Assembly (NCBI GenBank): GCA_034780895.1
Contig: JAUZTB010000066.1
Span: 11,781,342 to 11,845,152, forward strand
Direction: 5' to 3'
DNA from: Rhynchobatus australiae
Lineage: Eukaryota
DNA: 63,811 bases
Below, piece by piece: positions 1 through 63,811 of this stretch (position 1 is the stretch's first letter; every line of letters starts with the position of its first letter). The position numbers and the translations under genes are program-made. The notes beneath the pieces are model-generated. The model ran no database searches. It was given only the letters and a program-made list of their open reading frames with translations, and was not told the origin of the DNA.

Positions 1-1540
1 AGGATTGTAATACATGTAGGCACCAATGACATCAGCAGGAAAAGAAAAAGAGGTTGTGCATAATTGGTATGAGTAGCTGGGCATCAAATTAAGAAACAAT
101 CTTAAAGGTGATAATTTCTGTGCTATTACTTGAGTCACTTGCAAATTGGCATAGGACAAATACTGTTCAAGGAATGATCCTGTGATGTGAAGCCTGATCT
201 GCTAGAAGTGGGTTCTCATTCATGGTGCATTGGCACCAGTAAAGCGGGAAGTGAAGACTGTACCACTTGGGTGGTCTAACGTGAACTATGCTAAGACCTT
301 TGTTTTAATGAGTCATGTAACTTGGCAAGCAGGGAGCATTTTAGATCGGCTAAGGGGTCAAAGTCGCAAGAATAAATCAAAGAGTAGTGCAAAGCAGTGG
401 TGTTAGTAGTGCCATTGCTTCATAGCTCCAGTGACCCAGCTTCAATCCTGACCTCCAGTGCCATCTGTGTGGAGCTTGCATGTTTTCCCTTTGACTCTGT
501 GAGTTTCCCCTGGGTACTCTGGTTTCTTCCCATATCCCAAAATCGTGCAGGGTGGTAGGTTAATCGGCCACTGTAAATTGTTCCTAGTGTGCAGCTGGGT
601 GGTAGAACCGGGGGGCTGGAGGAGTTGATGGGAATGTGAGGGAATAAAATGGGATTAGTGTTAATAGGTGTATGACAGTGGTGCAGACGTGATGGGCCAA
701 AAGGCCTGTTTCCATTCTGTACAATTCCATGACAAAGCAAGAGAGAATACTGTCCTGGCAAATGATAACGCTTATGAAATAGAGAGGACAAATCTAAGAG
801 TAAATCAGTAGATAAGGACAGAGATTACAAAAAAATATAAAAGAACAAAGTTAATGGCTCTCTATCTGAATGCATGTAGCATTTGAAATGGGACAGATGA
901 ACCAAGCATGCAGATAGAAATATTTATGATATGAGAGCTATTATAGAGATATGATAGCAGGATGACTTAGAGTGGGACCTGAATATTGAACAGCAGGAAG
1001 GACAGCAAGCTAGGAAAAGGTGGAGGTGTGCCTCTTACTTAATGATAGTCTTGACACGCTAGAGAGGGATGACCTAAGTTCAGGAGACTAGGATGTAGAA
1101 GTTGTTTGGATGGAGATGACAAATGATAATGGAAAAAGTCACTTGTGCGAGGGGCGTACAGACCCCTTGAACAGAAACCACATGGTAGGATGGATTGTAA
1201 AGGAAGAATTAAGGGGATTGAAAGATACAAGATCACGAGGGGTCTTAAAGTGCATGTGGAGAGGATGTTTCCTTTTGTGGAACAATCTAGAACTAAGGGT
1301 TTAAGACAGATAAGGTGAAATCTGTCAGAGAGCTGTGAGTCTTTGGAACTCAATTGTGGTGGAAGTAGAATCTTTGACTATTTTTAAAGCAGAAGTAGAA
1401 ATGTGTGATAAGCAAGAAACTTAAAGGTTGCTGGGTGTAGACAGGAGTATAGAGTTGAAGTTACAGTGAGATCAGCTGTGATCTCATTCAGTGATGGAGC
1501 CGCCTCAAGTGACCTTCACCTGTGTCTAGCTCACATGTTC
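1..1540 (+). mobile_element. Degenerate CR1-like LINE, internally deleted (ORF1 esterase remnant, endonuclease start, 3' end), interrupted by a SINE
   Basis: IHVGTNDI (SGNH-type ORF1 block) at about 10-33; LYLNACSI endonuclease start at about 858-882; CR1-type 3' sequence at about 1250-1540; many stops. Confidence 0.7.
397..732 (+). mobile_element. HE1/V-SINE-like tRNA-derived SINE with possible 7-bp TSD (caaagca at 390-396 and 733-739)
   Basis: tRNA-like head, V-core (tgtgtggagcttgcatgttttccc...ctctggtttcttcccatatccc), LINE-derived tail gatgggccaaaaggcctgtttcc. Confidence 0.8.
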
Positions 1541-2919
1541 TGATTATATTGCAGCATTTTATGAAAGTAGTTGTCAAAAATACAAAATGAGTAAAAGAGT
1601 GCATGGGCAGACTAGTGTTTCGTGGGTGATCTGTTCCACCTTATTCAGCCTGTTGTCAATACATTTGTTAATAGTGAAAGGCTTTTTATTTTGAAGGAGG
1701 GCAGAGCAATCAACATCATTTTACATAAAAATTAGGAAGAGCAAGTTGAGGGCAGCCTCAGATTGGTGACACCATAATGTGCGAAAAACTCACCTGCATC
1801 AAATTTTGATCAGACCAACCAAACAACGACATTGAAAACCCCACTTGACTATTTTCTGATCTAATTCTCCATCGCGACTTGTGTTTTGACTATTGACAGC
1901 ATGTTGAGGGAATCTTTTTGGAATAATTAGTCATTGTGTTTATCACTGAAGTTTATTACTGTGGAACCTTTTCATTCCAAAATAGTAGATAGGGTCTTGG
2001 GCTTAATTCAAAAGACAGTCCTTTTAGTCATTACAGCATGCTTCTCTGCACTACAGTAAAGTGTTAGACAAAATGGTTGGTTTAGTTCTCTAGAGTAGGT
2101 CTTGAGCTCAGTATCTTTTGATTTGAGATTGAGAGTGTTTCCACTTTACCGAGATTTATTTATTCTCTATAAGCTGTTCTGAGTCGCGTTGCATTAATAA
2201 TCTTGTTAGTAATTTTTTTGTTGTTATGCGTTCACATTGTCTAATTATGAGTCATGATGGTAATGTGTTGTGGAATAAATGCCATCTCAGGTGGAAAAAC
2301 CTGCTTGGTTGAAGTTCCCACCAGTATTTTCCAATCAGAACCACTGTGTTTAATAAGTAGGGTTGACTCTCCAGTGTTAAGTTAACCAGTAACCCCAGTG
2401 TTCTTGTTTTAAATTTACTGACATAATTTAGTAATCCTAAAGATTTTCTGTCAGAAATTTATTTTTGAAGCACAACATAGTCAGTGTGATGATTTATGAG
2501 ATGAAATTTGCAAGTTTTATGGCCTAAGGTCACATAGAAACCTTTTTGTGATGCATATTTTTCCTGTGGGTCCAATTTTGAATTTTGATCTGCTCCTTTA
2601 CCTGACATTCTGAGCATCATAACCTCACAAATAATAGGTTATAACCCAAGGCATGTTTATTGAGACTTGGGGCATGCTCATGGTTCTGCACCAGTATTGT
2701 GTTACATTTAATATGTGGGAGCTGCTGTAAAAATATGAGGGGTTTCACAGTAGTCTGTCACAAATTTGACTTGGAAGTTGGTGGCCTTTGTTGAGTTGCT
2801 GATGCAGGCAAAGCTTGGAACTTGTAATTTAATGATGCATGGATAATTTTTGTGATTATAAAACAAAGCTTCTGTGGAAGTTGAGGTTGGTAACTAGCTA
2901 CAGTACTACTCTAATGCAC

Positions 2920-3292
2920 AATAGTAGTGTGGTGGTTAAGTTACTAGCCTAGCGGTCAGCAACGTGGACTATTGATCCAGAGAAGAGATCAAATCCTGCC
3001 ACAGCAATTAGTAAACTTAAATTTAAGTGATTAAAAGGAGCTAGAATTTTTTTTTAAGTACAGCTGGTCTCAGTCACAGTAAACAATGAAACTACATGAT
3101 TATCATTAAACAAAAGCATGTGGTTCAAAATGTTCTTTAGGGAAGGGAATCTGTTTTCCTTGCCTGGTCTTGCTTATGTGACCCCAAATTCACCAATATA
3201 GTTAACTCTTGGCTTCCTCCTGAGTCCAGGAGTGATTAGAGATGAATAATAAATACTGACATTGCCAGCACCATCCACATCCTGTGAATTAA
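2920..3292 (+). mobile_element. Ancient elasmobranch tRNA-derived SINE (SacSINE1-like)
   Basis: gtggtggttaag head, ttctttagggaagggaatctg core, aataaatactgacattgccagc...ccacatcc tail; homologous copies at about 22990-23340 (-) and 60915-61255 (+). Confidence 0.6.
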
Positions 3293-4322
3293 TACTTCTT
3301 TTAAAAAAAGTATATTTTTATATATTGCCGCAAGCATTCAAAAACATATGCCAAGGATATAATATTTTATGGCTGGCTGTCATTCTCAATGCTGCCTGAA
3401 AAGCTAAAAAGCTGAGTTTTGTTATTGTATTGAATAGCAGTAGCTGGAACCTCAANNNNNNNNNNNNNNNNNNNNNNNNNNNNNNNNNNNNNNNNNNNNN
3501 NNNNNNNNNNNNNNNNNNNNNNNNNNNNNNNNNNNNNNNNNNNNNNNNNNNNNNNNNNNNNNNNNNNNNNNNNNNNNNNNNNNNNNNNNNNNNNNNNNNN
3601 NNNNNNNNNNNNNNNNNNNNNNNNCAGAACCTTTACAGCACAGGAGGTAGTCATTCAACCCAGCGAATCATTGTCAGGTCTTTGTTGAGCAATCTAGTCA
3701 GTCCCAGTCCCCAGCTCTTTCCTCTTTGCTTGCAAATTATTTTCCCTCTTCCACTGATTCCACTCCATTGTACAGGGATAGAGTCTTAAATAATAGTAAA
3801 TCTGCATAAAGTAAAAGTTTATCCTTGCACTCCAGTGTATCCATTGCCTATCACTTCAAATCTCTGTCCCCAGTCCTTGAAGTGGAATTCCTGAAATTGC
3901 TGTGCCCATCAAGGATCATTTAAATTGGGCAAGGCTGGAGGTTCCATTTTCAAAAGGGGAATACAGCTATATGTACCCTTAAATGAGTAGCTTTTGCAAT
4001 CCTTTTCACTGTGATATTAAAAACTTGGCATGGAATTGTTTGAATGTTTCAAACTGTTGAATTGATTTCTGCACTTTTCTTCTCAGGCCCCCCTCAGACT
4101 TCCTCTCTTGCTTTACTGGTCCCCTCTCTCAATATCTATCAAATTTCCCTTATAAAGTATTTATAGACTCAATAATCAATTGTTGCAGTATATTTCACCC
4201 TTTGTATAAAGATTATATTTCTCTAATTTAATGTAGGTTTTAAGAACACAGCAATTTAAATTCTGTCAATAGCCTGTAAAGATCTGTTATGCTAATTTTA
4301 TTTTTTTGTACTTTGGTTGCAG

Positions 4323-4363
4323 CTTCATGTTCCCAGTATCAGGGGGATTAGTTCCTCCCCAAG
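4323..4363 (+). CDS. SYNRG: SYNRG coding exon 2 (41 nt; FMFPVSGGLVPPQ)
   Basis: ttgcAG|CTTCATGTTC...CCCCAAG|GTatgt; matches the N-terminal FMFPVAGGIRPPQ segment; phase 2 to phase 1. Confidence 0.9.
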
Positions 4364-7260
4364 GTATGTATGGCAATGCTGCAATTCTACCATGCATATC
4401 TTGATNNNNNNNNNNNNNNNNNNNNNNNNNNNTGTGACCCATTATGTATCCTGTGTTGTTCTATTGCCATCAATCTTTTAACCACTCATTACAATGCCCT
4501 AGTTTTGCATGTATTTCTTTTAATGCATTCATGAGTTCTAAATAAATTATTCTTCAGTTGATGGATTTGGTATATAAAGTAGATTAAAATTGGGAAATGC
4601 ATAATAAGATAAGATTTCTTTATTAGTCACATGTACATCGAAAAACAAAGCAAGATGCATCTTCGCGTAAAATGTTCTGAGGGCAGCCTGCAAGTGTCGC
4701 CACGCTTCTGGCATATATATGTAAATATATATGTTCTCCATATATATGTTGTTTTTTGTACAGTAATGGAAATGGTACTGAGATTAGTTGCTGTTGGTGA
4801 TGCTTTTGGTAATGAGTGAAAGAATTCATTCATGATCCCTTTCTTTTCACTACACCCTCACCTCCTGATGCTCATCACTTAAAATGAACTAAGCAATGAA
4901 CCTTGTGTTCCTTTTCCTTTCCTCCATTGCTGTCATTTGGCACCCCACCATACATGCAAGAAGTCAGAATCTCATTGATGACGAGATATAGTTTGGTATA
5001 GCCAAGTTTTCTGCTTTTTTCCAGTAGCTTTCTCATGTTCACCTATGGACACATTTTCCATACATAGGTTAAATTTCTCCTAAATTAACATCTGCGTCCA
5101 TATTCTCTGCTATCCATGGGTTAGCATGACACAGTTTAATAATTAACCTTAAGTCTCAGCAAAACACTTACCAGAAAACACATTCACCCTAGAACGTGTT
5201 TTTTTAAAAAAAACTTCTGCACTGAGTATGAAATATGTGCAAGATTTAACTACAGATAAAATAAAATGCTAATATATTTTGCATAGACTGAAGTGGCAGC
5301 ACCAGTACTTCCTTTACTACTTATATAGTTATTTGTGTTTTGTACATTAAATTAGAGTGAAAGGAAAGAACATCTTGAATTTGTTTTTTTTTAATTGCAC
5401 ATGACAACACTCTTCAGCAAATAAGGTAGGAGCAGATTTCTTTAGTGATTGAAGTGTTGATAGGATTAAAATTGGTATCTCATTGTTAATGATCACTTGC
5501 ATCTTTCCATATGAGGAGGCAGCTTCTCATAACGCAACCAGAAAAGGAGGCCATTTAGGATCTCATGTCTGTGTCTGCTCATTAAATTCTCTAAATCCTC
5601 TCTGCCCGTATATTCCCTATATCTTAATAAGTTTTCAATTTTTGGCTATTTATTTGAATCACATTTAATAGTAGTAATGATCTTATCTCTGTCCTTGCTT
5701 CTCATAGAGTATTTCGTTAAGATAAATAATTTTTAGCATATTTACTTAGTCATGTAAAAGTTAAATTTATCTTATGAAGTCCCCTTTAAAGCACCCCTGA
5801 CTTGTCTCTTGTATTATGTAAAGAACTCCCTTTTATTAAAATAAAAGCAGAAAGTGCTAGAAACACTCAACTGTTCAGGCAGCATTTGTGGAAAGCTTCA
5901 AGTTGAAAATCCTTTGTCAGAACTTGGATTGTGTTCTTGTGAAGAACCTTGTATTTAGTATTGAGGTATGCAAATCTAAGTTTTACCTCTGCTTTTTGTA
6001 TATTATAAAACTTGCAATATTTCAGAAGATTTTCATTACCAGAAAATGTTCCACTTTTAAACTGGTGTAAGCCTTAGTTACTCTACTTTTCTACTCCTTT
6101 CTAAGTTTTTGTTAGTGCGAAGAGGAAACATGCAAATTCTTTTTATCATGTACCATATGTTTCTGTAAAATTTCAGCCAGTATAAATTTATCCACTTTAC
6201 TATTCTGTAACCTTCTGAAATCATATACATAAGAACATAGGAGCTAGGAGAAGGTTAGGCCATACAGCCCCTTGTTTCTATTCTGCCATTCAATGACTGT
6301 AGCTGAAGTTGTACCAGTGATACCTTCCTGCACCAACCCTCATGTCCCTTAATATCAACAGTCATCACACTTCATATTTTTGTGAGATGAACAGTTTTCT
6401 TTATCATTATTCATTAGAGTCCAGATTGCCTGACTGGCTCCGCTGTTTAGAGGTCCTCAGTTTAAACAAATATTCAATAACCATTCACCTCTTAGTTCAG
6501 CCGTTTTAACTTTCTCCTATCCATGATTCCATATTTCTTTGTAAGTGAAAAAAGAAACACGGTTTACTTCAGTCAAAATGCCATCACTCTGATGTGCAAA
6601 AATTGCCACAAGGTTGAATTCACAAAAGAAAGACTATGTGGCATTCCTCGAAAATGGATAACTGACTGAATGTGGACCTAACACGAGCAATAATTGTATT
6701 TCATTCAGATTACTATGCTGAATCAGTTGTCCAAGACTGACTGCATGTGGTCCTTCAGAATCCATGCTGCCCTTTGCTTCTCTTGCCATGCAACAGATTT
6801 CCAATATTCATCCGAGAGGCATACAAATAGATGCCCTTTTCAACGGGAATTTATTTTCAATTGCAGACATTTTTCATAACACCACTTTTGTAATGTTCCA
6901 AGTTAAACTGCACAGTCTTTGCCACCTTTCCAATTCACTACATGCTGATCAGTGGAATTTGTGACTATCAGTGCAATTTGTGACAATCATTGCAACTCCT
7001 GCAAGAGGTTTGCAGTTCAAAGCAGGAAGAAATATCATCCTCTGATATGTTCTATCTTGTAAATATTTATTCTTATCATTGCTCTCTGCAGTGGCTGTAT
7101 AAATTAATGGCACAGGCATTATGAATATAGCCGGAATTGACACTGATTCTAGCCACATTTTCGATGATCAAAGGGAATTTAAGAAGTTGTAGGCCTGAAG
7201 TTTCCAATGAGGACTTGGGTGAAGCTATCTGATTCCCCATTATAATAGACAATATCTGGA

Positions 7261-7775
7261 CCATAAGACACAGGAGCAGGATCAGGCCATTCAGCCCATC
7301 GAGTCTGTTCCGCCATTCGATTATGGCTGATTTATTTTTCCTTCTCAACCCCATTCTCCTGCCTTGTCCCCGTAACCTTTGACACCCTTATTAATCAAGA
7401 ACCTATCAACCTCCGATTTATATATACACAATGACTTGGTCTCCACAGCCATCTGTGGCAACAAGTACCACAGATTCACCACCCTCTGGCTAAAGAAATT
7501 CCTCCTCATCTCTGTTCTAAAGGGATGNNNNNNNNNNNNNNNNNNNNNNNNNNNNNNNNNNNNNNNNNNNNNNNNNNNNNNNNNNNNNNNNNNNNNNNNN
7601 NNNNNNNNNNNNNNNNNNNNNNNNNNNGTACCACAGATTCACCACCCTCTGGCTAAAGAAATTCCTCCTCATCTCTGTTCTAAAGGGATGTCCTTCTACT
7701 CTAAGGCTGTATCCTCTGGTCCTGGACTCTGCCACTACTGGAAACATCCTCTCTATGTCTACCCTATCCACACCT
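7261..7775 (-). mobile_element. Relatively young CR1-like LINE 3' fragment
   Basis: Minus ORF 7517..7879 reads ERMFPVVAESRTRGYSLRV..FRTEMRRNFFSQRVVNLW (CR1 ORF2 C-terminus), followed by the 3' UTR tail. Confidence 0.85.
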
Positions 7776-8039
7776 TTCAATTTGACAGCAACTAATGGAG
7801 TATACACATGAGCAGTTAAATTCAAATTTGCAATCAGCAGCCCTCCATTGGGTGCCTTTTCTACTCTTTGCAAGGTCATTGAAAATTAATTTGGTAAATT
7901 CATGGAAACTTCATTTTATGTATTGCCCTTGCTGTAATAAAAGCAGTAAAAACATTATATATTATGGAATGAGGTATAACTAAGTTATTATTAGCCCACT
8001 AGGCCATAATTGTTAAACGGCATCTCTGCCAGCCCCAAC

Positions 8040-8985
8040 AAGATTCTGCCACTCCTTTCAGCATTTCACAGGGATTGCTCTCTATAGACGACTTTCTGGT
8101 CTGCTTATCCATCCCCATCAACTATTCCCTGTCTTATCACATTTTCCCATTGCAGCCACAGGGGATGGAACACCAGTCCTTTCACCTCTTCCCTTCCCAC
8201 CATCCAGGGAGTCAAATAGTCTTTCTAGGTGAGGCAGTGATTTCCCTGCACTGCTTCCAGTCAAATGTACTATATTCAGTATTTACAGAGTAGTCTCCCT
8301 CCCCTACAGTGGAGAAACCAAACGCAGATTGGGTGCTCACTCTATGGAGCACCTGTGTTCAGTCTACAAAAGTGATCCTGAGCTTCGTATTGCCTGCCAT
8401 TTTAATTCTCCATTCCACTCCCACTCTGACCTGTCTATCTGTGGCCTCCTGAGCAGTTACACAGCAAAGTCCAAAGCAAGCTTGAGGAACAGCTGCCAAT
8501 CTTCCATCTGAGCATATTGCAACTCTCTAGGCTCAATTTTGAATTCTGCAAATTTAGGTAACTCCCTTTTTCTTCCTTTCTATATCAGAACTGGCTATTT
8601 CTGCCAGTCATTCATCTGTAATATTGGCTTAGATTTTCCCTCTTTTTTTTGTAGCCAGGTCTGTGGGCACTTCCAACAGTTCTGTTATTAGCAATACATA
8701 ACACAGACAAAGAAACATAATGTGCTTCCAACCTCTGCATTTACTCATTTACCTCGTTTGGTTCGCCCTATCAGAGGTATTCCCTTTGATCTTTTCATCC
8801 CTTCCTGTCTTCCCTGAAAGTGAAAATTAATCTGTTTTCTCTGTTTTCCAGTTCTGGCAAAGGGTCTCAGACTTGAAACATGAACTCCTTTTCTCTTTCC
8901 ATAGATGCTGTCTGACCGGCTGAATGTTTCTTGCCTTTCTGTTTTTATTTCAGATTTCTGGTATCAGTAGTATTTTTGATTTTCA
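8040..8985 (+). mobile_element. Degenerate Penelope-like element (GIY-YIG remnant plus 3' terminal segment)
   Basis: tacagtggagaaaccaaacgcagattgggt = Y.GETKRRLG; terminal segment with ccatagatgctgtctgacc shared by many copies in the window. Confidence 0.7.
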
Positions 8986-9587
8986 AACCATAAAACTTGT
9001 TATTTTTATGTGTGGAGTCTAATTCTCCAAAATGATTATTTCTGAAAATTAGAATAACGTGTAAACATTTTAAATAATTAATTTCTAGATCTGTTGTAAT
9101 CCATGCATTTTGAAAATATTTTGTGAGTGTTTTATGCCAAAATAAACTATAATATTTAGAGCTTATTACTGACTGGTTTGCTGTCAGAATTCTTTGGTCT
9201 TTTATTGGCTGCTTAACTGGTTAAGGATACTTCACTTTTACTGGAGACCAAATTTCCTTACCCCCACCACCAACCCCACCTTAGTTATTCCCCTATTAAA
9301 AGTGGTAGTCAGCAATAAATGTCTGGAAAGGGAATGTCTGAGCTACAGAACCTGCTGAAAGTTTATGCAGAGGTGTCTTCATGTCAGTGGTGAATGTTGT
9401 TATTTTACTGAAAGTATATGCAGCTGAGTCATCAAAGCATGAATTTTGATTTTAAATTTGAAGCTGAAGTGCCTTTGTTATTTAAGCAGAAAGAATAATC
9501 TTCTTATTTCCACTTAGTGTTTTATGGTTATTTGTTAACTAGTTCTTCATATTTGTGATCTGCACTCTAATATATTACGGTCCTTGA

Positions 9588-10060
9588 CATAAGAACATAA
9601 AAAATAAACCACAACAGCCCCTTAAGCCTGCTTTGCCATGCAATAAGATCATGGATGATCTGACCATTAGTCATGACTCTGCATTCTTGTATGATTCTCC
9701 CATCGTCCAAAAATCCAGCACAGCCTTAAAGATACTTATGACAGCATCCTCGGCTCTCATCACAGAACACTAAAGATTCACAACCCGCCTGAGAAAGGAA
9801 ACCCCTCCTCATCTGAATCTTAAATGGCTGACCCCTTTATCCTGAAACTATCTCAGCATGTTCTAAATTCGTACTAAGCTATCCTCACAACATTAAGCTA
9901 TTACACAATCTTCTATGTTTCATTGAGGTCACCTCTCATTGTACTAAATTCCATAGAGCATGTGCCCATCCTGTTCAATTTGTTCTTGAAGAAAATCCCC
10001 TTATTTCAAAAAATTTTGGTGCATTGCCCTTAAGCCAAGTGTATCCCATGACTCTGTACA
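9588..10060 (-). mobile_element. Old CR1-like LINE 3' remnant
   Basis: cataagaacataa tail and reverse-strand similarity to the CR1 3' ends at 7261 and 30491. Confidence 0.55.
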
Positions 10061-10209
10061 GTACTTCAGGTGTCTTTTATGTTGCATTATTACACAAGAG
10101 GAAAAGGAGCCTCTCCAACCTTTGTCATCTCTTCTTCAAAAATGAGGTCACTCTAACCGGGTTGCACAGTTGACGTTTATATTTGTGCCCATTTGGAGTC
10201 ATGCTTCTC

Positions 10210-10880
10210 CAAAGGTCTTCTACTGACCTGCCCAACACGGCACAACACACCACCACTTGCCATCCTGGATCATAAAGGCTAACAAAGGAGACTCTGGAAA
10301 AGGTGGAGAGTGCATTCCATATCTGAAGAGCCACCTCTTGGGGAAAAGCAGCCATTTATGCTGAACTTCACCTCTGCCTCCAGTGCATTAGAACAGCCTT
10401 TGGCCTACTGAAGAAAAGACTGTTTGGATTTCAAAACCTCACACCTGCACTAAAGTCATTTTCCAATGGACAACAGTGACTGTGCACTTCAGAGACCTGG
10501 ACAACCTACACCAGGAGAGGTACTACCAGTGCTGTCTCCACACAATCCTCAGAATCTCCTGGCAGGGTAAGTGAACTAACAACACCGTCTTCTTGCAGGC
10601 CAATTATCTCCTGCATCAGAACTGTAGTTATATTCAGTAGCTCCAATGGGCATGCAAATGATAAGCCCTGCCCGATGCCAGATTCCTACTCTACTTCAAG
10701 CTCTATCATAGCAAGAGGGAGCTAGAAAACGCTTGTAGGGTGTTCTCAAAGCCACCCCGGAAAAATGTAATATCCACATCAACTTGCAGGAACCTCAGGC
10801 CATGACTGCTCAAAATGGAGAAGGAGCATCCAGGATGTATTGAAAACCTTGATTCCTTTCATTGGGAGAATGCAGAAGTT
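10210..10880 (+). mobile_element. Degenerate RTE-clade LINE remnant (RT C-terminal region)
   Basis: Frameshifted remnants of LEKVE.FPYL.SHL, LQC..TAFGLLKKRLF, ETWTTY, YYQCCL.TILRISWQ.K.TN, typical of RTE ORF C-termini. Confidence 0.6.
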
Positions 10881-13364
10881 TGGGAAAAGTGACCGAGCAT
10901 CATTGGTCAAGCGTCATCTATTCCATCTGTGGTAGAGTTTGCCAATCCTACGTGAGGCCCATCAGCCAACTCGGAATCCACAGAACTGAAATGGAAGTAA
11001 ATCATTCTCTGTTCTGTGGAAGTGCCTAAGAAGAAGGAGGTAATGTTGTNNNNNNNNNNGTTGTCAAAAGATGTATTTACCTTGCCCTCCAAACCCTTTG
11101 CAAGAAAGGTCAACAGGCCATTTGCCTACCTTATGCATCTGTGTGCTGACTTTGTTTCCCACCAGAGACACCTCTGTTTAATAATCTCATGCCATATGTT
11201 AATATTCTGCTTTTGATTTTCTCTTAAAGTGGGTAACATCAAATTTCCCCATATTATATCCACAACACAATTGTTTTGCGTATTCTCTTAATCTGTACAG
11301 CTTTGTATATCCTTCTTCCGTTGTACTTGCCCTTACCTGTCTTTCCATTATTAGAAAACTGAATTACATTACACTTGGTTCCTTTGTCTGTCATTAACAA
11401 AAAAAGATATTTTTCCCTATTACCTAAGGTATAACAGCTGGACTTCTTGACATCCTCTCTCCCCATTTTTGATCTAGGACATAGGTCAGGAGGAAGAACC
11501 AAATTAATATCAGCTAGTTCAGCATAAAGATAATACACAAAACATTTTGGTTCACGTACTGTTTAACAGTGTGCTTTCATCCTCAAGCCTTTTGTGGAAC
11601 TTGTACATTGCATGTTAATTTTATTTCCTTTCTCACTGTGTCCTTTGATTTCTAGAAAAAGCCAAAGGGTAACCACAACACAACCAGATGTCATCCTGTA
11701 GGATTTAATTTGTGTTATAATGTTGAATTATTTTCAACTAACAATGCAACGGTGTTTAGCAATATCCCAAACTGAAGTAGATTTGAGTTCAAGCATTTCT
11801 TGAAATCAGTAAATTGGAACAGCTTCCAGTGCCAGCAACACAAGCCTTGTGCAAGGTATTAGCCAAATTCAAAATCCTTTCTGACAAATGTAATCATAAA
11901 CTTGAACTTATAAGTTTGAAGCTATTGATAATGTTCAACATCAGCAAAGCACACTTGGTTGTGAGGCATCCTTTGAAGTTGCAGGAAATAGATAACATTT
12001 TTCTTTGGCCTTCCTTTTTTTTTTATTGACCAGAATTTTTCTCCTTGTCTAAGAGGCTATTTTAATATAACTTAATATGCCATTTCACGCTGTGACACTC
12101 CTTCCATTTAGTCACCTACAAGCCTGCAAATATATAGTGAGATGACAAATGTTGGCTGTAGATCAGCAAAGACACCTGTTACTTTGAGTCCCATCACGTA
12201 TGGTTATTTCTGCAGTTCCAAAATAATGGCTGGGTTTAGAAATACTAAATAATTTTACTTGGGTACATTAGTATCAATTTTAATGCCCTTTTATTTGTTT
12301 GAGCTGAGATTTAACTAACTCATTAACTATGCTACCATTGTATCATCTGTGCTAATATAGCTCATTACAAATGTGACCACACATCATTATTCTGTCCATA
12401 CAATTCAGCTTCTCTGATTTTTTTTGTTTGATTATTTAATCAAATTGGTTTATTTTATCAATCTTTTAGAGAAAGTGTTTAATATTCTCACCATACATAA
12501 TTGACTTCCCATGATATTGTAATCATAAATTTTCATTTATATTTTTTGGTGGCGTTTACATGATATTTGTGAAGCTTATTTAAAATTAATTATCAGATAT
12601 AAATGGGAAATGTCACATGTTACAATCTATTTGCAGTCAACTGTTATCATTTGTTACATATGCAGTGAGTTAATACTTGTTACTTTTCCATCTTTACTTA
12701 GGAAGCGGTGGGGTGGGTGGTGTTGTTTGGTTGGTGGATGAAAGAAGCTGAATAAAATGATCTTACCATTTACATACACCACAAAACCTCCAAAAAACCT
12801 TTGACATTTATTGGTTATGCCAAATAACTTGAAAAGTAGTAGATACAACCTGCACGTTGAAACTATGGATGTTCACACAAATTGCAAACTACAATTTAAA
12901 TTAAGCAATGTACAGGTCAGTGCCAGCTGGCAGCTGGTGCAATGGCGAGTTTTATACCTAGTGTCCAGAGCAATGGATCTATCTCTACAATTACTCNNNN
13001 NNNNNNNNNNNNNNNNNNNNNNNNNNNNNNNNNNNNNNNNNNNNNNNNNNNNNNNNNNCAACAAAGATCAGGATCTGCACTGAGCTACACGATATTTCAC
13101 CCCTCTTGGCTTGTAACAAATCTCTTCCCAGCCCTTTTAAATATGACCAGAATGTGCAGGGGGACTTCAAGCATTGCTCTGCAGGGCATTAAACCCCATT
13201 TTGGTTGCGATCTCCCAGACTTTGAGCAATCACCTAAGCCTTCTACTGGCAGTGTGATAGATCCCAGGATTACAAAATCCTTCCTCAGTGGAAGAGGATC
13301 CTGGGATGGGAATGATAGAAAATACATTGAAATCCCATCCTGCTGGCAGAGCTCCAGAACTTGA

Positions 13365-13548
13365 ATGAGCTGCCGGAGGAAATGGTTGAAACATTTAAAA
13401 GACACTTGGACAGGTAGATGGAGAGGAAGGGCTGAGAGGGAAATGGGCCAAATACAGACAAATGGGACTAACTTAGATGGGCAACTTGGTCAGCATATAC
13501 AAGTGGGCTGAAGGGCCTGTTTCTGTGCTGTATTACTCTATGACTCTA
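13365..13548 (+). mobile_element. CR1-like (HER1-type) LINE 3' end
   Basis: acatttaaaagacacttggacaggtagatgg...gaagggcctgtttctgtgctgtattactctatgactcta; same tail as the SINE at 397-732. Confidence 0.7.
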
Positions 13549-15109
13549 ATTAAACAGGATCTTAAGTAAGGTTGAAAAAAGGAGCATCACAGAAGATGAA
13601 ACCAGTCCAGGAGCATTTTGCACACTTGGTTTACTGACCATTTGAAAATAAGGGCACATGCAAAAGAAAATAGGGCAGTTGATGCAATTTTGTTAGAGAT
13701 TCCAAATTTACAAGTTTCACCGTATATTGCATAAACACTTGCTGTACAAAGCATCAATTTGGCAAACCAAGCTATGTTGATGAACACATCATTTTCTGTG
13801 TTGAGCTAGCAATAGTCTTGACCACGAGTTGTAGGCCAATACTGTGATGATTGTTTCTCAAAGCTAGAGAAAACAATCCCAGCTGAGTGAATACATTATC
13901 AGTGTTAAAAAGGCATTCTGTACCCTGCCCAGCTCACCATTGTCAGAGAGCCTCAGGGTTACCAACAGGCACTCTATGTTCTTTCACCATAGAGAAATTT
14001 ATACAGTAAGTACAAAGCAGTAATTACTGAGGACAGAGGGCCAACATATTGTGGTTCTTTTTCCCTTTTTCCAGACCAAGATTTGCAAGGATGGCAGGTC
14101 GCCAGGGTGACCAGTAGTGTGGAGAGGAGATGTATAGAATTGTTTCTTTTGCTTTTAATCTCTTTCCAATGAACGTCGCAGTAACTGTTGATATGGGCTG
14201 AGAACAGGATCATACTGAGCTACAATAATGTCAGCAATCAAAAGTAATCCATTGACAAAAGCAATCAAGGTTAACACTTTGCTGGCATTTTGAGTGATAC
14301 AGAAGGTTGACATGCTGTCAATCTGAGGAAAAAGATTTTTAAGGGAAATGTAGACAATTTGTTGGTTTAAATTATCAAAATCCTCAGTAGTTAATGCCTC
14401 ATGCTTGTTCTTCATTCTCAATACTTTTTATTGCTGTCTGTAAACTTGATCATCAGTTAAGCAAGTTAAATTGAGGATTCTCTTCAGTATGGCTTAAATT
14501 ATTCAGTGCTGAACCATATCTTTTCCTTAGGTCCTAGGATAAGTCAGATTTTTAAAAAAAATCTTCTTTATTTTAGCATTCTGTGAACTGATTTTTGGTG
14601 GTACTAAAAGGCAGCAGGTGCATGGGAACACAACTAGTTTACAAGTTTCACTGTATATTGTGTAAACACATGATGCACAGAGCATTTATTTGTTGCAAGC
14701 TGAGCCACATTGATGAACACGTCATTTTCTGTGCTAATTTCCTTCAAAGGCATGCTTTATCTCAGCTTCGATTATATATTGCTATTCCTTCTTCACCATT
14801 GGGTCTAAATCCTGGGACTCGCTACCCGACACCACCATGGGAATGCAATCGTCAGTAGAACTCCATTGGTTCAAGAAGGGAGCTCACCACCACTTGCAAT
14901 AAATGCTGACCTTACCTGCAATGTCCAAATCCCATTAAAAATGAATAAATAATCCAAGGTTGCTATGGGCACGGAGACCTCAAGTTATACGTTATAACGA
15001 GCACATGATTTGTGGAATACCATAATCCATTTCTGCTTTGAAAGATCAGAATCATATTTCCAAGTAACGTATAGCTCAATGTTAAGTATTTAGAAAGGTG
15101 TCTTCATTA

Positions 15110-16145
15110 TGATGCAATGTTTGCGTAACAGGAATAAGAATTGGCATAAATGAGTCATTTTCGGATTGCCAATCAGTGGGTCACCACAGGAGTCTGTGCT
15201 GGAGCCTCAACTATTTACAATCCATGTTAATGACTTGGATGAAAGCATGGAACATACTGTAGCCAAATGTCCTGATATAAAGATAGTTGGATAGGCGAGC
15301 TCTGAGGAGGATACAAAGAACCTGCAAAGGGATATAGTAGGTTAAGTGAGTGGACAAGAAGTTGGCAGATGGAGCACAACATTGGAAAGTATAGGGTTAT
15401 CCTCTTCATAAGGAAAGTTAAAAGAGAATTATTTAAATTAAATTAAATGACAAAATGTTGCAGTGCAATTAGATTTGGGGTTTTATGAAGATGAAATACA
15501 AAAAGATAACGTGGGTACAGCAGGTGATTAAGAAGACTAATGAGACATAGCTCTGTATTGTAAGGGATGTGGAGTATAAAAGTAAGGAAGTTTTGAGGCA
15601 ACTTTACAGTTGATGGTTGGACTGCATACAGTTTTGCTGTCCATATTTAAGGAAGGAAGTAGTTGCATTGGATGTAGTGCAGAAAAGGTTCACTGGGTTC
15701 ATTCCTGAGATGAAAGGGTTGATGTATAGGGAAAATAATTCAGCCTACTCTCAAAGAAGAATAGAATAAGAGGTGATCTTATAACAATGCAAAAGATTCC
15801 AAGGGGTGTTGAAAGCATGGATCCTTTAGTGGGGATATCTCGAACTATGGGGCATTGCCTCAGAATAAGAGGTTGCCAGTTTAAAGCTGAGATGAGGAAT
15901 TTCTTCTCTCAGTGGGTCATAGATCTCTGGAATTCTCTACCCCAGTGAGCTTTGGAGGGAAAGTTATTGAATATATTGAAGGTAGAGCTTGACAGACACT
16001 TGAATTACAAGCAGGTGCTATGGGAAAAGAGCAGGAAGGTGGTGTTAAGGCCAAGACTGGATCAACCATGATGTTATTGCACTGTAGAGCCTACTCAAGG
16101 TGCCAATTAGCCTACTCCTGTTCATTTTCTTGTGTTCTATATTCT
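15110..16145 (+). mobile_element. Degenerate CR1-like LINE (RT core to 3' end)
   Basis: PQESVLEPQLFTIHVNDLDE remnant of GVPQGSVLGP..F.IYINDLD; gatgaggaatttcttctctcag; ends about 100 nt before exon 3. Confidence 0.8.
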
Positions 16146-16247
16146 TATTTCCAATGGAATTGTTCAAAGTACCGTGTTACTCTTCATATTTTATAAAACC
16201 GCACAAAGTTTAAATGAAGCCTTCCACTTCACAACTTTTCTGTGTAG

Positions 16248-16384
16248 GAATGACACCAATGCAGCAACAACAGCAGCCGCAGCAGCAGGCATACCCCATG
16301 GTACCTTTGATGCAGCCTAACATGCAAAGCATGATGGGAATGAATTTTGGTTCGCAGATGCCTCCTGGATCAATGCCGATGCAG
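16248..16384 (+). CDS. SYNRG: SYNRG exon 3 (GMTPMQQQQQPQQQAYPMVPLMQPNMQSMMGMNFGSQMPPGSMPMQ)
   Basis: tgtgtAG|GAATG...ATGCAG|GTaatt; 137 nt; Met/Gln/Pro-rich N-terminus; inside ORF 16214..16396. Confidence 0.93.
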
Positions 16385-16692
16385 GTAATTAAGTAATTAA
16401 AATTTGACCTGTATTATTCTTCATCAGTATGATATTTAGAATAGAACATTTTGGCTATATTAATAGCTTCTGAATGGTTGGGTATGGTACCATATCCTTC
16501 ATAGATTTGACTTCCTAGTCTCCTCTATAAGATGTGGATGGTGTCAACAACCATGAGAAATATGAGCGAGAGTATATTGTGCCTAGATCATGCTTTCATT
16601 TATGCCTGAAAGAGGATAAAATGAGAAAGTCTAAATGAATCTCAAACAGTAGTTGAGCAACTGAAAGAGCTATCTAGATATGTGTTTTTTAA

Positions 16693-16876
16693 TATAAGAT
16701 GTCTTTATTAGTCGCATGTACATCGAAACACACAGTGAAATACATCTTTTTGCGTAGAGTGTTCTGGGGGCTGCCCACAAGTATTGCCACGCTTCCGGCG
16801 CCAACATAGCATGCCCACAACTTCCTAACCCGTATGTCTTTGGAATGTGGGAGGAAACCAGAGCACCCGGAGGAAA
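16693..16876 (-). mobile_element. Young V-SINE-like element (5' part in gap); truncated sister copy at about 4605-4712
   Basis: V-core gaatgtgggaggaaaccagagcacccggaggaaa on the reverse strand; tail ctttattagtc(a/g)catgtacatcgaaa shared with the 4605 copy. Confidence 0.75.
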
Positions 16877-17568
16877 NNNNNNNNNNNNNNNNNNNNNNNN
16901 NNNNNNNNNNNNNNNNNNNNNNNNNNNNNNNNNNNNNNNNNNNNNNNNNNNNNNNNNNNNNNNNNNNNNNNNNNNNNNNNNNNNNNNNNNNNNNNNNNNN
17001 NNNNNNNNNNNNNNNNNNNNNNNNNNNNNNNNNNNNNNNNNNNNNNNNNNNNNNNNNNNNNNNNNNNNNNNNNNNNNNNNNNNNNNNNNNNNNNNNNNNN
17101 NNNNNNNNNNNNNNNNNNNNNNNNNNNNNNNNNNNNNNNNNNNNNNNNNNNNNNNNNNNNNNNNNNNNNNNNNNNNNNNNNNNNNNNNNNNNNNNNNNNN
17201 NNNNNNNNNNNNTGTTGCATATTACTCAAAAGCTTTATCAAAATGAACACTGTACTTGATGGGCACTGTGCAAATGGAATGTTTGTTTAAAGGGTACACT
17301 TGGCTATCAATTGCTTTCCCATATGTTGTACAATGTTTACTTAATTACTAACAACTCACTCAAGTGTGTATTGGGCTACCATGGTGATGTTTCCATCAGA
17401 CGATTTTTATTATACAGCTGTACTAAACTAGGCTTAGAGGAGATGAGCAAGTTCTGGATATGGAACTAGCCAGGAAGGCGACTAAGTTGGACTGAATAAC
17501 TTTATTCATTTCTGTTACGTTCAATTGGAGGTATTGTTTTAATTACTTATACTCTTTACATCAATCAG

Positions 17569-17699
17569 GGTGGAATGGCAATGGGTCCAATGCCACCAGC
17601 TGGAATGCCATATATGCCACAGCATCATTACATGGCAATGCGTCCTTCTCCGCCACAATACACACCGGATATGCAAAAGCAGTTTGCTGAAGAGCAACA
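17569..17699 (+). CDS. SYNRG: SYNRG exon 4 (GGMAMGPMPPAGMPYMPQHHYMAMRPSPPQYTPDMQKQFAEEQ)
   Basis: aatcAG|GGTGGA...GAGCAACA|GTaaga; 131 nt; conserved PQYTPDMQKQFAEEQQ. Confidence 0.95.
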
Positions 17700-18359
17700 G
17701 TAAGATTGTTTTCTGTTCAGAATGATTTGTAGCTATTGTACAGCTTATTGTATTTCCTTAAAAATAATAAGCAAAAGAAAGCTATTGTTTTGGTCATTAA
17801 GTAGTGGAAATGACTTTGGAGGGCTGCAAATACTGAACAAATGATTAGCAGGTCACAAGCTGGTAAATGTGTTTCTTTGAGTGTTCCTGTCTTTATATGA
17901 ACCCAACAAGTGATAACTGTAAAAGTAAATTAAGTCATAGTTTTTTTCTTAACTTTATTGATTACTTGTGTCTCCTTCCACACTATAATCCCATTATACA
18001 GTATTCCTTTCCCAGTGGACTGTTACATATTACTCGTACTGACAATGTTAGAAGCGTTTCATTTTTTCTTGTATTGAAACCAGTCTGTACTCTCCAAGTG
18101 TAAGCTTCATGCAGAGTGGTTAGATTCTTGACTATTTCCTGAAACATTTGCATTAAAAATCAATGGCTTTATGATCAAAATATTCAACTGCAAAGCAGGC
18201 CAATTAATGTAATTTAATGAGTTAACTTTTGATAGTCTTGTCATTTAGTGAGGGATGGGAGATGGGTTAATCGGTTACTGTATTGGTACAAGAATGAAAT
18301 GTGAATTTAACAGTAACTATTCACTGTTATTTAGTCTTTGATCACTTCTGCTTTTCTAG

Positions 18360-18465
18360 AAAACGGTTCGAACAGCAACAAAAGATGATGGAAGAGGAAC
18401 GGAAGCGGCGACAATTTGAAGAGCAAAAGCAGAAGCTTCGTCTTCTGAGCAGTGTAAAGCCTAAG
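18360..18465 (+). CDS. SYNRG: SYNRG exon 5, coiled coil (KRFEQQQKMMEEERKRRQFEEQKQKLRLLSSVKPK)
   Basis: tttctAG|AAAACGG...CCTAAG|GTatca; 106 nt; near-identical to the recalled vertebrate SYNRG coiled coil. Confidence 0.96.
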
Positions 18466-21094
18466 GTATCACTCAGCAATTTTGTTCTATTTGGTTAACA
18501 TTTCTATATAAAGGGACATTCACCAATAGTAACCTAGTTTGTAACACATTTTATGTATTGGCAAAAAAAGTCTTTAGATGTTTCAGAACAGATACTTATT
18601 TTGGTGAAACTCAAAACTGTTTGCTATTGCCAAAGCTGCTTGTGTAATCTATTGGAGCGACTATAATGCTGCTCCAGTTCAGGGCCACATTCTGGGCTTG
18701 CATACACGCACTATGAAACAGAAGTCTGAGGTTTAATTACAGGCTTGGGAATCCCCATGGAAAATGCCAATTGATTTCAGTAGGGGTTTTAGGAGGCAGT
18801 GGAGAAGGTAAATTATTTTGCTTTAATTTAATGCTTTTAATAAATTCTCAGTGATTTGCATTTTTAGTTAACTTGAGTTTTAAAACCATTTTATAACTAA
18901 TTTTTTTAAATATTTACTTCAATTTTATTAGCTGTTTTCAAAGTGCTTCTGAATGTCTTTATTTAAAAAATAAAGCCCCCACCTGATTTTACCTTCTGTC
19001 AAAGGTTGTTAGAGGTATTTAGGGAGTTGGGCTTCTGCACTCTGCCGCCTGTGCCCTGTTGCTATGTGGACAATGCTGTTAGGCTCTATAAGGTGAAGGA
19101 CCAGAGAGGTATGCCCTCCAGATCCAGCCCAGGCATGCTCGGGTATGTTGAGCTGGGATTCTGTGGAATGAGTGCCCTGCATGATTGAATCCATTATTCT
19201 AAATGGGTCTGACCTATCAGTGTTGCGACACCCTTCCTTCAAAGGTTTGGAGAAGGGGTAAATGAACAAAGAAACTGAACTAACAGATCTTCAGAAACAG
19301 AAGAGGTTGACCACAGAAGATAACTTGATCAGGCAGTTGGGCTCAAGAAGATGCTGGCTTTTGTGCATGGTCACTTTTGATTTAACAGATTTATACATGG
19401 GTGATGGTACATTGAAAGTAGAAAAATTCAGCAAGGTTCCCAATCATGAAAATTTGTTGATACTAACCAAGTTCAAAAAGCCTCTCCCCTCCTTGCCAAA
19501 CATTGCTCATCATTTCGTCAAGGATGAGAGGTCCCAATAAGGCATGCAGAACCTCAAGGGGAAAAGTGCAAAAAATTGAGGGGAAAGTACTGAATGTCAT
19601 AAACAATGGCCAGAATTTTGCAGTCGGTGATATACATTTAGCACAAGTAGTTCATTACACAAATAATTCCCAATAGACTTTCTTCATCTCCACTGGGCAT
19701 TATTAGAAAGTGAACTCTCTGTGATGTCCTTAAAAGAAGTATTGGAACTTGCGTTGATGGAGTAAATGTTATTTCCTTAACAAATCAGCTTGAAAAACCC
19801 TTAATGACAGTAATTAGATCAATTAAGTCAAAATAAATTTTTGATTGAGAGATAAAAGGGGTAAGACCATTATCAATTTTAACAATTAAAAATCTGAAGC
19901 AATGAGACTTAACATTATTAAAAGTAAATTTTCATTGGCAGATAATATTATCTTGTGGTTAAAAATATATGTGTGCCTGAATGGACAAGCTCTTTGTTTG
20001 CTGCCAGGTTTAATTTGTATCCTTAATGTGAGTACAACAAGTTAATGCCTTTCTGTGTATTTAGATACTCTTAAAGAGATCTCTATCCGTATTGTTCTTG
20101 GAGAGGAGCTTGGACAGTAACTTCATGATTCCTGATTTGTATGTGCAGTTGGAGGAATTGAAGTCGTCTTTACTCTTCAGTAACAGTAGCTGCTGATGGC
20201 TTCTGAATAGCAGATCTCCAGCAAAAACAATTAATGCTGCCCTCTTTAATTCCTTTAAATAAAATCTTGGGTTGCTAATAATTGAAGAATATTTTCTAAG
20301 GTTATGAGGACACATTATTCATTCTGTGAAAACAGTGGAATTGTGTGTTTCAGGAACCATAAATTGGGATAGAGTGCAATCTGTCACATTGAATAATGTA
20401 TCATGCTGGATGGATTAATAGACTGAGTGTTTTCTTTATATAATGAGTTTTGTGAATTGTAGGGGAAATATTGGAGTTGCATACAATTTAATTCAGCAGC
20501 TGAGTGAATCCATTATGAGAAATTGTAGACGTTTTGGAGGGTTGATTTTTATTTTTGATCTGTTTTTATGTGCTTTAATGCTGCTGTGTTATGCTGGTCT
20601 TCCTTTGAGGGCAAACTTTTTCTGGCCTTGGTTTCCTGGCCTATAGAATCCAGCTGCTGGGAGTTGTATAAGAGCAGCTCCCACTGTACTCTTGTTTCCT
20701 TGGGATTCCTGTTTACTGCCTGTCCACAGTAACATGGACTGAAGTACCTTTATAATTTTATAAATGCAGAAAAATACAAGTGGTTTTGGTTCTCTACACT
20801 GTGCATCTTTAAGTTGCTCTACAGTTTCTATAGCAGTGTAGATGTTGCCCCAGTCATGAACTTTTTTCCCCCTGATTCTACACTGTCTTTCCGTGGAACT
20901 TCTTGCCATCTATTCATTTTTATTGGATCTGCAATCATATAAAAGAGTCAAGCACATTTTATATAAACTGCTTTGTTCTTTGCTTTTTTTACTCAGTGTA
21001 AGTCTAATACTTCTTGTTGTTTTATAAGTGCTTTTCTCCCCCAATTTCATCTAATTTAATAATAATTCACTTGTTTCTCTCATTCTGGTTTCAG

Positions 21095-21206
21095 ATGGGG
21101 GAGAAAAACAGAGATGATGCCTTGGAAGCCATTAAAGGAAATCTTGCTGGGTTCACAAGGGATGCAAAGATGCACCCAGGCCCCACTTCACATTCCAGTA
21201 AATCAG
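21095..21206 (+). CDS. SYNRG: SYNRG exon 6 (MGEKNRDDALEAIKGNLAGFTRDAKMHPGPTSHSSKS)
   Basis: tttcAG|ATGGGG...AAATCAG|GTcagt; 112 nt. Confidence 0.96.
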
Positions 21207-22994
21207 GTCAGTACTACTTTAAACAAATGAAGCTTATTATAAAAGTAAATGGCTATCAATTTAGATGCATAAAATTTGACAAGAAGATACTCTTGTCAAT
21301 GATTTATGCTTGTGATAAATGAATCGTGAGAAGAACTAAAATGATTTGAAACACTGCAGGCTTCCACCCATGCTATCTCCTGTCCCAGTATTTTTCAGTA
21401 CTGAGTGAAAATGATTTTCTGCTGCACAGCAGTCCACAAGAATAAATGGTGCCAATGTATTTCTTTTTGTTTTGCTCTCCACCCCTATACTAAATCTGCT
21501 TGCCAATAGCTTGGGTAGGGTGGGAGTCTGCTTCCACCAGTGGTAGAACATTGAGTTTTCAACGGGGAATAGGCACTGGCCAAATTTTAGATACTGAATC
21601 AGGGGTAGTAATTAATCTGTTTTGAAAAGGTAAAGGGAAAAGCACTGCAAATTTTCTAAACATTACAGTTCTTTAAGCAGTGAGGAAAATATCAATCCTT
21701 TGAACAGAAAATTCACATTTTCTGTACGGTATTGGCAACCAAACTTCAATTTGATTTCATTACTGCAGTTGGAAAATGTTGGCAATAAGCTTCAGACATA
21801 AGCCATTTTTGTGTCTTGTACATCCTAGCATTGTTGCCCATATCCAAAGATCCTTCTCAAAGGTATTTGCAACCTATTACTGGCAGGGAATAACCCTGAA
21901 TGTTGACAGAGCTGTGCCTCCTGTCAAAGAGAAACTGTTTCGTTGGCTCAATTGATGAATATAGAAGTGCACCAGAGGGATTAGAAAGGTCCTAGGCTTG
22001 ATCCCTGGTTTAGTCTAGGCTGATTTCAGCAGCATTGAGGACATCAAACATGGGTTTCTCTCTCCATGTGAAAGGAAAAGAAAAACAACCTATGATTTTG
22101 CTCTTGAATGTGTCTGGGAGATGAGGTTGGATCAGAATCGGTAACTGAGGTGACTCCTAGCCACTGCCACTGATTGCTAGCTCAGGTTTAGCCACTTGAA
22201 CAATAACCCATAAATGAATATTTAACATTATTTATTAAAATGTATTTTTTTAAAAAATTACATTTTCTAGTCAGTTTTATAATACTGAAGAAAATCCAGC
22301 CTCTCATTCAGATTTGAAATACTATATATAAAAAAACTGCTTTGATTTAAGTAATATAACTTCTTGTGTTAAGGCAATAGTCCCATTTGTTTTAATTTTC
22401 TAGACCCAAGGTGTCTGTCTTTGATGCCAATGTTTTGTTATTTACTGTTTGAGATGTATTAATATACAGTGTTACTACATTGGATTAATTCCTAAATTTA
22501 ATTGGATTGTGTTTTTTGTTTGATGTGTTACATGGCTCTTAACAAATGTGGAAACCTAACATGCTACTTTATCATGCTGTGGCTGCATCTAATCTATTCT
22601 ATCAGCAAGACTGCATCTAACAGCATACCTCTGAGTTCCTTAAGGCACAGGGGATATTATTTATGCTTTTTTTCATGTGTTAAGAATACTAACCAATTTA
22701 CACAGAATCTTTGGCTTTCCTACAATCTTGGTTGTTCCATTTGACTCTGGGGAGGGAAGAATCTGAATAACAATTATAACCTGCTTTCTTCTTTCGAGGT
22801 TATTCCTGGTCTGGTGTAGGTATGGCTGGCTGTTGTAATGCTTTCATAAAATAAGAAGTGCATCATTTGGAAATAAGCAGTGATAAACTGCTTTTTTTTA
22901 TATTTAACATGCTTTGGGGAAAAGAAACAGTAGACAATTGGGAAAAAAAAAGTATTCTCATATTTGGATTTGTCGTTTTTTTGCATGATTTTCA

Positions 22995-23340
22995 TACACA
23001 ATATTTAGATGTGGCTTGGTCAGATCAGCATTTAATGGCCTTCAGCAGAGGACAGCTTAGAGTGAGCCACATTTCTGGAGTCACATGTAGAGCATGCTGG
23101 GTAAGATTAGCAGGTTAACTTTTCTGGTATCAGTGAACCACTTAGGCTTTGCAATCATCCGGCAGGTTAATGATCATCATTATCGACACTAGTTTTTTTC
23201 TTAAACTCTAGAATTTAATTAATTATTTGAATTTGAATGCTCCAGTTGCTCTCATGGGATGCGAACTCACTTCTAGATTTTTATTCAAGGTCTCTAATTT
23301 GCAAGTGCAATAACTTAACCACGCTTCTATACCGCCATGC
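22995..23340 (-). mobile_element. Ancient SacSINE1-like SINE, reverse copy
   Basis: Reverse-complement similarity to 2920-3292 and 60915-61255. Confidence 0.55.
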
Positions 23341-24469
23341 TACTATGTGAAGATTGTTTTGCACTTTCATTGCAGTAATCTATATTCAGGTCATTTCCAG
23401 AAGACACGTGATATTGTATTCATAATGTGCAGATTTTTGCCATGAAATATTTTGAATAACATGATGGTCATTTGGCTAATTAGCACCATTCTGTCTTCTG
23501 CTGCACATAGTAATGTACCAAATATGTACCGAATTAATTGATTCTCAAATGTTGGCTGACAACAGAGAAATTAGTGATTTTGTATTTGCCATCAAAAAAA
23601 TATAGATAAATTGAAATCAAACCAAATAATTAATAACTTCTTGACCCATTCCAAAGAAAAATATGTTCAGGCAACAATTTGATGTCATAATGTCTAATCA
23701 GCTTTTTCTCACCATGCTTTTTGCTGCTGCTTTTAGTGCAATGGAAAGCAGTCATCGTTTGCAAGCTCTAACTCTTTGGCACTTAACCAATTTACAGGGT
23801 TTACACTGTGCTAATTCAGTTATTACCAGCCTTTCCTAACACTGTGTAATAAAACATTTTCAATGACTGTTTTAGTCAGCATAAACCCAGTAACTGAAAA
23901 GCGATGTTTTAATACAGTATGAAATGTCTATGAATTGAATCATAGAATTGCTCATTTATCATGAATCATTTATTAAGCCCTGAAATGTTGGCTCTTGAAA
24001 GTGTGGAGTTGGGAATGGAAGAGATCTGCAGGATTATATTGCCACCACCCCAAATTTATTATTCTCTTCTTCAGCACAAGTGTTGAGCTTAGCTGTTGGC
24101 GCAGCTTTGTTTTCTGTCTTTGGAAGTGTTACTTATAGAGTCTATCATTTTCTCACTAAACAGTTGTGTGCATCAGCAATGTTTATGCTGGTTTCCATGC
24201 TTTATTTTACTAATCTTTCCTCTGGTTTCACACACTTATCAATTTTCCTACATGCAAAACAAAAAAAACATGAAGGTTAATTTCTGAGAATTGGAGGAGA
24301 GATGCTTGTTCTGAAAAGGCTGTTATAGTCTGAGCTTCTCTGTATGTTTTTAGAAATAGATAAACTGATATTTGTTCAGAGAGTTAATATTTATCTGCCT
24401 ACGTGTACTTGTATTTTTTGATTCTTTAGTTTAATTTGTGTTGCCTTATTTTGATTTATCATTTTGCAG

Positions 24470-24742
24470 ATACTCCCCAGTCATCCCTATCAGCTGCCCC
24501 TCCTTCCCAATCCCCTGCTTTTTCTGACGATGAAGAATTCAGTGACTTTGTTCAAGGGCCTGATTCTGCCGCACCTGCGGCTCCCGCCAGTTTCCAGCAT
24601 TTCCAACCCTTCCACCCCACGTTAGAGTGTGGGCTGCAGTCTGAGCTGGCTGCAGCTCCGGCCCAGCCTGTTACTTCAGTCCATCCCAAACCTTCATCTG
24701 CATTGTATGCCACAGCAGGGTATTCAGCAAAAAACAGCCAAG
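24470..24742 (+). CDS. SYNRG: SYNRG symmetric (phase 1-1) 273-nt exon, probably a cassette (DTPQSS...PAFSDDEEFSDFVQGP...NSQ)
   Basis: tttgcAG|ATACTC...AGCCAAG|GTaaca; frame open; carries an acidic-Phe EEFSDF motif; length divisible by 3. Confidence 0.88.
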
Positions 24743-25198
24743 GTAACAANNNNNNNNNNNNNNNNNNNNNNNNNNNNNNNNNNNNNNNNNNNNNNNNNNN
24801 NNNNNNNNNNNNNNNNNNNNNNNNNNNNNNNNNNNNNNNNNNNNNNNNNAAGTACTGAACTTATTTTAAATTGTTGATTTTAAAAAAATACTCAAATTTA
24901 TGAAAAGGAAATTATTCTATTGAAATTGTGTGATTGCAAACTATTTTAAATTTATTAAATTAATTTATTATCTACTTTCAACACAAAAACATAACCATAA
25001 TGAATTATTTTAGATTTTTGATCCTTTATGTCAAAAGAGAGTGTTTGATTTTCTTTATTTAAATGTGGATACATTCTTAATTGCTACAGCATCTTTAGGA
25101 ATTGAGGCTTCATCTTTAAGTCTAAAAGTTCATTGTAACTAACTTTAAATTCGCCAAACTAAGCTGGGAAATGCTTGTTCCACCTCCTGTTTGTTTAG

Positions 25199-25438
25199 GC
25201 CTTTCATTGGAAGAGAAAATGTTTGCTTCCTGTGATTTCAGCATGCCTAAAAAGGCACACAATAAATTTAACAAGTCTGAGCCAATGGCCCGCATAGGGT
25301 CTAAAGCCTCAGTCTCGACTCAGTTTCAGCCCAGTGCCAAGGCCTGTAACTGGGGCATCCAGTCTGAAAGCCTCAGTGGTGTCTTCACAGCAGATATGCC
25401 AAAGGATCCAGAGCCAGAGTCACCTGCCAAAGAGAGTG
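25199..25438 (+). CDS. SYNRG: SYNRG exon (GLSLEEKMFASCDFS...PAKES)
   Basis: gtttAG|GCCTTTCA...GAGAGTG|GTgagc; 240 nt, phase 1-1; SLEEK..SCD motif matches SYNRG. Confidence 0.9.
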
Positions 25439-27281
25439 GTGAGCAAATTATTTATTTCCAAATCACTAATAACCAGGCTTCTGCAAAATCAGAGCAATTA
25501 TATTGGTTTTTAATTTCAGTTTTATAATTTGTTAACCTCTTAATAATTAACTCTCATCATATAATGTCACTGTGATCTGTCATAATTCACATGCCTGAAT
25601 GACAGATGTTTGCACCTCAAATCTATTCCAACATGTATTGAACATTATTCGAGGCAGCTGCATACTGCTCTGTGTGAAAACGAGTTTCTCTGTTATAATG
25701 TTGTAAGAATTCTGTGCAGATTATACATTGTACTTCAAATTTAGTCTTTGTAAGTAATTAAGCCAGTCAGATAGAAAAAAGTAAAATTTCTTGCTGTAGT
25801 GCCTTTCAAGACCGTAATACAATTAGAAAGATGATATTAGTTAAGTTAAGGATTCATATGCAGCCTTGACTTGATTTGTTGAGCATTAAAACCATTAATA
25901 TTGAAATGCTGGACACCAGGAAAGAATGCTACCAACACTTCTCTATTATCAAAATTTCTTGAGATTAAAATGTAATTGCTATGGGAATAGGGTCCAATTA
26001 TTTGGACTNNNNNNNNNNNNNNNNNNNNNNNNNNNNNNNNNNNNNNNNNNNNNNNNNNNNNNNNNNNNNNNNNNNNNNNNNNNNNNNNNNNNNNNNNNNN
26101 NNNNNNNNNNNNNNNNNNNNNNNNNNNNNNNNNNNNNNNNNNNNNNNNNNNNNNNNNNNNNNNNNNNNNNNNNNNNNNNNNNNNNNNNNNNNNNNNNNNN
26201 NNNNNNNNNNNNNNNNNNNNNNNNNNNNNNNNNNNNNNNNNNNNNNNNNNNNNNNNNNNNNNNNNNNNNNNNNNNNNNNNNNNNNNNNNNNNNNNNNNNN
26301 NNNNNNNNNNNNNNNNNNNNNNNNNNNNNNNNNNNNNNNNNNNNNNNNNNNNNNNNNNNNNNNNNNNNNNNNNNNNNNNNNNNNNNNNNNNNNNNNNNNN
26401 NNNNNNNNNNNNNNNNNNNNNNNNNNNNNNNNNNNNNNNNNNNNNNNNNNNNNNNNNNNNNNNNNNNNNNNNNNNNNNNNNNNNNNNNNNNNNNNNNNNN
26501 NNNNNNNNNNNNNNNNNNNNNNNNNNNNNNNNNNNNNNNNNNNNNNNNNNNNNNNNNNNNNNNNNNNNNNNNNNNNNNNNNNNNNNNNNNNNNNNNNNNN
26601 NNNNNNNNNNNNNNNNNNNNNNNNNNNNNNNNNNNNNNNNNNNNNNNNNNNNNNNNNNNNNNNNNNNNNNNNNNNNNNNNNNNNNNNNNNNNNNNNNNNN
26701 NNNNNNNNNNNNNNNNNNNNNNNNNNNNNNNNNNNNNNNNNNNNNNNNNNNNNNNNNNNNNNNNNNNNNNNNNNNNNNNNNNNNNNNNNNNNNNGGTTTT
26801 AAAACAGAGTCTGGTTAGTGCATGGTTCATGAAGATCAGAAAATTCATGTGACAAGTGTGGAGAGGGAAATGTGGGGTTGGTATGCTTTCCAAAACATAC
26901 AAAGGCCAATTGCAAAAAAATGATAGAATTTCTTTGGAAAGTGGAGACTCCTCTTGAACTATTTCCTGAAGTGTTCTGCATTTAAGTCCTGACAGTTTCA
27001 ATGTATCAGTCAATGGGAAAAGTACCTGATAAATCAAAAATGTTGTATTCTTCCTAGGATTGAATAACAATAAGAAACTGAGTTAATTATCTAATTTTCT
27101 CTTTTATTAACATTGCACTAATCACTTTGGTAGTTTTTCAGAAATTGTAAACTGGAATTCAGCATGTTGAGAAGAGATGTCACAATGCAGCTTACATAAA
27201 GTAGTTCTGGGATAAGTCTTGTACGCTATGCTGTGCCATTTTATTTCATTTTGTAATTGTTCATTTACTTCATCACTTTAG

Positions 27282-27298
27282 GTGTAGGAGTATACACT
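27282..27298 (+). CDS. SYNRG: SYNRG exon start (GVGVYT...), remainder hidden in N gap 27299-27366
   Basis: ctttAG|GTGTAGGAGTATACACT then Ns; corresponds to the GVGVFP...WIYNESLVP exon that precedes the EH domain. Confidence 0.8.
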
Positions 27299-27926
27299 NN
27301 NNNNNNNNNNNNNNNNNNNNNNNNNNNNNNNNNNNNNNNNNNNNNNNNNNNNNNNNNNNNNNNNNNNGACTTTGTGTTTGTTCAGATCTCCAGATGAAAG
27401 TAGTTAATGTGATTGTTTTCGCAGTTTCATTGCACTCCTGTCTACTTTTCATTCACTTTTTGAAAAATGGTACTGCAGGGCAACCATTTTTTTGCCCTTC
27501 ATTAATTGTCCATTGGATGGTGGTGATGAAGCATTATTTTGAAATACTGCAGTCCGAGTGAAGATACTCTTGCACTGATGTTTGGCAGGGAGCTTAAGAA
27601 TTTAGACCCTATATATTTTTATTATGTATTTAAACACTTCAACTGTTAATGTATTTTAGGAAATACAGTTTTACTCAAGTAAGCTAATTATACAGTAAGT
27701 TAACTCAGATTTTGTAAACATTGCTGTATTTTCTTATTGTAAATTCCTCTTAAATCTCTCCATTTCTTTTAATTCACCTCAGTAATAGTAATATAACTGA
27801 GTATGGTTGTTGAGTGGTGGGTATAGGATGGAACTCTTGATGAAAAATAGAGCAACAAGTCTTGGAAAAGATATTTGGAATAGTTCAAATACATTCTTGT
27901 AAATGTACAAAATAATGTTCCAACAG

Positions 27927-28123
27927 AACTCTACAAGAAAGTTCTTGAAGTCACTCTCACCCCTGTGGGCATTGATACAGCAAAACTTTATCCTATTCTT
28001 CTCTCGTCCGGATTACCCAGAGAGATGCTGGGTCAGATATGGGCTTTTGCTAATCGAGCAACACCCGGCAAACTTACGAAAGAGGAGCTGTATACTGTAT
28101 TGGCTATGATAGCCATGTCACAG
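27927..28123 (+). CDS. SYNRG: SYNRG EH-domain exon (LYKKVLEVTLTPVGIDTAKLYPILLSSGLPREMLGQIWAFANRATPGKLTKEELYTVLAMIAMSQ)
   Basis: caacAG|AACTCTAC...TCACAG|GTattg; 197 nt; EH-domain signature SGLPxxxLxQIW. Confidence 0.97.
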
Positions 28124-28787
28124 GTATTGCAACATTGTTAATTTTCCATTATTAATTATTTACCTTCAATGATCTGGATTATTTTATAATTTTCAAATTA
28201 TCACCTTGTTACAGAATGCATAAATATAAATCGTAGTAGGTGATGGCTGAATGCATTCCGGTCTGCAAATCTGCAGAGAAGATGATGGATATTTGGAAGG
28301 GATAGAGCTGGTTATGTGATTGAGGAGTTCAAAAGAATCTTAAGTATCTCAGAACTGACTACCAGCACCTTATGAATATATTATTGGGATTGTTTAAAGA
28401 CTTTGTTGAGTGCATGTATAATGAAGCCTATGGATTTTCTCCCACCTCCCAGAGCATTTATAATCCCAATTTCTCATGGTGTTTAAACTTTATCAATAAC
28501 ATGCAAAAAAAACCTCAGGAAATAACTGGTTTTCCTTTTAAAAATATAACATTTGTAATACAGAAAATCGCTGGCAGAAGCCTCAATTGACAGAAGGTAT
28601 TTACAAACATTGGGTTATCAAATTAATAGTACCCTTAGGTGTGTAAAATATGTGTTCAATAAGCAAGTGAATATAATCGGAAACTTCATATTTCTTGGTT
28701 GATTGTAGGGTAGCTAACATATAAATTGGTTAACATCTGTATATGCTTTTGATTCTACATTGTAATAGTTAGTGTTTTTTTTTCCAG

Positions 28788-29042
28788 AGGGGCATTCCTG
28801 CATTGAATCTTGAAAATCTCAACCAGTTTTCATCTGCTCCTATTCCTACGTTAAGTGCGTTGCCGATGACTTTACCTACTTCAGTTCCACAGCAGCCCAT
28901 GATTTCGGTGCCATCTGGTCCAAGTGCAAGTCTGTCTGTTCAAGCAGGCCAGTCTGTGGTAGGAATGGATCTTCCTGCACCAGTGGGTGGCAGCACAGTC
29001 CCAGTTTCCAGCGGTTTTGTGGCATCTTTTCCTGCCAGCCAG
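28788..29042 (+). CDS. SYNRG: SYNRG exon (RGIPALNLENLNQFSSAPIPTLS...SFPASQ)
   Basis: ttccAG|AGGGGC...AGCCAG|GTaaca; 255 nt, phase 0-0. Confidence 0.94.
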
Positions 29043-30398
29043 GTAACAGTGTTATTAAAACAGTAAGTTCATGATGTAGAACAAAATATTAACCGAAGCA
29101 CATGGTACTTCTGTGATTGAGAGTTAGATATGGAAGTACAATAAATTATTAACTTAATCAAAAAATAGTACTGAGACTATCAGCTGCCACCTTCTGTTAT
29201 CACAGCATTAACAGCACCTATACACTCTATGTCTGCATAGTGCTTTCTCATTCATAAAACAATTACCTCTCTAATGCAATGCACCCAGAGATATCTAATA
29301 AAAGGGAAGGGGTTTTAATATCTTTTAATAGTCAGCTGGCTGAAACGAAAATACATTTGCAAAGATACTCTGCAAAAATAGCAAAAAGATGAACCTGCAT
29401 TCTTATAATCATCAATGAGAAAGATGTAATGAGAAGCACCATCCAGCCATTGCCTTAGTGAATAATGAGGATTTTCTCTCCATGGTGCTATTGATTATAT
29501 ACCAGCTTCTGCATTATTTCCAAATTGTGATGTTGTGCAAATGTAGAGCATTGATGGAGCTCCATGAGCTGGTTGGTAACTTCAGGTTAGCATTCAGCAA
29601 TCCAACTCCCAGTCAATGATTTTTCTCAACAGTTTGAAAGTTCTCTCTTCGCATTTTTGACCTCGTGTTGGAAATAGTTCTTAAGGCACCATCAACCATC
29701 CGGAACCTAGCCTAAGTCCACATTTTACTGTGCGAACAGGAGATAGTAAGTTTGATCCCGATACAGGACAATCCCATCCTCATGGTAATATTATCAGTAT
29801 CCTGTTTGTGTTCACATTTACCTCCACTTTCTCTTATTGGATAGTGAACAGGGTTTGAGGATCCTCATTGATCTTGCTCTCTTTTCTCTACCACCATATT
29901 TTATAATCCATTTTTACTTTATTGAACTTATATTTTTATATTTTGAGTTGCAAAACTGTCTTTTTTTTTACTGATTGGTGATGCTCTTGCAGAATAATAA
30001 TTTCAAGTTAGTCACAGAGTAGATTGACTCAATGTTGTATGTAGTCTGTAAGCAAATCAATATTCTTATGCTAATGTTTTTGTTTAAACCCTTTTAATAC
30101 ATGCATTTTTGAATAGAAATTAGAAATAGTTACTAGAACTGTTAACGGATCAGATAAAAGCTATTTATTGTAAGTACTAGTAGGAATTCTTAGACTTTCC
30201 CATAAAAATTGAGACCCATCAGTTGTAAGAATTGTATGGATTAGTGGCTTGTACTTAGTTATTAAGGTTCAAAGGCAGAATTTTGTAGGTGCTGGAAATC
30301 TAAAATAGAAACTGATTTCTATGCAGGTGCTGTAGTTTTGTTCAATATAAGGATTATCTTCCTGGATGTCAGTGCTGCAGTTTCTAGTCTCTGCATTC

Positions 30399-31035
30399 TG
30401 GGTGGTGATGCAGCAGTTAATGCAGCTGCTTCGCATCTCCAGGGACCCACATTCAATTCTGACCTTGGCTGTTGTCTGCATAGAGTCTGTAAGATCTGAG
30501 GGCACAGCCTCAGAGTAAAGGGATGTCCCTTTAAAACTGAGATGAGGAATTTCTTCAGCCAGAGAATGGTGAATCAGTAGAATTCATTGCCACAGAGGGC
30601 TGTGGAGGCCAAGTCATTGGGTGTAATTAAGGCAGAGATTGATGGGTTCTTGATTGGTAAGGATGTTAAGGGTTACAGGGAGAAGGTGGGAGAAAGGGGT
30701 TGAGAAAAAAATCAGCCATGATTAAATGGTAGAGCAGACTCGATGGGCTGAATGGCCTAATTCTGTTCCTATATCTTATGGTCTTATGGCATATTCTCCC
30801 ATAACTGTGAAGATTTTTTTCCGGGTCTCTCAATTTCCTCCTAGAATTAATATATCAGCGAAGATGTGCTGATATATTAATTGGCTAAAAGAATCAAAAG
30901 GGGAAGTTGAAAGCCTGTGAGAGGCACTGAGTTGCAGGTCTACAGGATGTGGAAGATTGTGATTGATGGGATTTCTCTGCTGGCAGCCAGTATGAACATG
31001 ATGGGCTGCATGGTCCTCTCCTGTGTCTTAATAAA
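30399..31035 (+). mobile_element. Old V-SINE split by a younger CR1 3' fragment (about 30491-30789)
   Basis: SINE head up to ...gtctgcatagagtctgt, then a CR1 3' end with a tcttatggtcttatgg tail, then the SINE core resumes at catattctccc. Confidence 0.8.
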
Positions 31036-31314
31036 TATAATCAAGCTGGAAGTCTTGTGAGGATTAAATTACTGATTCATGATGATGCTTCGAAGGGACA
31101 TTTTAAATGTTGTTTGTAGTTATTTCTAGTTATTTGTTTGGCTGAAGGACACACGAGGCATAAAGTTGCAGTGTGATAATTTTGGCAGTGTAGGTCAAGT
31201 GAATAAAGTTCAAGTTGTGCATAAAAGAAAAGTGCAATATGATATATTAGCAGAGACAAAACATTATTGTTAAGATTAAGCATATCACAAGATTAAAACC
31301 TTTCCTTTATCTAG

Positions 31315-31454
31315 GCTGCAAAATCTGATGATGATGACTTCCAGGATTTTCAGGAGGCTCCTAAGCCCAATGCAACTGATGATTCATTCAAGGGATTCAA
31401 GGGTGAAGCATCTGGAACTTTATCAAAAGCATCAAACTCACAAACTGCAGTCAG
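31315..31454 (+). CDS. SYNRG: SYNRG exon with DDDDFQDFQ gamma-ear-binding motif
   Basis: atctAG|GCTGCAAAATCTGATGATGATGACTTCCAGGATTTTCAG...GTCAG|GTttga; 140 nt. Confidence 0.94.
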
Positions 31455-31779
31455 GTTTGAATTATTGTCGTGCATATCCTACACTCATTTCTTCTCTACT
31501 TTGACTTCTTCAAAAATTATACTGGCAGTCTTGTTGAAATCCTGTTTTCAGAAACCTAAACCTATTGATAAATTGAGAGCCGTTGAGAGCAGTGTTTGCT
31601 AATAATAATATTCATTCTCAAAATGAATGATATGCACGTGCCAAAACTTAATAAAGTTGTCTTTGTAGAATCAGAGTTAAATGGTGATGATCAATGAGGT
31701 GAAGATATTTAAAGATGTATTAAAATGCAATGTAAAAACAGTAGATTTTATGTTAAGAAGAACTAAGTGATGGCCTTCA

Positions 31780-32790
31780 AATGATCCATTGTAATTGGGT
31801 GGGGTGGCAAAAAGACCCCTTAACACAAAGGCTACATTTGACTAATGATAGAACCAAGGAATCGCTCGAGACATTGAAGTCACTGAGAATCAAGGAGGAA
31901 ATGGTTTCATTTCCTGGAGTCTTTCTTAACACAAACACATCCTGGGTGGTTGTGGAAGCCAGTCGTTTCATTCCCATGATTTTGATGTAGGCGTTTCTCA
32001 GGGCAACGTCCGGGGTCAAATAATCTCCAGCTTCTTCAATAACCTTGTCTTAGACAAAAATAGGATTGTTTGTTGCTGATTGTGCAGACTTCCATTCTGT
32101 TGCAACTCTGCATATAACAAAACAGATCATTGCTCTGTTCTGTACAAGTGTTTGGCAGTGAACATTTCCAAAATCAGTGAGAATCTAACCACCTCGTTAG
32201 GTTTTCAGTCACTTACCAGAAAGTTAACTGGAACACTTATATTAATACAGTGGCTACATCAGATTAGAGTTTGGTTGCTCTGTGGTAATTCCCCAAAGTA
32301 TTAACGCCATCTGCAATATTTGTCTGGAGTGTGATAGAATGCTGTCCATTTGCCTGGATAAGTGCAGTTCCAACAACACACGAGAAGCTCTACACCATTC
32401 GGGACAAAGCAATTGTCAAAGTTGTACCCACTCCTTCATCCTGAATGCCCCTTCCCTCCACCATTTGTACTGTGACTCAATGCACACAGCAACCTGAAAG
32501 TCTCTTTCAGCACATTCAAAAGCTGAAAACTCTACCATGTAGAAGAACAGTGGCGTATAGAAAAGCTATACCTGGATATTCCCTTCTAAGTTCTGTGTCA
32601 CCTTGAAGTTAAAATATTTTGCTATTCATCCTCCCTTCCTGGGGCCAAGTACTGAACTCCCTGTGAAGCAACACTGTGAGAAGGCCACCTCCACAAGGGC
32701 GTCAGTGGTTCAAATAGGCAATTTATAGTAGCTTCTTGAGGGCAGTTGAGGGTGGGCATTAATACTGGCGATGTCAACCATACACCCTGC
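31780..32790 (+). mobile_element. Ancient LINE remnant (CR1/L2 group) sharing its 3' tail with the SacSINE1-like SINEs
   Basis: ggcgtttctcagggcaacgtccggggtc resembles GVPQGSVLGP; 3' tail similar to about 14770-14950. Confidence 0.55.
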
Positions 32791-33476
32791 AGAGGAATTA
32801 GCCAGATTTCTATTCATTGAAACTAATGATGTCAAATTTGATATGAAATCTCAATTATTGAACCAAATTCAAAAATAATTTTGTTGTGATTAATGACTAT
32901 TGAATTGGGCCAGGATAGGGGATCTTCCTTTGTTCCCTTTAAAATAGGATTTGTTATCCTCTTGTCAGATGTGTGTAGTCACTTGTGGAATCTGTGCTAG
33001 CAATGAACTAACAATCATAAATAATAGGTAATGGTCATTACTTGTGGAAAAAATAGCTTTTCAATGCATCATCTAAGTAATAATACCCATTAATATGTAG
33101 ACTATATTGTGTAAATTATACACAAGCATCTGATATTTTATGGTAGTGACTTCTTTAGCATGAGCAAATTTTGCTGTTTTCTTATTGCCATTATTCAGAG
33201 CATAGATATTTTCTTATCCCTTGACTGTCAAAGGATGGTACGATGATGTTGCTTTCTGGAGTGCAGTCTCTGTGTAAGTGAAAGGGGGCATCTTTTAAAA
33301 TGTTATGGATTTAAACTGACACTTGGGTACTTCTAGATGAAATTACATGCCTTAACTGGAGAGACTTATTGGTTTTGTTGTAACACTGTAGAAAAATAAA
33401 ACAATTGTGGCAGTTCTTCCAGCATTGGTTTGTGAACAGTGATGGTTGAAATAGTTTTGTGAATTCTGTCTTTCAG

Positions 33477-33592
33477 TGCACATACTTTACTGACGCCAAT
33501 TTCAGGAACCTCTGCATCGTCTTCAGTGGATAAATATGCAGTCTTTAAAGACTTGACAGAAGACAAACCTGCAGAAAGTTCATCATTTGCAG
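33477..33592 (+). CDS. SYNRG: SYNRG exon (AHTLLTPISGTSASSSVDKYAVFKDLTEDKPAESSSFA)
   Basis: tttcAG|TGCACAT...TTTGCAG|GTataa; 116 nt; DKYAVFK motif. Confidence 0.93.
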
Positions 33593-34249
33593 GTATAAAA
33601 GACTACCTTAAGGGATATCTGCATTTTTATTCTGAGCTTTGGAAAAAATATAATAAATGGAATTCTACTCACAAATTACTGCGAATACAGATATGTATAA
33701 AGTAACACACACTTATCCATTTATTTGCATTTTCAGCTATACAAATTAAGTTGCAATGCACATCAAAGATTTTTTTAAATCAAAAACAAGTATGCTGTTA
33801 TGTATGTGAATACATTTGCTAAATACTTCTAGTCTCAAATTTCAATTTGACTTGTCAGGAAATGCCAGTTAAAGGTTACTCAGCTTTTGTTATCCGGTAT
33901 GATATAATTGCTGGAGGAACTCAGTGGGTCATGAAGGTAATGATCAATGTTTCAGATCAAGACCCTGCATCAGAAGTTCTTCCAACAGCTTTTTGCTCCA
34001 TTTTCCAGCATCTGCTGTCTCTTGTATCTCCATGCTATTTAATAGATCCAATTCTTTCATTTTCTTTTGGAATGGGCAATGCCTTGTTCTTCCTACTCAG
34101 TGTTCCAGGTCATTCTGCCACCTAACCAATTCGTTTGCCAAAAGGCATTCGAGAGGTGTCTGGTAAATGTGATATCTAACAAGGGGATAGGGAAAGAAAT
34201 TGAACTTGTATAGTACCTATCATGACCTGATTGCTGTTGTACTTTTTTT

Positions 34250-36060
34250 GTTTAATTTGGCCATTCGTGTAAAGTAATGCATCATGAACTAGCTGCTCAT
34301 GAACATCTAGAAACCAAATTAGGAAGCAGAGTCTCTAACCTAATCTCTACTTTTACTTGAGCTGCATGCAAATAAGCATGGGGCAAATTAGGTTAGGGAA
34401 AAGAACATGTGGCTCAAGAGCCTGGTCTGTTTAAAGTCGGTTCAGATTCTTGGGATGCTGACATCTGTAATGGGAAAAGTGGGAGCTGAACCATTAAGCT
34501 GGTCTATACCTGAACCATGCTGGGACCTGTATTGCAGTGACCCACATAACTAGAGAGATGATTTTAATTGAAATAGAGGAGTCAAGGAGTCAAAGTTGGA
34601 AAATAACAGGAAACCAAAGAGTGGAGACGAGCTGAGAGAGAAATAGATTAATATAGGAAATATTAAGCAGACTATGATGGGAAGGGATCGAGGGCACAAA
34701 TCTAAGAATAAACCAGCATATAGAAGGCCTGTGTTTGCAATAAAGGCAAAATGTATCTGAGTGCATGTGGCATTTGAAACAAACCAGATGAGCCAAGAGC
34801 ATAAAAGGAAATAAATATGATCTGGGAATCATAACCAAGATGGGACGGTACAGATAGGGACCTGAATATTAAAAGCTACGTGACATTCAGGAAGGAGAAG
34901 AAGCAAGGAGGAGATGGAAGAGTGACTCTGTTAATTAATGATGGTCTTAGTGCAAAAGAGCAGGATGACCCAAGTTCCGGAAAAGAGTTTGATGGAGATG
35001 AGAAATAATAAAAGGCAGGAAGATACAGACCCACATCAGAGCAGAAAATAAAAGTAGAAATAACAGGAGCTTGTCAGTAAGGTATGGAGGTAATCAGGAG
35101 GGATTTTAATCTATATATGGAATGGAGATAGTATCAAACAAAGTTAAAAATAGTATCATCCTTAAGAAGCATATGATTGTGCAAAGGTGGGTGGCAGGTC
35201 AGAAGGTTGGATCAAATCTTAAAAACAGCAAGAATGACTAATAGATTAATAAGAAAGGAAAACTTAGAGTACAAGGCAAAATTAGCTAGAGACTTGGATC
35301 GTTGGAACTTCTATGGAAGTAGCTCTAAATCAAGTATTGTAAGGGAGAAAGGAACTCTAGGAAAATTACTATCATGAGGGAAGTGATAACTCAGGCTGGC
35401 GAGTCTCCAAGTCCTGATGGACTTCATCCTAGAAATGGCTAACGAGAGATTTGATGTATTGGTTTTAATTTTGCAAACTTCACTAGATTTGAAAAAGGTT
35501 CTATTGGACTGGAAAAGAGTGATGTAACCCCTTTATTCAGGGAGGAAGACAGAAAGCAGAAAACTACAGGCCTGTTTGCTTAACATCTGTCAAAGGGAAC
35601 ATGTTAGAAGGTATTATTTAGTACTTAGAAAAATTCAAGGCAAGGTCACTGTTTATTTTTGAATATAATATCTTGTTTGACCAATTTATTGAAGTTTCTT
35701 AAAGAAGTAATGTGCTGTGGATTATCTATACTTAGATTTCCAAAAGACATTTGATAAGGTGCTGCATCAGAAGTTATTGTGGAAGATAAAAAGTTATGTA
35801 GGAGATAACATATTGGTGTGGGTAAAAGATTAGCTGACTTAACAGGAAACAGAGTAGGCATATCTGGTATAGTTGCTGAATTTTGATGACAAAAAAAGTT
35901 AGAAAAGCAAGCTGTGAAAAGAACATAAGGAGGCTACAAAGGGATAGAGATAGGTTAAGTGAGTGGGCAGAGATCTGGCAAATTAAATATGTGGGAAAAT
36001 GAAATTATTCATTTTGTCAAGAAAAATAAATTGAAGTCTATCATGTAACTGTTGAGAGAT
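34250..36060 (+). mobile_element. Degenerate, internally deleted CR1-like LINE
   Basis: Endonuclease start similar to 855-1100; SPSPDGLHPR, ENYRPVCLTSV and YLDFPK.FDKV remnants of CR1 ORF2. Confidence 0.75.
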
Positions 36061-36291
36061 TACAAAGGGATAACAAGTAAAACTGCAGATGCTGGAATCT
36101 AAAGCAAAAGTAGAAATGCTAGAAGAACTCAACTAGTCAAGCAGCATCCACAGAAAGAAAACCCAGTCAAAGGTTTGGGATCAGCGAACCTTCTTCAGAA
36201 GAGTGAGAAGAGTGAAAGTTTTACGGTTTTCAGAGTAGAACTATTTTTCTGTAGCTGAGGGGAAAAATTGACTATGTTTGAACTTTTTTAG

Positions 36292-36354
36292 ATTTTGGTN
36301 NNNNNNNNAGTGTGTTTCGGGAGCTTGGTCAGAGCACAGAGAGCAAATCCTCAG
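36292..36354 (+). CDS. SYNRG: SYNRG 63-nt symmetric exon (DFG[xxx]SVFRELGQSTESKSS)
   Basis: ttttAG|ATTTTGGT-9N-AGTGTGTTTCGGGAGCTT...TCAG|GTgagt; the 9 Ns keep frame where DKY is expected. Confidence 0.88.
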
Positions 36355-36914
36355 GTGAGTAGACATTGAACACTATATATAACCACCCTTGCATGTAATA
36401 GCTAAGGCTATTCCTTTTATCCTAAGAGTAAGCTGAGTGTAAATTGTGAATTATGTACTTAAAGTATGTAGACTTGCTTGTCACTCTACAATTCCTTTCT
36501 GAAATGGTTCTTCTCCAAGTTCATGCCTCATCAAGTTTGTTAACAGGATGGTCCAGATTGTGACCAACATTGAGATCAATCTAGAAGCCTCTGTGTTCAT
36601 TGCAGTGACCAGGTTGCAAAGAGATACTCACCTGGTCACAAGGAACCAAGTTGGTTTAAAATGATGCAGAGTCACAAACAAGTGAAAATATATTGAATGA
36701 ACAAGTAAAATGCAGAATGTTGCATAGATATTAGTTGATTAAGCAGTTCTCTTTATATTTGATTTTTTTTTATTTGTGCATTTATTTCTCGTTGCAGTTA
36801 AATTTGCTATAATATTTCTGCTTGCCAGTTTTGTTTAGACAGGAAATTGAGGGACAGGGGTATGTTATTTGATCTTCCAAAGTACTATGCCAGATAATGG
36901 TCTGAAAAAACATA

Positions 36915-37210
36915 ATGAACAACTTGGCCCTTCCACCTATCACCTCCCAGCTTCTTGCATCATTCCCACTCTCCCTCTCCACCAATTGCCTATCTGCCCC
37001 CTCTCATCTGGATTCATCTATCACCTGCCAGCTCTTGCTCCCTCCCCCCTCTTCCTACCCTCTGATACTGACTTCTCCCCTCTTCCCAGTCCTGATGAAG
37101 GGTCTCTGAAACGTCAACTGTTTATTTCCCTCCATAGATGCTGCCTGACCCGCTAAGTTCCTCCAGCATTTTGTGTGTTGCTCCAGATTTCCAGCATCTG
37201 CAGTCTTTCT
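36915..37210 (+). mobile_element. Penelope-like 3' terminal segment
   Basis: cacctatcacctcccagc...cctgatgaagggtctc...ccatagatgctgcctgacc...ccagcatctgcagtc; reverse copy at about 36075-36200. Confidence 0.7.
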
Positions 37211-39277
37211 TGAATATCCATAATAAAACAACATGTTCCTTATCATGTTGTTCTCTTACTGCTTTCTCTGCATTGACCATGAAATCAGGGAGGGAGGAGA
37301 AAAGATGCAGAACTGAAATGCTCCTATCCGGAATGAAAAGAACAACCTTGGACTGAATTTTGCAAAGTTCTATTACGTTTCTCTCTATCTGGCTTCCAAC
37401 TTTCTTTCAAAGACCAGTGAAAAGGTTGCCTTATTTATCTTTTTCAACTGGGGATTAATGTGAAGATGACACTTTCAAACACAAGTAAATAATTGATTAC
37501 TTCTCTATATTCACATTAACTAAATACCCTTTGAGAAAAGAAAGCCTGAAATAGATGGACATTTTTTTGGAAGGGAAAGTTGGACAATTAATTAATCTGA
37601 ACTGAAATAGCCCCAGGTTGTGATTTGTTTCCAATCTGACTATTGTAGCATTGTCATATAGCAACTTTTTAAAAATTAAAATAAACTAGTTGGTATGGTA
37701 TGGGCCCAAAGAATTACTAGCAGGAATGATAAGTGCACTCTGAATTTAGCAAAGACAGAAGTTCAAAGATCTGGTACTTTTAAAGTAGTTTCTATTTTTA
37801 CCTTCAACCCCACTTTTAGTGGACATGGGGTCATCGCCCATTGACAATGTGTGACTGCAGCCACCTCGATACTTCAGCAGTATTCTAATGAATCACTGAG
37901 CTGGTGTTGAGAAGGGTCACAGGTTCACTTAGTGAATATCAGACAAGCTGGCACTTGGGGACTGTTGGCTGGTGTCCTTCACTTGGGGNNNNNNNAAAGC
38001 AGTTTCACTATACAGTGATCCCTGCTGGATATATCTATGTGAATGAAGGGGGAAATCTAGGTTTTGATATTTTCATTAGTTTTATCATTTCATTGAAACC
38101 TGGAACCAAACAACTTTTTTTAGAAAGAGAACTGATGAAAAGCTGTGGCAGAACTTTTGTATTTTTATTTCACTACTTAAGCCTTCTTTAAAAACCATTT
38201 AAATTGGACACTATTATTATCTTGCATGAAATGTCTATTTTGAACTGAAAGTCTAAGTGTTAATCTACATAAGCAAGGTGATCCTGAGTTCTTCTATCCA
38301 TATCCTTACTCCTTTTCAGTCATCACAGCTGTGTTTTCAAATCAACAGTCGTAAACCCCTGGTCATTCAATGCCTCACTTTTAAAGTTCTCATTCTTTGT
38401 GTAATAAATCCATGATGGCCTTGCCCCTCACAATCTCTGTAATATCCTCCAAGATATCCACACTCCAACGTTTCTTGCTTCCTCCACATCCTCNNNNNNN
38501 NNNCTGCAATTGCCCTACCAGTGGCAGCTGTGCCTTTAGCTGCCAGGACCCTAAACTCTAGAATTCCCTTGCTAAGTCTCTCAATTTGACTATTCTTTTA
38601 TGATTCAATGGCAAACTCTGTTTAATGCAAAACTCCCGGAAAGTTACAACTGAAAGCTACTATCCAAACACAAGTTATTGTTGCCATGGTGAGAAAAGTG
38701 GGAGAGAAAGTGAAATTCAGTTGGCTAGGCCTAGGGAGTTGATGCTTGTTCTGAAATACAGTTGTGTGAATTGGTTAAGAATGCAACTTTTTTAATCCCC
38801 TTTAGAAGGGTCTTTATAACATTTCCAGGTAATAAAATGAAAAAAAAACACATTTAAATTAGTCTTTTTCTTGAAAAGACCAACTTTTGCCAATCAGACC
38901 ATGTGCCTTCATTTTGTGCATGGACTGAATAGAAAGTAGCAAAATGCCATATGTGCCATGGGAATATCCAGACTTTTGCCCATCATAGCTGGGTTAAAAC
39001 TCTCACTTTCTTTTTTCCAGATTTACAAAATGGCCCTAATTTGGGTCATTTGGGTATTTAAATTTGGTTCGGTGATCATCCCTCTTCCCTACAATGAGAA
39101 ATTAAATGGTGGTATGTTCTAAGTAGGATTTTACTTGGCACTGCATGCTTGGTATGGGTTGGTGCTTTGGTCTTAGTTAACTTGGAAATGCTTGTGCTTG
39201 TGTGCTGTGAAATGTGAAACATAGAATTCCATTCTTAACTGCTGGTATTTTGTCACTGAAAAGATTTATGTTTGCAG

Positions 39278-40246
39278 GGGAGGGCTTTGCAGAATTCAAG
39301 TCACCGGGAAATGATGATGGATTCACAGACTTCAAAACTGCAGACAGCATTTCACCAGTAGACTCTTCAGAGCAAGCAAAGACATTCACAACAGCTTTTC
39401 CTCCTGTGCCATTTCTTCCACAACTACAACCTGTAACGCAACCTAAAGACACTTTCAGTCTCACAGACCTTTTTAACTCTGTCAGTTCTTCTGGAGAGAA
39501 CAAATCTGTATCATTTCCATCAGTTTCTGTGACATCATCCATTACATCATCTGTATGTGTTGCACCGTCATTGCCATCATCACTCTCATCCGGTACTTTT
39601 TCCTCATCTGGTAGCAGGACTGTTGGCGGAATTGATGACTTTGGAGACTTCAGTCTTTTTGGCATTGCATCCAGTACTACTACAGGTGGGGAATGGGGTC
39701 AGGATGAATTTGCAGATTTTATTGCTTTTGGCACTACTGGATCCTCTGAACAAAAATCAAATGATAAGTACAGTGTATTCAGGCAGGAGAAGAATGATGG
39801 CTTCACAACATCTTTTGATGCCTCACTTGGCATAGCAGAACAGCCTCCAGCCTCCACTGTAGACAAGTATGATGTCTTTAAACAGTTACCTGAGGAAGGG
39901 TCTGTGATGGGCTTTGAGGAGCAAAAAGACAGCACCTCTCTTTCACAAGGGAAGAATGACGATGACTTTCCAGTTGCCAAGTTGCCCCATACATTTGGCA
40001 CCTCCGATAAGGCTTTCCTGGATAAACTTTCTACTTTTAAGCAAGCAAAAGAGGACTCTGCTTCTGTGAAATCTTTGGACCTTCCTTCTATTGGTGGGAG
40101 CAGTATTGGTAAAGAGGACTCAGAAGATGCCTTATCTGCTCAGTTTGACATGAAGTCAGCTGAGGTTGGTGGTGATCTGAAGCATGTATTGTCAGACAGC
40201 TCGCTGGATTTGCCACCTGTCATTGGTCAGCCACCTCCTGTTACAG
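39278..40246 (+). CDS. SYNRG: SYNRG large exon (969 nt) with several acidic-Phe AP-1/GGA ear-binding motifs
   Basis: ttgcAG|GGGAGGGC...GTTACAG|GTgagg; inside ORF 39214..40275; DGFTDF, DDFGDF, DEFADF, KEDSASVKSLDLPSIGGSS. Confidence 0.97.
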
Positions 40247-43200
40247 GTGAGGAAATGGTTCGATTGATCTGGTAAATACATCCAAATCAATTGCATACTG
40301 CAGTTACCTTTCTATAATACCGCACCAGTGAATTACCATTTACATATCTAGCTGTCCATTCTGTATAATCATCACTGTTGGGAATTGTATTGAGTGCCAC
40401 TGTTTGCAGTGGTGTTAAACACAATGGAAAAATCCAACTGATGCCCTTGATTTAGAGATATCACTGAGTAATTGTTTTAATGTACCTATTTTTACTCTAT
40501 TGCCATCAATGTATTGTTGTGCCAACATTGTTACTGCATTATATTTTTCCATCAGGAGTGTAACAGTATTCAATCAGTATGTGGAATGGCACAAATGTTG
40601 CTCGACCTCTACATTTTCAGGTTATTCATTATAATCCCAGAGAGAGTGACAATTAGTCAAGTTGGATGGCAATTGTTAGTTATTTTCTTTCCACCTTTCA
40701 GACTGCCATTTCAAATTTATGTTTCTATTTCATTTTTAACACCATATTCAACAGCAATTGCTTGTACAAAAAAGAACATGGTGCCTTAACGTGGTGCCTA
40801 GTTTTAACCAATTTTCTTACAAGGTTACAAATGATTCCTTTAATTATTGTGAAGGGGCACCATTATTGAAGATAAACAATGTTTTTATTTATGGAAGACC
40901 ATTTAAAGATGGTTTCAAAAATTTGACTTGGTAAAGTGCTTTAGACTTCCTTTGGTATGTTAATGTTTGTGCACAACCTGAGTTTGCCATGCTAAGTATG
41001 GACAGCATTAAAATAATTATCTATAGTTTCTTCAACTGATAGCAAGACAAAGGGGATGAATGCGCCAGTAACANNNNNNNNNNNNNNNNNNNNNNNNNNN
41101 NNNNNNNNNAAATAATGAAAGTAGTAATTGGTGATTTAGAGAGGATTTCCAGGTCAATTGACTGACTCAATGAATGTCCAGAAGAGAAGTCATTTTAAAA
41201 ACAGAATGCAACATTTTTCTCCTTCATAGTCTAAATAATTGCTCTTCATTTACTCATGGATGGCATAAATAATGTACCAAAAATTAAATATTGTCCCCTT
41301 CACAATCTATCCATACAACACTGACATACCAGACTAAGTTTAATGAGTGTCAATAATGGCAGTTCATATTAAGAGGTGGTGTGCATCTGTACCAATTGTT
41401 TGTGACATTTAAAGAATCAGAAAGCCAGAAATTAGGCTGAACAGAGACTAATAATTTTTCAAATAATTTGTCATGGTTAAGAGACTGATCTGGGAGCAAT
41501 GCCTGTAAAGTGCCCTCTAATGCCCATGGAAATCGCAACTGTTTTCTTTCAGGGTGCAAAGTGAAAATATTTTATAGTGGGACTATGTTGGCAAAATACT
41601 AAATTAGTAAGTGCAGTGTATTGAAGAGTTCTTCAATTTTTTTTCAATTTGCATGTCAACATTTTTTCAANNNNNNNNNNNNNNNNNNNNNNNNNNNNNN
41701 NNNNNNNNNNNNNNNNNNNNNNNNNNNNNNNNNNNNNNNNNNNNNNNNNNNNNNNNNNNNNNNNNNNNNNTTTGGTAACAGTTTTTTCAATTTACAATTC
41801 ATGTCGAAGATGCACTGCGGCTAAGTTATACTTGTATGTGGACCTATCGTAATTAATGGGATTGTTAATGTTTACTTTAAAATATTTTGGAGAGATCGGA
41901 AATGCAGCTTTAGCTGTAATCAAGTAGATTTACAGGCCCTGGGCTGTTGTCACTGCATTAGGTAAAACTAAATACAGTGTATGTATTCATTGCATTGTAA
42001 TGTTTAACCTATGGTGGTGCCACAAAAAACTGTTTGGATACTAACAATTGGGCACTTATTCAGTTGGTGTTGTGGGGCCATGGTACATATAAGTCAGCTA
42101 CAAAACTACATTTTTCTACACTTCATAATTAATTGGCTTTGGAACGACCTGAGGGCATGAAGATGTTGATTGTTCAAATGCATGCTCTTCATTTAAATGG
42201 GATCATTTTTTAAAAAGAAAATCCTTTCTTAAAATACACTGATGGGGAGATGGACTGAAGATGACATTCCAGCACTCCAGAGTTATTGTTAGAGTGGTGC
42301 TTGGATTTGGGCAAATGCAGCTCAGTGTCATAGTTTCTGCCTCTTGCATTGGACAACTGATCTCAAGTTGAACAGTGGCACTAAGGACCAGTTTTAAAAG
42401 ATGGAGCCACATCATTCTTAGATTTTTTTTTAATACCGAAATAAAAGCCAGCTCTGGTGGGATGATTTATCTTCTACACCTTGCTGACAACTTCAAAAGT
42501 GCCTCAATATCATAATTTATCTGTATTGTAGTCGCAGGTAAAGTGTTAACCCGTCATCATAATTCAATTGTGGCAGCTTGATTTTCTTTTAACACTATTT
42601 TGCTAATATTCAGCAGTGTTTAATTTAACAGGCCCTTTTAAGTGTTTGTTGCATTCACTGGTCTTTGTTATCCTGAAGCAATATTTGGTTTTATTAANNN
42701 NNNNNNNNNNNNNNNNNNNNNNNNNNNNNNNNNNNNNNNNNNNNNNNNNNNNNNNNNNNNNNNNNNNNNNNNNNNNNNNNNNNNNNNNNNNNNNNNNNNN
42801 NNNNNNNNNNNNNNTACAATGAATAGAACTACTTTTAATCAGTTATTTAAAAAAAAGCTTTTAAAATAGAAATGGAAGGCATTTCTTTTGAAAGTCAATC
42901 AAGTAGCTTTTGAAAATTGTAATTCTGATAAAGAGTATGAAAATCAGTTCAGTTGCTCCTTGCTGTATGTTAAACACAGTGGAAAAATATCTATACTGTT
43001 CTGTATTGTACAGTTTAAAGTTGAACTTAAATTCATACCCTTTTGTTGGATGTAATGCATCAGTGTAAGCTTTTCTTTGGATATTTTTTGTACTTTGTAA
43101 TAGCTCCAGTATTATGCTTATATAATACTGTACATTTGGCCATTTGGAAAAAAAATGTGCAGATTTTTGTGTTGCAGAATGACAAATGAGGTTTGTTCAT

Positions 43201-43254
43201 CAACATTTTTCTTATTCACTTTGTTTAGTCCAGCTTAGTGCTAGATTTTGCTTT

Positions 43255-44962
43255 AAAAACAAAAAATGCTGTAAATACACACAGGTCAAGCAATATCTGT
43301 GAGTTAATCTCAGGTTAATGACCTTTCATCAGAATTAGGGAAAAAATCATTATTGGATGTATTTTGTTGTAGAGATGAGGGAGGGTTGGAAAGAACAAAA
43401 TGAATGATAGGAGACTGAGAGAGACTGAATGACAAAATGAGCTGATGCTGGCAGAGAGAGGATGGTGAATCACATTTGATCTGTCTGGAAGAAACAGGTA
43501 TAGAAGGACATCAGTGAGAGGAAAATAAAAGAATGCTGTAACTGTGAAATATTGCAGTGGCAGGAAATCTAAAAAAAGGAAAGAGAATCTTGGAATTACC
43601 CAGCAGGGCAGGTAGCACCTGTGGAGAGGGAAAAGCTAAGTTAATGTTACAGATTTGGTGATCTTTGATCGGAATTGCCTAGTTCAGATACAAACTGAAA
43701 AGGCTAGTTATCTGAGTTGTTAAGTTCAGTGCTGAGTCATTGAGGGCCATTATGTGCCCATCAGAGGTTGAGATGCTGTTCCTCAAGTTTAGGTTGAGCC
43801 AATGCAACTGTGTAAGAGGCCAAAGACGCAAGGGTCAGAGTGGGAGTGAGATGCAGAGTTAAAGTGACAGGCAATTGGAAGCTCTGCTTCAACTTGGCAG
43901 AGCACCTCTGGTCAGTTTGCAAAGTAGTCACCCAATAAGTATATGGTTTACTCATTATGGAGGAAACCACATTCTGAGCACTGAGTGCACTATACTAAAT
44001 TAAGTTCTGCTTCACATGGAAAGTGTATTTGGGTCACAGGATAGTGGGAAGACAAAGGGCTAGTCTTGCATTTCTTGTGGTTGCATGAAAAAGTGTCATG
44101 AGAACCACCTGTCTAATTTCCACTACCTTCGATAAGATGCTACACCAGACACACCTTCTCCCCTCCCTTTTCAGCATTATTAAGCAACCATTCTCTTAAT
44201 GATTCCTCGGTTCACCTTTCCATCTCCATCAACAACCACTCAACCGAAGGATTTACGTGTTCTTCTAATTTAGTACATTGCATTTGATTATCACAATTTG
44301 AGATCATCTGCACTGGAGAAACCAAATTCAGATTGGCTGAATGTTTTGCAGAACACCTCTGTTCAATCTGCAAGCTACTGGTTCTAAGCTTCTGGTTTTA
44401 CTTTAATTCCACATTCTATTCCCATTTTGACCGATTAACGCTGTTGCAATAAAATTCAACGTAAGCTTGAGAAACAGCATTTCATCTTCAGTCCAGGCAC
44501 ATTGCAGGCCTCAGAACTCAACATTGAACTCAACATTTTCAGGTAACCAGCCAGTTTGTATCAGAATTGGCAGTTCTGAGGAAAAGTCATCAACCTTTAA
44601 TGATAACTCAGTTTTTCTCACAGATGCTGCTTAATCTATTTATATTCCAGATTTACAGCAACTGTAGTGCTTTGTATCTCAATACCAGGATTGTGTTTTC
44701 CTCCTTTCCTCTGTCCTCAGTCATCTATTTACATCGCCTCCAGACAGATAACAGTGATTAACAAGCCTTTACCACCTTATCATAGATGTTTCCTTTGTAC
44801 TCTCCACCTCTTTAAAATTTAAAACATCTTTGATTTCTAGTATTTCCTGCTTCTGATGAAAGGTCATCAGCCTGAAATAATTAACTCTGTTTGTCTCTGT
44901 GCAGATGCTGCCTGACCTGCCAAGATTTTTCAGATTTCTAGTATTTACAGTCTTTGCTTTTG
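43255..44962. mobile_element. Two Penelope-like remnants in inverted orientation
   Basis: Minus copy about 43255-44100 and plus copy about 44130-44960; the plus copy has a GETK.RL..CFAEHL.S remnant (about 44312-44365); the outer ends are the shared terminal segment. Confidence 0.65.
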
Positions 44963-45315
44963 GCTACAATTTGCTTACTCATTTGTTTTTAATTGCGATG
45001 TTATGCATTTTATTTGCAGGAAACTTTAAGCATTTGTTAACCATGGACTTTTTCCACCCACAATAACATAAGATGTGGGAGCAGGAATAGAGCATCCTCT
45101 GTCATTTAGTATGTTATGGCTAACCTTGTCCATTTTCCTGCCTGATCCCCATGTCCTCTGATTCAATTTGTGTCCATTGATCTATCTGTTTTAGTTTTGA
45201 ATGTACTCAGACAATATCCACAGACTTCTGAAGTAGAAACTACGAAAAAATTACAGCCCTTTGCATGAAGCAATTTTTCCTCATCTTGCTCTCTCACATT
45301 CTCCCCTTACCACTC

Positions 45316-45350
45316 ATCTCTCCCTCTCCCTCCCTCCCTCCCTCCCTCTC
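45316..45350. repeat. (CCCT)n microsatellite
   Basis: ctccctctccctccctccctccctccctctc. Confidence 0.85.
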
Positions 45351-47840
45351 TATCCTCATCGGTACATGTGCATCTCCCATTGACTGACATATATGAATCT
45401 AAAAGCTGCATGTGTAGTCTCTCCAATCAATGGTTGTCAACAACAGACCTGCAACTGTACACTTTATTATAATTTGAGAAGCTTGGGTTATGGAACAGCA
45501 CTCGTTGAAGGTCATCTCTGTTAGGAAAGAGCAGGTGAGCAGAATAAATAATTGGAGAGGTGGTTAGAAAATGCCAGCATTTAAAAATCAAAGAGAGAAA
45601 CCAGTATGAATCCCTGCAGATGTTTGTCCTTATAACCAACTCGAAAATGCCTCAAGAAGATTTGTTTAACAAAATTAGACATTAGATGACGTTGTACACT
45701 TCTAGTTGAAACTGCATTTTTCTATTACATACCTTCTGCATTTCAGCCCCTGCAGCATAAATGCTGTTATCATTTTCTGCATTTTATTGGAATAAAAAGC
45801 AAAGCTAATAGTTTGAGATGTTTGCTCCAGGAAGTCTGCAGACAAGAGTCCACATTTAAAAAGTTAGGTGGCAGCTTAATTGGCCAATCATTTGGCAAAA
45901 TTGGGGGAGAACCATAGGTCAAGCATCTTTCTCTTCAGTTAAAAAATGACATGCAGTCAACAAGAAGTCAATCAGAGAAGAGAAGAACTTCAGACTTGTT
46001 TAATGCCAGTTAAATTCACGGGTTTACTAGTCAGAATCATGAATTCAGGCAGTTAAAAGGAATTATGAGCTATTGTAATTTTTTGAGAGTCATTATGGTT
46101 TAATTTATGATTTATTGTAAATATTAATCTTCAGCTCCATTTGTTGTATCAAACATGATAAACAAGAAAAGACCAACTGGTCCATTTAATCTATTGCATA
46201 TAATTGTGATACTGAGTTTATCAATGCATGGACTACCAGGAGCCATGTGCCAAGCAAAGGGGGCGAAACAGATTAAATATAATCCCTTCAAAGAGCTGTT
46301 CATTTCCTCCAGCCAGAAGCAGGTTTTTATATTAAATCGTTTTGTGGATGCAACCTAGAACCCTAGTTGCATTGGCTTGAACACCATCATATTTGGCATG
46401 AACCTTCGAGAACAGGGAAATAAAGCAATCTGACCTTTGTCTTATACAGCCACCTCACTTTCTGTTGCTTGTTCATTTGTATGTTATGGATGTTGCCCTT
46501 AGGGACAGAATTTCTTAACCCATCTCTATTTTCCCCCAAGAAAGCAAGATACAATTAGGTAGCTTCCAAGGTCACTTTAAAAGGTAACAAAGGGTTAGCC
46601 TTTGGAATTGGAGTCACAAGCAGACTAGGCCAACTAAGGTCAACAGGCTTCCTTTCCTAAAGGCTTTCAAAGTTTTTATCTAGAGCAGACATGAAATTCG
46701 TAAGATTGAACTGCCAAATTACTCATTTAGATTACTTACTTCTTATTGTCGTTAATTTAGGATCTATCTGGAAATTAATTTTCTCTCTTTTTTTTGGTGA
46801 TGTCCCTTTCTGTAGACTTTCACACCTCCTCAAGATTTCTGAACATAAAACTAAACTTCTTTGAAGCTGTAAAGCTCTTGACAAGTGTAGTTTTTATTTC
46901 CAATTGCAAAAGTGCTGTACTGCCAATTGAAGCAAATCCATTAGATCTTTAGTCTTTCTTTTGCTCTTTAATTTACAGTTGATCAGTGAGGATATGGCCT
47001 TTAAGTGCATCATGTTATTATTCTTAATGTCCCCTCTGCTAGCTTCATTCTTTGGATGTAACACATATCCATTTATTTTCTATGATAAGATGTCTCTTTT
47101 GCACAATTTTTCTCATTCAAGGAACTTGGCCATTGCTGCCAAGGTTGTACTAATGGGCCATCTTAAAAGCCCTCATTAAGGCTGTGGGAGTTCTACTGTC
47201 GTGAAGTTCGTGAAATAAAATTCAGTGTTCTGCTCCAAAGATGAAGGAATGTATTTCTAGAGCAGTGTGACTTATAGACTTTGGTATTCCTATCTGCCCA
47301 CTACTCATATTCTTTCAGGTGGTAGAGCTAGTGAATTTAGACAGTGCTGTTGAAGAAGCCTTTACAAGTAATTGCATTGAAATGTTATGCATTTCAATCA
47401 CAGTACACTTGGAAGGTGTAAATATTTAAGTCAATTTAACTATATTCTCTTCTTCCTGAAAAAGTCAAATTTTATAAAAAATGTTAAAGTTGTTCTATTT
47501 TTGTTGGCCATTTCCATAGCTTGAGACAAAGCACAAACCTGTTAAGTTATTTTATTTCCCTTCATTTCATCAGCCAATACAATTCAAGACAGACAACATT
47601 ACCACAGCTGCCATCACACCAGCCATACTTTGCAATGGCTGAGATAGATGGCTTACAGTCCCACCCCAAATCCACATCAAAAGCCCAAACAATCAGCCCA
47701 ATGCTCAATTACTTGGAGCTACACTGCATCAAAGTCAGGAGAGCATTTTATGATATTAAAGTGTCTTCCTTAAAACAAAATGGAATACCTCCATGAAAAT
47801 GAACCAAAGTATTTTAGTTAGAATCCACAGTTTATTTTAC

Positions 47841-47975
47841 CTCTTCCCCTTTGGTTTGGGGTGGCTTTTTGACAACTTCCCTTATCAGTTGTAATATGCT
47901 GTCGGTGTTGAGTGTGTCCAGTGCTTGGACTAACCCTACCAGTGTTAGCTGAGCTTCACTGGCCACTGGCAAAAC
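47841..47975 (-). CDS. DOP1B: Next DOP1B/DOPEY2-like exon ([45 protein letters not shown])
   Basis: Minus strand tttacAG|GTTTTG...GAAGAG|GTaaaa; 135 nt, phase 0-0; matches recalled DOP1B [40 protein letters not shown]. Confidence 0.87.
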
Positions 47976-48089
47976 CTGTAAACACAAAGATGAAAACAGC
48001 ATTCCATTTATAATCCCTACACTTGGCAAAATGCTGCACTTACAAACACAAAATATTTCAATGGCCTTTTTCAACACAAGGACTAGTTG

Positions 48090-48390
48090 TAACACAAGTG
48101 GATAGGGTTGTAAAAAAGGAGTAGTTATGCATGCTTGCCTTCATTAGTCGGGACATTGAGCACAAATTGGCAAGTTACGTAGCCCCTGTATAAAACTTCG
48201 GTTAGGTCACACTTGGAGTATTTGTACAGTTCTGGCCACAACGTTACAGGAAGGATGTGGAGTCTTTGGAGAGGGTGCAGAAGAGGTTAACCAGGGTGTT
48301 AGCTGGATTGGATAGTATTAGCTACTAGGAGAGGTTAGACAAATTTGTGGTTGTTTTGCTGGAGTGTCAGAAGCTGAGGGGCAACTTTAA
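48090..48390 (+). mobile_element. CR1-like LINE fragment inside the DOP1B-like intron
   Basis: LYKTSVRSHLEY..QFW..Y.KDVE.LERVQKR remnant. Confidence 0.8.
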
Positions 48391-48796
48391 GTCTGATGTT
48401 TAGAAGCCTTTAATCAAAGCCTCAGGATCTACCAGTGTCTTTTATATCTGTTGACTACTTTTAAAATGTGATTGTTGTTGGGTAGCAAGTTAAATTTTGC
48501 ATACAGCAAATTTCCATTATTTCAATGGTGGGGTTGGGGGAGGGGAGAATGCCAAGCAAAACGCCAATAAACTCTTCCCTTCTGTGAACATTTAACAGAA
48601 TCTTTTGTACCACCAGGCATGGTTTCATGCTCGAGTCTTTTGTCCAAAGTTACCTTTAACAATACTCCCTTTGACAGCATTAGTATACCAGCCTAAATGA
48701 GACTGTCAAATCCTGGGCTGGGCATTGAACCCCCAATTTTCTGACTTGGGAGGCAAAAGCAGCACAAGCTGCTCGAAGCTAGCAACAGTACTATAA

Positions 48797-49018
48797 GATT
48801 GACTCTTGACCTCACAATCTACCTCATTATGACCTTGTATCTTATTGTCAACCTGCACTGTACTTTCTCTGGAGCTGTGACACTTTATTCTGCACTCTGT
48901 TATTGTTTTACCTTATACTACCTCAATACACTGTGTAACAAACTGATCTGTATGAACGTTATGCAAGACCAGCTCTTCCACTGTACCTCAGTACAAGTGA
49001 TGATAATAAACTAATTCC
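48797..49018 (+). mobile_element. 3' UTR of a young non-LTR element
   Basis: gattgactcttgacctcacaatctacctc...gtacaagtgatgataataaactaattcc; related reverse tail at about 51425-51457. Confidence 0.55.
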
Positions 49019-49341
49019 AACAAAAGGAATGCAATGGCAAAGTAATTGTGTTCGGGTAAGCATAGGTAGTGAGTTAACAAATATTCTTAACTGTGTGTAA
49101 TTGTGATAACATAAAAGTTGTTCCAAATGTTTGAAAAGCTTCAAAGCAAATTAAGTTAAAGGAGTTTTTTTTAAAGTAATGCTCTATGCCAGAATTACCT
49201 GGAACTACCTAGTATTTAGAAATGAACTGAAAAAAATAGTGAACCAGAAGGCAGGAATTTTCTTGAACTCAGTGACAGTAGAGAACAAAAATAAAGCTGA
49301 TATCTTTCAACAAAATCTTCAGCGACTGGCTTGGTTCCTAC

Positions 49342-49467
49342 CTTGCTTTGGTTCACTTTCTTGCTGCTTTTCCTCTTGTTCCACACTGTTGCTACAGCTG
49401 CCATCAGGTGAACACCCATCTGTGCAGCAAATGGGTTCAGGAGTTCCAGAATTTTCTGCCTAAGTGT
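49342..49467 (-). CDS. DOP1B: DOP1B/DOPEY2-like internal exon ([42 protein letters not shown]), antisense in SYNRG intron
   Basis: Minus strand ttttaAG|ACACTT...AGCAAG|GTagga; 126 nt, phase 0-0; matches recalled DOP1B [29 protein letters not shown]. Confidence 0.85.
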
Positions 49468-51814
49468 CTTAAAATAAACAATCAAAAGTGGGTTAAAACA
49501 TAACTCTTCTCCCCGCCCCCCAACTTTTTACAGCCCAACCAGACTAGTTCTCATCTCAAAGTCTCTCCCGACATTCATAACGAAGCGAAAGCCACATTGG
49601 GGGAAAACAAAACAGGGGACTTATTACACACTGTAGGTCAAGGTTTGATGTCAGATTGTCTGAAGAATGTATAGTCAAAAGCATCCTCATCGTGGGGCTA
49701 TTTTTGTGCTCAGGCTCAGCTACAAGTGGGCGTGTAGTCCATGACAAGATGAAAGATAAACTCTGTTTGAAGTCTGTAATGGCATGAAAAGACTGCATTT
49801 GATAATAGTGGCAGGAGAGCTCAGGGCCTGAATGACTCAGCATGTTATTGAACATTTCTCATGGTGTGGGAGGCCATTCAGCCCACTGAGTCTATTCCAG
49901 CTCCTGGTATAGCAAGCCCACTAATCCCTTTCCATGACTTATTGATTATGACACAGTGGGGTTCAAGCTAGCCTCCAGCAGAACAGTCCCCTTGCCCTTT
50001 TTATTTCCCTGTAACCCTAGTCTCTCTCACTGCCCATCAACTCTCACTTAGCCACNNNNNNNNNNNNNNNNNNNNNNNNNNNNNNNNNNNNNNNNNNNNN
50101 NNNNNNNNNNNNNNNNNNNNNNNNNNNNNNNNNNNNNNNNNNNNNNNNNNNNNNNGGGGGGGAGTTGATGTGAATGTTTGATGTTGAAAGGGTGTCCTAA
50201 GAGCAGAGATTTGGTAAAATGGGCCTATTCTCACAGGGTTTAAAAAGCATGGTAGGTGATCTCTTGGAAATACAAGACTCTGAGGGTGATTGAGGGGTTA
50301 GATGCTGCGAGGATGCTTTCTCTGATTGAAATTTCGAGGTCTAAGAAGCAGAATCTCAGGATATGGCTATTTGAAGGTAAATCAGTATCACAGCAATGTG
50401 ATTCAGGAAGATAGGTCACCACCACCACCTCGAGGCTGATTAGAAATGGGTTATGCATGCAAATCGTATAAATAATTTAAATATCTTGCATTAAGAAACA
50501 GCAGAATGGAAAACTATAATGAAAACTGGAAGGGGTAAGGGTATCTGTTGGGGTAAGGGCAGCTGTTGCTCATTGATAGATGGTGGTGATGTAGTTGTTG
50601 TGGTAAGGGAGAGTTAATTATGGAAGATGTGAAGGATACAAGGATATGCAATAGGCAAAGGCAATGCTGTTCGCCATATGTGCCATTAAAATATTAACAG
50701 GTGTTCATGTGTTCAGAGGTGCCAAGTTTGAAGTATCCATGTTAGCAAGACATTGAGATACTGAGTCAGAATATTGTTACACAGGATTCATTTCACCTTA
50801 AACCACTTTGTATTAGAAGGATGTAATTTAATCTGTCCTTGTTCTCCTAGTTTTGTTAATGTTTGAACCTCCTGGATTTAGATGCATCACAGCTAACATA
50901 CTGAATCCAATCCAGTAGAGTTGAAGCAGAAGTAGGGAGGCAATGTCTTGATTTGACATCATAGAATGGCATGTGCAAATGCCAGAATATTAGAATAGTG
51001 AATTTTATGCAATTTGATAGGTAACAAGGTTGATAACAAAAAGATACTTCAGTATTTGGGAAATAATAAAGCTTCTGTAATTGATAGCAAGAGAGCAGAA
51101 GTGGATATTTATGTAGCTTGCAGTGCTGCATTATTTTTAACAGTATTATATTTTGCTCTTTGTGCTCTGTCTCTAATTGCTTTTGTTAATCAGTGGATAA
51201 GAACCAACAACTTGCTGTGGCCGTGTTTTTGCTGAGAACCTTGGTCATTATTCACTGTACAAAATAATTGGGAGAGACTATACAGTATATACGAATGACC
51301 CTATTTTGTATATCTCCTTCCTTTCCTGACTGAGAATGAGGAATAGTCATCTTAATTTTACCCTGATTTTAATCTGCATTGTTGAATAATTGGTGCGGGG
51401 AATGCAATAAGTCAGCAAAGGGGTATTGGTTTATTATTGTCACATGTACCGAGATACNNNNNNNNNNNNNNNNNNNNNNNNNNNNNNNNNNNNNNNNNNN
51501 NNNNNNNNNNNNNNNNNNNNNNNNNNNNNNNNNNNNNNNNNNNNNNNNNNNNNNNNNNNNNNNNNNNNNNNNNNNNNNNNNNNNNNNNNNNNNNNNNNNN
51601 NNNNNNNNNNNNNNNATACATCGGGAGATCGAGTTCATCTTTTAGCACATGTGAGATCCATTCAAGAGTCTGATAACAGCGGGATAGAAGCTGTCCTTGA
51701 GTCTGGTAGTTTATGCTCTCAGGCTTTTGTATCTTCTGCTGGATGGGAGAAGTGAGAATAACCAGGGTGGGAGGGGTCCTTGATCAATTTAGCTGTTTTC
51801 CCACGGCAGCGGGT

Positions 51815-52365
51815 TAAGTGAGTGATCAAAAAGAAGTAAATGGAGTGTAATTTGGGGAAATGTGAAGTGCGCCCCTTTGGTAGAAAGAAGAGAAAAGCAG
51901 AGAAATCTAGGTATAAGAAACACAAAATTAGCATATAGGTATAGAGGTAACTAGGCATATGGAATGTTCACATATATTGCAAGGGGAATGGAAGTTAGGA
52001 TGTCTTGCTTCAATTGTACAGTGCTTTGGTGAGGCCATATCTCCATTGCATGAAGTTTTGGTCTTATTTAAAAGATATACTTCCTCTGAAGAAGTATTGA
52101 GTTGATTAAACCTATATTCCCTAGAGACTGGAAAAATGAGAGGTGGTCTTATTCAAAGATATGATACTGAGGGGCTTGACAGTGTTGTATGTTTTGAGGA
52201 TGTTTTCCCCTGGTCGAAGAATCTAGAACAAGAGGGCATAATCTGTGGATAAAGGATTTTGCACTTAAGATTAAAATGAATCAGAATTTCTTTGAGATTT
52301 GTGAATCTTTGACATTATTTACCCTAGAGAGATTTGAATGCTGAGGCATTATGTATATTCAAGGC
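51815..52365 (+). mobile_element. Degenerate CR1-like LINE fragment
   Basis: gggaaatgtgaagtg, LYSALVRP remnant, aatctagaacaagagggcat, tatattcaaggc. Confidence 0.7.
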
Positions 52366-53140
52366 NNNNNNNNNNNNNNNNNNNNNNNNNNNNNNNNNNN
52401 NNNNNNNNNNNNNNNNNNNNNNNNNNNNNNNNNNNNNNNNNNNNNNNNNNNNNNNNNNNNNNNNNNNNNNNNNNNNNNNNNNNNNNNNNNNNNNNNNNNN
52501 NNNNNNNNNNNNNNNNNNNNNNNNNNNNNNNNNNNNNNNNNNNNNNNNNNNNNNNNNNNNNNNNNNNNNNNNNNNNNNNNNNNNNNNNNNNNNNNNNNNN
52601 NNNNNNNNNNNNNNNNNNNNNNNNNNNNNNNNNNNNNNNNNNNNNNNNNNNNNNNNNNNNNNNNNNNNNNNNNNNNNNNNNNNNNNNNNNNNNNNNNNNN
52701 NNNNNNNNNNNNNNNNNNNNNNNNNNNNNNNNNNNNNNNNNNNNNNNTTTGATATTGTTTCCAGTCATCATGCCTCCACTGATGATAAATGAGTTTCCAT
52801 ATGGGCCATTGGACTACCTTCGGTAGCTTTTGAATCTTAACATAGATCATTAAGGACACAAATGTCACAAAGTACTGGTTAGCCCAGAGGTAGTAAAATA
52901 TCACAGTGTTTCAGTCGTATTTTTTAAAGTGCAGTGGATGGAGAGTAGGGCCAGGGAGCCACACTGTGTGGAGAAATAATGGTGTAAACTTTGATCTAAA
53001 CTTTATTGTTAATGCTTGAACATTGAACTGGATGTTTATTAGTGAAGAAAACAGTATCGTCTCTAATCTGGGTATCTTGGCTGATGAAGGATAAGGTGTT
53101 CAGAGGAAATTAAGAAGAAAACTATAAATTAAATGTTGTC

Positions 53141-53250
53141 ATATTTGGAGAACAGTAGATTAAAAGTAAATTATTTGAAGAACTGTAGATTAAAAACAGT
53201 ATTATTTGTAGGTTAAAAACAGCATTATTTGGAGAACTGCAGATTAAAAA
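53141..53250. repeat. Short minisatellite, about 30-bp unit, about 3.5 degenerate copies
   Basis: Recurrent tatttggagaactgtagattaaaaacag. Confidence 0.8.
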
Positions 53251-56200
53251 TGGTGTTGTTAGCCTGAACCAAATTTAACTGATGTGCCTCCATGTGACTT
53301 GCATATTTTCAGGCCTTCAGTGTTATGTGTGGCAGGATGACAGGCTTGTATAACTCTGCTCAGGTTTAGACCTTGAATGTAATAGCAAGTGTGTTTATTA
53401 TGGAATATCTTGTAAATATAATTAAAGACTAGCTCAACAATGTACAAATAGTATTATTGTTATAGATTGATATTATGACAGTACAATCTATTTAAATTAT
53501 CTGGTAAGTACATCTGCTAAATCAAAATTCTAATATGGTATTATTTGTCACTTCTTTCAAATTTCTGAATAATTCAAAGATAGCTGAATTATCAGGAGCT
53601 GACTTTGTTGCATTTTTCTTGATGCAATAGCTGTTTGTTTCTTAAAATTATTGCCATGTTTTTGATACAGAACACAAACACTTACAAATCTGCTTTGTGA
53701 ATTCCTTGTGAATAAGTAAACTCGTACTTAAAATTGCAGATAGGTCTCGGCTTTATTTTTCAACATGAAGTCAGTAGCGTACAATCAATCTATCAAAGAT
53801 GAAACTAAATTTTTATTAACCAACCAGACAAGATCAATCCAGTAATTTAATGGTTTAGTTTTTTAAATGGGTTGCACTTGAAGATGTAGTCAGAAATTGA
53901 ATCAAATGACTTTTAGCTTGTTTCAGACTAAAGATGCTTTGAACTTTATGGATGCATCCACACATGTGGGACATCAAACTGTCGCACAGGTAAAATTCTA
54001 CACCACACTTCAAACAAAAGTATAAGCAAAGGGAGGCACTTCCCACCAATAGAACATATCTTCATCAAATTGACACAATGTTAAGTTTTTGTAAAACAAA
54101 AGTTACAACAAAAAGCTAGACTAACGATTAATTGATCCTTTTTTTTAATGGACACAAAAAGGTGCAGGATAAATCCTTCTTGTCATTAAGTTACACAGAC
54201 CCAACTTCAGCTGCAAAAGAAAGTTGTACATTGCCTACTATGATAGTTCTACCCTCATGAACAGATCTATTAGAAATCATCTATCATATAATACAGAATA
54301 AAATATTCATGGTAATTTCTTGATTCCAATAACATTTTTAAAACCCAGCTAAAAGAATGACTAGTTAATAGAAAGAGACCAACCTAATTAAGGAAACAAT
54401 GGCAGTTGGTCATTGCCATGCTGAGGACTGGTAAAATAATTCTTTTTCTCATATTGTTATATTACAAATGGAAGAGAAGTGGGAAACAGTATAGAATTGG
54501 ATCTGAGTATAACTGTATTTCTACTCTTATCTTCCTCTGACACTTGAGAATTGTGAATCTGCCAGACTATACTAAGGGCTTTTTCACTTGAGCTTGAAAT
54601 TGAGGAAGTGAATTATTTATAAGCATTGTGTCATTAGATCCAAGCATAGCAGTTTCATGGAAATACTGATTTTTTTTTAAAAAACAAGAGCGGTCCCAGT
54701 GCCAGAATGGTCTAATAACTGTGGTATAGCAACCTGACCAGTGATGCTTTGTGGTCTTGAATAATTTAGAATGTTTATTGACATTATACAAAGCAATTAT
54801 GAGCCTTAAGAATCAAAACATTCCTGTAAAGAAAGGGACCATTTAGAGTCCAATCTTTGTATGTCTAAGGNNNNNNNNNGGCACTTGTAGTACCTGATAT
54901 GTTAGAAAAGCATCTTTACTTCAACCTGTTATGAAAATTTTGTGCTTGTATATCCCATTTGTACTGAGCAACCACCCCCCTCCCCCAATCCCTGCATCAC
55001 ACTATGTGTAAACTTTAGATTAAATACCACCTTGACATTACTGTGAAGTTGAATTGCACTTTGTTTTTTTGATCATGTATGACTTTTGGTGAACAAGTAA
55101 GCTTACAGAACCAAAATGATTGAATTAGAAGAGCAGCACTTGACTTTGATTTGACTTTGCTGCTGAGCTTAAGTTACACCTCATATCGACTAAATGTAAA
55201 TAATGTGTAAACTTTAAAAAGGTCCACCGCATTTATCAAATTCATTTCCTGATGGATCAGTTTGAGACCAGAATTTCAAAACATTTTAAAACAAGCAAGA
55301 AGTGCAGGAGAAAGAGAATTGACAATGGGCAGGGAGTTGGGTATTTACAATATAAAAAAAGATACCTATTGTGTAAAGGTTCTCAGAATAGATGAGAAAT
55401 TGGCAAACAATTGTTATTGTGTGGAAGCAGGCTTAACTTAGTTTTGAATGCGTGGAGGATTAAAACTAAAGGCTAACCCTTGAATTTAAAAATATATGTT
55501 GTGATCTGAGTAGAGCAAGAAACTTGCATTCGTTGATGATTTCCTTTGTTATTTTATAATTAATTCTCACTTGAGGTATCTGTGATTTTAAGAGGCAATA
55601 AATGTTTTTGATTTCCAGTGTATTGTCTTGTGATCTCACTTAAATGTCTAGGAAATGTTTTAAGGGACTGAGTTTTCGTCTGAATATAAGCCTACTCTCC
55701 TCCACTCTTGTGCAGTTGAGCCTGAATACATTTTTGGTGAGATAAACAATTACTTGTAGGAAGTTTTAGCAGTCTTAAACTATGCTTTCCATTACTTATC
55801 ACAAGAATATACTGTTAGCAACTTTATGTTTTACATTAGCAATTATTTAAAGCCAACACAAATAAAAATGTTAGGTATGTTAATATCAAAATAGTATCCT
55901 GAGACAATCATATGTTGAATTCTGAATAGTAACCCAGTTTTATTCCAATTATAAATGTCTTATCAATGGAACTTTTGCTAAAATAAATTTCTACTACTCA
56001 CTAATGAAGATGCAAAATATTCTGAACCATTCTATCCTTAATGCGTGAATAATTATCATATCTGTGCTGAAAATAGACTTGGATTCATTTTAGTCATTTT
56101 CTTTCTAACTTTTCTGTATCTAGCCAAAAAAAACTGTATAACTTTCTTTGTTTCACATCAGCTCCATTGACATCTTAAGCCTGTACAGTTGAGTCCAAAT

Positions 56201-58671
56201 AAAGGCATACCTGCTGAATCCTAATTTACTCTGTCCATGGAATTTCTGATCTAAATATAGCCCAGGGATATATGCCAATATTCCTGATTAGTGGTGTTGG
56301 TCATGTCTTTATCAGGATTCAATTGCATTCCAATAAATTTATCTTACTGCTTTTTGTAATGAAGTGCAATCTCTTGTATAAAAATGCTTAATGCTTTAAA
56401 AGACTTTCTACCTGAATCTGCTTTCTTAAGCTTTTCTTTCTGTAATTTGCTCTGTTTGCAGAAGTATTGCATGTGAAGTCTAATCTGTATTTTAAATAGC
56501 TGTTACACTCTGTAATGTATGACTACTGCATATACTATTTTCTGACTTTTTTCTGAAGTGGCATCTTGCTAATAAACATTAATCTTTGAATATTTGATGG
56601 TGTAATGTCATGTTGACTTGCCCTAACTAAAAGTGCCCAGATTAAGTGGTAGGTGTCCTATTTGCCAAACTAATCCAAGTGTACAAAAATATATAACCAA
56701 CAAAAAAGACTTGCAATGCACTGACTGTAACATATCAAAACCCATTTTAAATATAATCATAAATCTCAAAGCATTTTTGACTACCAAAGACTCTATGATT
56801 TAAATGATATAACTTATTTCAAATATTGTGCATTCTTCTATGTCTGTAGTAGAAAGTGACCTCCAATTATAACCCACCTCTGATTTTGTTTTTCCCTGTG
56901 CCTATTCATTCGGGTGGGATAATTTCATTTGAGTTAAACTTGTTGATGTCCTATAATGATGCTCACTGACAAAATTCTGAGGAAGTATCCTCTATCATCG
57001 CAGTTATGTTCCATTCTCTCAAACTTTTTTCATGCTTTTTACTTTTCTCTGTTGTTTACATTCATTATCATTATCATCTTTCTTCCCTGTGTGTGTCTTT
57101 AAACCTTGTTCTTTGTGTCTCTGTGATCCTTCATTAAAGAGCCTCCTCTCCTCTGTCTCATGCCTTTATCTCTCATCCTCTATATGTCTTAGCATATGAA
57201 CCTTTACTGATTTACTCAATCTGTAACTTTCTCTTCTCATTATTTGTCTCCTCAACACTTACCTTTTGTTATTTCTCATAACTATTCTACAATAGTTTAT
57301 ATTGACCCGTGTGAAATGCCAATAACATTTAAAGTTTTGTAATAAAGTTGAAGGCATGTGGAAGGAAGATAAAGTGGGAAGTGCGTAATGAGTCTGGGTA
57401 CAAAGAGATAGGGGCCAAAAGCCCTGAAGGTGATACACTATATGAATGTGAGAGCACCTGGGGACTTGTTTTGGGAGTAGGAAACTGGAGGCAGTACGAT
57501 AGAGAGAGGAGGAGAGCAGTCTGGAATGTTCCATTGCTACAGTAGATCTGACTAATCCCAAAACATCATGGGAGAACCTGAAGGGATGCCACAAAGGCTC
57601 AGCCGGAAGTATGTGTTAAGTTCTTATAGAATGGGAATTGTTGGGTTTGGAAGCTGGCATGAGATAGCACAAAGTTAAGTTCAGAGGCCACAAATCAGGG
57701 TGGAGAGCCAGGGGAAGTGGTAAAATTTGGGCTTTGAGTTTGGAGAGAAGGGAGCAGAGCTCATATGTGGAGAATATTGTTATGGGATTAGAACGTGGAG
57801 CTGGAAATTACAGTGGGGACAGGCTCTAGAACTACGTCGAGCAGTAAAACTATATAAGTACTACATTAGGATCTGCAGAATTAATGTATGCAAGTGGGCC
57901 ACTGTAAGAAGGAGGTAAGCCAGAGCTGGTGTCCTTGGGGTATGTTTGTAAGAAATCTAAACACCAGTTGTATGTAAAGAGCCTGGGATTTCATGAAAAA
58001 TTGAACCTTTAGACAGCTTAAAAACTTCTGAAGATAGATTTCCAATCATCTGGTTGCCCCACAGTGTCACATGATTGCATTAAATGCATTAACAAGTTCA
58101 CAAGAGCATTGCTATTATACATTTCAACCAAAATTGTTTGTCATACGTCCCAGGTTAGGTGGCACCCAAGGAAAGAGAAACACAATTAACATTTCAGGTC
58201 AAACAGATATTCTGTGGTAACTATCAATGGAAGTGTGGTGGGAAAAGTGTTTTATAGGAAACATACATGACATTCACATGTGTTTTAGCATGCTCATTTA
58301 TAAATGCACCAAATTAAAAATAATTTTGATAAATAACTAAACATTACTTCTGGAGGGACAGTGACTTCTGGTTAAATGTTGGTGTGATTAGGTTTTCAAC
58401 TTTCTCATAAAACAAATATACACAGAAAATAGAAATCATGTTCACAACCTATGAGCTATTGTGGTGAACTGGGACTGCCTTTACTCCAAAATATATTCTT
58501 CATTCTATTGTGGGAAACACACAAAGATATTAACAAATTCAGTCACACTTTTCCTCTGTGGGTACAGTTGGGCACATTATTTCCACTGTCAACAGCATTT
58601 CCAAGTGTTTTGACCCATTAGTTAAGTCCTATAACTTCATAAAAGAAATATGTGCGAATAATTCCATAATA

Positions 58672-58862
58672 AAAAATAGAAAATATTGCAAATAATCAAC
58701 AGGTCGGGCAACATCTGTGGAGAAAAATACAGTTAACTATCCAGATAAATGAGCTTTCATCAGACCTTCCATTGGTCTGAACTGTTAACTCTGTTTCTCC
58801 CACCATAGATGCTCCCCGACCTGTTAAATATTTCATCAGAGTTTTCTGTCATTTCATATTTC
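58672..58862. repeat. Hairpin (MITE-like) element built from two inverted Penelope terminal segments
   Basis: aacaggtcgggcaacatctgtggagaaaaatacagttaac pairs with gttaactctgtttctcccaccatagatgctccccgacctgtt; central tcagacc/ggtctga stem. Confidence 0.7.
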
Positions 58863-60212
58863 AATCATACATGTTTTTCCACAATCCCATAAATTATTCA
58901 GTTGTACCAGTCTAGACTTGTATCCTGTAATACACAGTCATGAACTTTGCAGCATTTTTTGCAATGAAATTGAAACTGAGCATAATAGCATTTGGCTGCA
59001 ATTGTTAATTTCATATTTTTTGCGGGATTATAAATTATCTTATGTTGAAGATTTTCTTCCCCACCCATCTATTTGCCAGAGTCAATTTGGAAAATTTGTA
59101 TTTATAATAAAACTATAATAACATTGCTATTACAATATTCACAGCAGCTTTCCATTGTGAACTTATAATTTTAAAAATAGCCTCCTACCTTTGATTGCTT
59201 TGGTATTGGGCTTTGATCTTGGCTCTACATTTGAAAGGAGTTGCTACTCTGCCTGCTAAAAACTAGAAAATCTGAAGGAGAATTATTTTTAAGTGACTGG
59301 ACATCTTTCAGTATCTGGTTCTCAGCAATAATGCTAAAAGACAGCAAATTGATTGCTGCCTTTATTTTGATAGAAAGAACATAGCCCAAGGGAGATTAGA
59401 ATGTTCCCCTGAGTTATTATAAATATTTAAATAAATGTCAAATAGATGACGAAGGTACTTTTAATTATTGTCACTGATATNNNNNNNNNNNNNNNNNNNN
59501 NNNNNNNNNNNNNNNNNNNNNNNNNNNNNNNNNNNNNNNNNNNNNNNNNNNNNNNNNNNNNNNNNNNNNNNNNNNNNNNNNNNNNNNNNNNNNNNNNNNN
59601 NNNNNNNNNNNNNNNNNNNNNNNNNNNNNNNNNNNNNNNNNNNNNNNNNNNNNNNNNNNNNNNNNNNNNNNNNNNNNNNNNNNNNNNNNNNNNNNNNNNN
59701 NNNNNNNNNNNNNNNNNNNNNNNNNNNNNNNNNNNNNNNNNNNNNNNNNNNNNNNNNNNNNNNNNNNNNNNNNNNNNNNNNNNNNNNNNNNNNNNNNNNN
59801 NNNNNNNNNNNNNNNNNNNNNNNNNNNNNNNNNNNNNNNGTTTTCTGTCAATGACTGTAGCATTCAAAGAATTGCAATAGGTGCTAAATAACTAGCAAAA
59901 TCTTTCTCATCTAACATGAATCCTTGACAATTAACAGATGACATGATTTCTCACTGTAGATAACCCAGACCAAGAAAGTTTAATTAGAGTTTCTTAGCAT
60001 CGTTTTTAGATGACCATTATTTATATTAGTTGTATGTTCTCTTTCACTCAGAATGGTGAGCAGTTTGCATTATTCTTCATCCACAGTGCTATTCTTTGAA
60101 ATCTGGGAGGGTGAACCATGCTTTCAATACACATCTCTTTATTTCCCTTTTTCCTCCTCTCTCACTAATATACATTTCATATATCCTCAGTAAGCTGTTT
60201 CCCACTATGAAT

Positions 60213-60662
60213 TGATCAAAGTCAAAGTCGAGTTTATTGTCGTAAGCACAAGTACATGTATGCACAGGTTTAATGAAAAACTTATCTGCAGCAGAATCAT
60301 GGGCACATAGCATCATATAAGCAGCATTCACAAGGAAAACATAAATTATATACAATTTTTACAATTAGAACAGAAACAAAACAAAGTCCATTTTAGTGCA
60401 AAATGACCAAAGTGGTCATAGTGTTGGTAAACTGTAGTGATTAGAGTTGTGCCGGTTGATCCGAGAACCAAATAGTTGAAGGGAAGTAGCTGTTCTTGAA
60501 CCTGGTGGTGTGGGACTTCAGGCTTCTGTAGCTCCTGATCAATGATAGCTGCAAGAAGATGGCATGGCCCAGATGGTGGGGATCTTTGATGATGGATGTT
60601 GCCTTCTAGAGGCAGTGCCTCCTGTAGATACTACTGATGGTGGAGAGGGGTGTGACCATGAT
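60213..60662 (-). mobile_element. Non-LTR retrotransposon 3' fragment (Rex/Babar-like) with tandem tail
   Basis: Minus strand ends caataaactcgactttgactttga; ORF-end remnant (IIKDP.H.GH..., TTRFKNSYFP); related fragment at about 51640-51810. Confidence 0.65.
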
Positions 60663-60914
60663 GATATGTTCAAAACAGTTCTCATCTAACCAACTAGCAT
60701 TTGGCAACAATCAGGAAACTTGACGTGAAATTCCAATGCTCTTTGATATTCCAACTGCTGGTGCTGATTTTAGTTCTGAGTTACCTCTATCAATAATTTC
60801 ATTGCAATACATTGATTATATTCAGAATCTTTTTATGTTGTTGGTAACTGATAGCCAGTAGCATTAGGTTGGTAAGAGTCATTACTGTACAAGATATAAT
60901 CTTTCATGGAGAAA

Positions 60915-61255
60915 CTGGTGCAGTAGTATTGTGGTTAAGTGGTTAGTCTCCAGAGGCCCTAGTGTTGATGTGGACATAACACTTCAAACCTCATCGTGGC
61001 TCATCGAGGGAGTTTAAGTTCAAGTAATTGAATAAATCTAGAATAAATAAACCGGATTAGTAATAGTGACAGCAAAACGACCATAGTGATGTAAAAACCT
61101 ATTCGGTTTCCTAATGTTCAGGGAAGGAAACCACCTGCCCTTACCCAGTGCAGTCTAAATGTAGTTAACCCTTGCTCTCTGCAATGGTCCAACATGGAAA
61201 ATTAGGGATGGACAATAAATGCTAGTCTTCCGACCAATATTCACATCCCAAGAAC
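60915..61255 (+). mobile_element. Ancient SacSINE1-like SINE
   Basis: gtggttaag head, cagggaaggaaacc core, tagggatggacaataaatgctag...cacatccca tail. Confidence 0.6.
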
Positions 61256-62966
61256 ACACAAAATAACTGAACCTATTTTAATATTTGTAACAAGCTGCAT
61301 TTTTGATTGGACAGCCTATTCAAAAATAGTTGTAACATACTGTATATACAGACAGGAAAACAGATTAAGTAATGTTAAATCTGGGTAATGATTTAACTGA
61401 TCAAAGAACAGATGTATGTAAAAAGCATTGCCAAATCCATTGTTGATGAATGTTGGTGTTTCAGATACTTATAGACTAATGATTCTTGAGTAGATATTCC
61501 TACTGACAAGTGAAGCTGTAAAAAAATAAATAAATAATGCTACTTATGATGAGTTCTGCTTGTAAAGTTAACAATGAACTTTGCAGCTGAGATTTAAAGA
61601 AATTGTAATCAACATAGTTGCAGTATTTCAAAGCAATTGAATTTTTATCTTGTTAATGACGCTGCCTGCAAGTTTTTTGTTTCGATGCAACATTACTAAT
61701 TTATTCTGACCATCACTGTTGGCAATCATCTGCATTTGCTGCAGATTTCATTCCAGATCTCATCAACAAGCTGTTCTTTGATTGTTTGCAGGCTAATCCC
61801 AGCAGCATCAAAGACAACGGAAATCCATTTTTGACAGTGTAGGAAATTAAACATTGGAATCTTTTTTTTTGAAAAAGATGACTAATGACTTTGTTTGGCC
61901 TGTGAGTTGTGTTGATTGTTGATTATTACTTAGTAAATGGCAATTACGTCATGAATTTTATTTTTGTTCCCAACTTCCTTTGCTTAAAAACACTCTGTGC
62001 AATGAAGTTGGTTGAATTACTTGATTGTGGAGTTGTCCTATTGATACCGTAACTGACTGACTGGGGGTGGAGAGGGGTGGCATAGCCAAAGGTGACTTAA
62101 CTTTGTCCTCAACTTGGTTAAGATCAGAAATTTGTTGTGTGGGATATCATGGGCACACACCATTCCATGACATAGAACACTGGAGCTCCGCTGTATAATG
62201 ATATCCAGTAATTATGCTGTTTAAATTCTGCTTGTCTAGCCTGACCATTCTAAAAATAGTCAGGAGTTTAGCCAGTTGAAATGCTGAATTCCTTTTCAAA
62301 TTGACAAAATTAAATATGTTGTCATATCTCTACTCTTGGTTATCTGTCACAATCCACAGCATGTGTAAAATGCCTAAGAATTAACAGACCATGCTTGATT
62401 TGTGAGAGCAGCAGTTAAGGAAATAATGATAACACATGCTGGTTACAACCAGTGACATGCTTCAGCTTTACATAACTGAAGCTGACTGTCAAATCTAGTT
62501 CACTGTTAATTTGGAGAACCACGATCTTTAACACAAATGACTCCAGGTCCATGCTTGAAGCTGAAAGAGAAAAGATATTTGTCAACATAAGACAGATCAC
62601 CCTAAGTCTTTAAGGTTTTTCTTGCCACGTCAGCTGGAAAATAAATGTTGGAGCTGTGCCTCGGCAAGAGCAAAAAATCTTAATCACTTTTGACACATTC
62701 TTTTAATTTCCTGAAGCGGATGTCAGTTGGGCTTCTGAAAATCATGGAAGACACTGACAATGGCTCTGAGGTCTATTTCAAATAAACCAGTCTGCTGAAA
62801 TACAAATAAATAGCAAGGGTGAGCATCCACTGATCAGCTTCAGGTCTTGTAATATTTTATGTTCAGTTAAGTATTTATTAGTTAAGATGTGTCGTTCTAC
62901 CAAATTATAGTCATTTAAAGAATTCAAAGTTTAAGGTCAGTGATCAGAATTCACTGTTTCTTTCAG

Positions 62967-63587
62967 ATCTGGATGACTTTAAGTTTGACCCGTTTGGTAA
63001 CTTCAGCAATGGCTCTGCAGTGAGCAGTTTAACCAGTTATGATTGGTCTGAGAAAGAAGACTCTGGCTCCCAGATTAAGAAGCAGCCACCATTCTTCTTT
63101 AATTCAGAGGGCAGATCCTTATCCTCCACCTCAGTGCTTCAGAAGAAAGAAACTTCTTTCGGCAGCTCCGAGAACATCACTATGACGACTGTCTCCACGG
63201 TAACAACATTCTCAGCTGAGGATGCAAGCTCCCAACACAAGTTTGATGCCTTTGGAGACTTCAAAGAGACTGCAGAGCAGACTGCAGAGAAAAAGGAAAG
63301 TAATAATGACTTTGGGGACTTTGCAATTACTTCATATAGGGAGGGAGAGATTACAGAGCCTAATGTGGCAGAATCAACCCTGGGTGATACAGAGCAAAGC
63401 ACTGTCACAAATGGGGTTTCCTCCGAAGAAACAAAAACTGAAGCCTTTGATGAATTTGGGGAATTTCAAAGTGAAAAGCCAAAAATTAGTAAATTTGATT
63501 TCCTAATGGCTAGTTCCCAGGGAAAGGTGAAATCCAGTGAAGAGATGATCAAGAGTGAACTGGAAACATTTGACCTTTCTGTGCAAG
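62967..63587 (+). CDS. SYNRG: SYNRG exon (621 nt; DLDDFKFDPFG...SELETFDLSVQ)
   Basis: tttcAG|ATCTGGAT...GTGCAAG|GTatgt; phase 1-1; KKETSFGSSENITMT, DEFGEFQSEKPKISKFDFL. Confidence 0.97.
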
Positions 63588-63811
63588 GTATGTAATGACA
63601 GTCTGTACCCAGTCCTAAATTGATTTTGGTAATAGTACTACTTAAGCTCAAAATTGGCTTCTGCAAAAGCATGTACTTGGTAAAAAGAAAATTTAGATTG
63701 CAGGAAAAATGGTTGTTCAAACTTAAAAATAACAGTTAGTAATTTTGTCTGTTTTGAATTTACAAGGAACAAATTTTTAGAGTAACTTACTAACATACTT
63801 CAAGGTGTGGT

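Follow-up and report, generated by a model that had tools for sequence, protein, structure and literature searches.

The stretch of Rhynchobatus australiae DNA analyzed here, 63,811 nucleotides long and hereafter called the window, carries exons of SYNRG. The best matches to this host gene come from skates and rays, at 93-95%, including 95% to a skate synergin gamma, and its exons run in order through the window and its flanks. Between the exons at ~40245 and ~62960 lies a SYNRG intron of 22.7 kb, and it is this intron that holds a piece of DOP1B on the opposite strand (Table 1). The host gene is collinear across the foreign piece, with no exon missing between 40245 and 62960. A first-pass annotation of the window had described two minus-strand exons antisense to SYNRG within the intron, and its account is upheld by our analysis; SYNRG exons map on either side on the + strand, and the two DOP1B exons, A and B, are free of stop codons, have canonical splice sites (AG at the acceptor, GT at the donor) and are in phase 0 at 4/4 ends. 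The 1.37-kb intron between them, which had been called repeat-containing, measures 1,366 bp and indeed contains high-copy repeats.

Table 1. Coordinates of the SYNRG and DOP1B features discussed in the text; positions are those of the window unless a scaffold is named.
Feature	Position	Strand	Remarks
SYNRG exon before the intron	39274..40245 (about)	+	residues about 633-956 of skate synergin gamma
Next SYNRG exon	62960..63589 (about)	+	residues about 955-1166 of skate synergin gamma
DOP1B piece (two exons and intron sequence)	47547..50055	-	2,509 bp; contig breaks at left end, N run at right end
21-base pyrimidine-rich word	47547..47567		common to both sides; SYNRG-intron contigs end and DOP1B contigs begin here
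DOP1B exon B	47841..47975	-	135 nt, 45 codons, phase 0/0; precedes C87 exon starting KPTLVDIP
DOP1B intron between exons A and B	47976..49341	-	1,366 bp, interspersed high-copy repeats
DOP1B exon A	49342..49467	-	126 nt, 42 codons, phase 0/0; follows C87 exon ending YFKSTK; single genomic match
N run at far end of the piece	50056..50155		exactly 100 N
N run at the DOP1B home locus	G000:C87:105,505,142-105,507,568	DOP1B on -	2,427 N

Judged by sequence comparison, the two peptides are consecutive, real and intact exons of DOP1B and are closer to DOP1B than to DOP1A. We compared them with 85 Dopey proteins, a set retrieved with a different, longer C87 exon as query and to which the E-values are relative. 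Exon A is matched by 67/85 of these proteins, exon B by 66/85 and both by 62/85, and in all 62 proteins that match both, these matches lie within 3 residues of each other. This adjacency excludes chance matching and agrees with the earlier proposal that the peptides derive from neighboring DOP1B exons. Exon B is 56-73% identical to the DOP1B rows of the set, whereas its identity to three DOP1A-like rows is 37-46%. Taken by itself, exon A does not discriminate against distant rows, being 50% identical to the DOP1A row P0073, but its residues 1-26 are identical to a zebra shark dopey-2 model (P0003). Among 1.84 billion representative proteins, exon B has 51 matches at E<=0.001, named dopey-2 proteins among them, although the top two are multi-stretch matches that look spurious. 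A Pfam scan of the two peptides returned no family for either, a search of solved structures with exon B gave no match, and a word-indexed search with exon B among longer proteins passed 0/31 candidates. The flanking exons that should accompany the pair had been reported as not found in the sequenced part of the window, and tblastn with full Dopey proteins likewise finds no further DOP1B exon there. As a separate observation, P0003, which its source flags as low quality, departs from the alignment inside exon A and rejoins it several exons later, likely owing to an annotation or assembly fault in that shark record.

The rest of the gene resides elsewhere. Pfam-based searches place DOP1B on the minus strand of scaffold C87, at about 105.47-105.58 Mb, and both Dopey_N (PF04118) and DOP1_C (PF24598) are found on this C87 portion. 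Immediately downstream of DOP1B, and on its strand, is an exon of MORC3 (G000:C87, about 105.454 Mb); the two genes are neighbors in human as well, on chromosome 21. When a 2,306-aa DOP1B-like protein is mapped to the genome it falls into 32 pieces, 28 of them on C87, ordered and on one strand, with 2 in the window and 2 on scaffold C98. The residues of protein P0004 pass from C87 (1094-1156) to the window (1157-1198, then 1199-1243) and back to C87 (1243-1262).

Whether the native locus retains the two exons had been singled out earlier as a point to check, and we find that DOP1B on C87 lacks both, with the 2,427-N run sitting between their expected neighbors. The C87 exon ending YFKSTK (at about 105,507,832) is followed by ~260 bp, the N run, ~775 bp and then the exon starting KPTLVDIP. 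Phase 0 holds throughout, from the C87 donor across the two window exons to the acceptor on C87, and exons A and B are therefore in frame with their native neighbors. The suggestion that the remaining exons might be hidden in gaps of the window is thus not borne out, as the flanking exons are on C87, around the N run. The run of 2,427 N also compares well in size with the 2,509-bp piece in the window, which is on the same strand, such that the native locus is without the sequence and has in its place an N run of similar size, an N run reading the same whether it stands for an assembly gap or for a withheld stretch. It is likely that the piece belongs in this run. N runs are frequent in the assembly (111 in 320 kb of genome sampled, 40 of them exactly 100 long, where runs cut by a border may count twice), so that finding a gap between two exons is unremarkable, and specificity comes from the size match alone. 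Comparison of the piece with the flanks of the C87 gap revealed no overlap, the longest exact matches being 8 and 6 bases. The C87 flank matches a 317-position repeat profile (score 95.5 versus a shuffle maximum of 49) and stops at its position 93; the inside of a repeat is a usual site for a contig to break. At the start of the piece, continuation of the repeat scores 42 versus a shuffle maximum of 52.5, which is not significant, and that end has no match to the profile.

Exons A and B appear in the genome once. Exon A has 1 match in 2.23 Gb, its own, and exon B has 2, its own and the DOP1A paralogue on scaffold C76 at 35%. Extending exon B with downstream intron sequence, to 408 bp, leaves the window as the sole match in 2.23 Gb.

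The left end of the piece was located with assembled contigs from 4/13 listed public runs (4 studies, 3 species labels), aligned to window positions 40001-57000; X1 and X3 are labeled with the species of the best-matching run, which is that of the host, and X2 and X6 with other species. Five contigs, from 4/4 runs, break at the 21-base word and continue into sequence unlike the window. On the SYNRG side, contigs of X1, X2 and X6 (records 4, 11 and 29) stop at 47567 with 69, 121 and 119 non-matching letters beyond; on the DOP1B side, contigs of X2 and X3 (records 12 and 20) start at 47547 with 599 and 128 non-matching letters before. Among the 32 contig pieces listed, none crosses the word and none bridges the 100-N run at the far end; 137,637 others are outside the listing, nearly all of them at high-copy repeats as judged by a depth table, and a bridging piece could be among these. 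The first-pass annotation had held that a misassembly would show itself by a native locus lacking the two exons and by junctions that no reads span. The former is what we find, and the latter extends to the left junction, as seen in the 32 listed contig pieces and hence in contigs, not raw reads. The word is likely a false overlap, and the 100-N run likely a scaffold gap of nominal size. A search for the word elsewhere, as in a reciprocal chimaera, gave 1 genome match, the window's own.

Run X1, the best run, contributes 8 listed pieces with 0 differences from the window; X1 may be the source of the assembly and thus perhaps not independent of it. In the best run, the depth of the contig on the piece is 8.41, compared with 4.4-8.9 on unique SYNRG intron, and is therefore not doubled, a weak comparison as contig depth is not copy number. 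Two other features of the intron deserve record. One is a loose end in X1 at window position 41802 (4 records, about 21 letters), 30 bases past a 100-N run at 41671-41770, which is possibly another small assembly fault. The other is the contig depth at window positions 55310-57000, which is 0.2-0.6 in X1, 0.9-1.6 in X2 and 33-60 in X6; the drop in X1 and X2 possibly reflects thin cover.

Displaced exons are also found in other parts of the two Dopey genes. Downstream of the exon ending GHFLLLG, DOP1B on C87 lacks the expected next exon, which is found instead as two exons on C98. This second orphan pair is intact, with an 83-bp intron, and lies between N runs on the + strand (G000:C98:107,133,943-107,134,237). 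Its outer phases, 2 and 1, fit the donor and acceptor on C87, and the stretch of C87 between those sites contains N runs of 100 and 1,652. For DOP1A, the first coding exon is on C118 (G000:C118:45,700,040-45,700,204) and the rest of the gene on C76, apart from coding exons 2-3, which are on C27 (G000:C27:2,882,310-2,884,158), 70 bp from a 100-N run and in a 7,481-bp stretch between N runs. On C76 there are N runs of 8,473, 2,807 and 5,779 upstream of the first mapped DOP1A exon. DOP1B is accordingly distributed over 3 scaffolds (C87, C98 and that of the window) and DOP1A over 3 (C118, C27 and C76). The assembly is heavily gapped, with small contigs placed on wrong scaffolds, and that the pattern recurs in at least 3 other pieces of the Dopey genes points to the assembly as its origin.

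We conclude that exons A and B, the only copy found of two ordinary internal DOP1B exons, very likely came to lie in the SYNRG intron when their 2.5-kb contig was placed on the wrong scaffold. Four results together support this: the sequence occurs once, the home locus lacks it, contigs break at the 21-base word, and the piece borders on an N run at its other end. Of the several origins offered in the first-pass annotation, the contig breaks, the single copy and the C87 N run hence favor the third, a chimaeric join within a gappy assembly. The exons are real and their neighborhood very likely false, rather than the result of a duplication, a nested gene or a retrocopy. DOP1B and SYNRG both act in TGN/endosome trafficking, as was remarked earlier, but this shared role is irrelevant if their neighborhood is an artefact.

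Such a mis-join could have arisen as follows. Broken up by repeats, the DOP1B locus would have been assembled as short contigs. During contig extension or gap closing, one of these may then have been attached to the end of a contig from the SYNRG intron through the low-complexity word of 21 bases that the two share. The far end of the piece would have been left as a nominal gap of 100 N, while the gap on the home scaffold presumably remained, its size taken from read pairs. The animal itself would then have an ordinary, contiguous DOP1B beside MORC3 and a SYNRG intron shorter by about 2.5 kb.

One alternative is that a real, very recent duplication carried 2.5 kb of DOP1B into the SYNRG intron through 21-base microhomology and is private to the assembled individual or heterozygous, its identical copies having been collapsed onto C66 with a gap left at home. 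We regard this as very improbable. It also predicts one assembled copy and a same-sized gap at the home locus, microhomology at the junction is compatible with a real insertion, and contigs can drop rare alleles. However, two runs with the host's label (X1 and X3) have contigs that continue beyond the junction word differently from the window, no listed contig supports the join seen in the window, depth on the piece is not doubled, and displaced exons recur in the other Dopey gene pieces described above. A duplication or capture at the DNA level had been among the options raised at first, yet neither a second copy nor a parent copy able to source exons A and B was found in the 2.23-Gb genome. 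A segmental duplication is present as two genomic copies and here there is one, which leaves a small chance to a second copy that is collapsed or hidden. That exon shuffling is caught here at a polymorphic stage in a cartilaginous fish, with a 2.5-kb, two-exon DOP1B insertion specific to an individual and placed in the SYNRG intron by 21-base microhomology, is a correspondingly slim prospect; were the insertion real, it would add a modest case of microhomology-mediated exon shuffling.

Still less credible is that DOP1B is truly split over chromosomes and trans-spliced, or that a nested or interleaved gene is hidden in the gaps of the window. Both exons are intact and in frame and occur a single time in the genome, as either would have it, but the other exons are on C87, ordered and with sized gaps where the missing ones belong, and contigs under three species labels contradict the junction. 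For a nested gene, moreover, the nearby N runs of the window, of 100-382 bases, leave too little room, given a gene of 100 kb, and whereas such a gene lies whole within the host intron, 28/32 mapped pieces are on C87. The chance that the exons are a processed retrocopy or an accidental open frame is close to nil. We found no support for either, and rejected both on account of an intron with canonical sites at the very point where the peptides abut in 62/62 proteins and of a parent locus without the exons. A retrocopy has its introns removed and a complete parent; here the intron of 1,366 bp is kept and the C87 parent is without both exons, in line with the early argument that a retained intron speaks against a retrocopy.

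The preferred reading, an assembly mis-join, has precedents. Rhie et al. (2021; PMC8081667) report that hummingbird assemblies from short reads contain about 5,000-8,000 mis-joins, chimaeric joins among them. They describe the platypus VTG2 gene as 14 contigs in 3 scaffolds, one part of it falsely placed as an intron of CAPN-13, and the gene YIPF6 as divided between two scaffolds. The likeness to VTG2 is close, in that DOP1B is on 3 scaffolds with one part in an intron of SYNRG. The present case differs from those of Rhie et al. 2021 (PMC8081667) in the species and assembly, and in that the junction was located to 21 bases by independent contigs.

With nested antisense genes and segmental duplications, the locus shares the presence of opposite-strand exons in a long intron of another gene. 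It differs from them in having no start, no end and no second copy, in a donor locus that needs the piece to be complete, and in a junction without support among the listed contigs. From an ordinary DOP1B (DOPEY2) gene it shows no biological difference.

Altogether, the value of this case is only as a warning on this assembly, in which both Dopey genes have exons on other scaffolds. Before any other orphan exon, seeming exon loss or nested gene reported from this genome is pursued, the gaps at its home locus should be inspected. For DOP1B itself, a gene model drawn from C87 alone would wrongly miss four exons.
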